Assembly: GCA_030248215.1 (NCBI GenBank)
Contig: JASANG010004046.1
Coordinates: 1 to 64,000 of the forward strand
Direction: 5' to 3'
Length of the DNA stretch: 64,000 nucleotides
Source: Enoplolaimus lenunculus
Lineage: Eukaryota
Part shown: positions 1-64,000 of the stretch, piece after piece
How the letters are laid out: every line of letters begins with the position of its first letter
Numbering within the stretch: the stretch's first letter is position 1
Translations under genes and position numbers: made by a program
Notes under the pieces: generated by a model
What the model saw: the letters and a program-made list of their open reading frames with translations, nothing else
Told to the model about the DNA's origin: nothing
Databases searched by the model: none

Positions 1-328
1 TACCAACAGTACACTGTACAAACTTTCGTTGATACCTGTGCAGCATTAAAAGCCGTAGTGGATGGCAGTTTTTCAGGTAGGTTGAATCTCAAGTTGAAAT
101 CAGAAGGAATCCTGATCGCCAAGCCAAGCCAGAACTCCACTGTGACATGCGGATGCATGGAGGCAAATAATAACCTCATGCTGATGCTGTACATCGGTAA
201 AAACACTGCTGCATATGTAGTGCCTTCATATGCAGCAGCAGTAAAACATTGAAGAACCAAGATACATGTGTATAATGTTGAGGTTCTTATAAGGCACAAA
301 AACAGAAAAACTCAGCAGTTGATTGTGA

Positions 329-411
329 GGCGGCGTGGCTCAGTGGATAGCGCGCTGGACTGAAAATCTGTCGATCCGAGTTCGAAACCAATTGGGAGCG
401 TCCCTCATTTT
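329..411 (+). promoter_or_regulatory. tRNA-derived Pol III internal promoter (A box/B box) in LTR1
   Basis: A box TGGCTCAGTGG 336-346, B box GTTCGAAAC 380-388, anticodon-arm-like GGACTGAAAATCT, then TTTT 408-411. The D-arm resembles tRNA-Arg, but the acceptor and T stems do not pair well, so it is not a functional tRNA. Confidence 0.8.
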
Positions 412-757
412 CAGCTGCTGAGAACTAAAAACTGAAAAACTGTCGTACCCTAGCCTACCCAACTTATCACATGGTGACCACGATGGGACCGCAATGGCAA
501 ACTGCCGCGGTAGAACCCAAAATACATAAGTTGGCGGTCAAGGGGCGACCTTGTAGAAAAACCGGGGGATGTGACATGCGGATGCATGGAGGCAAATAAT
601 AACCTCATGCTTATGCTGTACTTCGGTAAAAACACTGCTGCATATGTAGTGCCTTCATATACACCAGCAGTAAAACATTGAAGAACCAAGATACATGTGT
701 ATAATGTTGAGGTTCTTATAAGGCACAAAAACAGAAAAACTCAGCAGTTGATTGTGA

Positions 758-840
758 GGCGGCGTGGCTCAGTGGATAGCGCGCTGGACTGAAAATCTGT
801 CGATCCGAGTTCGAAACCAATTGGGAGCGTCCCTCATTTT
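758..840 (+). promoter_or_regulatory. tRNA-derived Pol III internal promoter in LTR2
   Basis: Copy of 329-411, identical by eye, ending in TTTT 837-840. Confidence 0.8.
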
Positions 841-1032
841 CAGCTGCTGAGAACTCAGAACTAAAAACCGTCGTACCCTAGCCTACCCAACTTATGACAT
901 CCACTATTTAGTTCCGTTTTTAATAAAAGATATTAGGTGTTTGAAAACTGTTACACTGTATTAGAAAAGCTAACAAAAATTGTTTGTGTATTTGCTGGGT
1001 AACAATAACACAAATGGCCAGCTAGTATTATC

Positions 1033-1578
1033 TGTAATAAGTCAGTTAGGCCAGATTTCACGACTGTTTTCAGTGCTTACGGTGCAGCTGAAAATGGTGG
1101 GCGTTCTCACGAAGTAGTTAATCCCGGGACCGACAGATTCTGGGTGAAGCGCGCTACTGCTGAGCCACGTGGCCTCACAATAAGCTGATGTATTTCTGTA
1201 TAGATATGTGCTCTTCGTGTCGGTATCTTACCACGCATTTTTAAGAGTTAAAGTTGGTTCCTCTATTCAAGCATGTGAGACATGTAGTCCGTTATGTACA
1301 CATGCAATATAGTGCAGTGCACTGCATGTATGCTAGGTGGCAGCATACGGTCGACACATATAGGCAACGAAACGTAGTTGGAGAAGCAGACTGCGTATTG
1401 CTGTGGTAGAGTGTTCGCTTAAGGATCCGTATGCTGAGAGTTCGATCCCCGCTCTGGAGGCCCGCTTATTATGACATCTGCGTATGTGCATTTTGTGGCT
1501 TCACATATGTATTAGCATTTCAGCGATGTGCAGCTATTAAGCTGAGCTGGTGTGGTCTACATGCGTCAGCCTGTCACA
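1033..1578 (-). mobile_element. Diverged solo LTR of the tRNA-LTR TRIM family (interrupted)
   Basis: The reverse complement starts TGTGACAGGCTGACGCATG (compare TGTGACATGCGGATGCATG), contains ATTGTGAGGCCACGTGGCTCAGCAGTAGCGCGC...AATCTGTCG...CATTTTCAGCTGC and ends GCCTAACTGACTTATTACA (compare GCCTACCCAACTTATCACA). The TSD is not clean. Confidence 0.75.
1274..1476 (+). mobile_element. Putative nested solo LTR or SINE-like insert with a different tRNA-like cassette
   Basis: TGTGA...TTATGACA ends; tRNA-like GCGTATTGCTGTGGTAGAGTG...GAGTTCGATCCCC at about 1393-1450. Its size accounts for the extra ~200 bp in the 1033-1578 solo LTR. No TSD seen. Confidence 0.45.
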
Positions 1579-1627
1579 TTCTTTGCAATGTGGCTGTTTT
1601 TGTGTTTTTCAAATTTGCGGATGCCTG

Positions 1628-2010
1628 CGTTAATATACGTGGTGTAGCGTGTGTATGTGCATAGTGTATGTAATGTAAGGGATATATATACACGTGCACA
1701 TATAGTACTAGAAAAAATATGATATCGGCCGCGTGTGTTTCGGAAAAATTAAGGAAAAACGAAGTATATTCGCAGTACTTTGAGGAAAGGGTCGTTCCGA
1801 CCGTGTGCAGTTCTGACATGGAGGTCCCATCGAGATTGGCGCTGTAAATTGCAGGCCCATAAATGTGGAGAAGTTTGGATTCGGGGTCCGGTACCACGGC
1901 CTGATGAGGGGGAATGTTGGTATACGTGGTGTAGTACGTGTATGTGCATAGTGTATGTAATGTAAGACACATACATACACGTGCATATTTAGTACTATAG
2001 AAAAATATTA
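1628..2010 (+). mobile_element. Second, degenerate TRIM primed by tRNA-Gln
   Basis: LTR1 ~1628-1818 ends ..TGACA. PBS TGGAGGTCCCATCGAGAT (1819-1836) has one mismatch to the tRNA-Gln PBS TGGAGGTCCCACCGAGAT. PPT GAGGGGGAA is at 1906-1914. LTR2 starts TGTTGG at 1915 and repeats ATACGTGGTGTAG..TGTATGTGCATAGTGTATGTAATGTAAG, then is truncated at about 2010. Confidence 0.75.
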
Positions 2011-2266
2011 ATGGGTAGTGCGCTTGACTAGTTCTCGAAAGGTCCGATGTTCGATTAAAAACTGAAAATTGCTGTAGGCGCTGCGGTGGTAACCCAACTG
2101 GAATCTGAAATTTAGAATATTTGGAATATAAAATCGTATTAAAAACAACTATATAAATTGAGCATAACATAAGTCCATCTCTGTACAGATTGTAAAACAT
2201 ATTGAGGTCCCTACGATATATAAACAATGTGCTTACCATTGGGTCTTTTCAGTATCTTACGGTGAC

Positions 2267-3958
2267 ATGATCAATAACAGAAATATCACAACTGACAATG
2301 TTTTGGCTGAAAGTGTAACACCAGATGGCAAAATTATCCCGTCGCACAATGGATCGATAGTCGAAGCGCCACCGGGACTATTGTCTTCCAAGCGATCGCA
2401 GTTTCAAATTACTGCGATTTCAGGGACGTCAGACGCAGAAGCCAATGTAGCAAAGTTCAGTTCATTAGCTAAGTCTAGCGGCCAGCATGTTGACACGGAA
2501 AATACCAGACGCCGTCGACGCACGCCTTCACGCAGTTCTGGCGGCGAAGAACAGTTGTATTGCAGCGACTATTTGCCATCGAAAAGCGTCGCGACACCAT
2601 CCACTTCTTCTGCTGAATCAGCATCTGCCGTTATAACTGCAGAAACGAACGGAAGTCTTTCAAGCTGCGATACGGTTTCCGCAACTGCAACCGAAACGAC
2701 AACGCCGAACAATGCTGGCTCAGGTGATGATGACGTGGATTCAGTGACGTCACCAACTGAATTTTGCTCTGCAGACCGTAACGCAGTGTTTATTTCGGAC
2801 AATAGTTCTTCCAGTGAGCGGTGTAGACCGATTGAAGGATGGTCGGTTTCTAGTAATCGAGAGATGTCTAAAAATGCGCGAATGCTTAAAGACGTTGTAT
2901 CCACGTGTAGCTCTGGTGGTTCGGGTGTGGTCACTGGCAGAAGTGATTCATACAATGTTAACGCACAAGTTTTGCAGCATACTGGTAGGTGTAAAGCAGC
3001 GAGTTCAACTGAAGGAAGATCAAGCAATAGTAACCCAGTGGTCGTTGCTGCTGCCTGTCGTACGGGTAATATTGTTAATATAGCACAGGAGCGTGGACCG
3101 CGAAACGTACCACCGAATTCTCAAGCGTTTAGCATTCTTGCGACACCACTTCCGGCAAATGGTGTTCATATTGCCCATAATGCAACCGCTGTACCCGCCG
3201 CTGCGGCGCTGTTATCTGGTGTTGCAGCGGCCGCTGCGGCGACAGCTGCATCAGATATTGCTGATCAAATCAGTCATGCGTCCAATTGTGCGAATGGCTC
3301 TCTTCCACGATTTCGGGTTGTCACTGTCGAGCGAGAACCGTTTCGCAGGGGCAGATGGACGTGTATGGATCATGCGGATCCGTCACCGCTTGGAACTGCA
3401 GCTGCAGTTCTTGCCGCTGCCGCAACTTCTGATAACTCGCCCCGTGTAAGTCCAATCGCGACAACTGTTTTGATGCCTTGTTCAACGGGAAGCCGAGATA
3501 TCAACTCCGCCGTTCCTACACCACAGTCTTTCAATGATATTATTCCTGTTTCGATATCGGCTCCGTCTAGTCGGTCTGGTGAGATCGGAGGATCTGAACA
3601 TAGTCTTCTGACCAGCTTAGCTGATAGCGTTGTTCTTGAGCACATTTCATGTCAACAGCCTAAGCAGCAAGCTCCAATGGTCGCAATTGCTGTACATTCG
3701 CATCCATCGCAAAATGATATTCCAACGTCGTGTGGTAGCTCAAATATTACAAACAGTAGTGCAACAGGCATAAACAGCTCTTCACTTGCGCAACATTCAA
3801 TCATTCCCTCAACTAATGTGTTAGTTATGGACAGGGCGACTGGGTCAACGCTTGTGTCTATTGCTACTCGGGACGGTCAAAATAGTTCGGCCTTTGCGTT
3901 GCCTGCCGGCATAGTTGTTTCTGATAGTCAATCTAATGTCATTGGTGTGCCTCAAAAG
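2267..3958 (+). CDS. TSC22D: TSC22-domain family (bunched/TSC22D-like) long isoform, coding exon 1
   Basis: Motif 1 KRSQFQITAIS (2390-) and motif 2 RFRVVTVEREPFRRGRWTCMD (3308-3370) are typical of long TSC22D/BunA isoforms. TTTTCAG acceptor at 2246-2252 upstream of the ATG; donor AAG|GTAATT, phase 0. Confidence 0.92.
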
Positions 3959-4959
3959 GTAATTAATATTAATTGTTTCATCTGATAGTTGACATTTTTC
4001 TCAATGTACAATATTTGTTATTCAGGACAATATAAAAGAGCTATACTTGTAGTGAATGAAAACAAGTATTCAGAAAGTGGTATTGCAGCAAAATTTACTG
4101 TGATTTTTACATCCTGAAATTACATTAAATTTGGTTTGTCTGATATGTGTATTGTACGGTGTGAGTGTTTGCAGTTTGGGCGACATAGTCGCCATGTATT
4201 TGGTCAATTAAGTATTTCGCTACACGACATATATACATAAGGTGTAACCCGAAATTTGGTTTTGCTTTTAAATCCAGCATTTTTGCCGGAATAACTGGAT
4301 AGTGTTCGGCTTTGGTAAGTTGAGTTTACTTAAATTTTTTGAGTGATGCGGTTTTATAATTACGTATAATTAGCGAAGTGATTGCTAACAGAGTAATGAA
4401 TTCATTGATTAAAATTTGTGTGTATTTGTATTCACTACTGAAGACAAACCTTTGTTGCAAATATACGTCACCCATATATTGTTAATTTGTGAAAAACAGC
4501 ACTTATTAGATTACCAGTTGGCGATAGGTCTTGTATCTTCCGAACTTCAAAATGGTTAGGTTCGTAATTTGGCGCTTTTTTGATTTGATTTATGTATTAT
4601 ATACCGTCGTCTGAAATCAACATTCACAGCTATCGCAGTTCGCTTGATTTAAAACCCATCACTAAGTATCTTGACGTCCTGCGCAGTCCGTCACCATATA
4701 GCAACTACGTTTATTGCCGCATGGAAAAGCATATCACTTTTAAACAAAAATTTTTTGACGTGCGGTGTCGTCCGGCGCCGCACGACAAGTATATCGCCAA
4801 CCAAAGTGATTATACATAATACGTACTGCATGTATTTGAGAATACGATTTCTGATTATAAGAAATTAATACTTATGTATATTCCTGCGTGCGGTGCAGCA
4901 CTATAGCTTAATGATTGCGGAACATTTGGCTACACATAAATTTATATTATGTGTTGTAG

Positions 4960-5021
4960 GTGAATTCTTTGCTGACAAGTTCTGGATCTGCGGGCGATTT
5001 TCAATCTGCTTCATTGACGAA
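4960..5021 (+). CDS. TSC22D: TSC22D-like long isoform exon 2 (VNSLLTSSGSAGDFQSASLTK)
   Basis: TTGTAG| acceptor and AA|GTAAGT donor; phase 0 to 2 bridges exons 1 and 3 exactly. Confidence 0.8.
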
Positions 5022-5318
5022 GTAAGTGAAACATGTGTAATAGTCAGGGTAAAACCGAATACCCAGCTTCTCCAAAAATGACATCCGGCTCCGCCAATCA
5101 TTTATAATGGGCGCTGCACGCACCGCCAGCTGGTGCTCGGCCTCGAAAATTTTGAAGCAGTGTATGGTGAGCTTTGAAACTTAGCTCGTGGTGTTTTAGA
5201 TCCGTTGCTGTTGCTGTTCGACTGTTCGATAACCTATTACTTACTTTGCGTTGGTATTAATGCATGCAGTGGTGAATATAGCTCTTTGACAATACTTTTG
5301 GACGATTTTGCATTTCAG

Positions 5319-5521
5319 AGAATTAAATCGTATCAAAATATCTGATGACGTGAACTTGGTTGATCAGCATAGATTTGCAAGTGATAGAGGTGACGGCTCC
5401 GGGCCGTCAAATTCGGCAGTCGTGGCTTCTGCCGTTGGAGAAATTGATGTGGAGTCACAAGGGACACATTCCTGTGCTAGCTCTCATCACGACAGTATAA
5501 AACACAACGAGCCACTCTTAA
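5319..5521 (+). CDS. TSC22D: TSC22D-like long isoform exon 3
   Basis: TTTCAG| acceptor, A|GTAAGT donor, open frame ELNRIKISDD...NEPLL, phase 2 to 1. Confidence 0.82.
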
Positions 5522-6783
5522 GTAAGTGAACGTAGAGTAACTTAGGGTCCGACTGGATATTAATTTACTGAATACCGGAGCTCGACATAAATTTTTAGCG
5601 CAACCGGACATATAAACCGGATATATCATGTGTGCGCTATTGGAAACAATCGAGCCGCGGAGAAGTGTAATACGTAATGTTTACTGAATTAAAATTAGGT
5701 CATTGTTTAATTTTATATGAAAATTATTCGGCTGTTTTTGTTTCGGTTTATTGTAGTGTTAAGAGCTCTATGAGTCAAATGTAGGATAAGTCGGAAGGAA
5801 AACTAATCTAACATTTTAATATGTACAGTAAGGCTTGCGCAAATACTTATGAAGCTGCACGCCGCAGCTGAAAAGCAAGTTGCTGCCAAGGTATAACTGG
5901 CATAAGGCTTGCGCAAATACTTATGAATGCTGCACGCCGCCGTCCATTACACGCGCTGTCGCGCTCCAATGGACGTATAGGTAACATGACCTGCGGTGAG
6001 TGTAGCGCAACCCTTACGCTGTTTGTTTCTTTATCCGGTTATATTTAAGCTCTACGTTATAACGGAATCGGAATCGGAACAGCAAATTTTGTGACTTGAA
6101 ATCAGTTATTGATATGCTAACTCATCGAAAGCAATTTAATAGATGTACTACAGAATTTTTATTTTTATGTAACGTATCACAACAAGTAAGACTGAAATTA
6201 AAATTTTAAAATTCAGATTCCGATTGATTGTGCAATCGGAATCGGAAGCGGAATCGAAACTCGTTATGAATCGGAATTCTAATTGGAATCAAAATTCTGG
6301 TTGCACCCTGCCTTCAAAGCTGGAACAAGAACAGGAACAATGAATCGAATTATTACGGGAATTCTGGCTGACACAGAAATTCCCGTGGAACCCTGCTAAA
6401 TATACAGTTTTACGCAGCTGAAATACTTCCTACAGCACAAAAATTTTAATGTTATTTCCAGTTGGCATTCGATATATTCTAATAATGTGACTTACTACTT
6501 GGGGTTTTTTACTGTTTTTTCACACCCTGGCTTAGTATGACGTGATCTTCAACTTTGGTCGTGCACGGCTAAACACGAAAAGTGGCGATGTAACCGGCTG
6601 TTATGTTGGGCTCAATGAATGAATGATTTTTTAATTGTACCTTTTATTTAGGTATTACGGCATTATTTTCTCTACTAGTTATTACACTTTGGATTTATTG
6701 TAAACTTTTCTGCTATGTTTAAGTTTAGCGTGTATTGGTGTGGAAGTGTACAAGAGTCCAGTTAGTTTGGTTTGTATTTTTAG

Positions 6784-7015
6784 TGCCTCTATCTTCAATT
6801 TCACGCCATCAGTCCAATGCCGTCGGTAGTGGCTTTCGTGATTTGTTCGAATATATTGCAGCGTCCAGGGCAGGAGCAAGCGCCGCCGCTGCTAGTGGTG
6901 GTAGCACAGGTGCCGCCGGCTCTGTACAACAGCCAAACGCTACTGCCGTGTCAAATTTAGAAATCATTGAAGATTTGCATGACCTTCTGCCGGCGAATTC
7001 AAACGATCGTAATCT
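6784..7015 (+). CDS. TSC22D: TSC22D-like long isoform exon 4
   Basis: TTTTTAG| acceptor, CT|GTAAGT donor, phase 1 to 2, compatible with the TSC-box exon at 30324. Confidence 0.82.
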
Positions 7016-7622
7016 GTAAGTATTTTTATTTGCATATGTGAGAATCATATCTTTCGATATAACTAGCTAGATGTTTTTGGTTTTGATCACCCTGATGGTC
7101 ATGGTAGGGGTCATGGCTTTTTAATCACAGAGTGACATTTCGATACATCCGCCTGGATTGGGAAGATGTTTGCCATGTATAATATGTACAAACGTGCTAA
7201 ACTTGAACAATTTACGGATTGCCATCTAATATATCATTATGCTTGTGGACGATTATAGTACGAACATGTACATACAACTCCTACTTTAGTTGTGTTGAGA
7301 ATACGATTGAAATTGAACCGTGCCATGCCTCATGTTTGTAATTCAAAGTGCAGCGAAGTGCTGCACTTTGTGTTTATACACCTTTGGTGTAAATAACGAA
7401 AGAACGGTGTTGTTATATGCGTATGAACTATAGTTGTCGATTTAACCACAGTTGTCTGTGATAGATTTTTGCAGGGTTTGATGCGCTTTGCTAAAATGAA
7501 CGCCATGAGTTGAGATTATAGCAAATGTTCGTATGTAGCCATGGTGCAGAAGCAGAGTGAAGTTTAATTTCAATAGTGAAATAGGCCATATGCAGTTTGT
7601 TACAAAAAGTACACGTACGCAG

Positions 7623-7952
7623 TAGAGATATCCCAGGATTTGACCGGGGCCGGGCCAGCAAAATACACTAACCTTTAAATATTATGTAGCTTTTGCGTAA
7701 GCATGTACCTGAAAGTACGGTGCCGTTTTTATTATGTCGCGTCACGCGACATTTTGTTGATACTCCCATGTTGTGAAGTTAGTGTTATCATGAGCCGATA
7801 ATAACTTTTATTACAAGAGTGTGCAACTGGGCATATTCTGTGTACAGAAGAATGCACTTAGCGCACGTTGCGTATTTGGCCTACATCCCCCTATTTAGGG
7901 GGACCGTTCATGATACCATATGGCGCCGGGGCTCAGCCCCGGAACATCTCTA
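7623..7952. mobile_element. hAT-type MITE (TAGAGAT termini)
   Basis: TAGAGATATCCC...GGAACATCTCTA ends; 8-bp TSD GTACGCAG/GTACGTAG. Confidence 0.65.
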
Positions 7953-9502
7953 GTACGTAGTATTTTGGCATTGTATTTTTTAGTTAGAGTGCTACGTAGA
8001 CAGGAGTGTGAGTGTCGACGAAAACAGCGAGGATCCCAAACCCAAGTGGTAGATATTTGTTCTCGGAAAAACTTTATCGGAGCGCTAGTTTCGTATGCAC
8101 ATGCGGTTACCAGCGTTATGCTTTGCTTGTTCCCTAGTACCCCACAAAATTTATAAAGTAGGGGTTAAATCCATCAATTTGTTTGATATTCCGAAAATCC
8201 AGTTATTCTTTGCTCTTGAAATAACAGCTGTCCAACTTCCGAAAAAGAAATAGGATTGGACAAGATAATGTGGCAAAGTTGCAACCTTTGGCAACCAGAT
8301 GAAATTGGATGCTATTCGCTAAATCTTGAACAATTTTTGAAATTAAAAGCTGAAAGAATAAAAACCATAAGAGTACTGATTTTTAAACCCCGGTTGCGCT
8401 TCTGATGCATATTGATTTTGTCGTTCTGAATTCATAGCCTATTTTGATTTTACCAGACTTGTGTCTGTACCAAGTATGGCAACTAAAAATAGTGTTTATT
8501 AAAGGTAAAACGCCCCGCATTTGTATTACGTATTTTGTGCATCGTTTCATCAAGAACAATTAAATTTTTTTGTAACGTAATTTTTATAGTTAACAAATTA
8601 GTTAGTTTTTTGTAAACTTTTTAATTTCGGCCGTTCATTTAGGAATTACAAGCTGCGAACCGGTTGATCTGCTTTGCATGCTATGAGATATTGCCGTTGT
8701 TAACCTTTCAACCACTTTAGCTAGTAGTAGTAGTAATTAAATCGAATCCAGGAAACGTTGTTTCTACCATTTTCGTTGCACCCCGGTTCCAAACTTTTTT
8801 GTTGGGTTCATAGAAGGCAAAGCACAGAAAGTCCAGAATTGACGTACATCTGCTCAGTGAAAATAATTACACTATACGGAATGTTTGAGTATATAATTTA
8901 ATTTAAATTTTAAATTTTGGCTGATGGGTCTTCTTGAGCGTACCACTGGCTGGTTGTAAGGCGATAACTTTTACGTTGTTTTTTGTTTGCTCTCCTGCAG
9001 AAATAAAAATATATATAGGCTTTTGAATGCAACGCCATGTTTTGTTCTTGGTGCAACCGGAAGTCCGGTTTCGGTATAGAGACCGTGGCTGGGTACTCGT
9101 TTAGTTCTCCTACAAAAAAAGCTCCGTTCACGCACAGTGACGGGATTAATAAAATCGACTGCGGCTTAGGGTTATGTTTAGCTTAAACCGAAACATATGC
9201 ATAGGAAAGTAATAAACAGCAATGTGGGGGGAACTTTTGATTTCTATCAAGTTAACACTAATGAACGGGAAAGCTAACAAGTACCGTAGCGAAATCTGAT
9301 ATTTTTTCAGTTTTTAAATTTACCACTGAAATCAGGACGTTACGTACTTTACGTAGCCAGGTGTAATTGTTTGAGTTTTTGACAGTTGGTTTTTGAGCAA
9401 ACTTGAAATGGGTTAGTGCGCTGCAGTATATGCATAGAGAGATCACCTTAGATAACTGCTTGCTATATTCACTTATAAAAATTATGAATCGGTAACATAT
9501 GC

Positions 9503-9845
9503 TACCAGTCGTAGTAAGACTACATTTATTGGGCGAAGCTCGAACACACGTAAGAAATTAAGGTAATATGCAAATTAGTTATTAGCTAACTACTCAATTA
9601 TCGGCTTTAGACGTGTGTAAACAATTTATTCAGATTCCTCGCACCAAAGAACCTTAAGTAAACCCTAATAATTGTTGAAATAATTTAAAAAGTCCTAAAT
9701 TTGTCTTGTCAATTAAGCTAATATGCAAATTAGTTATTAGCTAACTATTCATTTATCGGTTTTGGAGGTTTGTAAGCAATTTCCTCAGATTCTACGCACC
9801 CAAAAACCCTTCAGCCACCCTAATAATTATTGGAATAATTTGAAA
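9503..9845 (-). mobile_element. Partial Helentron/DINE-like element
   Basis: Same AGTCGTAGTAAGACT stem-loop end, GCGAAGCTCG subterminal motif and ~155-bp internal tandem unit as 21557-22352. Confidence 0.65.
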
Positions 9846-10782
9846 CGTCATATGTATATGTATATATTAGGGTGTAACCGGATTTCGAGTTCCGGTTTAA
9901 TATTCGACACAAACCTATATCCGGTTCCGGCATAAACCGGCCGGATACCGGATATATACGCCTGTGTTTTCGAACCCCATGAAAGTGCGTTCTTTTGACA
10001 TGTAGATATATTTAACATCTTGCTGCGATTACCTTTTTGAGCAAATAAAGCTGTTACATTTTGCATTAACCGAAAGAGAACGATAAATCCAAGCTACCAA
10101 ATATTGTTAAATCAGTAAACATATATTTTTGCGCCACTCAATTACTTTCTGCAACACTCATATTTACATGCTATATCTAGTTAATATCCGGTTCGGATAA
10201 AAAAACTCAACATCCGGTATCCGGTAAATTAACATCCGTTCGTACCCTGACATGTATTACACACATTGAGTTTGGATAGTTTTATCTGACGTTTAGACGT
10301 GTCTGAAGTAACCAATTGTGGCCTCATTCTGCTCCAATTAGCAACTACAACGTATAGTGTAGATCGGCGCGAATTGGCGTATACTACTAATTTGAGCAAA
10401 TTTACTTCAGTCAAGTCTAGACTTTTATTATAGCCTGAGCGTAGACTATTCCACAATATTGAAATCCTGGATTTGACTTCCTGAATTTGCGAAACCTAGA
10501 TCTGCTCATACGGGCTCCGCGCTATAGACTGGTGAACATAAGTTAGCGTTTAGCAACATATAATTTGCGGACCTATAACTAGACACTGACCAGGTGGCTT
10601 AGCTTACCGCAGAAAAGTTTGCTCACAAGACAACTCTGTGTTTCGCTGGTGAATCCTGCGTGCCAGATCTTTTGCACCCTCACCTTCTTAGTTAGTGGCG
10701 TGGCTATGAGTTGGGTAATTTTGTTGTCAACACATCGTTATAGATTTTGATTTTGTAAGTTTGTGAATAAGTATGGAGGTAT

Positions 10783-11203
10783 CAGGGTGCAAAGCGGAAC
10801 TGGATTATACCGGAATCAGAATCGGAACAGCAAATTTATACCGAAATTCTAATCGGAATCGGAACTAGAAATTTTGTGACTACGGATAATTTGTATTAAT
10901 AAATATGATATTGATTTAGGGTGTCTGTTGGCAGGGAACAGGTATCATAAAAGTCGCATGAACAAATTGGCGATGATTTTTGGTTCTGTAAAACTTAACT
11001 ACAACCTATTATTGATAACTTAACTCATCGAAAGCAATTTAATACACAAATAATACAGAATTCTAATGCAATATATCACAACAAATAGAATTAAAATTAA
11101 AATTTAAAAATTCCGATTCCGATTGATTGTGCAACCGGATTCGGAATCGGAACTCGTTTTGAATCGGAATTCTAATCGGAATCGGAATTCCGGTTGCATC
11201 CTG
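10783..11203. mobile_element. hAT-type MITE, CGGAAT-array family
   Basis: CAGGGTGCAAAGCGG...CCGGTTGCATCCTG; TSD GGAGGTAT/GGAGATAT. Related partial copies at ~6055-6310, 29487-29640 and 61358-61428, and an inverted copy at 59452-59771. Confidence 0.8.
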
Positions 11204-14200
11204 GGAGATATGTTTAAAGCCAACCCTAATCTCGGTTTAGACGTCATGCCTGAAAAGACAAGCTTAAATAAAAATTTCTCACAGAAACAAATGGTGAGAA
11301 TCAAGTCAATTAGAGTTCAAGCGGTATTTTATGGCTCGCTATCTGTATCGAAATACAAATTCTAGGTCAGCATGGTTCTTCAGACTATTTGCTGCAGACA
11401 TGAAAAATGCCATGAAGGTATTAATCGTGTAAGTCCTCAAATGTTCGCCCCATGATGAGTATATATATATTTCTTAGATGCTACGCAAATGTATATTTTA
11501 CTCAATTCTGCTGAGAATACAGTAAAATTAATAGTATCGGTATGCTCTCAAAAAACCGATAAAATGGGTTCAACACTAATAGATATATACCGAACAGTAG
11601 AGTTATTTGATAACCTGAGTCAAGTTTAGACCTTGGTTTTTCAATATACTTTGTTGAGCGTAGGGTTTTGATTTAATGCTGAAAATTACACCAAGCTTCT
11701 CGCTCGGTTCTGTCGTGAGGTTGTTTTCAAAGTAATATCTGTAAAATTATTGGCGAATAATTGGTGATTTAGTAATCTATTGTTGTTTCAAAGCTTACCG
11801 ATACATTTGGAGATGCACTTTTGTATGTATCCACCACTTTCCGTTCAGTAATTCTTAGATCCGCCATTGTTAACTGCCGAATTATAAAGAAAACCTCGCG
11901 AGCGATAAAACAGACCTAATATTTTTTCGTTTATGGATATTGGATTGGGTATGGGAGAAGTCCATACGCAGCAGATCTCTATCTGTCTACGCGTATGAAG
12001 ATGATAAAATAGCGTTTGTAATTTTAAGCGTTTACTTTTAGGTTATTTTTGTTACCGCCCTCGGGTAGTGACACCTGTTTTTGCTGGCGGCAGTCTGCAA
12101 AAGGTTATGTGTTTCAGATATATTCAAGAACAATTTTTAATTCATCAGTATATACGTACAATTTTCAGGGCCTATGTTACTTTAAGGACTGCCTCGGTTT
12201 CTGATGTGTCTGTAAAGGTGTAGGATTAGGTTGTAGGCTACATTTTATGCGCAGGCTTTGGCTTACGCAAAATAATCCACTTTTTTAACGTTTAGGCTTA
12301 GGAATATGCGTAATCTGCGGATTTGTGTTCATTCATTAGCAATTTTAGCACGGAATCTTGTATCGGACTGCAGTGTCAACCTTGTAATGTATTTTGAAAG
12401 CACAATTTTTCTTTTCTAATCGTCGGCGATATCTTCAATCACAGTTTAGCGGCCAGAGAAGCTGTGAAACACTTAAAAAATTCGTAAATTTTAATTTTAA
12501 AACTTTTGAAATGTTATCTTTTCGCTCGATCTTTAATTCGAAGATTGTAGGAAAAATGCGTGCAACCTCTGCAAAGTTTAAGCTTTACATTTACTCAAGT
12601 CAGGTTTTGAATATCGCTGTTTGAATATATTATGAGTAAATGGGTTTGCGTGATAAGATAATTGGAAAAAGTTGGTTATGTACTATGTTAGCAATTTCGT
12701 GCTGCTAATCAGTGGCTGCGCTTCGGTAACCGTGAGCTCAACGACACCTTGCCACCCAACCCACTGCGCCGAGACTACGGCTGCAGTTTCGGCCGTCCGT
12801 TAAACCATTACTCGCAGCTTCACTCACTGTAGGCCGCACCAAAAGCCTGTTTTGAGACATAGAAGGAACAATGTTCATTTTCAAAAATGCAAGGTTCACC
12901 AAGGAAATAAACCAAACAAACATTGCTCCGTTAGGACTGGAGTTTTCGGTATACTATAAGAAGCATAAGAATAGCGAGTGGTAATTATACAACCTCATGA
13001 TTTATTCTTGACTCTCTGTGCTCAAATAACTGGCAGAAACACTTAGTAAATAAAGCAAACTATCGTGCAAATTAATAACAATTCTTACGAGAGAACGATA
13101 TTAAATAGTATATTAAAATCTTAATTTTCATACCAAATGACCGTTGGACCTGTGACAGTATTTTCCACATGACCGGAAATTAAGAAGGGAAATGCTTCAG
13201 AAATGTTGCTCACGTACCAGCATTTAAACTTTGTAGAAAAATTAAAGTTGCGCTAATAATATACTTTGAAACAAATAAAATACATCGCGTTTACAGTAAA
13301 CATTTCGGTACAAAAACCAAGTTACAGGGTTGTTTTTGGGTTCCATCATCCCTCGAATCCAAGATTTAAACACTTTCAATTAAAAATTCGTGCTAGACGC
13401 CTACTTGTAATCTTGGAAGACATACGTTTAGTTTTGAAAATTACTATCTTTGAGTTAGCTCGCGGTGACCATATATTTGGCTTTCAGTCAAATAATTTGT
13501 TCATTTAACGTTTATTATTTTGTGTTTGCCTGGGATTTTAACGTTTATTGTTTTGTGTTTGCCTGGGACAGCAGTTGTACCCGCATAGAAATCCCAGTTT
13601 TATTGTACCTAAGATACCATAAAAATATTTTCCAAGCCTGAATTTAATATTGTGTAGCGACGAAAAAAGCTTTTTATCCAGTGCTGCGCATTTCATGCTA
13701 TGATGGATAGTTTAATACACTGATTTGTGACGAATAGTTGTTTAGTTATAATTTCAGTGACTATCGCCAGCCAATCGTGAATTCAGAGAAGGAGCGATGG
13801 GGGATGCATCTCGGCACCACCGGCCTTGCCTTACTAAAAATTTTTTATGATGCATGTAGTTCATCTGAAGCTCATGTGTTCTCTAGCCAAATAGGTTGGA
13901 AAATAGGGCGCAGTTACAACACGAATCGAAAAATTTTGCACCTTCAGCGCAATTGGGTAATTTTGAAATATGAAGAATTTACTAAAACACTTTTCAATAA
14001 AATTTTAAAAAATTTTTAGTACAAAAAGTATCCTCCTCGCCTGGAAAGTCCTAGATCCGCCACTGGAGCCAGTGGCAGATACAGGATTTTCCGGTAGAGA
14101 GGATACTTCTTATGTTTTGAAATTTTATGGTTTTAAAGCGCATCTTCCTGTTTGCTAGAAAGCAAATTGTGAGCTGAGGATAGACCTGTTGCATATCAAA

Positions 14201-15854
14201 ATTTTCTGCACGGCAGGGCCGCAGATGGGAATATGCTTAAACGGTGCCGCTGACACTTCCTTTTTATTACTAAGCAATTTGTTTATATGTTCCCCAAGGT
14301 TCAATTGAATACGAAAAAATACCAGAACTCCAGTGGAACCTAATTCGTTTATTGAGTAAGAATATGGCTTGCGGATATTACGGTGTCATTCTGTTAACCT
14401 GTACATCTCTACAGATATTCTGGCGTCGCCCGAGGTAGAAATATTTTTGTAAGTAACATTTTTATACAGTATAGATGAAATTAGCTGAAGCTTTTCTAAA
14501 AAACAAAATGGGCACTGGCAGGTTAAGTTGTGCAGGGTTGGAACTAATTGTACTAATAAATAGCTCTTTAACTGCAACTGCAATTTTAGCCGTGTAATAA
14601 TGTTGTGTGAGATGTATGCGAGGAAACACGTGTCGTTTATAAGCGATGCTCTTGTTTTTATGCGCTCAGTCTGGAAGTCTGGGCTTTCTTGCTAAAAATG
14701 GTGGAGTTTTAGGTTTGGAAATTTGTGCACGTGTTACCAAATATTAACCAAACTGAGGCCAGTTCAGAGGGGTGTACGCAAGCATTTAAGATGACTTACA
14801 AGCAAAGTTGAAACTTTACTATTGATGGCCAAATTGTTCGGATTGGGTGAAATCTGATTGCCTCTTTCTAGCTGCGGTTCCGTTTTCAAAAATTTGTTTG
14901 CAAATGTTTTCGGTTTACATGCGGTCGCTTTACGATGCAATTATTTACGCATATACATAAATTTAAATAAATTAGCGATATGGTTTTGTTTTTAATGCTA
15001 TTTTTAGAAATATTTTAATGTTTTTCGCCATTTCGCAATGCGCATCACACCCGACAATAACTTGCGCTTCACCTGGATTACAGCATTGTGCACGGCTGTT
15101 GTTTTTAAGCGAAACTGTACGCGCAAACCAGACGAGTGCAGTCGTAGAATTTCACTTTTTATGTCAACTTTGACGGCGTTTCAAAACCTGGGAATAAATG
15201 TAACGGCATTTAAGTTTCATTTTTATTGATTCGTTTTATAGACACGAAATAACTAGCTAGATAGTGTTTTTCAGGCAAAATTTATTTAGCAAATAACCGT
15301 CAATAATTGTAGCAAAATTTTCTGAGCTATATCTCGTTTGAAAAATGGCTGAAACTTTACGCCGCGAACAGTTGGCAAATGTACCTGGTACAGTGTCAGA
15401 TTTAGGATTATATTGTTTGAATATTAATTTATTTAGTACAATTTTATTGCCTGATGTGACTTTGGTTGACACGAGAAGATAACAAGAAGCACAGTTTGGG
15501 TTGTTTCTTAGTTTGGAAAACAACGCCAGATACAGGGCTGTGTTTTTGTAGGCGAACTGTACATATTTATTGTCCTTAAGTGGATGGTCGACAGATATTG
15601 GTTACGTTTTGATTTTCAAATTTATAATCTAAAGATGGAGACAGATGGAGACGAAACTTGTTAGGGGTAGGCTTTATTATTATTTATATACACATATTTG
15701 AATTTTGATTTTACTATGTTGGAAGGAAACGATAAATGCTGAAGTTTTGTTTTGCTCTGTTATGAGAGAATTAACCGGTTAGTTTTTTATATATGCGGTC
15801 GTTTGTAGTCGATTTTATTACTAGCATAACGGAATTTAGTTACTATATGCGAAT

Positions 15855-16252
15855 CAGATTGCAACCGGAATTATAAAATACCGGAACCGGAAATTTAAAA
15901 AAACCGGAACCTTAGCCGAAACTGGAAAGCAAAAGAAACTTGTTACCGGAAACTCATTTTTAACGCTATTTTATCGGTTTGATGGTGTAGACACACCATT
16001 TAGAATGCCAGACTCCTGAAACAAATGCAGTAGATGGAAACGCGTGATAAGTTATGGAGTGTGACACTGCTCAGACAATTTTAGAAAAATAAGTTGGAAT
16101 ATGACGTCAATTTTTTTAAATTTTCAAATGAAAAATGTTCACTACCGAAAATATTGGAAAATTCCCGTGGAAAATACCGGATTTGTTACCGCTACTGGAT
16201 ATTGAAAAATACAGGATATCCCTACCGGAACCGGAAATCCGGGTGTACCCTG
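15855..16252. mobile_element. hAT-type MITE, CCGGAA-array family
   Basis: CAGATTGCAACCGG...CCGGGTGTACCCTG; TSD ATGCGAAT/GTGCGAAT. Confidence 0.7.
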
Positions 16253-17713
16253 GTGCGAATATTTTCCAACATTCAGTTGTTACATCCGTTTTCAATATCA
16301 GTTTTTCGTATTGTGTGCCTCATGATAAGTTCAACAAAAAACCAGTTCTGTTACGATATAAAGTGATTGAAATCATACAAACAAAAATTTCGGAACTTGG
16401 ACAGAATATTCGACCGCTGATTGAGCTAAAAAATCTCAAAATGCCAATATTTAAAAATACAACTAAAGATCCGGTTTGTTTTTGGGCGTTTAAGTTATCC
16501 AAAACATCGAAATTCGCAAATTTCTGAGTAATACTGGCATATTATAGGTAACTTCTTAGATCAATTTGTGCATGTTCTGAGATTGTGAAATAGAAAAATT
16601 TCGAACTATGTACAAAGGAAAGGTGACAAAATTATTAATTATCGATATATATTGGAAGTTAGCAAAATGCAAGGTTTGGATTTGGATTCGGCAAACGAGT
16701 GATGGATTTGGATTTGGTCAAATCGTAGATTTGGTGCAATCTTGGATTTGGTGCCAGTACTACACTACAGTGAGCAGTAGTATGCAGCGCATTCTTTTAT
16801 ATATATAAATATATAATATATATATACCATTTATATGTCGCGTCCTGAATAACTTTTTGTCCTGAATCCTGTTCGCTACTTAAACCTAACCAATATTTTA
16901 TTGCAATATGATTGGTTAGTAGTAGGGATGTGCCGGGTAGTCGGTATCGGTTCGGCATCGGCAACGGATAATGATCAGAATAACGGAAACCGAAAACGGA
17001 TACTAAAGCATAAAAGTTTCAAAGATGTTTTATTTTTCAGCCAACGCAACTGATGCATGCAAATATTCACAGAGCGTTCTAAAATTTTAAAGAAAAAATG
17101 GCGGATGGATCAATATTTTTTAAGATTTTGGATGAATTTTTTATTGTGCTTTCATTTCGAACAATTGCAGCACATCTGTAATGAAAAATTGCGAGAATAC
17201 GAGATTTATAACTAATTTTGAAGTTAAATATAACATAATTTTCGTTATTTCTATAACAGAAAGCGCAACGGAAATCGATTTTTACCGGAAACGGAAACGG
17301 ATATCCGGTTACGCACTGGTTGAAACGAATGTTTTATGTACAAGCAATAGACACCGTATATATGAAAATTAGAACCCACTCATAAAAAGTTTGATGAAGA
17401 ATATTTTATGACTACAAATTTGGAACCATTGTCAACTGGGAAAACAAATTGGTGTTCAGGATACCTTGTATATAAAGTTAGTTTTTCTCTTAATAGTTAT
17501 TAATTTAAGTGTTACCATTAACAAACAGTGTTTAGAAAGGTTTTTATGCCATTACATAGGTTTTTGAAGGTTGCTTTTGATATCGATTTGGTTTTTTACA
17601 TTCTTATTACTTTTTTGGTGCGCGTGCATCTAAAGCGTAATAATTATAATTAAATTTACGTATTTTATTTTAACAACGCCCATGTAAATCAAGAATAAAT
17701 ATACGCACGTAAT

Positions 17714-18600
17714 ATGGATGTGTTAAATAGTTTTCAACAGTCGCCTGCCGCGCTGCAATTTGATTCACGTTGTGTTGTTCGAAGCATTGAGGCGTCGCCA
17801 CAAGGTGTTGTTAAAGATTTACTGAATACTCATTACGGTCTGAGTTGCGGTCAGTCCACAACCTTGCAGGCCAAATGTGTCCGCGCTGACGCGCAACTGG
17901 AAGACCAGGCACGTCGGGTGCAGGCCTTTGACTCGAGGTGCACGTTTGGTGCTACCGGGTACAATTTGGAAGACTCGGATTGCAATTCAACAGGGGTTTG
18001 GCGGAATCCGATCGATGAAGCCGGAGCGAATGGTGAAAACAAACGAGAAAGCGTTCGGAAACAAGAATTAGAGTCGCAAAGAGATTTATCGGTTGCGAGT
18101 GATTGTGGAAGCAACAGCGTCGCTGGTTCAGACGAGAACGGCGTGGTTTGGACGACACTTAGTGCGATGTCAGTGCTTACTCCGCCGGAGACACCGTCTG
18201 CTGTACTAGACACAGTGGCGTCGTATGCGATTTCTAGAGAAAGTGGAGAACGATTAGCGTTCGATGAAACAGAAAAAAAGCAAACAGGTGTGGTAAAACT
18301 AGATTTGGGAATTGATGTGGCTAAAACGAATTTGGCAATTCCTGGAACTGAAACGAAATTCGGAAAAGCTCGAGATAAAAATCGAAGTTGTTCAGAGCGA
18401 ATAATGGGTATGACGCTGAGGAAAGATGGACAAGAAGACGGTGGTGATTCTAGAGTGCGTTTGGTGAATACTAGTTTATTGAAGTCAAAGGTTTGGTTGA
18501 GTAGAAGTAGTACTAATGGAGCGCTGGCAGCGGCGGAGGCCCGGAATGGAGTGGTACGTGATGCAGAAGAAATGCTTGATTGGGTGAAAGCTGTGTTCAG
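17714..18600 (+). CDS. TSC22D: Alternative first coding exon of the TSC22D-like gene (isoform about 487 aa)
   Basis: Long, repeat-free, ATG-initiated ORF inside the 23-kb intron; donor CAG|GTGCGT at 18600 in phase 2 joins in frame to exon 30324 (..KAVF-S-PTGTSVIAID). Confidence 0.65.
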
Positions 18601-20002
18601 GTGCGTTGCTAGCTGTTTTGGCGGCTTGGTGAGGGATTTGGTGGCTGTTTGCGTTTCGTGGAGTATTTGATATCCAGTTTTGCTAAGATGTTCGTCAAGG
18701 TAGATTGGTGAATTTAAATAATCTTAGCGGAAGTTGTAATACGAAAATATAAATGTTCAGCTAAAGCTTAAATCCTAGCTGTTTCAGTGGAAGCTAGAAA
18801 AATACTTTTCGTTCGCTTTAATGTTTCGCTGACTGGTCCAATTTATGAAAGTGTAGTCTCTGGCACACACACATGTATAAAGTCCATCATTCTGTTGAAA
18901 CATTAAAATAGGCATTATCTGTCAGAACACCAATATATGCTAATCTACATGGGTGAATAGGGTGGGAATGTGCGAATATATCCCCTGCCGCAATTTCTTG
19001 ACAGCAAGACACACCGTTAAAAGGATTCAGAATAACTTTTGATTTCTATAGGCCAAAGTATTTTTGAGTTATAACACTTATACCCTCCCGGAATGGAAAC
19101 CTGACGACGCTGCTGACGATATGTGCTTCCCTTGTGGTTTTTTGGCATTTGTTTTAATTATAAAACCAGCCAAACTAGACTGTGTGGCTGTATGCCAAAA
19201 ATCACGTTCGGCGCCTTCAACGCACTGTGCTTATACGAACATTCGCGTCGTGTTGCCGCGATTTTCCAAATGGAGGTTACGTTCTGTAAAAATTTTTGAA
19301 GAAGGGTCATTTGTTAAAACTAAAAAAACTTTGTAATATATTGATAGTATCACAAAAGGGGTTTCTAAAACCCTTAAATCCTTGAACCCCGTCGAAATGC
19401 ATAAGTTGCATATATTATATAGGTATGCATATATTTGCTGAAGTAGCCAGTTAGCATGGAGGTTTCCTTTAGGACCTTTTAAAATTACGAGGTGGCAGGA
19501 GCACGTGTTTCATTTTTATCTCATTTCATTAAATATGGAAGCCCTCTATTAAAGTAGAGAGGTTGTCTGGTCTACGGTGTATATACATAAACGAAATGTG
19601 GCATACATTATGTACGTACCGTTCCGGGATATATATACATATATATGTATATGTGCATGTATGTATATATCAGTATGATAAAGCAAATGTCGTAGGGTCG
19701 GGAGCTTCGGCCAAGGAGGATAAACCAGTGAATAATGTTGTCATTTATGTGTTAGGTATCGACTGATCTGATGGTTTTTGGTAGGCATTTTGCATTAAAA
19801 CGATGTTATGTTGCTGTAGTTTTATTTTAACCAAGTATTTAAATGTAATTAAAATAAGAGCTTGTTTCGGCCCGTGCCCATGGTTAATAGCTTAGTTCGT
19901 TGTTGTATGGGTAAGGTCGCGAAGTCGCGAACGCTGCCTCTGTACAAAACAGGTTCGAATCGAAGTCGTTTTGTAGGTGTTACGCTAAGCGTAGGTGTAG
20001 AT

Positions 20003-20372
20003 CAGGGTAACGCCGAACCAATGATTTCACTGATTCCGAACCTATCCGAACATTGACTTTAGAAAATTTCCTCGTATGAAATAAAAGTATTGTACAAAAT
20101 TACACAGAACTGTGGCTATGTGGCATACGTATCGTATTAGCTAGTCTAATCAATGCAGTCAACCGAAACATGTGAATTTCTTAATATTAAACCCAGAATT
20201 CATTAAAACATGAGTTACGATTCACAACCGCATACCCGCAAGTTTTAAAGTTTCCAAACAACTGGTTCAGTTTTGGCTCAATAAAACAAAACATGGTTTT
20301 TCCGAATTCGATTACGAATTTTCAATTTTTACCAAATCTGACACCGAAATCCAAACTTTTGTTGCCACCCTG
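20003..20372. mobile_element. hAT-type MITE
   Basis: CAGGGTAAC...GTTGCCACCCTG; TSD GTGTAGAT/GTTTAGAT. Confidence 0.6.
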
Positions 20373-20790
20373 GTTTAGATTAACGGGTCGCTTGGTGTAA
20401 AACAATATCCTATTGTTGTTATTTTGAACTACTGTAGTGACCCGAATAAGAGGGGGACTGATATTTGTTTGCCCTTTCCAGAGGGTGCCCCCCTGTTATT
20501 CGATTACGGACTATTATTTATTTTTAACCCGCCCTTCGCCACCCTTCGGTACTGATATACATTCGGTATTGCAACTATCCGTTGAATTAGACGTTTGTCT
20601 TGTGTCAAAAGTAGGGAACGACAACGTATATAAAATACAAAAAGTTCAACTGATTGTTTCGCAAAATTAGTCAACAAAACTTACAGCAACTAAAAAAGAA
20701 GTCTTTAAAATTTTTATGTTTGTTCTTCTTCCGCAACAACACTGGTCTTCACGTGGATGTCATTAGCCTGACATTCCAACAAAGCATTAA

Positions 20791-21053
20791 CCCTTTCTCA
20801 CATGAATATTTTTAATTTCCCGTGAGACCTACTTTTATGCTAGGATTAGAACTCTAGTGACTGGAGCGGGAGGCGTATACCATCACCACTCAGCTATAGG
20901 AGCTTGACGCTCGAGCCCGAGAGGGCTCTCACGTCTTGTGGTGATTTAGTACTACGTTTACGTGTTGCAATTGTTAAACCATGGTGCGATATATACTATT
21001 TAACGTATATACACTGCGCTGAGTTGCCTACAGGCAACTCAATGTGAGAAGGG
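20791..21053 (-). mobile_element. piggyBac-type (TTAA) MITE carrying a tRNA-like A/B-box cassette
   Basis: TTAA|CCCTTTCTCACAT...ATGTGAGAAGGG|TTAA, 263 bp. The internal reverse strand reads GCTCCTATAGCTGAGTGGT...GAGTTCTAATCC. Hairpins GAGTTGCC-TACA-GGCAACTC and GAGCCC-GAGA-GGGCTC. Confidence 0.85.
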
Positions 21054-21556
21054 TTAATGCTCACAAAGGGCTTATTAGATTACGTACGCATAGTTGAAAT
21101 ACATACACCAATTTTGGTATGTTTTTGTTTGTATATATATCAAATTTTGGATCCGGAGATGCGGTAGTATATTTTACCGGATCCGGATTCGGATCCGGAT
21201 CTTAAAAATTGTAGAGATCCGGCCCGGATCCGGATCTCGGATCCGGTTGATCCCTAGTCAAAAGCTTGAGCGATAAAGCTAGGTTATACTTTGAAATGCA
21301 ATTTTAAAACTTAAGCATGCTTTAAAGTTTGGAACTCAACTTTGTTTGGTCCTGGACTCATTTATGCGCGGTAATGTGTCGGTATTTGGCAGGATCCCTG
21401 CCCATGTCCCCAAGTTTTCCAGCTGCATGGTCGAAAGGTTGGTAGTTCCCGACCGATCTTATCTAACTACATTTGTAATTTTCAAGAGCAGTGATAAGAT
21501 GGGGTGTCGATGCCAAAGAGACGGGTGCCCTCCTTTTATTGGACCAAGTGACTATC

Positions 21557-22352
21557 AGTCGTAGTAGGACTACTTTTATTGAGCGAAGCTCGAGCGCACG
21601 TAAGTAGTTAAGCTATTATGCAAATTAGTTATTAGCTAACTATTTATTTGTCGGTTTTGGTGGTTTGTAAGTAATTTACTCAGATTCCTCGCACCCAAAA
21701 ACCCTTCAGTCACCCTAATAATTATTGAAATAGTTTAAAAAAGTCCTAGATTTGTTTTGTCAATTAAGCTAATATGCAAATTAGCTATTAGGTAACTATT
21801 AAATTATCGGTTTTGGAGGTTTGTAAACAATTTATTCAAATTTCTCTCACCTAAAAACCTTTAGTGCTTAAATTATATTGCTTTTAACCTTAATAATTAG
21901 TGAAATATTGTAAAAAGTCTTAATTTAGGCTTATAAACTATGCTATTATGCAAATTATCTATTAGCTAACTGCTCAATTATCGGTTTTGGAGATTTGTAA
22001 ACAGTCTATGCAGATTCCTTGCACCCAAAAACCTTTAATGCTAAAATTAGATTGCTTCTAACTGTAATAATTAGTGAAATATTGTAGAAAGTCCTAATTT
22101 AGGCTTAATTAATTATGCAGATTATCCTGTAGCTAATTAACGGCTTAAAATTTTAAAACCCCAATGCGAGGTTAACAACCCAGGATAATTGGCTTTCAAA
22201 CAAAAAAGTTTATCAAAATCGGTTCAGCCGTTCCTGAGATTCTTTTCCGACGGACAGACGGACGGACGGATATCCACCTTTCGACCTTCCAGTACAAAAC
22301 ATAAAACGCTTCGCGAAACTGTCAGCTTCGCTCGGAGTTTCGCTTCGCTCAA
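21557..22352 (-). mobile_element. Helentron-associated/DINE-1-like non-autonomous element (full length)
   Basis: Subterminal inverted repeats TTGAGCGAAGC (21579-) and GCTTCGCTCAA (-22352), terminal stem-loop GTAGTAGGACTAC, GACG/GACA microsatellite near one end, and 3-4 internal ~155-175-bp tandem units. Confidence 0.72.
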
Positions 22353-24197
22353 AAATATTTCTCAACTTTAAATCGGAAATTTGTAACTTTGAACCTTTCT
22401 TCTGAAAATGTTTAAAAGTTTCGTGCTTCCCACGTTATCAGTTTCATCTTTGGAAACAATTTGATCTTTCATCGAAAGTTTTTAACCTTTCTTAATTTGT
22501 ATGCAAATACTGTCAAATCCACTCATGTCCCACCTGAAATTGTACGCTCCACCCCGGCATCCCCGTGTATCTAGTTTATTAAGCGGGCTTTGGGTCAGGA
22601 TGCAACCGTATTTCAATTTCCGCTTTAATATGCGGCAAAAACTGATAACCGTCGTATCCGGTTCTGGTATCCGGTGGTTGTGGTGCTGAAGAAATAAAAA
22701 AACCCGTTTTGTAAGTAATCGTCTTGCTATTACATTTTTGCGCAACTCAAGAACTTCAACTCTTGAAATGTCTCGTGCTACATTTAACTTATGTAAGCGA
22801 GTGAGAATTAAACTCATTTTTGCACTAAATACGTACCCAATTTCCGTGCCGGTTGCATGTTCCACAATCGTCGTCCGTAGGTTCTAATTTGTCTTTTGAA
22901 ACTCAGTGTTTCTCCTTCGAGTATTAAAGGCACAAAGCTTAATTGTGTGAATAGAAGGGAGGTTGGGTTGTCACAACGACTTTTACAGTATAAGATTGAT
23001 GCGTTTTTGTTTTGCAATATATTTATTTTTTCATGTTAGATTTAAGACAAGATTCATTCAAAATAGTGTGCGTGATGTTAGAATATTTGCGAAACCCTAA
23101 ACGCGCTGAAAAGAACTAGTTGTTCGAGGAATTTTTCGGCTGCCTGAATTCCTGTGGCTGTCAGTGCTTATAAGTTGCGTTATGAGAAGGTTGGAGTCAG
23201 ATTGAGAATAATAGAGAGTTAGAAATTTAAAAATCGCTTAACGTTTTGGTACGAAACTTTTTTCGGAATATTTAATATTTTGAGGCTACTGATTGGTGCC
23301 ATAGCTGTGCTGTATGTATGGACGATATGTATGACCAAACTCGGCTTTGTACTCTTTTCACCCACATTTAAAGTTAACGCTTATGTTCAGGTTTTTGTAA
23401 GCGTTTGGCTTAGCCTTATGCAAGCTTTTTTCGAAACCTAAGCTTAAGCCTGAACCGAAGTCCTAAGCCTGTGGGGAACAGTGTACAACAGTCCGTGCTG
23501 TAAAATTTCATACCATCTGCGTGCAATAACTGTTTGATACGGGCTTTAAGCTTAGATTTTAGAGCCTTTCAATAACTTGTGTTCCTAACCTACCGTATGT
23601 ATTGTTTCTTCAGCAGCGATTTGTGTAAATTTCTTTTGACTAATGGCAAATTGAGTAGTAATAATAATGTGTTTTTTTTTTGTGCAACGTGATTTGTTGC
23701 TGTTGCTATGCTAGTATGTATGTTGTGTAGTGGTTTTGCATTGAAGTTATTTTTGGCTTCGAACTAATCTTTAGGGCAGCAATTTTTACTGAGACATGGG
23801 GAAGGTTGTTAGGGGTGTTGGCTGAGGGCGGTCTCAAAAGTTCGTGGCCCCTAATTGGTTTGGGAAACAAATGATATTTAACAAAAGTCATCGCTGTGCA
23901 AAATTTAAGATTTAAAGCTGTTTTTAAAAAAATATTTAGTACATTAATTGCTATTTAACCCAAACTTTACACTCATTAACTCTACGTATATAGTTACATA
24001 CAGAAGAAAATGAAATATGAAATATAGTTTTAAGAAGTCACCAAATAAATTCAATTGAAAACCAACATTTTGATAGTTTTGAAGTCACTTCTCACAAATC
24101 TTAGTTCTTGTAGCGGTGCCGCTGGTAAATATGGCTCTTCTGGGATCGGCAGGTTTTGTCTCAGGAAATCTCGGTCTCGTTTTTTGAGCATTGGTTG

Positions 24198-24612
24198 CAG
24201 GGTGCAACCGGAATTCCGGTTCCGGTTCCGGTTCCGGCATTTTTTCACCTTCCGGTTCCGGTTCCGGTTCCGGTAAATTTTTACCGGATTTAAAAATTCC
24301 GGTATTATAATTTGGCCGTTTTCTTAACTTTGCTAATTTTTAAGAATCTCTTTTGAAAGCCACTTGTACTCCGAATATAAGCCATTGATGGTGGATTTTA
24401 CTTCAGTCGATGATGAAAATCTAAAATACAACAAATAAAATAAATACCTATGTTCGACTAAGGTTATTTCACAAATAATAGAGCAAAAAATACGATTAAA
24501 ATGAAATTTTTGGTGAAATGCATTTTTCATTTTCCGGTTCCGGTTCCGGTTCCGGTAAAATTTTCAAATTCCGGTTCCGGTTCCGGTAAATTGTAATTCC
24601 GGTTGCACCCTG
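24198..24612. mobile_element. hAT-type MITE, (CCGGTT)n family, young copy
   Basis: TIR CAGGGTGCAACCGGAATT / AATTCCGGTTGCACCCTG; perfect 8-bp TSD ATTGGTTG. A near-identical inverted, one-end-truncated copy lies at 41613-~41981. Confidence 0.9.
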
Positions 24613-27600
24613 ATTGGTTGGTATCAAACCGAGAGTGAAAATCTCCAAAATAGAGTCTTTACTTTTTGCTGTTCAGCGTTCACAATGAACCGATATTTGT
24701 TATATTTTTTAATTTTTAAATCAAACTAAAAGTTTGCCGAATTAAAAAGGTTCATTATTGTTTTATTAAGAAACAAAAAATTGACCAAAACCGACAGCTG
24801 CAGTCTTGAGGCTCGATTTTTAAGCGAAACTTCCCATCTTTGACACTTTTAGGGTTGCGCTATACTTTTTGTTTTAATGCCGTCCGTCATTCGTGGGTCA
24901 CTGTGTGGTATCATAGGCGAACTACTCACTTCCGATACCCTATGGTGACGGGTGGCTCCGCACGAGTGACAGCCAGTGACGAACGTCGCCGTACGACAAA
25001 TACAGTACAACTCCAACTACACAATAGTACATATATACTTATATTTTTATAATAGCATGTGTGTATTGTTTTTGATGCGGATTGATATGTAGTGAGGGAA
25101 TAAGTTTATTATGTTGTGATGTAAGCAAATAAGGCCGTTGGGAGTGAAACTGGAACCTTTTTTTATGCTGTATAGTACAGTACGGCGGGACTGAGAAATG
25201 AAATACGCACTCGTATTTTCGCAATTGTTTTTAGTCAATCCATTTTGAATTGTTCTAATTTTGATAGTATGCGTAAAGTCAACGAAACAGTACATATGTG
25301 CATACTCATAGAAAGTTGTCAGGTACCAAGATAAAGATTTATACAATATTTTTGTGTTTTTTGCGCATCCAAAGCTGCTGAAGTGTGAATGATAAGTACA
25401 TGGATGGCTAGAAATCGGTCAAGCATGAAATGCGACCATATTATAAATGGTGAAATATGAGTATTATACGAGGTTGTAATTATTCAATCTTAGAGTAGGT
25501 ATTACAATTTTTTGCTACAATAAAATAAGTTTTCTATTTTTAGAAGCTGTTTGTGTGTCGTTTCTTGTATGGAAATGTTTTTCTATTTTTGTTACGCCGG
25601 GTGTAGCTAGCTAGAGACGTAAATTTAAGTTTGGCTGTGTTGCAGTTTGCAAGTATAATGAGTACTACCACGTGTCGTTAGACGCTTGCCAACCAGATTC
25701 GGGAATGGGCCAGTGGACCATGGGTCCAAATGTTGGTAATTTTAGAGCGTTGTGATGGGTCGTGAACCCGAGGCATGCTCGACTTGACCATCTGCTGGGT
25801 CAGTTTATGTCGTTCAAGCATGTTCTTCGGATTTTGAAAATCGCTTCAGCGCATTTAATGTGCATCGAACCTAATAAAATCACAGCGCAGTTAGTTGGAT
25901 CGTTCCGGAGAGAATACAGGCTTTTAGCTTTTGTTTTAGTATTTGCTTATAGCATGATGAAAACTTTTCGAATTGATCAGATATATATGACGTTTACGTG
26001 TTAACCTCGGTCATGGGTCAATAACCCATGGGTTATGACGGTGGATCATTCGGTCAGTTGTAAACTGGTCACCCATCGTGAGACTCATTTCTATTTCTAT
26101 TTACTATTTTATATCTGTTGAATGTTGCGTTACTCGTAACTCAAAATAACAGTTTATGTCAGTATTTACTTTAGCTAATATTATTCAGCGTCAAAAACTT
26201 AAGCTCCTGGAGTTGCTTGGAAATGAAGTCACAGTAAAATGTGTGGTATTTCTACATGTAAAAAGCAGTTATATGAACAATAATCGGGATCAAATCCCCA
26301 AAAGTGGAACCGAATATCCGGACGATCTCCGGTTAGTAGCTACTAAATTTGCTGAAATTAATCAAAATATTTGAACGCGCATTATCTCGAACTGTACTGG
26401 GACAATTTAACGTGATATACTCATCAACATTCGTAATTAATACCTCTCGATTCCATTTTGCTGGAATCTATATATATACGTATTTGTACTTTGTAGCAGA
26501 ATTTATCGTGATCCATACTGAATTTTGCTATAAATACTATAATTAATTTCTAAATTTGGTATTTATATAATGAACATAAGAAACTTTTTTGACAAACAAT
26601 GTTTCTTAGGGTCATTTTTTCGGTTTTTAGCCTGTTCATTTTTTCGTGACAAACCTACCAAAATGTCCCATAAAAATTGAACGCGGTTATAAATCTCGAC
26701 TGATTATTGCAACGTGCAAATCTATGGCACCAACATAAAGAGCTATCGAATTTGCTTTATAAAAGTTACTAAACTGTACATTCTAGGCTAGATATAACCT
26801 TTTTATCCTGCCAAAAAATGGCGCTCGGCAAATTTGCAAACATGTGATTTTTTGAAAATGCAGTTGTTTCAAATTTTTGGTATATTGGAGTTGGTACGAA
26901 ATGTATTTATAGCATCTTCTAGTAGTATTTTTAACGGGTTTTTCAACGGTACCAAATTTTGTAAGATCCCGTTATTGTGAAGGCCGTCAAGGCTCTGTTC
27001 AGTATTTTGTGGACATTTGCAAATGTTCAATTTTTACACGACATTTCTATATTTCCCGATGCGATTGGATATCAAAAAATTACGGAGCCCAGAGCAATAT
27101 TCAACCGGAGCCGGACATTAAGTGCATATTTCAGTAAAAAGCAACCGCGCTGGTTTAGCAATCATTTGCAGTAAATTGTTATTCGCATGGTGCGACCAGA
27201 ATCTTGATTCTGATAAAGTATTTTTCGCTCGTAATCTCTAGCCTTACTTTTGCCAATTCATGTTGGCGCTGCAATTTATTCTATCGTGTTCCAGTGACAT
27301 TTAGAACAGCGCAAGCAAAAGGCGCTAAATATATAATTGAGTTTGCAAAAAAGCGCTAGGTATATTCTACGTTTCTTTGACGTCTATGTCAAAATATATT
27401 TGCGGTTTTAGCTTTTACTGCAACTCCTTTCTGCGCACTGGTAGATGCAACAGGGGATGTTCGGACCTAAGCTCCTCCAATAGGCATTCAAACTTTGGTG
27501 TTAAAATTTAGCACTAAAATTGCACTAGGCTTTTCGTGCGCTTCGCCTGCTAACTTTTATCACTATTATAAATCGTGCGCGCCCCCCAGCAAGGATTTCA

Positions 27601-28669
27601 GCTTTTGTCAGTGACTCTGCAGTCTGCACACGCTTGTGAAACGAAACGCGCCGATTTGGTATTTTGATTTTTAGATTTGAAATGAAATTGAACTGTCGGG
27701 GTGTCCGCATGTTTCGTAGGCAGCATCGGCGGTTCTAAAAATCGAACTGCTGTCTCTCTCATTCAGTGTTAAAAAGTATTTTAAATTTGTTCGCACTCGC
27801 GCGCGTGTGTGTATGACGCCTGGTTCAAGCGTTTTTTCGTGTTGTTCGTGTGCGTTGAATAAATTTTTTAGCGTAGCGCGCGAAGCAAGCCACTTCATAG
27901 TTGTGGCGTGGCGCGTTTTGAATAATTTGATTGGATCGCGATGGTTGTGTGTTATATCTTGTTGTAGATGTTGGCGATCTCGCTGGTGGCATTTGTGATG
28001 TCTTTGTTGGTGATGTTGATGGTTGGTGTTTTTATGCAGGGTTGCTTTTGGGAGGTATTAGTACTGCTGTTGACGGTATTTTTATTGACTGACTGTCGGG
28101 ATATATATTATATATTAGGGATTGACTGCAACCGGTCCGGATAGTTTATGTTACCGAAACCAGATGTTAACCGGATATAGCATCGTAATTTGTGCGCTGT
28201 TGGTTGATTATTGTTGGATATGCAACTGATTGAACAGTATATTCTTAGCTTGGTTTTTAATTTCGCTTCATTATGAAAAAATTAAGCTTCTTGATTTGCC
28301 CGAAATGCAATCGCAGCAAAATGTGTACGCAGTATTTCCACATGTAAAAACAGTTTTATGACATTTAGAACCACAACCGTAAATATCCGGTGTCAGCAGG
28401 TTTACACCGGATGCCGATGTCAGTTTTTTGCGGATTTAAACCGGTTGCATCGAGTGCGAGTCCGGATTTTAAGATAGACGATACAAGCATTTTATCTTCT
28501 AACTCATTTGCCAAAGCGTTTTCTTGCGCGTATGTCTGACTATCGGTAAAAATTTAGAATGACGGTAGTCGCAGGTTTCACCTCACCAAATGAAATACTA
28601 CATTTCTTTTTTCGGTAAGAACAGCAAAAGTATTAGTTACATAATAATAATAATAATAATAATTGGTGC

Positions 28670-28875
28670 ATGAATGTTGTGAACCAAAATTCAAATATAT
28701 TTAATTGTGGATCATTTGGTCAGCCTGGCACGAAGGTAGCCTTATTTTCAGCGAGGACAGCCCCTGGCGGTTCGGGTAGTAATGTGCCGTTGCAAGGACG
28801 GGTGAGCAACACTGAAAGTGTTGCGCCGTTGTTCAACTTCGCCGCTTTTAGCGATTATTACTCGCAGCCGTTTGT
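28670..28875 (+). CDS. TSC22D: Alternative first coding exon of the TSC22D-like gene (short isoform about 260 aa)
   Basis: ATG ORF MNVVNQ...SDYYSQPF ending in a strong donor GT|GTAAGT, phase 2, in frame with exon 30324. Confidence 0.72.
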
Positions 28876-29194
28876 GTAAGTTAAACCAAGGGTCGATGTT
28901 TGATGTATGGAACCAAATTTGGTGTTAGTCTCTCATTTAAGCCGGAATTAATTTGACCGGATACCATAGCTAGATAGTAAATTTTGGTGCCGTGTTGGCA
29001 GTCGTTAAATCGCGTAAACGTATATGCTGGCTGAAATAAACTTAATTGTTACCTTGATTCAGCAATTTTGCTTCAGTGTGAAAATAGCTTCTCGACTTAA
29101 CCACGAATGCCAGCCATCGCCACAAAATATTTAATAGGTCCGCGTGTAAAAACAGTTTTAATATATTGGGGTCCCAAACAAGTTTATACGTCAT

Positions 29195-29470
29195 ACCGAC
29201 GGCGGATACTGATGTCTGATACCGAAAATTCTGTGTCTTAGACCGTGAATGCCAAAAATTGAGCCTACTGCACGTAACCTTTAGGATTGTACAGCATACC
29301 AAAGCCGGATACTGTTGTCTGATACCGAAAATTTCGGGTCGTTTAGACCATGGATGTGCAAAAAATGGTGGCTATAGCACGTAACCTCTAGGTTTGTACT
29401 GAATACCGAAGCGGGATAGTGATGTCTAATACCGAAAATTCCATGTCGTTTAGACCGTGGATGCACAAAA
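29195..29470. repeat. ~120-bp tandem repeat (about 2.5 units)
   Basis: Recurring TGTCT(G/A)ATACCGAAAATT...TTAGACC(G/A)TG...GCACGTAACC. Confidence 0.7.
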
Positions 29471-30323
29471 AATTCTGCCAGTGCACCAGGGTGCAAAGCG
29501 AAACAGGATTATACCAGAATCGGAATAGGAATCGGAACAAAAAATTTATACCGGAATCGCAATCGGAACTACAACATTTGTGATTATGCGGATAATTTGT
29601 ATTAAAAAGTATAATATTGATTTAGGGTGTCTGTTCGTAGGTGACTTGTGGTTTTTTTTGCTATATTTGAAGTTGTACTGTGAATTTGTGTGTGTGCTGA
29701 ATTAGTTCAGCCCAATTACTGAAGTGGTCTCTGATTAGCGCGTGCATTTTTAAACGTGTTATGTCGTTGCCTAACATTGTTAATTGACGAACAATGCGTA
29801 TTGTAATATGGTAAAGAACTTTAAGTCAGCCATGTGCTCCGGTTAGCTTGCTTGAAAGTTGCCCGTATCTAGTGGTTGAGGATATGGGCACAGGCGGATT
29901 TGAACGCGTTTGACCGTTGTCCAGAAATAAGAAACGTATATACGAATGTTTATTATTAAGTTAAAAACATCGAAATTCTGCTCGCAGTATAGAGCAGGCT
30001 TGCATGGTACTGCTACGTAGATTAGAAAATATAGCCCTTTCTGTTTGTTAAGGCAGTGTAGTTAATACCTCAAAGACATTATTAAAATTGTCATGTTTTG
30101 ATGCGATTTCTACCGTTTCAACGAAATTTTCTATTCTTTATAATTCAAACGATTTGCAGTTGCATAGGTGTTGTATTTCCACAAATTTGCGTATATTTCT
30201 CAAAAACTAAGCAACACTTTCGGTTCCGCATTTTTATAAAACAAATTTTTGGATCCACCACTGTGTGAGTGTGTTTTTAAACCGATATTTACGTTCATGG
30301 TGGAAGTTTTTTTATTGTTTTAG

Positions 30324-30375
30324 CCCAACTGGTACAAGTGTGATTGCAATCGATAACAAAATAGAGCAAGCCATG
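30324..30375 (+). CDS. TSC22D: TSC22D-like shared exon: TSC box N-part (PTGTSVIAIDNKIEQAM)
   Basis: TTTTAG| acceptor, ATG|GTAAGA donor; IAIDNKIEQAM is the hallmark TSC-box sequence. Confidence 0.97.
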
Positions 30376-30701
30376 GTAAGATAGTAGTTGCAGAGTAAAT
30401 CGGATATTTTATCTGTTTCTTAAAGGTCGTTTTTTGAATTTTGGACGAAGCGTTAGATTGACGCTATACTTTCTGATTGATTTTAATGCTGAGCGGCTGT
30501 TTAAGTACTGCATGATTTTTTCGAGCATCAGCGTTGTTTGTAATTTTATCTTTTGGCAAAGTGAACTCTGCTGAGAAATATTTAATTCAACGAAAAACAC
30601 TTGTTTCGCAAAGCGTCGTTGTGTCACGTTTAATTACCTCTTTTGACACAACGAAGTTTGTTCTCAAAAAATTATTTATTCAGAAACGTTTCGTTTTGCA
30701 G

Positions 30702-31226
30702 GATTTGGTAAAAAATCATTTAATGTACGCCGTACGCGAAGAAGTGGTCGTTCTGAAAAACAAAATTGTTTCACTAGAAAAGAAGTTGCATCGTCTCGAA
30801 TGGGAAAACAGTATTTTGCGTGAGTCGGCAAGTGTTGATGTACTTAATCAAATCAGTGCAGCGTTTGCTGGCGCAACAACAGTCGATGCAAGTACGCCAC
30901 CAACGGCAACAACAGCAACAATTACAACAACTGAAAATGTACGGCCGGCAAGCGGTGCAGCAGCGCAGTTGCATGCGATCCCGAGCGGTGGAAACGTATC
31001 TAGCGATCAAGGAGGTTCTTTAGCTGCACTTTCGACTCTGAATCAGCAAGTTTCGGGCGTTGGATCTATGGTAGATGGACATGGGGTTCCTACCGGTAAT
31101 CGTGAGCTGTCTGTTAGTCAAGTTGAGCAACAGCAAGCAGCACAGGTTTCTGCAAGTAGAGGTACAAGAGATATGGCCGGGACAGGACCAGAGTCTGCAG
31201 GGGGTCCACAGAACACAACGGGATAG
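30702..31226 (+). CDS. TSC22D: TSC22D-like terminal exon: TSC box C-part and leucine zipper
   Basis: TTTTGCAG| then DLVKNHLMYAVREEVVVLKNKIVSLEKKLHRLEWENSILR with heptad leucines; stop TAG at 31224-31226. Confidence 0.97.
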   Translation, partial: DLVKNHLMYAVREEVVVLKNKIVSLEKKLHRLEWENSILRESASVDVLNQISAAFAGATTVDASTPPTATTATITTTENVRPASGAAAQLHAIPSGGNVSSDQGGSLAALSTLNQQVSGVGSMVDGHGVPTGNRELSVSQVEQQQAAQVSASRGTRDMAGTGPESAGGPQNTTG

Positions 31227-31906
31227 TGGCTATATGCATTCATTCGCCATTCGATATGGCATTCCATAAAGTTTGACTGTGTACGATTTTGTTTTTATTT
31301 AATTTATCTCTCTACGCTTGGATAAGCCAAACTTTCAACTCGCCATGTCACGAAACTGAGGCCTGCTGTCACTTCTGGACGTTCACGCCTCACAGTCCGC
31401 ACACTGTCTCTCTGAATGTTTTTTATTTTTCAATTTTATTTTAAGACTTAAAATTACATTTTAAAACAAATCCAACCAATTGGTGTGTGGCGTTTGCAAA
31501 GCATCGACCGAGAATTGCTAACTACGCGAAGCGTTACTGTTGTTGTTGTTGTTGTTTGAAGAATCGCACGACGGAATTTAAAATTTGTACAGGGTATAAT
31601 GCGAAGCGGCTGTGGAAAAGGAAATGACCGCATATTGGTTTACAGGGTGTCTGAAAGGCAGTAAAATGACGGTTAGTGTGTGTGTCCTGCTTCGCGCTAA
31701 ATGTATGCTTTAACTTCTGTACGACTGAGAGCTTGTGTATTCTTCGATTTCATTCACTAAGAATTGCTGCAGTAGTAAAAAATAAACAGCTGAAACTGAA
31801 ACGAATATGCTAAATGTACGTTGGATCTGATTTAACACTGCTGACGGTCAGTGGTTGAACTATGCTAATTAATGGCGAAGTTTTGAGGGCGGAAAGGTTT
31901 AGGCTA

Positions 31907-32867
31907 CTGTAGTGACCCGATTAAGGGAGGTAAACGGATATGTATTCCGCCTCTACAGAGGGTACCTCCCTCGCTGTTGTGTTCCAGGCTGATATTTATT
32001 TTTCAACCGAGCTCCAGTTGTTTGGACAACTCACGTTTAACTTATGCCAGCCAGTTTTAAGGCTTAATCTGTTTATTTTTGGAATATGATTTAAAGACTT
32101 GAGTACGATGCTATAAATATATTTAGCAGGGTTCCAACCGGAACTCGATTTTGTCGGAAGCGGAATCGGAATCAAATTTTTCTGTCGGAATCCGAACCAA
32201 CTTTTAGCAATTCTATTAAAAACTTAAAGGTGTATGACTTTTAACTTTTGTTGCAGTGAAGCGGAATCGGAATCAAATTTTTCTGTCGGAATCCGAACCA
32301 ACTTTTAGCAATTCTATTAAAAACTTAAAGGTGTATGACTTTTAACTTTTGTTGCAGTATGCCTGTTTCCGTTTTACTGTTCACAATTTCAGCAAAAATT
32401 GTTCATATAGCTGACGGAATGCACGTAACAACTCGGAATATTTACTAAAAAAACCAACAGAATAATTGCAAATGAACGAAACAAAACAAAACAGGCAAAA
32501 TCTAAGTTCAATCGTCTTAAAAACTCATAATCGAAAAATCAGAATTCTGGCATCGGAACAGCAGTCAGCTGGAATCGAAATCGGAAGTCAGATTTTGCTG
32601 CAATTTTAGCGGGAATCGGAATTCAGATGGAGCCCTGATATTTAGCATTATACTTTAAATAATGGATAAATTCTGTACTAAACTTAATGTGGTCTAGAAA
32701 GCATTTACGCTATCTAAGTAGTTTAATTAATTGATGTTTATAGATTAATTAGTATTGGGCTTGATCCACTTACGGGCTCGAATTAGGCAAAACACATCTG
32801 TTGATTCAGATTCACAACAGGGTCCTCAAACTCTTATTACCACCCGCCTCCTAACTGGTCATTATAG
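31907..32867. mobile_element. TA-TSD MITE (CTGTAGTGACCCG family) interrupted by a hAT-type MITE
   Basis: TA|CTGTAGTGACCCGATTAAG...GGTCATTATAG|TA; homologous to the copies at 20432 and 43500. Confidence 0.6.
32127..32637. mobile_element. hAT-type MITE with an internal perfect 101-bp tandem duplication
   Basis: CAGGGTTCCA...TGGAGCCCTG; perfect TSD ATATTTAG; 32157-32257 equals 32258-32358. Confidence 0.85.
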
Positions 32868-34154
32868 TAGACCTTGGTCAGCGAAAGTGGATAACTGCTT
32901 TGTAACATTTGATTGGGCAGTTAAAGGTTTTTAGTTTTCGGCGAAGTAAGTTTAAATCTGATATTTTAAGCAGGAGAATTGTGGCGTCATGCTATTTGGG
33001 CCGTTTCTGGTGTACGGTCACGGAGTTGATTGTAAGTGAATGTTCCCGATAGTGCTTTATGGTAAATGTGTTGTGTACTACGATGGCAAATGATTAAGTA
33101 GTACTTGAACCTGTGTTTGTGATTGATTTTTATGGCGAACGTGTGGAAATTGAAAGCTCATAGCGATATAATAAAAAGTGACCTATTTAAAGAAAATGGT
33201 GTGCTGAGTTTAATGGTGTCATCTTAGGTCTGCAGGTCCTCTGATTCAAAAGTTATGATCTATTGAATTTTTAGTACAGCAGTATGGCTCACTCGGTTAG
33301 AGCTCTGCTTACCAATATGTATGTGTGTACGGATATACTTCATTTTTAGTTTATCATTTTACCTGTTTATTTTTACCGTGGTTGATTGGCAAATTAACAT
33401 TTACCCATTTGAAGCAATTTAATAATGGCGTTCGTTTACGGAAATGGCTTCGGATATTCGGCAATTCTTGCCGGATATTTAGCCGGATATCCCGATATCT
33501 AGATGTACGAAATTAAACTGTCTATTTCGAATATCCGAAACTCGATTTTGGGTTTTTTAGTTTCCAAACCTCAATTTAAGCATCTGTTTTACCTTGTTGT
33601 GTAAGGGAAGTACCCTAACCCACAAACTGATTATTACGAGCGTGAAACATTCAATTATTAAAATAGTTATTTATTATGCAACTTCTTCAGTGCTGGGTAT
33701 TCGGTTTAGAAGATTACTACTGAGTAATAAATACTTGCGATGGCCACCTGAAATTGAGTTGGTTTGGTTTGTCGTCGTCTGATTTAAACCACTGCAACAG
33801 CGATTCCATCGAATGTCCCGCTTCAGTTGAACTATATGTTCATGAGTCGATTTATGTTCCAAGAAAAAAGAACCACATTGAAATATATACTTACGCTAAG
33901 TCGTACAAACATCAGTCCATGTCACTTTTAGTGGTGCCCTTTCTGACGGGAGCGGGTTATGCAATTTTTCACCAAAAAATTTTCTGAGGGCGAAAATTTG
34001 TAAGGTTTGTGGGACCTTACTATTTTATCACAAAAAATTTCTGATGTCCTTCACCCGCCTCCTCTGGATCCGCTAATGTCCGCTTTCTCGCTAGACTTCA
34101 ATAGAGTAGGCTTAGATTTAGACTAATTTCTTGCTTGGACTCAGGGTTAAGTTT

Positions 34155-34380
34155 TGTTTTAGACTTACGCTGAGGAGGCTTGAAACTTAGGAATACGTTT
34201 TGGTTGTTACATTCCGAAAAGTAATATTGTCCAAATCGTCAGGACCCGCTCTAATCTTAATATATCTGTTTTAGACTTACGCTGAAAAGGCTTTAAACTT
34301 AGGAATATGTTTTGGTTGTTACATTCCTAAAAGTAATATTGGCCCAAATCGTCAGGACCCGCTCTAATCTTAATATATCG
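34155..34380. repeat. ~111-bp tandem duplication
   Basis: TGTTTTAGACTTACGCTGA...GTCAGGACCCGCTCTAATCTTAATATATC occurs twice. Confidence 0.75.
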
Positions 34381-34718
34381 CAAACATATAATGCCGATGT
34401 GGCTCCTCATATTAACCTCATCTGATGATTTCAATTAAAATGTAATTTTTTAAGGCTAAATTATATACTTACGGAACCAAAAATGTATATTCAACAGTTT
34501 AGAAATGTTTATTTTTTCATGCATATTACTGTGTGAAAGCGACTAGCAGTGTTGAATTGCGTCATTTTTGCGTTGGATGACAGGTTCAGCGCTCCTAATT
34601 TACTATTTTTTGCCATGTTGAAATTCATGTGCTTTGCGGTACGGTGCCGTGCAGTGGCGGACGGCGCCGGACGTCCCCGAAAGTGGTGACTGGTTTAGCG
34701 CACCTAATTTATTATTAA

Positions 34719-34981
34719 CCCCTTCTCACATTGAGTTGCCTATACGCAACTCAGCGCAGTGTATATACGCTAAATAATATATATCGCACCGTATTTAACA
34801 ATTGCAACACGTATACATAGTACTAAATCACCACAAGACGTGAGAGCCCCCTCGGGCTCGAGTGTCAAGCTCCTATAGCTGAGTGGTGATGGTATACGCA
34901 TCCCACTCCAGTCACTGGAGTTCGAATCCTAGCATAAAAGTGTGTCTCAGGGGAAATAGAAAATATTCATGTGAGAAAGGG
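34719..34981 (+). mobile_element. piggyBac-type (TTAA) MITE with tRNA-like cassette, second full copy
   Basis: TTAA|CCCCTTCTCACAT...ATGTGAGAAAGGG|TTAA, 263 bp, inverted relative to 20791. A box TAGCTGAGTGG at ~34876 and B box GTTCGAATCC at 34920-34929. Confidence 0.87.
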
Positions 34982-36701
34982 TTAATTTTTCATTTACTTT
35001 TGCTTAAAAATAAAAACCAAGAGTATTAAGAAGCTCTTCTTCCTGCAAACGAATAAAACTGTATATTGTGTAAACGAAACAACAACTATAAGGTAACATA
35101 TGCATGCTAACAGTTAGCACATAAATTTTTTAAGCCATGGAAAAAAGTTGATGTCATGTAGAAATTCATGTGCTTTGCGGTAGAGTATCATACGGTGACG
35201 AACGGCGCCAGACATTATCAAAAGTATATCGCCATCCTAAGTATATCTATAATTTACCTCAAACTCAAACGTCGAAGCTTTGGTACACTAAATTACTTTT
35301 CATGCACAAGGTCCAACGCAGGACCGAGCTTATGACAGTATCCCACAGGATATAAGAAAAGATAGGTTTGCAGTAACACATTGAATTATAAAAACTTTTC
35401 TGGCAGTAACTATGATTGGAATGCGACCAAAGGAAAGGGACCAAAATCAAACTGCTCTAAATTTACAAAATCTACCCACAAAAATCGTCAAGGATTTAGT
35501 TAATATTCTGACTGAGGCTTCAATACTGAATTTTTTCGTCACTTCCAGCTACTTTAATGGTGAAACACTGTAAATTATACCAAAAAAAATTTTTATACAA
35601 TAGCATTTCAGATATCCGGATATTTTTCAGATCCGGATATCTGGTGCACACTATGGTGTATACACAACATATACGCAACTGCACTAAAAATTTAGTCGCC
35701 GGTAACTTTCTAATCAGGGTGCCTGCCGTTCTAACATTAGACAATTGAACTCAGCACGTCATTAGAAAAAGCCGCTTTTTATTAAACTCATAAGGGCTTC
35801 TTCAGATTCTGTACCTTGTCTACTTTTATTTAGCTTCCGTGATTGCACTATTTGCTTATAATATTTAGCGTATTTGCTTTTAACTATTATATACATTGGT
35901 GTCATGGTTATATACGCAGAGATGTCATGGGGGTGGGATCTCCATGGGATGTGGGATGGTGGATCAGTTCAAAATTGGCGGGGTTTCCACACCGCCCCGG
36001 GGTTAAAAAAATTTAACATACGTACTATGGAATAGACAGTTCTACATATCGGTAATTGTCAACGGTAATCTCCGTGTATTATCAAGGTCACTTAGGTTCG
36101 CTGACAGACACAATATACTACCTTACAATGCAAGTTGAAGAGTTTACCGAACATTCTCAAGGGCCTGCAAAAGCACAAGATTCGGGCGGTAAATGCTTTT
36201 AGAAAGCTGCCGCGTACACGGACCTCACCATTTTAATTCAATGCTATATTTTTCAGTTCCACTACGGACATTTTTCTTCAAATTTTGATAAAACTGTTCA
36301 CAAAATCAAAGATTTCGAAAACTTTCGCGCTTTGCGCGAACGCAGAGTATGCAAACTAAAGAAATCGGCTTGTATTTTGTTCAGTACTCTGGCTGTTATG
36401 TTTTAACCACTCGGATCCTCACATTGCAACATGGGGTTACGCACGCCCCTGATCGCTGAAATTCGGCCGATGCCCCATATAAGGCGGTGCTAGTTTTTAT
36501 CTGCAAGATCACAACATTCCTTGATGCCCTTCCAGCGATTTCTAACAAGGCTTGCGGTTTCAATTTGCAGCTGCAAGCTTTTTTGCACAAACTTGCACGA
36601 TTGCATGTGGCTTTAGCCTGTCTTCAAGGTATTAAGGCACAATCAAAAAATGGCAAATACCAATTAACAATATTAGGCGTCATTATCATTGGTCACAAGT
36701 T

Positions 36702-36849
36702 GGCCCATGTAGAGATCAGGGTGGGGAACGTTTTTCTGTGAGACTGCAATTGAGTAAGCTTAAACATTAGACTAATTTTTTGGTTTGCTTATGCTTAGGC
36801 TTAGGAATATGGTTATAATACTGTTCCGCCCCTGTTCTTTACATTTGCC
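36702..36849. mobile_element. Short MITE with GG termini, 8-bp TSD and TTAGGC hexamers
   Basis: GGCCCATGTAGAGA...TCTTTACATTTGCC; TSD CACAAGTT on both sides; second copy at 38238-38384. Confidence 0.65.
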
Positions 36850-36857
36850 CACAAGTT

Positions 36858-37651
36858 TATACCAGTCGTGGTAGACCTACATGTATTGAGCGAAGCTCGG
36901 ACATACTTTCTTTTTAATCATTCTAGTTAAACATTTCATACTAAGAACAAACGGATAGTTTGGCCAAATTACTTTTAAATTAATCTAACAAGCAATTTTG
37001 TCATTAGCTGCTTATTTATTGATGGGTTTTGAAGGATTATAAACAATTTATTCAAATTTCTCGCACCCGGAAATCTTTTAGTACTGAATTTGATTGCATT
37101 TAACCCTAATAATCAGCGAAATATTTTAAAAAGTCCGAATTTACACTTAAATAGTTAAGCTAATATGCAAATTAGCTATTGGCTGACTATTCAGTTATCG
37201 GTTTTGAAGGTTTATAAACAATTTGTTCAGATTTCTTAAACCCGAAACCCTTTAGTACTGAAATTAGATTGCTTGTAACCCTAATTTTAGTGAAATACAA
37301 TAAAAACCCTAATTTATGCTTAACCAATACGCAAATTAGCCTGTAGACAGCTTAAAATTTAAAACCTCAATGCGAGGTTACCCCACCAACCAGGATGACA
37401 AGCTTTCAAACAAAAAAGTTTATCAAAATCAGTTCAGCGGCTCCTGAGATTCTTTTCGGACGGACAGACAGACTGGCGGACATCCAGCAGGATAACAAGC
37501 TTCAAACAAAAAAGTTGATATTAAAATCAGTTCAACGGTTCGTGTAATTTTTTCGGACGGACGGAAGCACGTCCACCTTTCGAACCTTGAGTACAAAACA
37601 TATAACGCTTCGCGTAACTCCTAGCTTCGCCCGGAGCTTCGCTTAGCTCAA
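36858..37651 (-). mobile_element. Helentron/DINE-like element copy
   Basis: TTGAGCGAAGCTC...GCTTAGCTCAA, same internal tandem units, duplicated GGACGGACAGACA block. Confidence 0.7.
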
Positions 37652-37887
37652 TACAGCCTTGGGGCATGCTTCTTTAATGATTAACGGATACACACTACAT
37701 CAGTACCGCAACCTTACATGACACCAAGTCTGGAAGTTAGCAGGTGTGCGGCTGATCTCCCCACGAAAATTACCCACGAGGTGGGGTGGGGTTGAAAATT
37801 CGTACCCCATGACATTCCTGTATATACGTGTGCTATTACTATTAATGGTATAAAAGATATATAGTTATGGTGGCGATATACTTTTCG

Positions 37888-38090
37888 TGACGTCCGGCGC
37901 CGTTCCATCATCGTACGGCATCGTCCATCATCGTACGGCACGGTCCATCATCATACGGTGCCCTTCGTCAACGTCCGGCGCCGTTCCGTCATCGTACGGC
38001 ATCGTCCATCATCGTACGGCACGGTTCATCATCGTACGGTGCCCTTCGTCAACGTGCGGCGCCGTCCGCCATCGTGCTAGCGCAACCCTA
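37888..38090. repeat. Minisatellite of CATCGTACGGCA/CGTCCAT units ending in TAGCGCAACCCTAA (MITE-like end)
   Basis: ~74-bp higher-order repeat; the same terminal motif occurs at ~6002 and inverted at ~24849. Confidence 0.55.
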
Positions 38091-41000
38091 ACATACATGT
38101 CTTAGGTGTACTTCGGTAGTGCAGTACAGCTCAAGAAAAATTCGAAGAATCAATATGTTTAGAGCAAGGAAAAATATTGAACCAGTTTCGTGGATATGGA
38201 GCTTTCATGAAATCTTGCTCAGTGGCGTATCCATTCTGGTCCATGTAAAGATCAGGGGCGAAACGTTTTTCAGTAAGATTAAAATAGAATAAGCTTAAGC
38301 TGTAGACTGCTTCTTTGCTTTGCTTAGGCTTAGGCTTAGGAATAAGCTTATAATACTGTTTTGCCCTTGTTCCTTACGTTGGCCGTAATTCTTATGGTAA
38401 ACAGAAACATGCATTAAAACTAGATTGGCAATCCAGAAAAGTATCTTTTCCAAAATCCGTCATCCGAACTGGACTCGCCTCTGATCTCCGTTTCCAGTAT
38501 GAAATTCTTGGCTTTTATATTTGTGAATAGACTGTTGCCACTTTCTGTTATGGCTATAACTTTTCAATTGTTAACATTTTCTTATCACCGATGTATTACT
38601 TGCGTATGATATTGCTGGATAATTCTAGTCTACATTTCATGCTTGTAAAATCTTAGTTCACATTGGTTCGGTATAGTCCTTATACATTAGTTTTTGGAAA
38701 GTGGCAGATAAAACACAATTTCTGAACAAGTATTTTAGTATAAAAGGTTCATAATTGTTCGAGTTTAGAGTTCGACAAAATTTGCCAGAGCCGAAGACAT
38801 TGTAAATGGACAGTTTAAACGTGCTGAATTTGCTAATTGTGTCCTGAAGAAGTTAACAAGATGTTATAATCGTTAACCATATATAGACAACAGGGTACAA
38901 CCGGAGGTGCAAAATACGTTGAAATTATATATGTTTAATTTGCGAGTTTTACAAATATCAGCAATTTGTTGTTAAATCTCTTGGTTTTACGCTTATTTTC
39001 TACGAAATGTCAGAAATTTCTTCCTTAAAATTCACCAAAAGTTTTAATACGAAACGCACCAAACGAACAAATTTTATTAAGCAATGCAAAATTTCACTAC
39101 CAAAATTGTCGGAATCTTCGACAGAAATTTTGTCGGAGCCGGATTTCGCTTTTCTGCTGCAGCTGAAACCGGAGGCATACCTCCGGCTGTACCGTGATAG
39201 ACAGACATCCGGTAACATCCGCCTATGAAAGTCTAACTTACTTAGTGAGTTTATCTTATAGGCTGAGAAATTAGTTGCGAACCTGTCGACACAAATTTTC
39301 TGTTTTCATATAGACAGCGGTTTGTTTCAAATGCACTAGACTTGCTGTCGTTAGTGTCAGGCAGAGGTCTTACTAAATTCAAACAGAAATATCACAGTCT
39401 TCAATCCGAATAGCCCTTGTGGCTCTTGGTAAACAGATTCGCGTCATTAAAATTTTTTTGTTATCGCGATCCAGCAATTTTATTGACATGATTATTTTAA
39501 TGATAATCCTCAAAAGTGCTGACAAAGATGTGTTCTCAAACTTTTTGGAAAAATATTGGCAATAAAATTTTCTAAAATTGCTTTAAAGTTACGAACGCAC
39601 TCATTGACACGCGCAACTCGGAAAAATGTCGAAAGTTTCATAACCGAAACAACAGGAGCTTCCGGAAAAAAATTATCGGAGCCGGGAGTCGTTTTTTTAC
39701 CGAGATGAGGCAACCCTTACGTTGTATTCTGTTGTATGAAATTTAAGAAAACAGAAAAGGGCCCTGAACTATTAATATCTTGAGCTTTGAATACTTTATT
39801 CATCCCGAATATGTATATACTAAATATAAACGTGCCGAACAACGAAAATGGAAATGTGATCAAAAACGGAAACAGACGAAGCATAAAACAAAACTTGCCT
39901 GAGGACCAGCCGTAGGTGACGCGAAATTTAGATGGGTTATAAACAATGTTTAATTTGCTAATTTTAGCAAATAACTTTAAAGCGTTGTGAAAAATCTCGA
40001 ATATTTGTACTCAAAATTATACCATTCGCCGAACGCACCGTACCATACCTACATTTTTTGTAAAACTATAAAAGCACTGCCGGTTCGGTCGATTTTCTGC
40101 TGGAGCCGGAGGCAGACCTTCGGATGTAACCCTGCAATTGAAGCATGCAAATATTAACTTTATGTTCTATAATTTAGTTAAAAAATATAAGGTATTCTAT
40201 AGAACAAGGTTTCATGCATTCTTCCATTTCTGGTGTGAAACCCTCAAACGACTTAATGCCACATTCTTTGAGTTTGTCATCAAAACACTCGTCGGCTGAA
40301 AACATACAAATAAAAAACTAAAAATGTAGCTGTATGTAGTGCCCATATTCTCAAATATATGCAGCACCAATTTCCATTTGATGATTGGTCCCATAAATTT
40401 CAAACCAGTGAATCGCGAACTGCAAAAAATTGGCAAATTTTATAGCATTTTGCTGCTCCTACTGATGCGCCAAGTTTGAAGTTGTTAGCGGCCAGAGTCA
40501 GCTTGCAGGAGACACATTTGAGAATACGCGCCTATGGCGGCATTATTTTAAGTTTTTGGCGTTTCAATTGCACGTAGAAATTTGCACGTGTACTAAGCCA
40601 TGTATATTTTTACGCTGACAAAACAATAGATTTTTGCGGAACAACTGTAAAACAAAGTTTATATAACCCTTTCTCACATGAATATTTTCTATTTTTCCTG
40701 AGACCTACTTTTATGCTAGGATTCGAACTCGACTGGAGTGGGAGGCGTATACCATCACCAGTTGCGATTATCAAACACGGTGCGATTATAGATGGGCACC
40801 GGATATCCGGATATGAAAAATATCCGGATATGTATCCGAAATGAAACGTGTATCCGGATATCCGAAATGCTTTTGTCTAAAATTTTTTTTGGAATAATTT
40901 GCATGGTTTGACCACCAAAGTAGCCGGAGCCAGGGTTGTTGGCCGGTAAAAAATTACCGGAAAAAATGGTTTTTTCCATTTTTTCCCATTTTTTTCTGAG

Positions 41001-42374
41001 GGGGGAATGGAAAAAATGGAAAATATTAAACGATTCTTAAATATAGTTTGTAAAGTAAATATGGTATAAAATAACGTTTTTAGGTGACATCCAACTAATT
41101 TTCCTGCAACATATTAACAGTGACCGTGTCCATATGTCCACCAGGACACATTTTGGGCCCTGTGTGGCCACTGAATAATTACGCTGGTCAGGCCTACTGC
41201 GCGAAACGTCTTAGCTAGGGGGTTGGGGGTGACATGTTGTGGTTATTCTTGCCTTGGTGATTGTCTGAGACTCCCAAAACCGCACAAATTATGCAAATCA
41301 ATCAATTATGGTGGCTCGGGCAGCCTGCCTCCATAATCATTATATACTTTGAGCTAGTTATGTTTGCGGCGAATTTTTTTACGGTTTTTGATTATTAAGT
41401 TGCATTTGGCGGATTAAATCTTATTGAGTGATTGAATGGTATAGCGGTGTTGAAGACTTAGGCAAATCAGTTTAGAGTTTATAAAAGTTACGGTAGCTCT
41501 GATGTGAGCCTACGGTGCACCGGCGTAAAGACATCTGGTAAAAGTTGCGCATAGTGCGGAGCCTAAGGTCAGTACTGGGGATTTACGGGATTCTTGGGGG
41601 ATGTGTTAACGGCAGGGTGCAACCGGAATTACAATTTACCGGAACCGGAATTTGAAAATTTTGCCGGAACCGGAACCGGAAAAGGAAAAATGCATTTCAC
41701 CAAAAATTTCATTTTAATCGTATTTCTTGCTCTATTATTTGTGAAACAACCTTAGTCGAACATAGGTATATATTTTATTTGTTGTATTTTAGATTTTCGT
41801 CGTCGACTGAAGTGAAATCCACCACCAACGGCTTATATTCTGAGTACAAGTGGCTTTCAAAAGAGATTCTTAAAAATTAGCAAAGTTAAGAAAACGGCCA
41901 AATTATAACACCGGAATTTTTAAATCCGGTAAAAATTTACAGGAACCGGAAGGTGAAAAAATGCCGGAACCGGAATTCCGGAAATTTCATTTCGGATATC
42001 CGGATATCCCGATATATCCGGATAAATATCCATCAAGAATTGCCGGATATCCGGATATAAAAATATCCGATGCCCATCACTAATTTCAACATATATTATC
42101 ATTCATTTACGCGATAACGGACGATATCGTATTTTTGAATCATTTGAGTTCGAGATTCTCACAAAAAGTTTGCGAGTGCGCGAGATCCAGGTGTTTTGCA
42201 GTTCGCACCATGGAGTTCTAAAAACCTAACAACAATAGCTCTAAAAGGTGTAAAGCCATTGTTGCAGGTTCCTAAAAACAGTCGGCGCAGGGTGTATGAA
42301 ATCCGGTAGAATTTTGGCCCATGTTATGCTGACGGTCGTCCCGATGTCCCGGACAACGGCAAGGAGGAGTGCAG

Positions 42375-42557
42375 CGGACAGTGGGACAGCCGGGATAACG
42401 GGACTACTGGAACAGTGGGAAAGCCAGGATAGATAACGGACAGCTGGGATAACGGGACAGCTGGGATAACGGGACAGCTGGGAAAACGGGACAGCCGGAA
42501 CAGTGAGGACAGCTGGGACAGTTGGGACAGCCGGGACAGTTGAGACAGCCGTGACAG
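42375..42557. repeat. 9-bp-period GGGACAGCT/GGGATAAC minisatellite
   Basis: Direct read; inverted relatives at ~45870-45965 and ~47650-47778. Confidence 0.8.
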
Positions 42558-43250
42558 TTAACCCTTTCTCACATGAAGTGCAGGATCTCTTGTCTATATT
42601 TTGTTATTTTTATAACTACTTAGGTTGATGATAGTAAAAATAAAAACTGATGTTGACAAAGGCATGCGAAAACATTTTTCTACAAATTTTAGTAACAGGG
42701 ACAAACAGGTATCTAAATGCATTTTTGAACAAACTGTTTTTATACTTTATACTTACAGGAACATCAAGGTTTCGCGTTCCCATGTTGGTTTTTAAGTTGA
42801 CAATAATTTCGTTTGGTTTAGAATGTCATCCACATTGAACTGATTTGTAAAATCAAGTCTTTCTAATTGTAAAAAATAGTGTGGTAATATACACACCAGG
42901 GTTCAATGAAAATTTCTATGCTGGCGGGAATTCGTGCAAAAATTGAATTCCTGTTTCTGTACCGGCGGGGAAAGACACAGGGACTGGATTTTTTACGGTT
43001 TTATGGCAAATTCTGAAGAATAACCTTAACTGATAATTTCAGAGAACTATCTCATTAGCTTTGTAGGCTCTCACGTCTAGTGGCGATTTTGCACTGCACA
43101 TATATGTTATAAATGCTAAACACTGCTCACAGTGTGTGTGTTGCTCGTACATCATTGTATTAGTTGCTCATAGTATACTCTATGAGTGAAAGGTTTAGTA
43201 ACTCTATGAGTGAAAGGTTTAGTATACTCTATGAGTGAAAGGTTTAAGAC

Positions 43251-44470
43251 TAGTGATGGGCATCGGATATTTTTTCAAATCCGGATATCCGGCAATTATT
43301 CCCGGATCCCGATATCCGTAATGAAATTTTCTATTTCGGATATCCGAAACTCGATTTTGTGTTTTTTGAGTCCTCAATTTTCGTTTCTTAAGCACTTGTT
43401 TTAACTTTTTGCTCTAAAGGAAGTACCCTGACCCTCAAGCAAATTGATATGAGCATAAAAGATACAATTCTAAAAATCGGTATTTATATTATGCCAGTAC
43501 TGTAGTGACCCGAATAAGAGGGGGTACCCATTTTGAGTCTCAATCAATAGGAGTCCGTATCCCTAATAAGAGTCCGTAAGCGCATAGAGTCCCTAAACTC
43601 TAATTAGAGTCCATCAATGTCAATTCTTCCTAATTGTAGCGCATAAATGACTCCAGGACCAAATAAAGGTGAGTTCAAAACTTTAAAGCGTACTTAAGTT
43701 TTCAAAGTACGTTCCTAATAATAACCTTGCATTATGGCAAAAGCTTTTGATACAAGGCAAAAACATTCAATTCAAGGGTTAGGTACAATACCGGATATAT
43801 GTGTAACGAGGTGTGGCGAAGGACGCGATAAAAATAATAACAGTCCGTAACCGAATAACAGGGGGTACCCTCTCGAGAGGTGAAATAAATATCAGTCCCC
43901 CTCTTATTCGGGTTACTCACTAGTCACTACAGTACCTCAATAGTTCTGGGTATTCAGTTTAGATAATTGCTACAGACTACTAAGTAAATAGTTGCGTTGA
44001 CAAGTTAAAATTGAGTTGATTTAGCTTGTCCTTTGCCTTATTTAAACCACTGCAATAGAGATTCCATCGAATATAACCCTTCCCTCGAACTATATATACT
44101 TGAATCGTTTTAGTTCCAAGAACAAAGAATCAGATTGAAATACACTTACGCTAAGTCGTACAAACATCAGCCCATGTTACTTATACTGGTGTCGCGCTTT
44201 CAGCAGCGGATCCAGAAATTTTTAAATGGGCGGGATGACAAATACTTTAAAACGCAATTTTTCTCCAAAAAATTTTCTTAGCGGGAAAATTATAAGGTAG
44301 GACCACCCTATTTTATAACGCAAGTATTATGATGGGAGGACAAACTGTAAGGTAATGAGTGACCATATCATTTTATCACAAAAAATTTATGTGGGGAGTG
44401 CGGACAAATTGTAAGGTAGGGGTCCTTAGACATTTGTCTTATCCGGACCGGATATCCGGTGTACATCTGT
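43251..44470. mobile_element. hAT-type element (TAGTGATGGGCATCGGATAT end, CGGATA arrays) with nested insertion
   Basis: The same end occurs inverted at 42063-42082; the body is homologous to 33440-34080; interrupted at 43500-43932. Right boundary approximate. Confidence 0.6.
43500..43932. mobile_element. TA-TSD (Tc1/mariner-type) MITE, CTGTAGTGACCCGAATAAGAG family
   Basis: TA|CTGTAGTGACCCGAATAAGAGGGGG...CCCCCTCTTATTCGGG..GTCACTACAG|TA. Partial copies at 20432-~20630, ~44770-45020 and ~46130-46506. Confidence 0.8.
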
Positions 44471-45240
44471 AGTCTAATCATACTGTTCTCAGTAAACCTG
44501 CTATCATCATTCTCGGATACACGAAGTGTTAACTCAGAAAAACTTTGTGTTTAAATAAAACCGCTAAAACGTCCAGAGGTAAATTAGCGTTGCATTGAAT
44601 TTTACGGATAAACCTAGACCTGTGTGAAACCCAGCCGTATATCGAATTCTAAAGAAACTCAGGCCCATGTTACTTTTAGGGCCGTAGATGTTTCTATTAT
44701 GACAATTTTTGCTTAGGTTTAGGGATACGTTTAATCTTCTGTTACATCCCTAAAAGTAAGATTGGTCCCTAATTATAGCGCATTAATGACTCCAGGGCTA
44801 AATAATTTGAGTTCGAAACTTTAAAACATACTTAAGTTTTGAACGTACATTCCTAAGTATAACCTTGCATTATCGTTCAAGCTATTGACACAAAACAAAT
44901 AAACCTTTAATTCAACGGATAGTTGCAGTACCGGATATATTACAACGAAGGGTGACGGAGCGTCAGCTAAAAATAAATAACAGTCCGTAACCGAATAAAA
45001 GGGGGGTACCCTCTAGAGAGGTTTTAGAGCATTATATATAGCAACTGCTTTTTAAACGCTCAAAATATTGGCTTTCTACACTCCTCGATTCTGAGATGTA
45101 TGACCCGAACCTATTTGGGAGCGGAGAGCCAGCGAAATTTGGAATATACTTTCTTTGGAAAACGGAAAAATAGAGGAGCTTTATATTTTCGCAGGAAATA
45201 CGGAAAAAAGGACAATATTTTTGTTGAGATTCATTTTAAC

Positions 45241-45634
45241 TAGGGATGTGCCGATTAATTGGCATCGGAATCGGTAATAATCGGCACTGTTCGTGAGTCT
45301 CGGCATCGGCACTGCAAAAAATTGCCGATACTTTTTGCACATAACAGTCGGTTGGAATGCTATCAATTTCATTTCTGGGCGCACAAGTGTTTCTGCTGAG
45401 AATTGTTATCTCTCTTGCGTTGTTTGAAAAAATTAATTGAAATTAACCGTTCTTATAAAATTATAATCGTTTATGATGGTTAGGGTTTAAGCCTTCATAT
45501 AATAACGTAATCTAGTATTTTATCTGCTTATTAAGCATTGTGTACTAAAGTTGGAATCGGCATCGGCGTCGGTTCGGCAAAATTTTAAAATAAGAATCGG
45601 CATCGGCAAAAATTTTAATATCGGTGCATCCATA
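45241..45634. mobile_element. hAT-type MITE, CGGCAT-array family
   Basis: TAGGGATGTGCCGAT...ATCGGTGCATCCATA; perfect TSD ATTTTAAC; related end at 16924. Confidence 0.82.
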
Positions 45635-46844
45635 ATTTTAACAGGAGTGTTGCCACCCCCTGTATCTCTCACACTTGAAAGGACCCTAAGCGGGATGGGG
45701 GGCTGCCGCCCTCCAAGCCCCCCTGCTTTAAGCGATCGTGCTTACCAAACCAAAAGTAACAAGAAATTTTAAGAATCGTCACGTATGCACATACAGGAGT
45801 AGCAAATGCTACTCTCCGGCACTATTGCTGTCTGGCGGAAAAACAGGGCGCCCGTGAAAGTAAGTACATGGGCCGTCCCGGCTGTTCCACTGTCCCAGAT
45901 GTCATCGCTGTGCCAGCTGCCCACGCTTTCCCAGCTGTCAAAGCTGTCCCCGCGTTTTCGGGACAGCGGAACGGCCCTCAGCGTAAACACGGGCCGCATT
46001 TTTTTCCGCCAGCAAGGGATTTTTCGTGAAATACTCAAAAATTAAAAGTTCAGCTTAACGCAAGGCACCAAAATATATAAAAGGTCAAAATCTTTGATTT
46101 ATCACAACCGTATTCCTGTTGCCATCCTGGTTCGCGAGTTTACTTGTTATTCGGTTACGGACTGTTATTTATTTTTAACCCACGCTCCGCCGCCCTTCGT
46201 TACTGATATATATCCGGGTCTGCAACTATCCGTTGAATTAAACGTATATTTGTCTCGTTTCAATAGTTTGAGCGATATATAATAAAAGGTTTACTTAGGA
46301 ATGTACTTTCAAAATTTAAGTAGGCTTTAAAGTTTCGAACTCGAATTATTTGGTCCTGAAGTCATTTATGTGCTACAATTCGGGTTAATTGACATTTATG
46401 GACTCTAATTAGGGACTCTATCCGCTTACGGACTCTTATTACGGATACGGACTCCTATTGCTTCGGACCCAAAATGGGGACCTCCCTCTTATTCGGGTGA
46501 ATACAGTAGGTAATATATAGACAGTAGGGTTCAACTTAAATTTCTATTCTGGCGGAAATTCCTGCAAAAATTGAATTCCTGTTTTTGTACCGTTGTGGAA
46601 AAACACTGGGACTGGATTTTTTAAATTTATGGCAAATTCTGAAGAATAACCTTAACTGATAATTTCAGAACTATCTCGTTAGCTTTGTAGGCTCTCACGT
46701 CTTGAGGCGATTTTGCACTGCGCATTAATTAGCTTTTACCCTTTCTCACATGAATATTTTCAATTTCATATGAGATGTAATTTCAAGGTAAGATTCGATT
46801 CCCAGTCTGGCCCATGTTACTATAAAGGCCGTGATGCTGATTTC

Positions 46845-47516
46845 GATCGCACAGTCCAGTTTCGTGTTTATTGGTCTGAAGACAATCCACATGTCACGAT
46901 TAACAAAGAGGTCAACGCCCCTGAAGTCTGTGTCTGGGCCCAAATTTGTTCACAAGGCATCGTTGGTCCATTCTTTTTTGACGGAAATATCAATAAAACC
47001 AGCTATTTGGAACTTTTATCTGTGAATGTCTACCCGCAAATCGCAACCGAGTACCTTGTTTTCATGCATGACGGAGCCCCAACTCACTACGCTATCGAAG
47101 TCCGCGCTTGGCTTGACGAAAGGTTCCCGAATCGATGGATCGGCCGCAGAGGTGCCATCGAGTGGCCATCTAGGTCACTAGACTTAACTCCGCCTGACTT
47201 CTTTCTTTGGGGTGTTGTGAAAGATATTTATGGAAGTACGGCGAAGGACCCTCAAGAATTGGACAGAATAAAATCAGCGTTTTCTAAAATTCCAGTGGAC
47301 CTATGCGCCAAAGTTTGCCGATCTGTACCATCCCGACTGGAGACATACGCTCAGCTTGGCGGTGCACAGACTGAGCTGTTCTAAGATCTACCGTCGTAAT
47401 GTAAGTAAACTTTATATACTTGTCTCTATAATTATACAAAAAACAGGCGAGCTACCTCTGCCCAGTCAACCAATAGTTAGCATCAAACAGTGGGAAGTTA
47501 CTTCTGAAACACCCGG
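46845..47516 (+). pseudogene. 5'-truncated Tc1/mariner transposase of DD41D (rosa/Visitor) type with right end
   Basis: VYWSEDNPH...VCVWA..GIVGPFFF..FMHDGAPTH..WIGR..WPSRSLDLTPPDFFLWG, with 41 residues counted between the second and third catalytic Asp. The N-terminus and first Asp are absent. The element ends GAAACACCCGG|TA. Confidence 0.88.
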
Positions 47517-47781
47517 TATAATATATATATATATACATTAAATATATGTTATATACATAACATATGCATATATATGTATATACATATAAATATATACATT
47601 ATATATAACATATAATGTATATATAATATATACATATGTACATATTTATCAACTGTTCAATTCGTCCCAACTGTCCCATCTCTCCAAACTGTCCCTTCTG
47701 TCCTAAGTGTCTCATCTGTCCCAAGTGTCCCATAAGTCCAAACTTTTCCATTTGTCCCGACTGTCCCATCTGCCCCGTTAA

Positions 47782-48040
47782 CCCTTTCGCACATATTTTC
47801 AATTTCATATGAGATGTAATTTCAAGGTAAGATTCGATCCCCAGTCTCATGGTTGGGAGGCGTTTACGATGACCACTGAGCTATAGGAGCTTGACGTCTT
47901 GCCCGAGTAGGCTCCCACGTCTTGTGGAGATTTTGCACTGCGCATATATGTTATATATGTTAAACACCGCTCATAGTGTGTGTATTGCTCGTACATTATT
48001 GTGTTTAGTTGCTCATAATATACTCTGAGTGAAAAGGTTA
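47782..48040 (-). mobile_element. piggyBac-type tRNA-cassette MITE, second subfamily
   Basis: TTAACCCTTTCGCACAT start; reverse strand reads GCTCCTATAGCTCAGTGGT..CGCCTCCCAA..GGATCGAATC; ends GTGAAAAGG TTAT. Partial relatives at 40667-40760, 42561, 43060-43246, 46739 and 48070-48200. Confidence 0.7.
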
Positions 48041-50505
48041 TAGATACTAAGTAAGAATTTTTTCATTAACCCTTTCTCACATGAATACTTTCAATTTCAT
48101 ATTAATAAATGTAATTTCAAGGTAAGATTCGATCCCCAGTCTCATGGGTGGAAGGCGTTTACGATTACCTCTGAGCTATAGGAGCTTGACGGTCGAGCCC
48201 GATTAATAAAACACGCCTGATTTTACGTATAAGTTTATGTGTATAAGCGCTTCGCAGTATATTGAAACTAACTATAAAATTTTTCAAAATCCTCATTGAT
48301 CGATGAGAAACTCTAAACGATTTAACCCGATTACATTATTCCATTCATTATTTTCAAACTTACTTCAATAAAAGATTTCAGTATTTCTTCTAAGACAACG
48401 TAGGAGGGCGCCGGATATTCGGATATGAAAAATATCCGCATATGTATCTGAAAAAACGTGTAATCGAATATCCGAAATTCGATTGTGTAAATAATTTTTA
48501 GAATAATTTGCATTGTTTTACCATTAATGTAACTGGCTGTCAGGGTATAACCGGAGGTCAACCTCCGGCTCCAGCTCCGGCAGAAAATCGGCCTAATGTT
48601 ACGGCAGAACTTTTGCCGGAGGGTCCGGCAATTTCGGAAGTAAAATTTTGCAAAATTTATCTATTTGAAAGCATTTCCTTTTACTTTCGTCCCAATTTTC
48701 AGGAAAGAATTTCCGAAAATTCGCAGAACATTAGCGTAAAGCCAAAATGGTGAAATGTTTATTTCACAAACCCATACAGCTACATACTATATAGTAATGC
48801 ATATTATGATCAGTATGCAACACAACATTCCGCGGCACAATAACTGACAACGCGCAAGACCATATAAAAATGTATTATTGAACCTCAGTGATGATTAAAT
48901 GCCAGTCCATCACCAAACACAAGCGCAGATATTAAAGCTAAACAGGAATGAGAACAATAAACCACAAACCTAAATGTAATAAACAAACATATTTCAGCGC
49001 AGAACACCGTAAACGAAAACACCTATCAACCGAAATAAGTCCAATCACAGAATAGTTTTCTTAAAACTAAATATCCGTTAACAGCTTTTATTGTCGCTAT
49101 TACATCAGACCAGCCAAAAATATGCATATATAATCAGACGTTTACAAATAAGTATGTTTCAAATATATTAACAAAAAGATATAGCGGCTACTTCAAATTA
49201 AACAGCAGATTTAAGTCTACGAAATGTTTGTGAAAAACAAAAACAATATATATAGGTCATTAAGGTCACCAACACGTATCGATACATATAAATTACGGAT
49301 ACAATGCTAAGCTTCATCCTTAAAAATCGAGAACAGTTTTTCCTGAATTTTCATTAAATGACCTATAAATTTATTATGTATTTGTAAACATCAACATGTT
49401 TCAGATTCATGGTTCACTCAAAGGCTACAGCGATCTGAAACAGACAGCTTTCCGCTAATATCTCATAGCCCTGAGAGCAGACGAAACAAAAAACTGAAAA
49501 TGATTTAAAACTAAGTCGAATTGCTCAAAATGACTCCTTGTCTCCTAACTGTGACGTAGATCTGACTTTTAAATAAGTTCAGATTGTAGAGACTGCGGTG
49601 TTTGAGTTGCCTGAGCGCACTGTCTGTCAGCATTGAAATATCTAAGTGTTATGAAAAAAATCGCAGATTGCAGTATTGCAATGGAACAAATTCAATCGCG
49701 ACGGAGGTTAATATTTAACATCTCATAAGCTCCACGATTACAAAGAATTATGTAATAGACAAAAACAAGTAGATATACATTACTTAAGTTCCTGCCTAGT
49801 CTTCGGTTATTTTAGAACACCTGTTAAATCACTGTATTACAAGTTTAGAATATATAGATGTAAAATGTGTATTAAAAATTCGGTAATGAAACAACATTGC
49901 GAAGACACGAAAGGACTATTTTCACTTTCATATTAATTCATTTTGTTGTTTGTTTCGGCAGGACCAATACAGCAAGACAATTACATGCACATTATACACT
50001 TAGTGCAACAACAGGTTCATAAGACATCATAATAGTATAAAAAGACCGACTGAAGATATTTACGTAAGAAAACACAAGACAATATGAACACACTACGGAA
50101 ATACAGGTAATGAACAAGTAAGTTGGAAAAATGCTTAAGTGCAGTTACAAACATGTGATAAGTTACGGCAAGCAAGCCGTACTCGACTGCTATCATGAAG
50201 TAACTATACACATCGATTAGTGCGAAAAAGATGAATTGTAAAAAAAGCATTGCTATGCTGTAACTTTTGTACAAGTAGTATTAATCATGTGCATATAATA
50301 ATTTCTATCGGCACCTTGATCGCTAGTCATTTAAACCATATAAATGATTACAAAAGGTACACGCACATATATACGTCTTGCAATAGAAAACAACGTAGTT
50401 ATCGCATAAATAAGCAATATAGATCATTCACCATTAATTAGTTACATACACAAAACACTGTCTTGTTTTAAAACTCAATTAAATGCCGTTTTGGCCACAC
50501 CACCT

Positions 50506-51013
50506 CTAGTTTCCCGTTTGTGATGCATTAGTAATGTTTGCGACAATATCGGCAGCGCTGTTCACGTCGACGTCAGAAATCGTACCGAATTCTTTAAGCA
50601 AAAGTGGTTGTAGGGCAGTTACAGGTGGATCCTGGGTCACGAGATTACATGAATCATGGTCTTGAATAATTTCAGCTACAATTGTCATACCAGTATCCGC
50701 CGAATGCGATCTTCCGCTAAACACAACATTGTCATAGCTGACAGTGCTAGTACTAGTACTACCACTAGCTGGTGTCTTTACACCACCGCCACTGCTGCTG
50801 CTGTCACCGTGAAGGGTTACATTACTGGTGTCAGTCAAGCTTTGCTGCGTGTTCAGGTTATCGCTGCGCAAATCATCCACAGAAACTGCGGCTGTCGGCC
50901 GTCGTGATATGGATAAGTCAGCGGTACTTAACGGTGCCGTCACATCAACACGAAATTGATCTTCTATCACAGCGTTGCCACTTTGGCTTACCGATGTCGT
51001 TGTTGTTGTTGTC

Positions 51014-51074
<61 letters not shown>

Positions 51075-52702
51075 CAGTAGTTATCGACGCCATGGATATA
51101 TAATGGTTGGCAGAACCGGTATCGTTACTTGCAGGTTTACGATGTTGCTGCTTGCCACCTGACGTCCCGGATTTAGTGTTGTTTTTGTTGAAAACGCCGT
51201 TTACCACAACCTGAGCTAAATCGAACGCCTGTAAAACCGGATCAACACTCAAAGGACCACCGCCATATGTCGTTGGTACCACACTCCTTTGTCCAAAAAC
51301 GGCAATACTATTATTTAGTTCCCTGTTATTACCTAAAGCTTGTTGCACACCAAGCACATTTGCAACGTTGTTACCACACCCGGATGCACCACCTATAACA
51401 ACAGCTGACGGTGGACCTGGCAGATTCAACAAAGTGTGCGGTTGAGGAGCGCGTGGCGGTGGTGCATGTTGTAAAAGCGATTGTGGTGGCAAAGTTACTG
51501 TTGCACTGATTGGGGGAAGCATTATACCACCGAGAACATGTGGCGCGCCCATTCGCACAGGGCCATCGAAACTGCCAACACCACCACCGCCATACAAACA
51601 CCGCCCGTCGTCAAAACTTGCGCTCCGACTTAACTGAAGAAAACTGCTGTTGGCGCTTGGCACATCGCCAGCAGCGGTAGCGCTATTTGCAAGCGACGGC
51701 GATTTTTGTTGTTGTTGCGGTAAGCAATTGCTGCCGGTAAACACGCGGTCAGCAGAATTACATTCATCACTGACCATACTGGTTCTGTGATGAGATGATC
51801 CAGGAGGTGGCTGAGAACTTGGCGGAGGTGGAGGTGGGACGGCAAAAACAGCAGCCGAAGGCGGTGGTTGTTGCAGCATTAAGGGAAGCGTCCCCGGTCC
51901 CACAGCAGTTACGTGATGTTTTCGGTTGTCAGTAACATTTTTGTCGTCGTCGTTGTTGTTAGGGCCAGCTGCAAGCAATTGTGGCGCCGCCGCAGACAGA
52001 CGTATCGCCGAATGTAATGGGGCACGCGACTGATCAGCGACAGATGGCGGTGGCGGCAGTTGTTGCAATAATGCAGTTGGCTGTAAAGGCGGCGGCCGAC
52101 TATACTGCTGAACTGGAAATCGTCTAACCGCTCCAGTAGTAGTAGCAACATAATTAGCGCCGCGAATTGTAGCTGTTGCATCTTTTAGCTCATACTTTGG
52201 AGGAAATCCACTACTGACCGTCGGACGTAAAGTTTGACTATGAAGCGCTGAAGTGATTGCTGATTTCGTTCCAGTATTCGTTGCCTTAATATTCCGACTG
52301 CTTGCCGTCAAAGTTGTGTCAGGTAAATTTCCAAATGTTGCTGCTGCAGTGTAACTACAACCGTCGTCTCCACCGTTATTATTGTTCGCTGTGATCAATA
52401 AAGAAAAATCATTTGGTGTATCGTTTGCTATATGGTCAGTGTTATAACTGTTAGACATCATTACGACGGGCGGGGGTAATTCAGTGAAAAAATACGGTGA
52501 AACCGCTGCTGACGAACTTGCAATGGTTGGCTGGGGTGTTGCTACTCTTGTAGCAACCGATGCGGTAATCATAGAAGCATCGCTCTTTTTGTTATCGGAG
52601 GAAGCATCCGCCACTACTACAACATCACTCGGTTTATAGGGGGCAACAGTTGCCGTCGGGTTACCAGATCCAGATGTACTTGTTTTAACTGCCAAATTTC
52701 GA
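50506..52702 (-). CDS. PRRC2: PRRC2/BAT2/nocte-like protein, terminal exon (Pro/Thr/Ser-rich, poly-Thr)
   Basis: Acceptor TATTTTAG| at 52703, phase 2 matching the donor at 54115; 731-codon open frame to TAG. Confidence 0.7.
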
Positions 52703-53129
52703 CTAAAATAACAATAATCGGTCGCAGCGTAACTCATGCTTACTATTTGCATTCCCTATGCTCAAATACCACATGACGCGCAACTATTTATTGAGTAATA
52801 AAACCGAAGGTATAAGATAATAGCTTTACTGTCACAGCTCACATACCAAACATGCTAATTGTTGATCAGCTAACTAATTTAAAGTGTTCCAATTTCTAAA
52901 ACCTATATTTTAATTTTCTATGAGCAAAAATCCCTAAAGCCAATAGCGCACAATCTTGTCGCTAACTATTATGGATGTACCGATACCAGTGTGCACCCGG
53001 AATTACAATTTACCGGAACCGGAAAATGAAAAATACATGATACCAAAAAATCTATTAATATCGATGACAATTCTTATTTTAAATTTCGCCGATGCTGATT
53101 CCAACTTTAGTACATCATGCCGGATATGC

Positions 53130-53744
53130 TTAGTCGTAATTTATGCTTAACTAATTAAGCCAATATGCAAATTAACTATCAGATAACTATTCAATTATCG
53201 GCCTTGGAGGTTTATAAACAATTTGTTTACATTATTCTCACACCCAAAAACCATTTAGTACTGAATTTGATTGTTTGTAAGCCTAATAATCTGTAATATG
53301 ATTTAAGAAGTCCTAATGTAGACTTATTAATCAAGAAAATAAGCAAATTATCGGCTAGCTAACTACTCAATTAACGGTTTTGTACGTTTGTAAACAATTT
53401 ATTCAATTTTCTCGTACCCAGAAACCTTTGGTGCTGAAATTAGATTGTTTGTAACTCTAATAATTCGTGAAATACATAAAAAGTACTAATTTAGGCTTAA
53501 CAATAATTATACAAAGTACCCTGTAGCTAACAAACGGGCTAAAGGTTTAGAACCCCAACTGCGAGGTTAACACCCCACGATAATTGGCTTTCAAACAAAA
53601 AATGTTTATCAAAATCAGTTCAGCAGTTCCTAAGATTCTTTTCGAATGGACGGACAGACGGACATCCACCTTTGGACCCACGAGCACAAAATATAAAATG
53701 CTTCACAAAAGTCCGAGCTTAGCTCGGAGTTTCGCTTCGCTCAA
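53130..53744 (-). mobile_element. Helentron/DINE-like element copy in PRRC2-like intron
   Basis: Same tandem units, GGACGGACAGACGGAC and GGAGTTTCGCTTCGCTCAA end. Confidence 0.7.
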
Positions 53745-54114
53745 TGAACACTTAAAACCTAACCATCATATACGATTAGAATTTTATAAGAACGGTTCAG
53801 TTCAATTAATTTTTTCAAACACAAACGCAAGAGAAATACCAGTTTTCCTGACCAAATACACAGATATGCGCCCAGAAATAAACTGATAGCGTTCCTACTG
53901 ACTGTTATAACTGCCTTTAGTACTGTTTCGCCGTCACGAAGTCCGTTTAGACGCGAACGAGCCGTATTTATGAGGGTGCAGTGCGACCGAATGTGCGGCT
54001 CCGGGTAATACGCCTAAGTACTCGGAGACGGATTGAGTATACTTTTAGTATCGGTTCGCTCCCTGGTGTTTGCAAACGACCACAGCGTTTCACAATTAAA
54101 CCAAGCAAACTAAC

Positions 54115-57100
54115 CTCAAACTTGATATCCGTGTTTTGTTTCCATGCGACATAAATTTGTCGTCGTTGTTACAGCTGCTATTGTCCTGTTTGTCGCCATT
54201 ACTGCATGATGTGTTGGAATCAATTTCTGTAGCAGCCGTCGAAAAATTTCCTGTGGTGGTTGTGGTCTTTGTCGTTGCTTCTGTTCCTGATCTGGTCACC
54301 GCTGCGATTTGTTCCTTTTCATTCTTACCGGTGGTAGCCAATTGACAAATCGCATTCGTTGTCGACGTAACTGCTTTCATTTTTGTTGTTGTTGCTGTTG
54401 TTGTCGTTGTTGTTGCTGCTGCTGACTCATTATTTGACGCTGCTTCAGGCACTGTGTTCTTATTCAACGTAGTTGTGTCGGGGATGCTCGTACTGTAATT
54501 GGCAGTAGTCATTTGATCGCGATATACGTCGCCAGTAGCGCTACCGCATGTCGCCGAAGTTGCCATTGTTACTACCGCAGCCGCATATCCTAATGCCGAT
54601 TGTTGCGTCACATTACGCTGCCCCGGCGCAGCACCGCTTCTATTTTGCTGATTCTGTGGTTGTTCAAGATCACGACAAGCTGTACCGGTCATTGTTTCAT
54701 GCGTCGAAGCATACAACGGTTGCAGTTGCCCCTGATGAAATCCACCGAGAAAGAAATTACCGTTGTTGCCTTGCTCTTGTGGCGTGTGTTGCTGATTTCT
54801 CGTCTCTATAATACAACTGCTCGCTATCATATGACTTCCGACCGTGCCGCCGCCCACAGGACACGAATGTTCAAAAAGAAACCCGCCGCCATTTTTACCG
54901 TTTTGACTGGAGCCAGAATTAAAGTTTGCATCGAACAAGCCAGCTCTAATTGCACCGTTAACCTCAGTCGAGGGACCAGCAACCGGCGGACCATTGTTTC
55001 TTCGTACTGAGTATAGCGACGGTGGAGGAACGACATTTACATGGTCACGGGCAACATTATTATTATTTGACTCGTTGCCATCAGAACCAGAAAACGGTTC
55101 GCTCCGCTGCGGTGGGGCGTCTCGGTCAACAGTTCGAGCGTTGTTCACGCTTGTAATACTTCCGTTGCCGAAAGCCATAAATGACGCTGCAACACCATTT
55201 ACGGTTTCACCTACCGACGCTAACTGTTGTGTTTGGTGATGATGTATTGATGGTCGCTGCAAAAACTGTTGCATGGCTGTCGTTGCTTCTGATGGTAACG
55301 GTGGCTGTGGCCGCTGCGAAGATGGCAAAAATATATGGCGAGCCGATGAGTGATTTGTTGGATGGGGCGGTGGTGGTAACTGCGGAACGCCGCCGAGTCC
55401 CGTTGTATGATGGGTCACGCCGACGACTGCAGAAGACGCACCTCCTGCACTGAGCCCATCACGGAGGGAAAAACCAGCATTGTTGACAAGGGAGACGTTA
55501 TTAGCTTTAACAGCAGCTGAAAACACCGCTGGTGGCTGCATGTATATTGGATGATGTGTTTGTTGTTGTTGTTGTCGTTGTTGTTGCGCCTGTAGCATTA
55601 ACTGGTTATTAACAACGTTACTTGACTGGTGATTTTGCGACGAGCGATCACTGTTATGAATGGCAGATTGGTGGAATTTGGGTCCATGCGCCAACGAACC
55701 CAGAGGACCGTTTCCTCCAAAAAACTGTCTATGCTGAGGTTGTTGGTTATGTGACACACCTACATGATTGTTGGCTTCTGTACTACTCGAACTACCACCC
55801 ATTCCTATATCACTGTAAATTAAATCACCAAAAACGTTTATAGCACTGGTGGGACCGCTACCGGCAACAAGCGGAGATGCAGCAGTGGCGCCCCTACCTG
55901 CATTGTGTCCTCCAGGCATAAGGCGACCAAGATGTCCTAAATTATGAAAACTCGAGCCACGATTACCTCCATCAATAATGCCACCTAGAATAGATTGCGG
56001 GTGCATTTGTTGTTGATGAAACGTCGGAGCAGGTATCGGATCACTTGTGTTTCCAGATTCAATGTTTGGAACGCTAAACGCAGAAAAGTTGTTGTCGCTA
56101 CCACGACTGTTTTGAAATATAGGGCTTGGAAGTGACTGCATCACGGATCCTGATAGAGTAACGCCACCACCTAATAATGGAACGCCGCTACTCTGAATGC
56201 CATTACTTCCGCCATACGCAGCGAACGAAGATTGTTGCGGCTGCTGCGGCGTGAGCAAAAACCCTGCTCTTAAATCTGCATGCGAGTGGTCCTGCACACC
56301 GGAAGCCACAAAGGGTCCAGTTGTGTCTTGATTGACACCGCAGCCAGCTTGTGAAGTCCCTTGCCAATGAGGTTGATTTATAGAATGTGAAGGTTGAAAT
56401 ATTCCTGCTTGTGCTGCTGACGGAGCGTTTACCGACAACGCAGCCGGCTGATCGTTAACATTCCCTCCGCCAATAGTACAACTCGTGATGCCATATGCGG
56501 CGTGCCGACCTTCTTCCAGTAGAAGTTGCTGGTAACTATTGTTACCAATCACTTGGTCATCAAATGTTGACGGTTGCATCTGATTAGAAATCACACTGTT
56601 CTCTGAGTTAATTCCAAATTGCTGCTGCTGTTGTTGCAGAGGCAACATCATTAATGACGGTTGTTGCTGTGGTAGCAACGTTCCTGGTGTTATCACGGGA
56701 ATTTGCTGAAATCCCTGCGTACCTGACACGACAGACGGCACTGCTGACAATTCACCAATCTCACCCCCTCTGAATGCTGCATGCCCTGGAACACTCAATG
56801 CAGCAGACCCTTCCACAACACTTGAGCTGACATCTGCTCCGGCTGACATTATGCTACTGGCATCACACGAAGCAACATTTGTTGTCGCGAAATTTGGCTG
56901 CGGCTTGACCATGGCAACATTTGATGGCAGAAACGGTCCAATCGTAGAACTTGCAATTTCTTTGCAGCCGAGGAAAGATGCAATATCTTGTTGTTGTTGC
57001 TGCTGCTGCTGCTGCTGCTGAGGTGGTGGCGGCACTACATACGGTTTTTCACATCTGGTCTCGTTCGAGTTTGCGCTACACGGCATTGCTACTGCCGATA

Positions 57101-58768
57101 ATCTTGTATTATCCGCCTGTGATACACTGCGGCCAACAGTAAAAGCACTAGTATCCGATATGATACCATCAGCAGCATTATTGTTATCTGCAATATCATT
57201 ATGATCAGCTGTGTGGTGAACAGCCAAATGGTTACCAATAACGGCATCGTTTTCTCGATTCTGTTGCGGACAGTGCGGAACCGGTTCGCTCGATGAGTCG
57301 TACGGCTGTGCTTCTCTGCCACCCGTATCTCGATTGTTGACCACTCTCAGATGGTCACTGGTACTACCTGCATTAGCGCCATCATGATCATCATTATCCC
57401 AAAACGTTTTGACTGATGCAATTTTCAAATTCAGCTCATCGGCACACGGGGAAGTCATTTGTTTCGGTGCTGCAGCGTTAATATTGCCTCCGCTAGTTGT
57501 TGTTGCGGTTTCCAAATGATGCTGGCCGGCCACGGCAACTATGCCACCAGCGTCAGCGTTGGCAAGTAGATCTGTTGATGTCGTTGGCATCATCGAAACA
57601 GTCGCCACAGAAGTTGCTGAGCTCTGTAAATTTCTTAGCTGGCTCATCTTGGTTGTTGATGGTACGTCGGTCGGTACGACGCATGTTCCGCGCGGTAAGC
57701 GACCAGGCGCCGGCGACTCAACATTTTCACAACTATTACCACGGCGACTAGCAACCCCATGGTCTTTGTTGCCGTTAGCGCTTCCCACAATATCGACAGC
57801 ATCGCTTTCAGCCAACGCGGCCGCAAGTGACGCATCGAATGTAAAATCCAAGCGAAGACCATCATCGTCGACGCCGACATCATTCTTTTGTTCCAAATAC
57901 ACGTCTTGCTGTTGCAACCGTTGACGGACCACGGCGCCATCTGCTACTGCTGCGCCTGTAGACACTGAAGCGGGACTATGTTGTTGACTACTACCTCCAA
58001 CATTAACAATATGTCCAGTCGGCGCTACGCTCTGCAACTGTATGCCATCTTCTGTTGCACTACTTATATGGTCACGTTGGTTATCTTGTTGTTGTTGTTG
58101 TTCTTGTTGCTCTAGTTGAGATGTGTTCACCAGGTTATCACAGGCGCCTAACACCCCTGTCGCATCTTTCGAAGATGTTGTGACTCGGGTACCACGCACT
58201 GAGGGCTGTGGTGGCATACCCCATATTTCAGTGCCTGTCCTTGAAGGTGTGCTAGTCGCGTCGCTTCTTAAATATATCCGTGATGTTCCTCCAGTAGAAC
58301 GTTGGACATTTACACCTGTTGCTGCTACACTACCACCACCACCACCACCACGAGTTAGATGTTCTTGTGGCTCTTGGTGGTGGTGATGATATCGACTGAG
58401 TTGTTCTGACTGTTGTACATTATCATTGTAATGTGTTGGATCGCAGCTAAGTTGTTGTTCTTGTTGTTGTTGTTGCCTCCTTATACTAGCCGCTGTTAAA
58501 AGTGGCGGCGGTCGGACATCAGATAAACATGCAGGATGGTTTATTTCACTATTATCCGGAATTTCCGCAGCGTTAGCTTTTTGACCAACTTTGCTACGAT
58601 GCTCGTGATGCAGTAGGTGTTCCTTTTGCTGATAATTGTTGCGAGCATATAAAAAGGACGCTCCTGTTGCGTCTTGTTGATGCGGTACTGTCCCTGTGGA
58701 TTGTTGCTGTAAAGATGGCGATGGTGGATTTTCCCACGTGCTAATAGTTGGTGGAACTGTGAGTGGCT
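54115..58768 (-). CDS. PRRC2: PRRC2/BAT2/nocte-like protein, 4.65-kb exon (Q/G/S-rich)
   Basis: TTGTAG| acceptor (phase 1) and AG|GTTAGT donor. Contains LDFTFDASL and DELNLKIASVKTFWD, which resemble conserved C-terminal motifs of invertebrate PRRC2/nocte as recalled. Confidence 0.85.
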
Positions 58769-59129
58769 CTACAATATAACACATGCAACAAAATAAGAAT
58801 AACGGTGATTTTTTCACTAGATCCACGTTGCTATTCTAACCGTCAAAGTTCTAGCGGAATACCAGTTCCGGCAGGAACGCCTGCAAAACGCCTATTCCTG
58901 TTCTGATTCCGGTAGTCAACGCGCAGAAACAGGAATTGTTACGTTTCGCTGAAATAAAAATGAACCCAGTAATTCGATGACGCTGTAGTTTGAAATTCCG
59001 TTCTCCCGTCCGGCGAATTTTCTATTGGAACCGTGATAGTACCTTGTTAAAACCGATTACATAAAATTTTTGGGGTATATATGTGAACAATTTTTCCTAT
59101 AGTGCCACACGCGCACAGGTCGCACTTAC

Positions 59130-59325
59130 CTCCTAACAACGGCATAACGCTATGCTGTCGGTTTTGATCAACGGAATTGCGCATACTACTTCCGCGTACA
59201 GAGGCCCTTGCTAAGCCTGTAGTTATTGTATTGCTAGTGCCACGCCTTTTCGAAGATCGACGTTCGCGATTTTTTCCACTTAATTTAGCATTGTTGTCGC
59301 TAATTCGTTGAGGACTTTCTGATTT
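59130..59325 (-). CDS. PRRC2: PRRC2-like exon (KSESPQRIS...SVMPLLG)
   Basis: CTTCAG| acceptor, G|GTAAGT donor; phase 0 to 1 bridges the flanking exons. Not in the supplied ORF track. Confidence 0.8.
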
Positions 59326-60091
59326 CTGAAGTATAACGGTTTCAAATCAATTCACCACCCGGTTATTGAAATGATTTTTGTACATAAAAATGTAAAGACC
59401 AGACCACATGGTGCAATCAAACAACTTTAATCCAAATTTTACACACGTAACCAGGTTGCAACCGGAATTCCAATTCCGATTAAAAGCCCGATTCAAAAGG
59501 AGTTCCGATTTCGATTGGACAGTCAATCGGAATAGGATATACTGCATAAGAATTCTGTATCATTTATCTATTAAATTGCTTTCGATGCGCTAACTATTCT
59601 TCGCGAACTTGTTCATGAGACGTTTTTGAAAATTGTTGCCAGCCAGCAGACAGTCTAAATAAATATTACATTTGTTCATACAAATTGTCCTTACATTCGC
59701 AAAATTATTACAATTCCGGTATAAATTTGATGTTTCGATTCCGATGTAATCCAGTTAAGCTTTACACCCTGCATGTAATTCTAGAGAGGGGTATTTGGTT
59801 CCATTTTAAGAATATTTTAAAACAAATGTTTAAAGTTTGATTTCAAAATCAATTCTTGATGCTAATATAAGTAACTACTGATTCGGATGAGTCAGTAGAT
59901 TTTTTTATTTCTAAGTCTTGCTCTTTTGATGCGAATATATTGCGAACTGATAGTGAAAAGTCGAAAACAATAACAATAATTTATCAAATCTGTATATAAA
60001 TGAACAAAGTCTTTCGGTTTCTGTTTTTTTCGGTTTCACCCAGGATTGTTGAAACAAAAAACTAAGTGGTCTAACGACCGAAACTACTAAC

Positions 60092-60264
60092 CTCATCTTT
60101 TCGGTGATGGGGTCGCTTGCGACAAACCACCTGAAACTCTTCGCCACCGTCATCATCAGCATTATAGTCGACGTTGCAGAGATTATCATTTTGTCCGCCA
60201 CCACCACAACGACCCATTGCATTATTGAAGCCAACGCCGGGTTGGTCATCAATGACAAATACGC
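60092..60264 (-). CDS. PRRC2: PRRC2-like exon (GVFVIDDQP...DDDGGEEFQVVCRKR)
   Basis: With the previous exon it forms DINNIAGVFVIDD...F-x-V-V-x-R-K, matching the PRRC2 DLNNYASVVIIDD...FTEVVSKK motif as recalled. CAATAG| acceptor, GAG|GTTAGT donor. Confidence 0.88.
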
Positions 60265-60625
60265 CTATTGCGAAATAACAAAAGCAATCATGTAGAGATC
60301 AGAGATGCTATGGAGGAGCGCGGCCCAATTGCAGATGCGCAAGACTCATTGCGTCATAAACAGCTGCATGAGAATCTAGAGTTTCTGTCGTGCGAAAATA
60401 TATATCGGCTACCGTTGTTACCGACATCCGATTCATTCCTATTTAACGAATATTCCCTGACAACAATTTTCAGGTCCAAAAGTAATATGACCTGCAGGCT
60501 AGCTGGTATATACGTTGGCTTAAAGAAAACTGGGAAACCGCACATGCCAGACAATGGAGGTCAAGAAACATTATGGGTTGAGGACACGCAGTCTGAAACT
60601 AGTCAGTATTTAGCAATTTGCTTAC

Positions 60626-60720
60626 CAGCTATATTATTGATGTCGACTTGTGCCAGTGCGTCAGGTTTGCTACTTTCAGTTGCTTTTGTGGTGACTGCTG
60701 AACACGCGCCGCCTGCTTTA
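60626..60720 (-). CDS. PRRC2: PRRC2-like exon (KAGGAC...LAQVDINNIA)
   Basis: TTTTCAG| acceptor, G|GTAAGC donor, phase 2 to 1. Confidence 0.85.
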
Positions 60721-61573
60721 CTGAAAACATATTTTAAAACGCCTTCCGTATGTCCCAATGTGACATACCACTATTACAGGAGCCCATACTATACATATTT
60801 ACGGTTGTTGAAAGGTTACTATCAAACCCCAGTCATCGAGTATTGATACTCTATTGGTGTTAGCGAACCCTTTTCAGACACATTATCGCATCAAGTTGGC
60901 GTTCGCATTTAACCAAAGTTTAGGGCACAAACACGATTCATTAAAAACTGATGCAACAAGATGTGTGCAAATTATCACAATTACAACTTCTAGTTTTATA
61001 TGCGCTAGTTCCGATTCAATGGCCTACATAAATAACTAGCTTATAAATTACACGCAATACTACAGCCTACAATACCGCGCTAACAATGATCCATGAACCT
61101 CTCGAATTTTTCACTGTGTGGTGATGAGGAGATGTAAACCGTCCCCAATAGGTTAGTTTGCCTGCTAGGTAACATTATTGAATAATACATTGAACCAAGT
61201 TTTATTTTTTGTGGCGCAGTGTTAAGGCTTAGAAACTTAAATGCCCTAAATGCCCTTGCCGTTAGCAAGAAATATTGGTTGGTTTACATGGGGACGGTTG
61301 AGGTTTCACGGTTAGGGCAGAATTTATTAAATATAATATTATATGAAGGATAGAAACCAGGGTGCAAAGCGGAACTGAATTAAACCGGCATCGGAAGTTT
61401 CATCGGAATCGGAATTCCGGTTGCCTTGATAGAAACCTATTTAGATAGTTTCTGAAATGTGGATTATGTATACTACGTGTGCTCCATGCAAAGATCAGCA
61501 GCGGAACGGTTTTTTCCTGGGACTGCACTAGAGTAGGTAAACTCCGTGAATGCCTTCGTGGTAAAGCCATCGT

Positions 61574-62257
61574 CAGGAATGTGCGGTCTCGGTCTAAATA
61601 AGTCTCGGGATTTGGCTGGCCTCGGTCTCCGTCACTGTTTTTTTGAGTGTAAGTTTCGGGATTTGGCTGGTCTCGGTTTTTGAGTCTCGGTGTCTCAAAC
61701 CGATACCAAAGGAGAAAGACAGTTCCCATTTTTTCTGCTCAACTTTAACAATGAACAAACGTCAGTTGTTTGTTGATTTTTGTCACTCTTGACTATAAAT
61801 TTTTGCCGTTTTTAGTAATATTGTCATAAACGCTAAAATATCATTTTGATAAACGATAAAGAACATTTACTATTAATAGAGCTTAAATATACTGGTGATT
61901 GACGATTCATTTTCGTCAGAAAAAAGCTGAATGCGTAGTTTGATACTGAAAGCGCTCTATATATTATGGTCGTCTATCGCGTGGTGTCGTGTTCGTTTTA
62001 TATTCCTGTATCTGTGTTTGTAAGCGTGTTTTTGCTAAAAATAAAATTTTGCGGTAATCATGTGTTCAATATAATAAATTCTGAACCGATGCAACATTTT
62101 TTATGCCAGAATGACACGGAAGACGAAAAAACATTCACTACTTTTGTTAGAAAAAATTTTATTTTTATGCTCCGAAACGGTATAAAAATGACAGAGAACG
62201 AGACATAATAGTCTCGGACTCGGTTGTCAGGTCTCGGCTCGGTCCCGCACATCCCTG
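61574..62257. mobile_element. hAT-like MITE with CGGTCT arrays
   Basis: CAGGAATGTGCGG...CCGCACATCCCTG TIR; TSD not recognisable. Confidence 0.55.
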
Positions 62258-62579
62258 GCAAATTGCATATCGAATATTAGCCACCGTGGACTACTTTTTA
62301 AATTAGAAGTGGATATAATACACCCGCTGCTGTGACAGCATTTGCTTGCAAATTAAAAAGCTAAATTGTAACACTGGCGTGAAATGAAAAACCAAAGCTA
62401 ACAGTTAATTTTACTTCATAAGAATTAGACATCTCATCGAACAAGTGCACAATATTGAGATGCTAAATCCGGTCGGCATTCGCTTCGGTTCCGGTAAAAA
62501 TCTACATATGTCCGACTTCGGCTCCGGTAAGGTGGGTTTTTCGTAATCCGGTTGCACACTGATTCATACGTTTACCTAC

Positions 62580-62646
62580 CGCATTGTTTCCTTTTCAGAC
62601 GTTGCCGTGTGTAATCCATTCTTATTGTTCTCCTGACCACTGGCAC
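62580..62646 (-). CDS. PRRC2: PRRC2-like exon (GASGQENNKNGLHTATSEKETMR)
   Basis: TTTTGTAG| acceptor, CG|GTAGGT donor, phase 1 to 2. Confidence 0.78.
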
Positions 62647-63530
62647 CTACAAAATCCATTCAAAATTACGCCAATGATATGAACAAATATTGTGGAGATA
62701 CTAAAATTCTACGAAAGACACGCGACAATTTATTGATAGCGGTCGTTATATCGGCACAGCACCCTATGGCTTAGTTCTGGTACCGAAATGTTTACTGTAA
62801 CCATGATGTATTATTATAGGTTTATTTACTAAACACATAATTAAACAGTGGTTTTCGAAACCTAACTTGAGTAAATGTAAACCTTAAAGTTTGCAGAAAT
62901 TGCGCGCAGTTTTCCTTATCCAAGAATTAAACGAACGAAAAGATACATTTTTAAAAATTCTCTAATTTTGAATTTTTAAAATCAATAAAAGTTTATTTTG
63001 AAATCCTTTTATTGTACGTATTTTCAACACATACTGCTTTTCTTCTGATTTTGCCGCTAGCGAAAACAAGAGCCACTGCCCGAGGTCGGTGGCAAAAAGG
63101 TATCGCTGACGATTTGAAAAATTGTGCTTTCGGAAATACATAAGGTTGACACAAATTGTGCGCTTAAGCTTCTTAAATGTAACCTATGCTGAAAGTGGTA
63201 TCGATGAATTTTAGTTACACCACTGCATCGAAAATTCTTGTTCAAAATTTCCATAAAAAATCGTTCTTGGAATCTAAAACACAATCTTTTGAAGACTGCC
63301 GATAGCGACAACGAGAGTCACCGCCTGAAGGGTGTGACAATAACAGCAGAAATTTTATGACTATATAAGTGCATATATTTGCTCAATTATTTCATTAAAT
63401 TACGTCCAGTTTTATCATTATTCATCACGACTACATGTGCTTAGTTTTTTATACGATCCAAGTGGACAACAAATCGAAATATAACAAAAATAGTATTCGT
63501 CCGTAAATCGTAACCCTGCCAAAAACTTAC

Positions 63531-64000
63531 CTATCACGTTTTTTGACTCGGACCGTCTACGACTCGCACTCCCACCACCCGTTGCTGTGGTTGTTGTCGA
63601 ACTTGCCGACCGTCGCTTCGTACCGTCGTGTCGTCGATAAATAACGCCAGAGCTTGCGCCACTGTTCGAAGAGTTCTCTAAAACAAGGGAACCGCCGCTA
63701 CAATTCGCGTTGTTGCCACCATTCACTGCCGTTTCAGCGCTAGACACAATACTCGAGGTCGTTCGGTGACCAGAACCGGTTTGGTAATCACCACCGCCAC
63801 CGCGCCGAGCGTTACGATGCGGCCTTTGACCACTAAAGCTTTTACCTGCCGTTCCGCCACTGCCAATGCCGTGGTTACGATACGAACCTGTCCCACCACC
63901 GGATATGTTTTCGTGACGATAATAACTCGACAAGGTCGATCGTCGGATGCTCATGCTAGGATCTGGCCTAGAAGGAGACGTTGTTCGCTGATTCATAACA
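63531..64000 (-). CDS. PRRC2: PRRC2-like exon, R/G/S-rich, runs off the window end
   Basis: Open frame to the window edge; donor ATAG|GTAAGT at 63531, phase 1. Confidence 0.8.

What the first reader, a model, noticed from the sequence alone, without database searches (positions are those of the whole stretch)
141..899. Miniature LTR retrotransposon whose LTRs carry a tRNA-derived Pol III promoter (SINE/TRIM hybrid)
Seen: TSD(TCCAC)-LTR-PBS-short spacer-PPT-LTR-TSD with no credible ORF, and an A-box/B-box tRNA-like cassette in each LTR. Known: plant Cassandra TRIMs carry 5S-derived Pol III promoters. From memory (needs verifying), tRNA-LTR TRIMs have been named Helenus, with animal members reported to make 4-bp TSDs; this one has a clean 5-bp TSD, suggesting a different helper integrase and possibly an independent lineage. 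Inference: a Pol III-transcribed parasite that borrows Gag/RT/IN from an autonomous LTR element.
Basis: partly seen in the sequence, partly recalled or inferred. Interest (0 to 1): 0.88.

Follow-up and report, generated by a model that had tools for sequence, protein, structure and literature searches.

The report
Animal Helenus mini-retrotransposon, five-base scar
A real, many-copy, 759-base gene-less jumping element in an unidentified animal carries a broken tRNA gene in each end repeat that likely acts as its promoter; it is of the known Helenus kind, but this copy left a 5-base insertion scar where all measured animal members leave 4, which would point to a different helper retrotransposon.

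Summary
Observation confirmed. Window 141-899 holds two 330-331-base LTRs (97.3% alike, TG...CA ends), an 18-base primer site directly after LTR1, a purine tract and an exact 5-base duplication (TCCAC). Each LTR carries an A-box/B-box pair at tRNA spacing (0.04 expected per 64 kb). It is a dispersed family, not a local duplication: up to 98 contigs per run leave the element right after base 899 into unrelated flanks, diverged copies join LTR, cassette, primer site and purine tract, and an older 70%-alike LTR remnant with the cassette lies next door. By Kojima's 2024 definition it is a Helenus TRIM, so the SINE/TRIM hybrid is known. The difference: 113 of 115 listed animal Helenus have 4-base duplications, none 5. 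That rests on one copy (about 0.7 that it is the family rule), and animal Ajax TRIMs already make 5. A hairpin motif before the purine tract, shared with animal Helenus and Ajax, favours a Gypsy helper with a 5-base stagger (Mag-like) over BEL or Copia. Pol III transcription, primer tRNA, helper and host phylum are unproven. Modest interest.

The parts
136..140 (+). left target-site duplication TCCAC
141..471 (+). 5' LTR, 331 bases, TGT...ACA
   Evidence: contig depth rises from about 10 to thousands in the bins holding this edge and longest pieces start at 141-142
206..238 (+). hairpin in the upstream (U3-like) part of the LTR; two of the LTR differences weaken it in LTR2; role unknown
   Evidence: z -4.6, 0 of 200 shuffles fold as well; picked after seeing the inverted repeat
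329..404 (+). decayed tRNA-derived cassette in LTR1 (predicted R region)
   Evidence: aligns to Rfam tRNA positions 1-58, 11.2 bits, below cut-off
336..346 (+). A box (LTR1)
380..388 (+). B box (LTR1), 44 bases after the A box start
408..411 (+). TTTT, the only run of four or more T on the sense strand of LTR plus internal part; predicted leaky Pol III terminator
472..489 (+). primer-binding site, 18 bases, no spacer after the LTR; complement fits tRNA positions 59-76; isotype unresolved
   Evidence: 14 of 18 letters match the Trp site printed in Kojima Fig. S2
539..553 (+). 5-pair hairpin before the purine tract with the GG(G/A)CGA motif seen at the same place in animal Helenus and Ajax; predicted helper-recognition signal
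555..569 (+). polypurine tract abutting LTR2
570..899 (+). 3' LTR, 330 bases, TGT...ACA, with cassette 758-833, A box 765-775, B box 809-817, TTTT 837-840
   Evidence: 98/94/50 contigs diverge behind 899
900..904 (+). right target-site duplication TCCAC
1033..1215 (-). older remnant of a related LTR (3' half with cassette, TTTT and ACA end), about 70% alike; its 5' end and duplication are lost
   Evidence: local score 128 against a maximum of 33 in 300 shuffles; blastn E 7e-12

Best explanation
This is a Helenus-type TRIM, a gene-less miniature LTR retrotransposon of a dispersed many-copy family, that is likely transcribed by RNA polymerase III from the tRNA-derived boxes in its 5' LTR and likely copied and inserted by the proteins of an autonomous Gypsy element whose integrase would cut with a 5-base stagger (Mag-like). 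Shown: the anatomy, the family, the 5-base duplication of this copy. Inferred steps: (1) TFIIIC binds the A/B boxes and Pol III starts just before 329; (2) most transcripts stop at the TTTT at 408-411, but a minority read through U5, primer site, internal part, purine tract and LTR2 and stop at the twin TTTT at 837-840, giving a roughly 510-base RNA whose terminal repeat (R, about 80 bases) is the cassette itself; (3) helper Gag packages it, probably via the hairpin at 539-553; (4) a host tRNA primes at 472-489, the strand jumps at R, the purine tract primes the second strand; (5) helper integrase joins the TG...CA ends. Separate odds: TRIM with tRNA-derived LTR cassette 0.95; Pol III used for the replicating RNA 0.7; 5 bases is the family rule 0.7; Gypsy rather than BEL/Copia helper 0.65.
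For: Anatomy. Family: in 3 runs (2 samples, 1 study) 98, 94 and 50 contigs run off behind 899 with agreement of only 0.33-0.36; 13 of the 24 longest pieces shown carry upstream LTR plus both boxes in one diverged contig (some are the same locus in two runs); 5 of 24 join an LTR end to the primer site in diverged copies. Summed depth over unique-flank depth gives 1,000-7,000 for LTR bins and 300-800 for the internal bin (rough, the tool says this is no copy number). None of the 21 listed variant places inside the element falls in an A or B box (148 rows not shown). Cassette also in the 70% remnant. A T run follows the cassette in many Helenus LTRs seen by eye. T4 terminates 75% of human Pol III transcripts from a U6 promoter, so about a quarter read through (PMC5725217 section 6). 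GGACGA lies just before the purine tract in 19 of its 22 places in Kojima's Data S1 (17 animal Helenus, 2 Ajax; none in the fungal parts); this copy reads GGGCGA, as several bivalve families do, and the A form is the majority letter at 545 in family contigs. Culex Mag-lineage Gypsy: 20 of 21 listed copies have 5-base duplications, against 2 of 27 in Mdg1/Mdg3/Osvaldo (2 gypsy-lineage rows left out).
Against: Only one copy with both flanks could be read, and 0 of 113 animal Helenus families with a measured duplication have 5 bases. No helper was found: none of 122 window frames matched a retroelement domain. The cassette scores below the Rfam cut-off and folds no better than shuffles (z 0.0). 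Depth in the B-box half is two- to threefold lower than in the bins upstream, and 7 of 15 listed joints skip to 850-853, past the cassette, with unknown letters between, so some copies may lack or have replaced it. T runs are not significantly depleted given composition (0.28-0.71 expected, 1 seen). The TTTT in LTR1 would cut off most transcripts. The six-letter motif is short, exact in only a minority of animal families, and was spotted after the fact.
Confidence: 0.6

Rival explanations
1. An ordinary animal Helenus with a 4-base rule; this copy is an occasional 5-base insertion.
For: 113 of 115 listed animal families have 4 bases, 2 not determined. In Culex 4-base lineages, 2 of 27 copies were listed with 5 bases. 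The neighbouring second cassette family (1266-1476) has flanks TCTA / TCTG, 3 of 4 alike, a weak hint of 4 bases in this genome.
Against: A 5-base duplication is about 13 times likelier from a 5-base lineage than from a 4-base one on the Culex counts (20/21 against 2/27). The 113 families are a handful of lineages, not independent draws. Ajax shows 5 bases in an animal TRIMp3.
Confidence: 0.27
2. The TRIM replicates from a Pol II transcript; the tRNA cassette is a passenger (an old SINE or tRNA insertion fixed in the LTR) that makes at most a short RNA of about 85 bases.
For: TTTT directly after the cassette in LTR1. TATAA motifs at 271 and 288 lie upstream of the cassette. Pol III use is unproven for all Helenus (PMC10886601 section 4.1).
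Against: Both boxes are intact at tRNA spacing while the arms have decayed. The cassette persists in a 70%-alike remnant. No AATAAA occurs on the sense strand of the element. T4 is leaky.
Confidence: 0.25
3. The helper is a BEL/Pao or Copia element, which would make this the first animal Helenus outside Gypsy dependence.
For: Five-base duplication with TGT...ACA ends. Copia helpers of fungal Helenus make 5 bases. That BEL elements mostly make 5 bases is recalled, not from a call.
Against: The pre-purine-tract motif is shared with animal Helenus that Kojima ties to Gypsy by their primer sites, and is absent from the fungal, Copia-linked entries. Full-length 3'-end priming with no spacer resembles the animal Gypsy-linked sites.
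Confidence: 0.2
4. A local tandem duplication or SINE dimer that mimics an LTR element.
For: None beyond the two copies being adjacent.
Against: Sharp shared ends in dozens of other loci, internal part with primer site and purine tract in diverged copies, exact duplication around the whole unit.
Confidence: 0.02

Closest known systems
Helenus (TRIMp3 with tRNA-derived LTR sequence), Kojima 2024, PMC10886601; seen: main text parts 1-5 of 6, passages of the rest, supplement parts 1, 5, 7, 10, 11 of 11 and two searches of the whole supplement
   Same: Under 1000 bases, non-coding, two TG...CA LTRs, primer site and purine tract, intact A/B boxes in a decayed tRNA in the 3' half of the LTR followed by a T run, no complement between cassette and primer site, pre-purine-tract motif of animal families.
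   Different: Five-base duplication (animal members: 4 in 113 of 115, 2 undetermined); LTR of 331 bases against a listed maximum of 323; primer site not among those in Fig. S2 (best seen 14 of 18 to Trp); host not placed and not close to any named protein source. No listed family shares its termini or primer site in motif searches; no alignment to the published consensus set was run.
Ajax (5S-derived TRIMp3 of nemerteans), same paper
   Same: Animal TRIM with a predicted Pol III promoter in the LTR, 5-base duplication, GGACGA before the purine tract.
   Different: Ajax carries 5S promoter boxes A, IE, C and a Leu primer site; this element carries tRNA-type A/B boxes.
Cassandra (plant 5S TRIM), Kalendar et al.; seen: passages of PMC7215508 and Kojima's summary
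   Same: Small-RNA promoter inside the LTR; transcription from the 5' LTR cassette to the 3' LTR cassette, with read-through of intervening LTRs reported.
   Different: 5S-derived, plants only; Pol III transcription shown for Cassandra, only inferred here.
Mag-lineage Gypsy elements (Culex; PMC3286476, Results part 1 of 4 and passages)
   Same: Five-base duplications, short LTRs (119-304 bases), one family with an Arg primer site: a model for the helper.
   Different: Autonomous and coding; no sequence link to this element was shown.

Membership tests
TRIM | under 1000 bases, two LTRs with TG...CA ends | tested here: met
   759 bases
TRIM | primer-binding site and polypurine tract at the ends of the internal part | tested here: met
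   472-489 fits tRNA positions 59-76 (1 of 31 ACA+TGG sites in the window does); 555-569
TRIM | no coding capacity | tested here: met
TRIM | dispersed multi-copy family with fixed ends | tested here: met
Helenus | tRNA-derived sequence with A and B boxes inside the LTRs | tested here: met
   weak as a whole tRNA (11.2 bits), strong as a box pair
Helenus | cassette is a family feature, not a one-copy insertion | tested here: met
   both LTRs, the 70% remnant, 13 of 24 longest contig pieces; the share of copies lacking it is unknown
animal Helenus (subgroup trait) | 4-base target-site duplication | tested here: not met
   5 bases in the one copy that could be read; family rule untested
animal Helenus (subgroup trait) | primer site shared with an autonomous Gypsy of the same host | not testable with these tools
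   no genome held; metagenome scan gave 4 uninformative loci
TRIMp3 | transcribed by RNA polymerase III | not testable with these tools
   needs RNA ends or ChIP
Ajax / Cassandra | 5S rRNA-derived sequence in the LTR | tested here: not met
   no 5S match in Rfam scans
SINE2 | tRNA head at the 5' end, LINE-like or simple-repeat tail, no LTR pair | tested here: not met
   cassette lies 188 bases inside a TG...CA repeat followed by a primer site
retrozyme | hammerhead ribozyme in the LTR | tested here: not met
   no Rfam match in 1-1500 at E<=5

The most novel reading that the evidence does not exclude
An independently born animal Helenus lineage in a phylum not yet listed, riding a 5-base-stagger integrase, while a second tRNA-cassette LTR family in the same genome (1266-1476) uses a 4-base one. 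One genome would then hold two Pol III mini-retrotransposons on different helpers, and the leaky TTTT after the cassette would be what sets both the terminal repeat and the replication rate: a direct test of how TRIMs pick and switch helpers.
Probability: 0.2. Interest if true: 0.62.

Novelty: new variant of a known kind. Interest (0 to 1): 0.36.

Why it matters
Kojima's split of Helenus into Copia-driven fungal families (5 bases) and Gypsy-driven animal families (4 bases) rests on duplication length and primer sites. A many-copy animal family with 5 bases would be the first exception in print as far as searched and would show another capture of a tRNA promoter or a helper switch. How TRIMs recognise their helper is stated as unknown; the shared hairpin before the purine tract is a concrete candidate. 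The twin-TTTT model makes a sharp prediction of two RNA sizes (about 85 and about 510 bases). The effect on the host is likely that of any SINE-like repeat; this copy lies about 1.3 kb before the first long coding exon found of a TSC22/bunched gene.

Tried and rejected
No whole genome is held, so copies could not be tabulated. Sequencing runs: 3 DNA runs from 1 study; no RNA holder listed, which says nothing about expression. Metagenome scan for the primer site after an LTR-like end: 4 loci, 3 of them near-identical; none matches the element beyond the 19-base pattern, none has an LTR pair or an evident retroelement frame (frames listed for 2 of 4, not scanned against Pfam); rejected as uninformative. 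Viral contigs: 0 matches to the cassette. Window-wide search for other TGT...ACA units with exact duplications: 245 chance pairs, only this element has both ends on repeat borders. Self-priming by the cassette: no complement of 6 or more bases to the primer site on the sense strand; rejected. T-run depletion as a sign of Pol III selection: not significant. Folding: internal part z 0.4, cassette z 0.0, pre-purine-tract region z -0.1; the predicted 512-base transcript z -3.1, not interpreted because it holds a direct repeat. Host placement: TSC22 exon searches gave 78% to one unnamed JGI protein and at most 68% to named vertebrates and scallops, the Atlas only the family, a PRRC2-like region (label recalled) nothing; phylum not placed. 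Primer isotype: two literature searches for the site found only unrelated primers in their listings; that an Arg tRNA may fit better than Trp is recalled, untested. The second cassette family shows no significant alignment to the LTR or the remnant (scores 26 and 18, within shuffles), so kinship is not claimed. Papers opened without bearing on the verdict: PMC6934838, PMC13570524, PMC8220671 (passages); search listings only.

Full report
Observation. The element is there as described. Window 141-899 consists of LTR1 (141-471), a 98-base internal part (472-569) and LTR2 (570-899); the LTRs are 97.3% alike, with 8 substitutions and one gap. TCCAC flanks both sides; 4-, 6- and 7-base readings fail and a chance 5-base match costs about 0.0012. 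The 18 bases after LTR1 read as the complement of tRNA positions 59-76, with purine 59, pyrimidine 60, C61, C62 and CCA in place; 1 of 31 ACA+TGG sites in the window does so. A purine tract abuts LTR2. No Met-started frame exceeds 52 codons.

The cassette. Each LTR has an A box and a B box 44 bases apart, as in a tRNA gene; such pairs came up 0.04 times per simulated 64 kb and never in 100 shuffles. The two in the element are one event copied twice. As a whole RNA it is decayed: ARAGORN finds nothing at default, a relaxed run calls it only at a level where other chance calls appear, and Rfam's tRNA model gives 11.2 bits against a cut-off of 29, aligning D arm, anticodon arm and T loop but not the 3' stem. 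This is the state Kojima describes for Helenus.

A family, not a local accident. No genome is held, but three DNA runs of two samples in one study hold the stretch. Laid on 1-1500, depth jumps from about 10 to thousands at the left end and falls back after 900. Behind 899, 98, 94 and 50 contigs continue into unlike flanks (agreement 0.33-0.36). Of the 24 longest pieces shown, 13 carry upstream LTR and both boxes in one diverged contig, and 5 join an LTR end to the primer site; some are one locus seen in two runs. Depth ratios suggest thousands of LTRs and hundreds of internal parts, a rough figure the tool warns against. Runs of both samples hold this copy's right junction without differences. 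An inverted LTR remnant at 1033-1215, 70% alike, also has the cassette, the TTTT and the ACA end. Against uniformity: depth is two- to threefold lower in the B-box half, and 7 of 15 listed joints skip past the cassette with unknown letters between, at low depth.

Host. A TSC22/bunched gene follows (Pfam E 3e-21; exons at 30325-30375 and from 30702), so the host is an animal. Its closest relative is an unnamed JGI protein at 78%; named vertebrates and scallops reach at most 68%. The phylum is not placed.

How it likely works. Pol III would start just before 329. The only run of four T on the sense strand sits right after the cassette (408-411; twin at 837-840). In human cells T4 stops 75% of Pol III transcripts (PMC5725217 section 6); carried over, that gives mostly an 85-base RNA and about a fifth (0.25 x 0.75) full-length 510-base RNAs that begin and end with the cassette, which then serves as the R repeat for the strand jump. 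Read-through of LTRs is reported for Cassandra. A host tRNA would prime at 472-489 (the cassette cannot), the purine tract would prime the second strand, and a helper's integrase would insert the DNA. All of this is inferred; the lack of other T runs is not significant.

Which helper. Kojima lists 115 animal Helenus families: 113 with 4-base duplications, 2 undetermined, none with 5 (my count of Table S1), and links them to Gypsy by primer sites. A 5-base duplication does not require leaving Gypsy: in Culex 20 of 21 Mag copies have 5 bases, against 2 of 27 in Mdg1, Mdg3 and Osvaldo (two gypsy-lineage rows left out). That ratio, about 13 to 1, against a prior of roughly 0.15 for a new animal lineage, gives about 0.7 that 5 is this family's rule. 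A hairpin at 539-553 holds GGGCGA, and the majority letter at 545 makes it GGACGA. In Kojima's Data S1 that hexamer lies just before the purine tract in 19 of 22 places, in coelacanth, bivalve and wasp Helenus and in both Ajax families, and in none of the fungal parts (line breaks may hide some). Ajax makes 5-base duplications. I therefore favour a Gypsy helper with a 5-base stagger. No helper sequence was found. The primer matches the printed Trp site at 14 of 18 letters; the isotype is open.

Comparison and novelty. It meets every tested defining feature of Helenus and fails only the subgroup trait of 4 bases. Its LTR is slightly longer than the longest listed (331 against 323). Searches for Helenus with TRIM and tRNA, for TRIMp3, and for tRNA-derived Pol III TRIMs found no later description of an animal member with 5 bases (open-access library only; Repbase and Dfam not searchable). 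Unchecked notes of this scan report Helenus-like elements in diatoms, a flatworm and a probable springtail, which lowers the surprise of a new host. Supplement parts 2-4, 6, 8 and 9 were seen only through motif searches, so a distant listed relative is not excluded.

Verdict. Real, well-formed, a new family of a known kind with one variant trait that rests on a single copy. Interest 0.36; the tabulation of duplications on the assembly would settle the variant at once.

Noticed in passing
window 1266-1476 (+): A second, higher-depth repeat family with a degenerate tRNA-like cassette; most family contigs begin with TGT at the place of 1266 and continue past 1467, so this copy seems internally deleted; it ends in TTATGACA like LTR2. 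Flanks TCTA / TCTG (3 of 4 alike) hint weakly at a 4-base duplication. Possibly a solo LTR of a second Helenus-type family.
   Followed up: partly
window 1033-1476: The old LTR remnant (minus strand) and the second family (plus strand) sit head to head right beside the TRIM, so three tRNA-cassette elements cluster within 1.4 kb while the LTR matches nowhere else in 64 kb. Insertion preference near Pol III units is possible but untested.
   Followed up: no
window 34714-34986 (+) and 20786-21058 (-), fragments at 40664-40760, 46735-46806, 47778-48202: A 273-base MITE with TTAA flanks and CCCT...AGGG inverted ends (piggyBac-like, label recalled), 92% between two copies, that carries an internal A-box/B-box pair at 34876: a DNA-transposon-type element with a Pol III-like cassette.
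   Followed up: partly
window 2168-3985, 30325-30375, 30702-31226 (+): TSC22/bunched gene with a long first coding exon and a 26-kb intron region; the TRIM lies about 1.3 kb upstream of the long exon.
   Followed up: partly
window 50506-52755 and 54096-58835 (-): Two very long low-complexity frames (749 and 1579 codons) with no Pfam match; the second has motifs recalled as PRRC2-like, not confirmed by search.
   Followed up: partly
window 46683-47384 (+): Tc1/mariner-like transposase fragment, weak DDE_3 match E 0.0055, beginning within a fragment of the MITE family.
   Followed up: no
window 9502-9852, 21552-22352, 36966-37652, 53132-53745: Dispersed repeat family with internal tandem units of about 155-177 bases.
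   Followed up: no
not in the window: two wasp LTR entries in part 9 of the supplement of PMC10886601 (rows 19-20): They contain what looks like a hammerhead ribozyme core (motif recalled), i.e. a possible Helenus/retrozyme hybrid; not seen mentioned in the text parts read.
   Followed up: no

Follow-up and report, generated by a model that had tools for sequence, protein, structure and literature searches.

Helenus elements (TRIMp3), described by Kojima in 2024, are TRIMs with tRNA-derived sequence in their LTRs; they range in length from 311 to 1263 nt, the longest listed LTR is 323 nt, and the animal families, which depend on Gypsy, make 4-bp target duplications (PMC10886601). Their promoter is stated in that paper to be unvalidated, and its main text makes no remark on Helenus terminators or read-through and mentions termination for Cassandra only. 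Cassandra, an element of plants, has a 5S-derived promoter (box A/IE/C) and carries a Pol III promoter and terminator in both LTRs, as described in the accessible parts of PMC7215508, PMC12486564 and PMC10853983. In the same parts of two of these papers, its transcript runs from the cassette of the 5' LTR to that of the 3' LTR, and read-through across LTRs is reported in tandem arrays (PMC7215508, PMC12486564). As far as those sections go, Cassandra is a precedent for the idea that we develop here, since it combines Pol III terminators in the LTRs with read-through transcripts. tRNA-derived SINEs share with the present element an internal box A/B promoter and an avoidance of T-runs in the transcribed body, but unlike it they have no LTRs, PBS or PPT, and they have one terminator, at or beyond the 3' end.

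The window, by which we mean the whole 64,000-nt stretch of DNA analysed, holds at positions 141–899 a complete 759-nt TRIM with LTRs, primer-binding site (PBS), polypurine tract (PPT) and target duplication (Table 1). An earlier note on this DNA had assumed an LTR-PBS-PPT-LTR anatomy with a tRNA cassette from 329 and a T4 right after it, and this anatomy was borne out, the cassette having a box A and a box B. Both boxes match general consensus motifs without a mismatch and lie 44 nt apart in both LTRs. The sole T4 of the 429-nt non-redundant part of the element sits where a tRNA gene has its terminator, and the segment 758–840 is identical to 329–411, none of the nine LTR differences falling there. 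Two of these nine lie in the right arm of a 15-bp inverted repeat with a 3-nt loop (206–238) in the U3 of the 5' LTR.

Table 1. Features of the element and of the related pieces beside it (positions in the window)
Feature	Position	Strand	Basis or remark
Left target-site duplication TCCAC, 5 bp	136..140	+	identical to 900-904
5' LTR, 331 nt, TG...CA ends	141..471	+	97.3% identity to 570-899, 9 differences
TATAA motifs, two, starting at 271 and 288	271..292	+	upstream of cassette
tRNA-like cassette: box A 336-346, box B 380-388	329..405	+	motif match
T4, predicted weak Pol III terminator	408..411	+	19 nt after box B
Predicted U5 (if R ends at T4)	412..471	+	inference
Primer-binding site, TGG start, abuts LTR	472..489	+	sequence
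Internal region, 98 nt	472..569	+	no protein family match
Polypurine tract, 13/15 purines, abuts 3' LTR	555..569	+	sequence
3' LTR, 330 nt, TG...CA ends	570..899	+	alignment to 5' LTR
Second cassette and T4: box A 765-775, box B 809-817, T4 837-840	758..840	+	predicted 3' R region
Right target-site duplication, 5 bp	900..904	+	matches 136-140
First T5 in flank	917..921	+	sequence; possible Pol III catch
Older related LTR	1033..1578	-	71% identical over 195 columns
Third tRNA-headed piece, TG...CA ends, nested in older LTR	1274..1476	+	box B at 1440

We also considered a functional tRNA gene for the cassette and rejected it: neither ARAGORN nor Rfam calls a tRNA there, and the sequence does not fold as a cloverleaf (z 0.0 and -0.4). 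Rfam gave no 5S rRNA match in positions 1–3000, where just three chance-level miRNA matches were returned, all outside the element. For the PBS, we take tRNA-Arg(UCG) to be an alternative primer candidate to tRNA-Trp. The site is identical at 14 of 18 positions, compared by eye, to the complement of honey-bee tRNA-Trp in Fig. S2 of Kojima (PMC10886601). Three ORFs of 75 or more aa overlap the element and had no Pfam match, and a search for an autonomous partner among the 131 ORFs of the window gave no RT, integrase or Gag family match. A weak DDE_3 transposase-like match was seen at 46683–47381 (+; E 0.0055, below the curated cut-off). Two scans of metagenome contigs with exact patterns matched nothing.

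With a tRNA-like box A/box B cassette in each LTR, the element fits the definition of Helenus (TRIMp3; PMC10886601) and is a new member of that class. It resembles the published families in being a short, non-coding LTR element with a PBS and PPT, in a length that falls inside their range, in a cassette that is no functional tRNA, and in a T-run just past box B, as most fungal, wasp, brachiopod and nemertean families have. It differs from the animal families in its 5-bp rather than 4-bp target duplication (the 4-base flanks do not match here), in a PBS without an exact match to any animal class in Fig. S2, and in its lack of sequence likeness to them, judged by eye rather than computed. Its 331-nt LTR is also longer than any listed for Helenus. 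Ajax, a nemertean TRIM (PMC10886601), is likewise from an animal and combines a cassette of Pol III type with a target duplication of 5 bp, but that cassette is 5S-derived and a T4 follows the promoter in neither of its two LTRs. Cassandra has a terminal redundancy of 18 nt (PMC10886601), against a predicted 83 nt here, and a plant host and 5S-type promoter in place of the tRNA-type cassette; its transcription has been shown, whereas that of the present element is predicted.

Three LTR-like pieces, each headed by a tRNA-like sequence, lie within 1.5 kb at this end of the window, which for the Helenus-type family holds one full copy and one LTR with 71% identity. This older LTR, on the opposite strand, is interrupted at 1274–1476, and its 5' piece (1477–1578) also aligns (score 50, against a maximum of 34 in 2000 shuffles). 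In it, box A survives together with a 13-nt identical block that holds the T4, while box B has decayed; its sense strand has one T3 and that single T4. The piece nested in it lacks any T3 over its 203 nt and carries no T4 either. For neither 1033–1578 nor the nested 1274–1476 could a clean target duplication be found. Close by, an 89-nt direct repeat (1629–1717 and 1916–2004; 85% identical, 287 nt apart) has a second copy that starts TGT after a purine tract and may be a decayed TRIM lacking a tRNA cassette.

Elsewhere in the window, a 273-nt repeat occurs as a 92% identical pair at 20786–21058 (-) and 34714–34986 (+), with partial copies at 47778–47965, 48064–48205, 40664–40760 and 46731–46808. 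Its inverted ends begin TTAA-CCC, which we take to be like those of a piggyBac-type miniature element, and it carries a box A/box B cassette, the boxes 44 nt apart, the strand of the cassette having a single T3 and lacking T4. From its sequence it appears to be a DNA-transposon-like unit with a Pol III-type promoter. A 390-nt repeat pair (24220–24612, +, and 41613–41983, -) is 90% identical and has tandem hexamer arrays near both ends. The window also holds a TSC22-family exon (Pfam TSC22 at 30534–31223). Pieces of a TSC22/bunched-type gene lie at 2267–3985 (+), about 30325–30376 and 30702–31226 (+), and the TRIM sits about 1.4 kb before the 572-aa ORF of this region, on the same strand. TSC22 is an animal family, and the host is accordingly an animal; the matches here show 39–61% identity over 21–40% of the query, the named ones being in one insect and several vertebrates, and the Atlas matches of the TSC22-region query are TSC22 clusters. 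The 572-aa ORF carries a motif that we take to be that of the long isoforms. Two low-complexity ORFs, at 50506–52752 (-; 748 aa) and 54096–58826 (-; 1576 aa), had no Pfam match; the longer has a short motif presumably akin to PRRC2/nocte proteins, and a search with part of it gave no matches.

The earlier note had seen in this element a + strand with many A-runs and hardly any T-runs, and had read the pattern as a leaky-terminator design. The counts themselves are exact: the only runs of at least three Ts on the + strand of 141–899 are the two T4s at 408–411 and 837–840, and the same strand has 15 runs of at least four As, 10 of them A5. Since the two T4s are the same position in two repeats, and so one site counted twice, the fair unit for statistics is 141–569 (429 nt). 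Nowhere else does the + strand of the window go so long without a TTT as in the segment between them, 412–836 (425 nt), and a longer gap of 441 nt lies on the - strand within a GC-rich exon. None of 146 raw 429-nt tiles of the window has as few as one T3 run or fewer, and 21 of the 146 have at most one T4 run, but the window is T-richer than the element; in overlapping tiles with a matched T fraction (n=135), at most one T3 run was found in 5 and at most one T4 run in 84.

For 141–569, the probability of at most one T3 run was 0.11 with mononucleotide and 0.34 with dinucleotide shuffles; for 412–836, the probability of no T3 run was 0.029 and 0.094, and that of no T4 run 0.50 and 0.77. The T-run gap in this single copy is therefore weakly beyond chance (shuffle P 0.03–0.34), and the absence of a T4 on the read-through path is ordinary, as chance gives in one copy. 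The depletion of T-runs is accordingly modest at the level of T3 and not significant at that of T4, and the single copy by itself is no proof of design. The excess of A-runs is the stronger statistic in this copy: 141–569 has nine runs of at least four As against 2.9 expected, a number reached in none of 5000 mononucleotide shuffles (dinucleotide P 0.006). The 9:1 ratio of A-runs to T-runs of at least four has a P of 0.011 against 50:50, and of 0.37 once base composition is allowed for.

To set this copy beside its class, we used the Helenus/Ajax supplement (Data S1) of PMC10886601, by text search and by-eye tallies; its entries are related consensus sequences rather than independent samples, the 18 vertebrate entries amounting to about three lineages. 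The search found tttt 247 times and aaaa 230 times, and ttttt 44 times against 102 for aaaaa, counts that miss runs split by line breaks and, for aaaaa, take in purine tracts and PBS lines repeated in Fig. S2. The ttttt occurrences fell in an LTR downstream of box B in 43 of 44 cases and in an internal region in one; just two of the 44 were in the fungal section. By eye, in the part of the supplement covered, a run of at least four Ts followed box B in 55 of the 59 fungal LTRs read (of about 117; exactly T4 in 54), in 39 of 41 wasp LTRs (13 T4, 14 T5, 12 T6–7), in all six brachiopod and nemertean Helenus LTRs, in the single ctenophore and the single plant LTR, in 29 of 51 bivalve LTRs (none in the other 22) and in none of 18 vertebrate LTRs. 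Among 33 wasp internal regions in the same part, a T4 occurs in seven and a T5 in none; several internal T4s are present in the two wasp families that lack a run after box B.

This confinement of long T-runs to the site after box B is apparently unremarked: we found no statement in the literature on it, or on terminators or leakiness in Helenus (Kalendar 2008 and Maiwald 2021, which may cover Cassandra, lay outside this scope). Judging from these sequences, the class can do without the run: it is missing from both Ajax LTRs, from every one of the 18 vertebrate LTRs and from 22 of the 51 of bivalves. In the portion of Data S1 read, a pyrimidine-rich stretch with T3–T4 stands just before box A in many Helenus LTRs of bivalves and vertebrates (PMC10886601). 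By analogy, this stretch could be a second, Cassandra-like way of ending the RNA early in the 3' cassette.

The strength of such runs as terminators depends on the polymerase. In the available part of one yeast study, T4 is called 'essentially non-functional in vitro' and gains moderate efficiency when an RNA hairpin lies next to it; the shortest working run has five Ts, and fair efficiency takes six (bioRxiv 2021.08.27.457903). For human Pol III, the accessible part of another study gives 4T as the optimal terminator and read-through past terminators as common in cells (bioRxiv 2025.10.17.683076). Fungi that keep exactly T4 and vertebrates that lack the run fit a requirement for leakage, although the yeast and human strengths may not be those of this host. 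The T5–T7 of wasps do not fit it unless a small leak suffices, and the implied general rule that a short run means a leak fails, T5–T7 being the first run in 26 of 41 wasp LTRs.

We propose, at a rough probability of 55%, that the RNA from which this Helenus-type element is copied is made by Pol III reading through the weak T4 of the first LTR. Pol III would start near 329, and many polymerases would stop at 408–411 to give an 83-nt RNA, which the 3' LTR and solo LTRs would make as well; this small RNA is no test of leakiness, because 329–411 and 758–840 are identical. As the PBS lies past the first T4, any Pol III genomic RNA from 329 must cross 408–411. A fraction of polymerases would continue across U5, PBS, PPT and U3 as far as the second cassette and finish at 837–840, giving a 512-nt RNA, or beyond, for example at the flank T5. 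The 512-nt product would consist of the 83-nt repeat at either end, U5 (412–471), the internal region and U3 (570–757), and the cassette, being present twice, would act as R in minus-strand transfer, after which LTR reverse transcription, itself an established mechanism, would rebuild both LTRs. RT and integrase would come from an autonomous LTR element, one whose insertions leave 5-bp duplications.

The earlier note had offered this stop-or-read-through choice with an end at the second T4. The comparative data back its premise that Pol III makes the genomic RNA; the end at the second T4 is not required, because a longer RNA still carries R. If both T4s leaked with equal probability r, the share of transcripts ending exactly at the second would be r(1-r), at most 25%, a limit that would favour a stop of intermediate strength, and the T-run gap would follow from selection against further terminators along the stretch to be read through. 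The position of the T4, the 13-nt block kept in the 71%-identical LTR, the gap at 412–836 and the class-wide confinement of T-runs speak for read-through. Pointing the other way are the nested piece at 1274–1476, which has a box B and no T4, the TATAA motifs, which would also fit Pol II, and the wasp runs, which should stop Pol III well.

A different account, which we consider unlikely though it has several observations behind it, is that the cassette and its T4 are a captured tRNA gene or SINE, either a separate 83-nt Pol III unit or inactive, while Pol II makes the genomic RNA, from TATA motifs in U3 or through host read-through; the T-run would then be the terminator that the tRNA gene brought with it, or else a downstream element rich in T. 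The two TATAA motifs could serve Pol III or Pol II, the wasp T5–T7 fit this account, the Helenus promoter is unvalidated according to Kojima (PMC10886601), and the element's place about 1.4 kb ahead of the long TSC22-region ORF, on the same strand, would suit host read-through. On the other hand, there is no AATAAA or ATTAAA within the element, all such elements are small, and it would be left unexplained why, across the class, 43 of the 44 T5+ runs stay out of U3 and internal regions.

It is less probable still that Pol III makes the genomic RNA with the T4 as a non-working terminator, kept as one arm of a U5 hairpin near the primer site, transcripts ending at T-runs in the flank. In predicted folds the T4 pairs with downstream purine runs, with a possible partner at about 431–437 inside the predicted U5, and in the older LTR the hairpin reaches z -2.2 (6 of 200 shuffles as good). 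In both young LTRs, however, it is no better than in shuffles (z -0.2 and +0.2), and in unrelated Helenus lineages the run stands at tRNA-terminator distance from box B. That yeast T4 barely terminates, in the part of bioRxiv 2021.08.27.457903 available, and that a T5 lies in the flank at 917–921 are both in line with the hairpin account; with box B decayed yet the T4 kept, and the hairpin arm seen in the older LTR, conservation of the T4 may have another cause than termination.

Very improbable, in our view, is that the T-run gap is a by-product of an A-rich, T-poor strand and chance, the T4 having no role. The composition of 141–569 (31.7% A, 21.7% T), the T3 probabilities of 0.11–0.34 and an expectation of 0.3–0.7 T4 per unit would all allow this for one copy, but neither the position and conservation of the T4 nor the class-wide confinement of long T-runs would follow from it. 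That the T4 belongs to a splice-acceptor-like motif (a pyrimidine run, then CAG) used by a host gene can be set aside: CAG does follow the T4 on the sense strand of the downstream gene region, but the neighbouring LTR, which lies on the opposite strand, has retained this block, making it a feature of the element family and not of a host transcript.

Returning to Pol III read-through, a wider form of it can be put forward tentatively, and we hold it to be doubtful as a whole. Pol III LTR elements would tune the T-run after box B to the polymerase of their host, with exactly T4 where T4 is leaky (fungi, this animal) and no run where T4 is efficient (vertebrates), the remainder being purged of long T-runs. 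The T-run would mark the border of R and U5, a Pol III equivalent of the problem that two poly(A) sites pose to retroviruses, and the lineage of this copy would ride on a helper making 5-bp duplications that is not yet linked to Helenus.

Pol III transcription of Helenus was left open in the paper that named the class (PMC10886601), and the restriction of long T-runs to a single place behind box B is evidence, at the level of sequence, for a Pol III that crosses the whole element. Read-through predicts uncapped RNAs of about 83 nt and about 512 nt, both with oligo-U ends. The element itself is ordinary for Helenus, and its 5-bp duplication points to a helper that differs from that of other animal Helenus. 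If the proposal is true, a retroelement can use one promoter-terminator cassette twice, and terminator strength can be selected to be weak.
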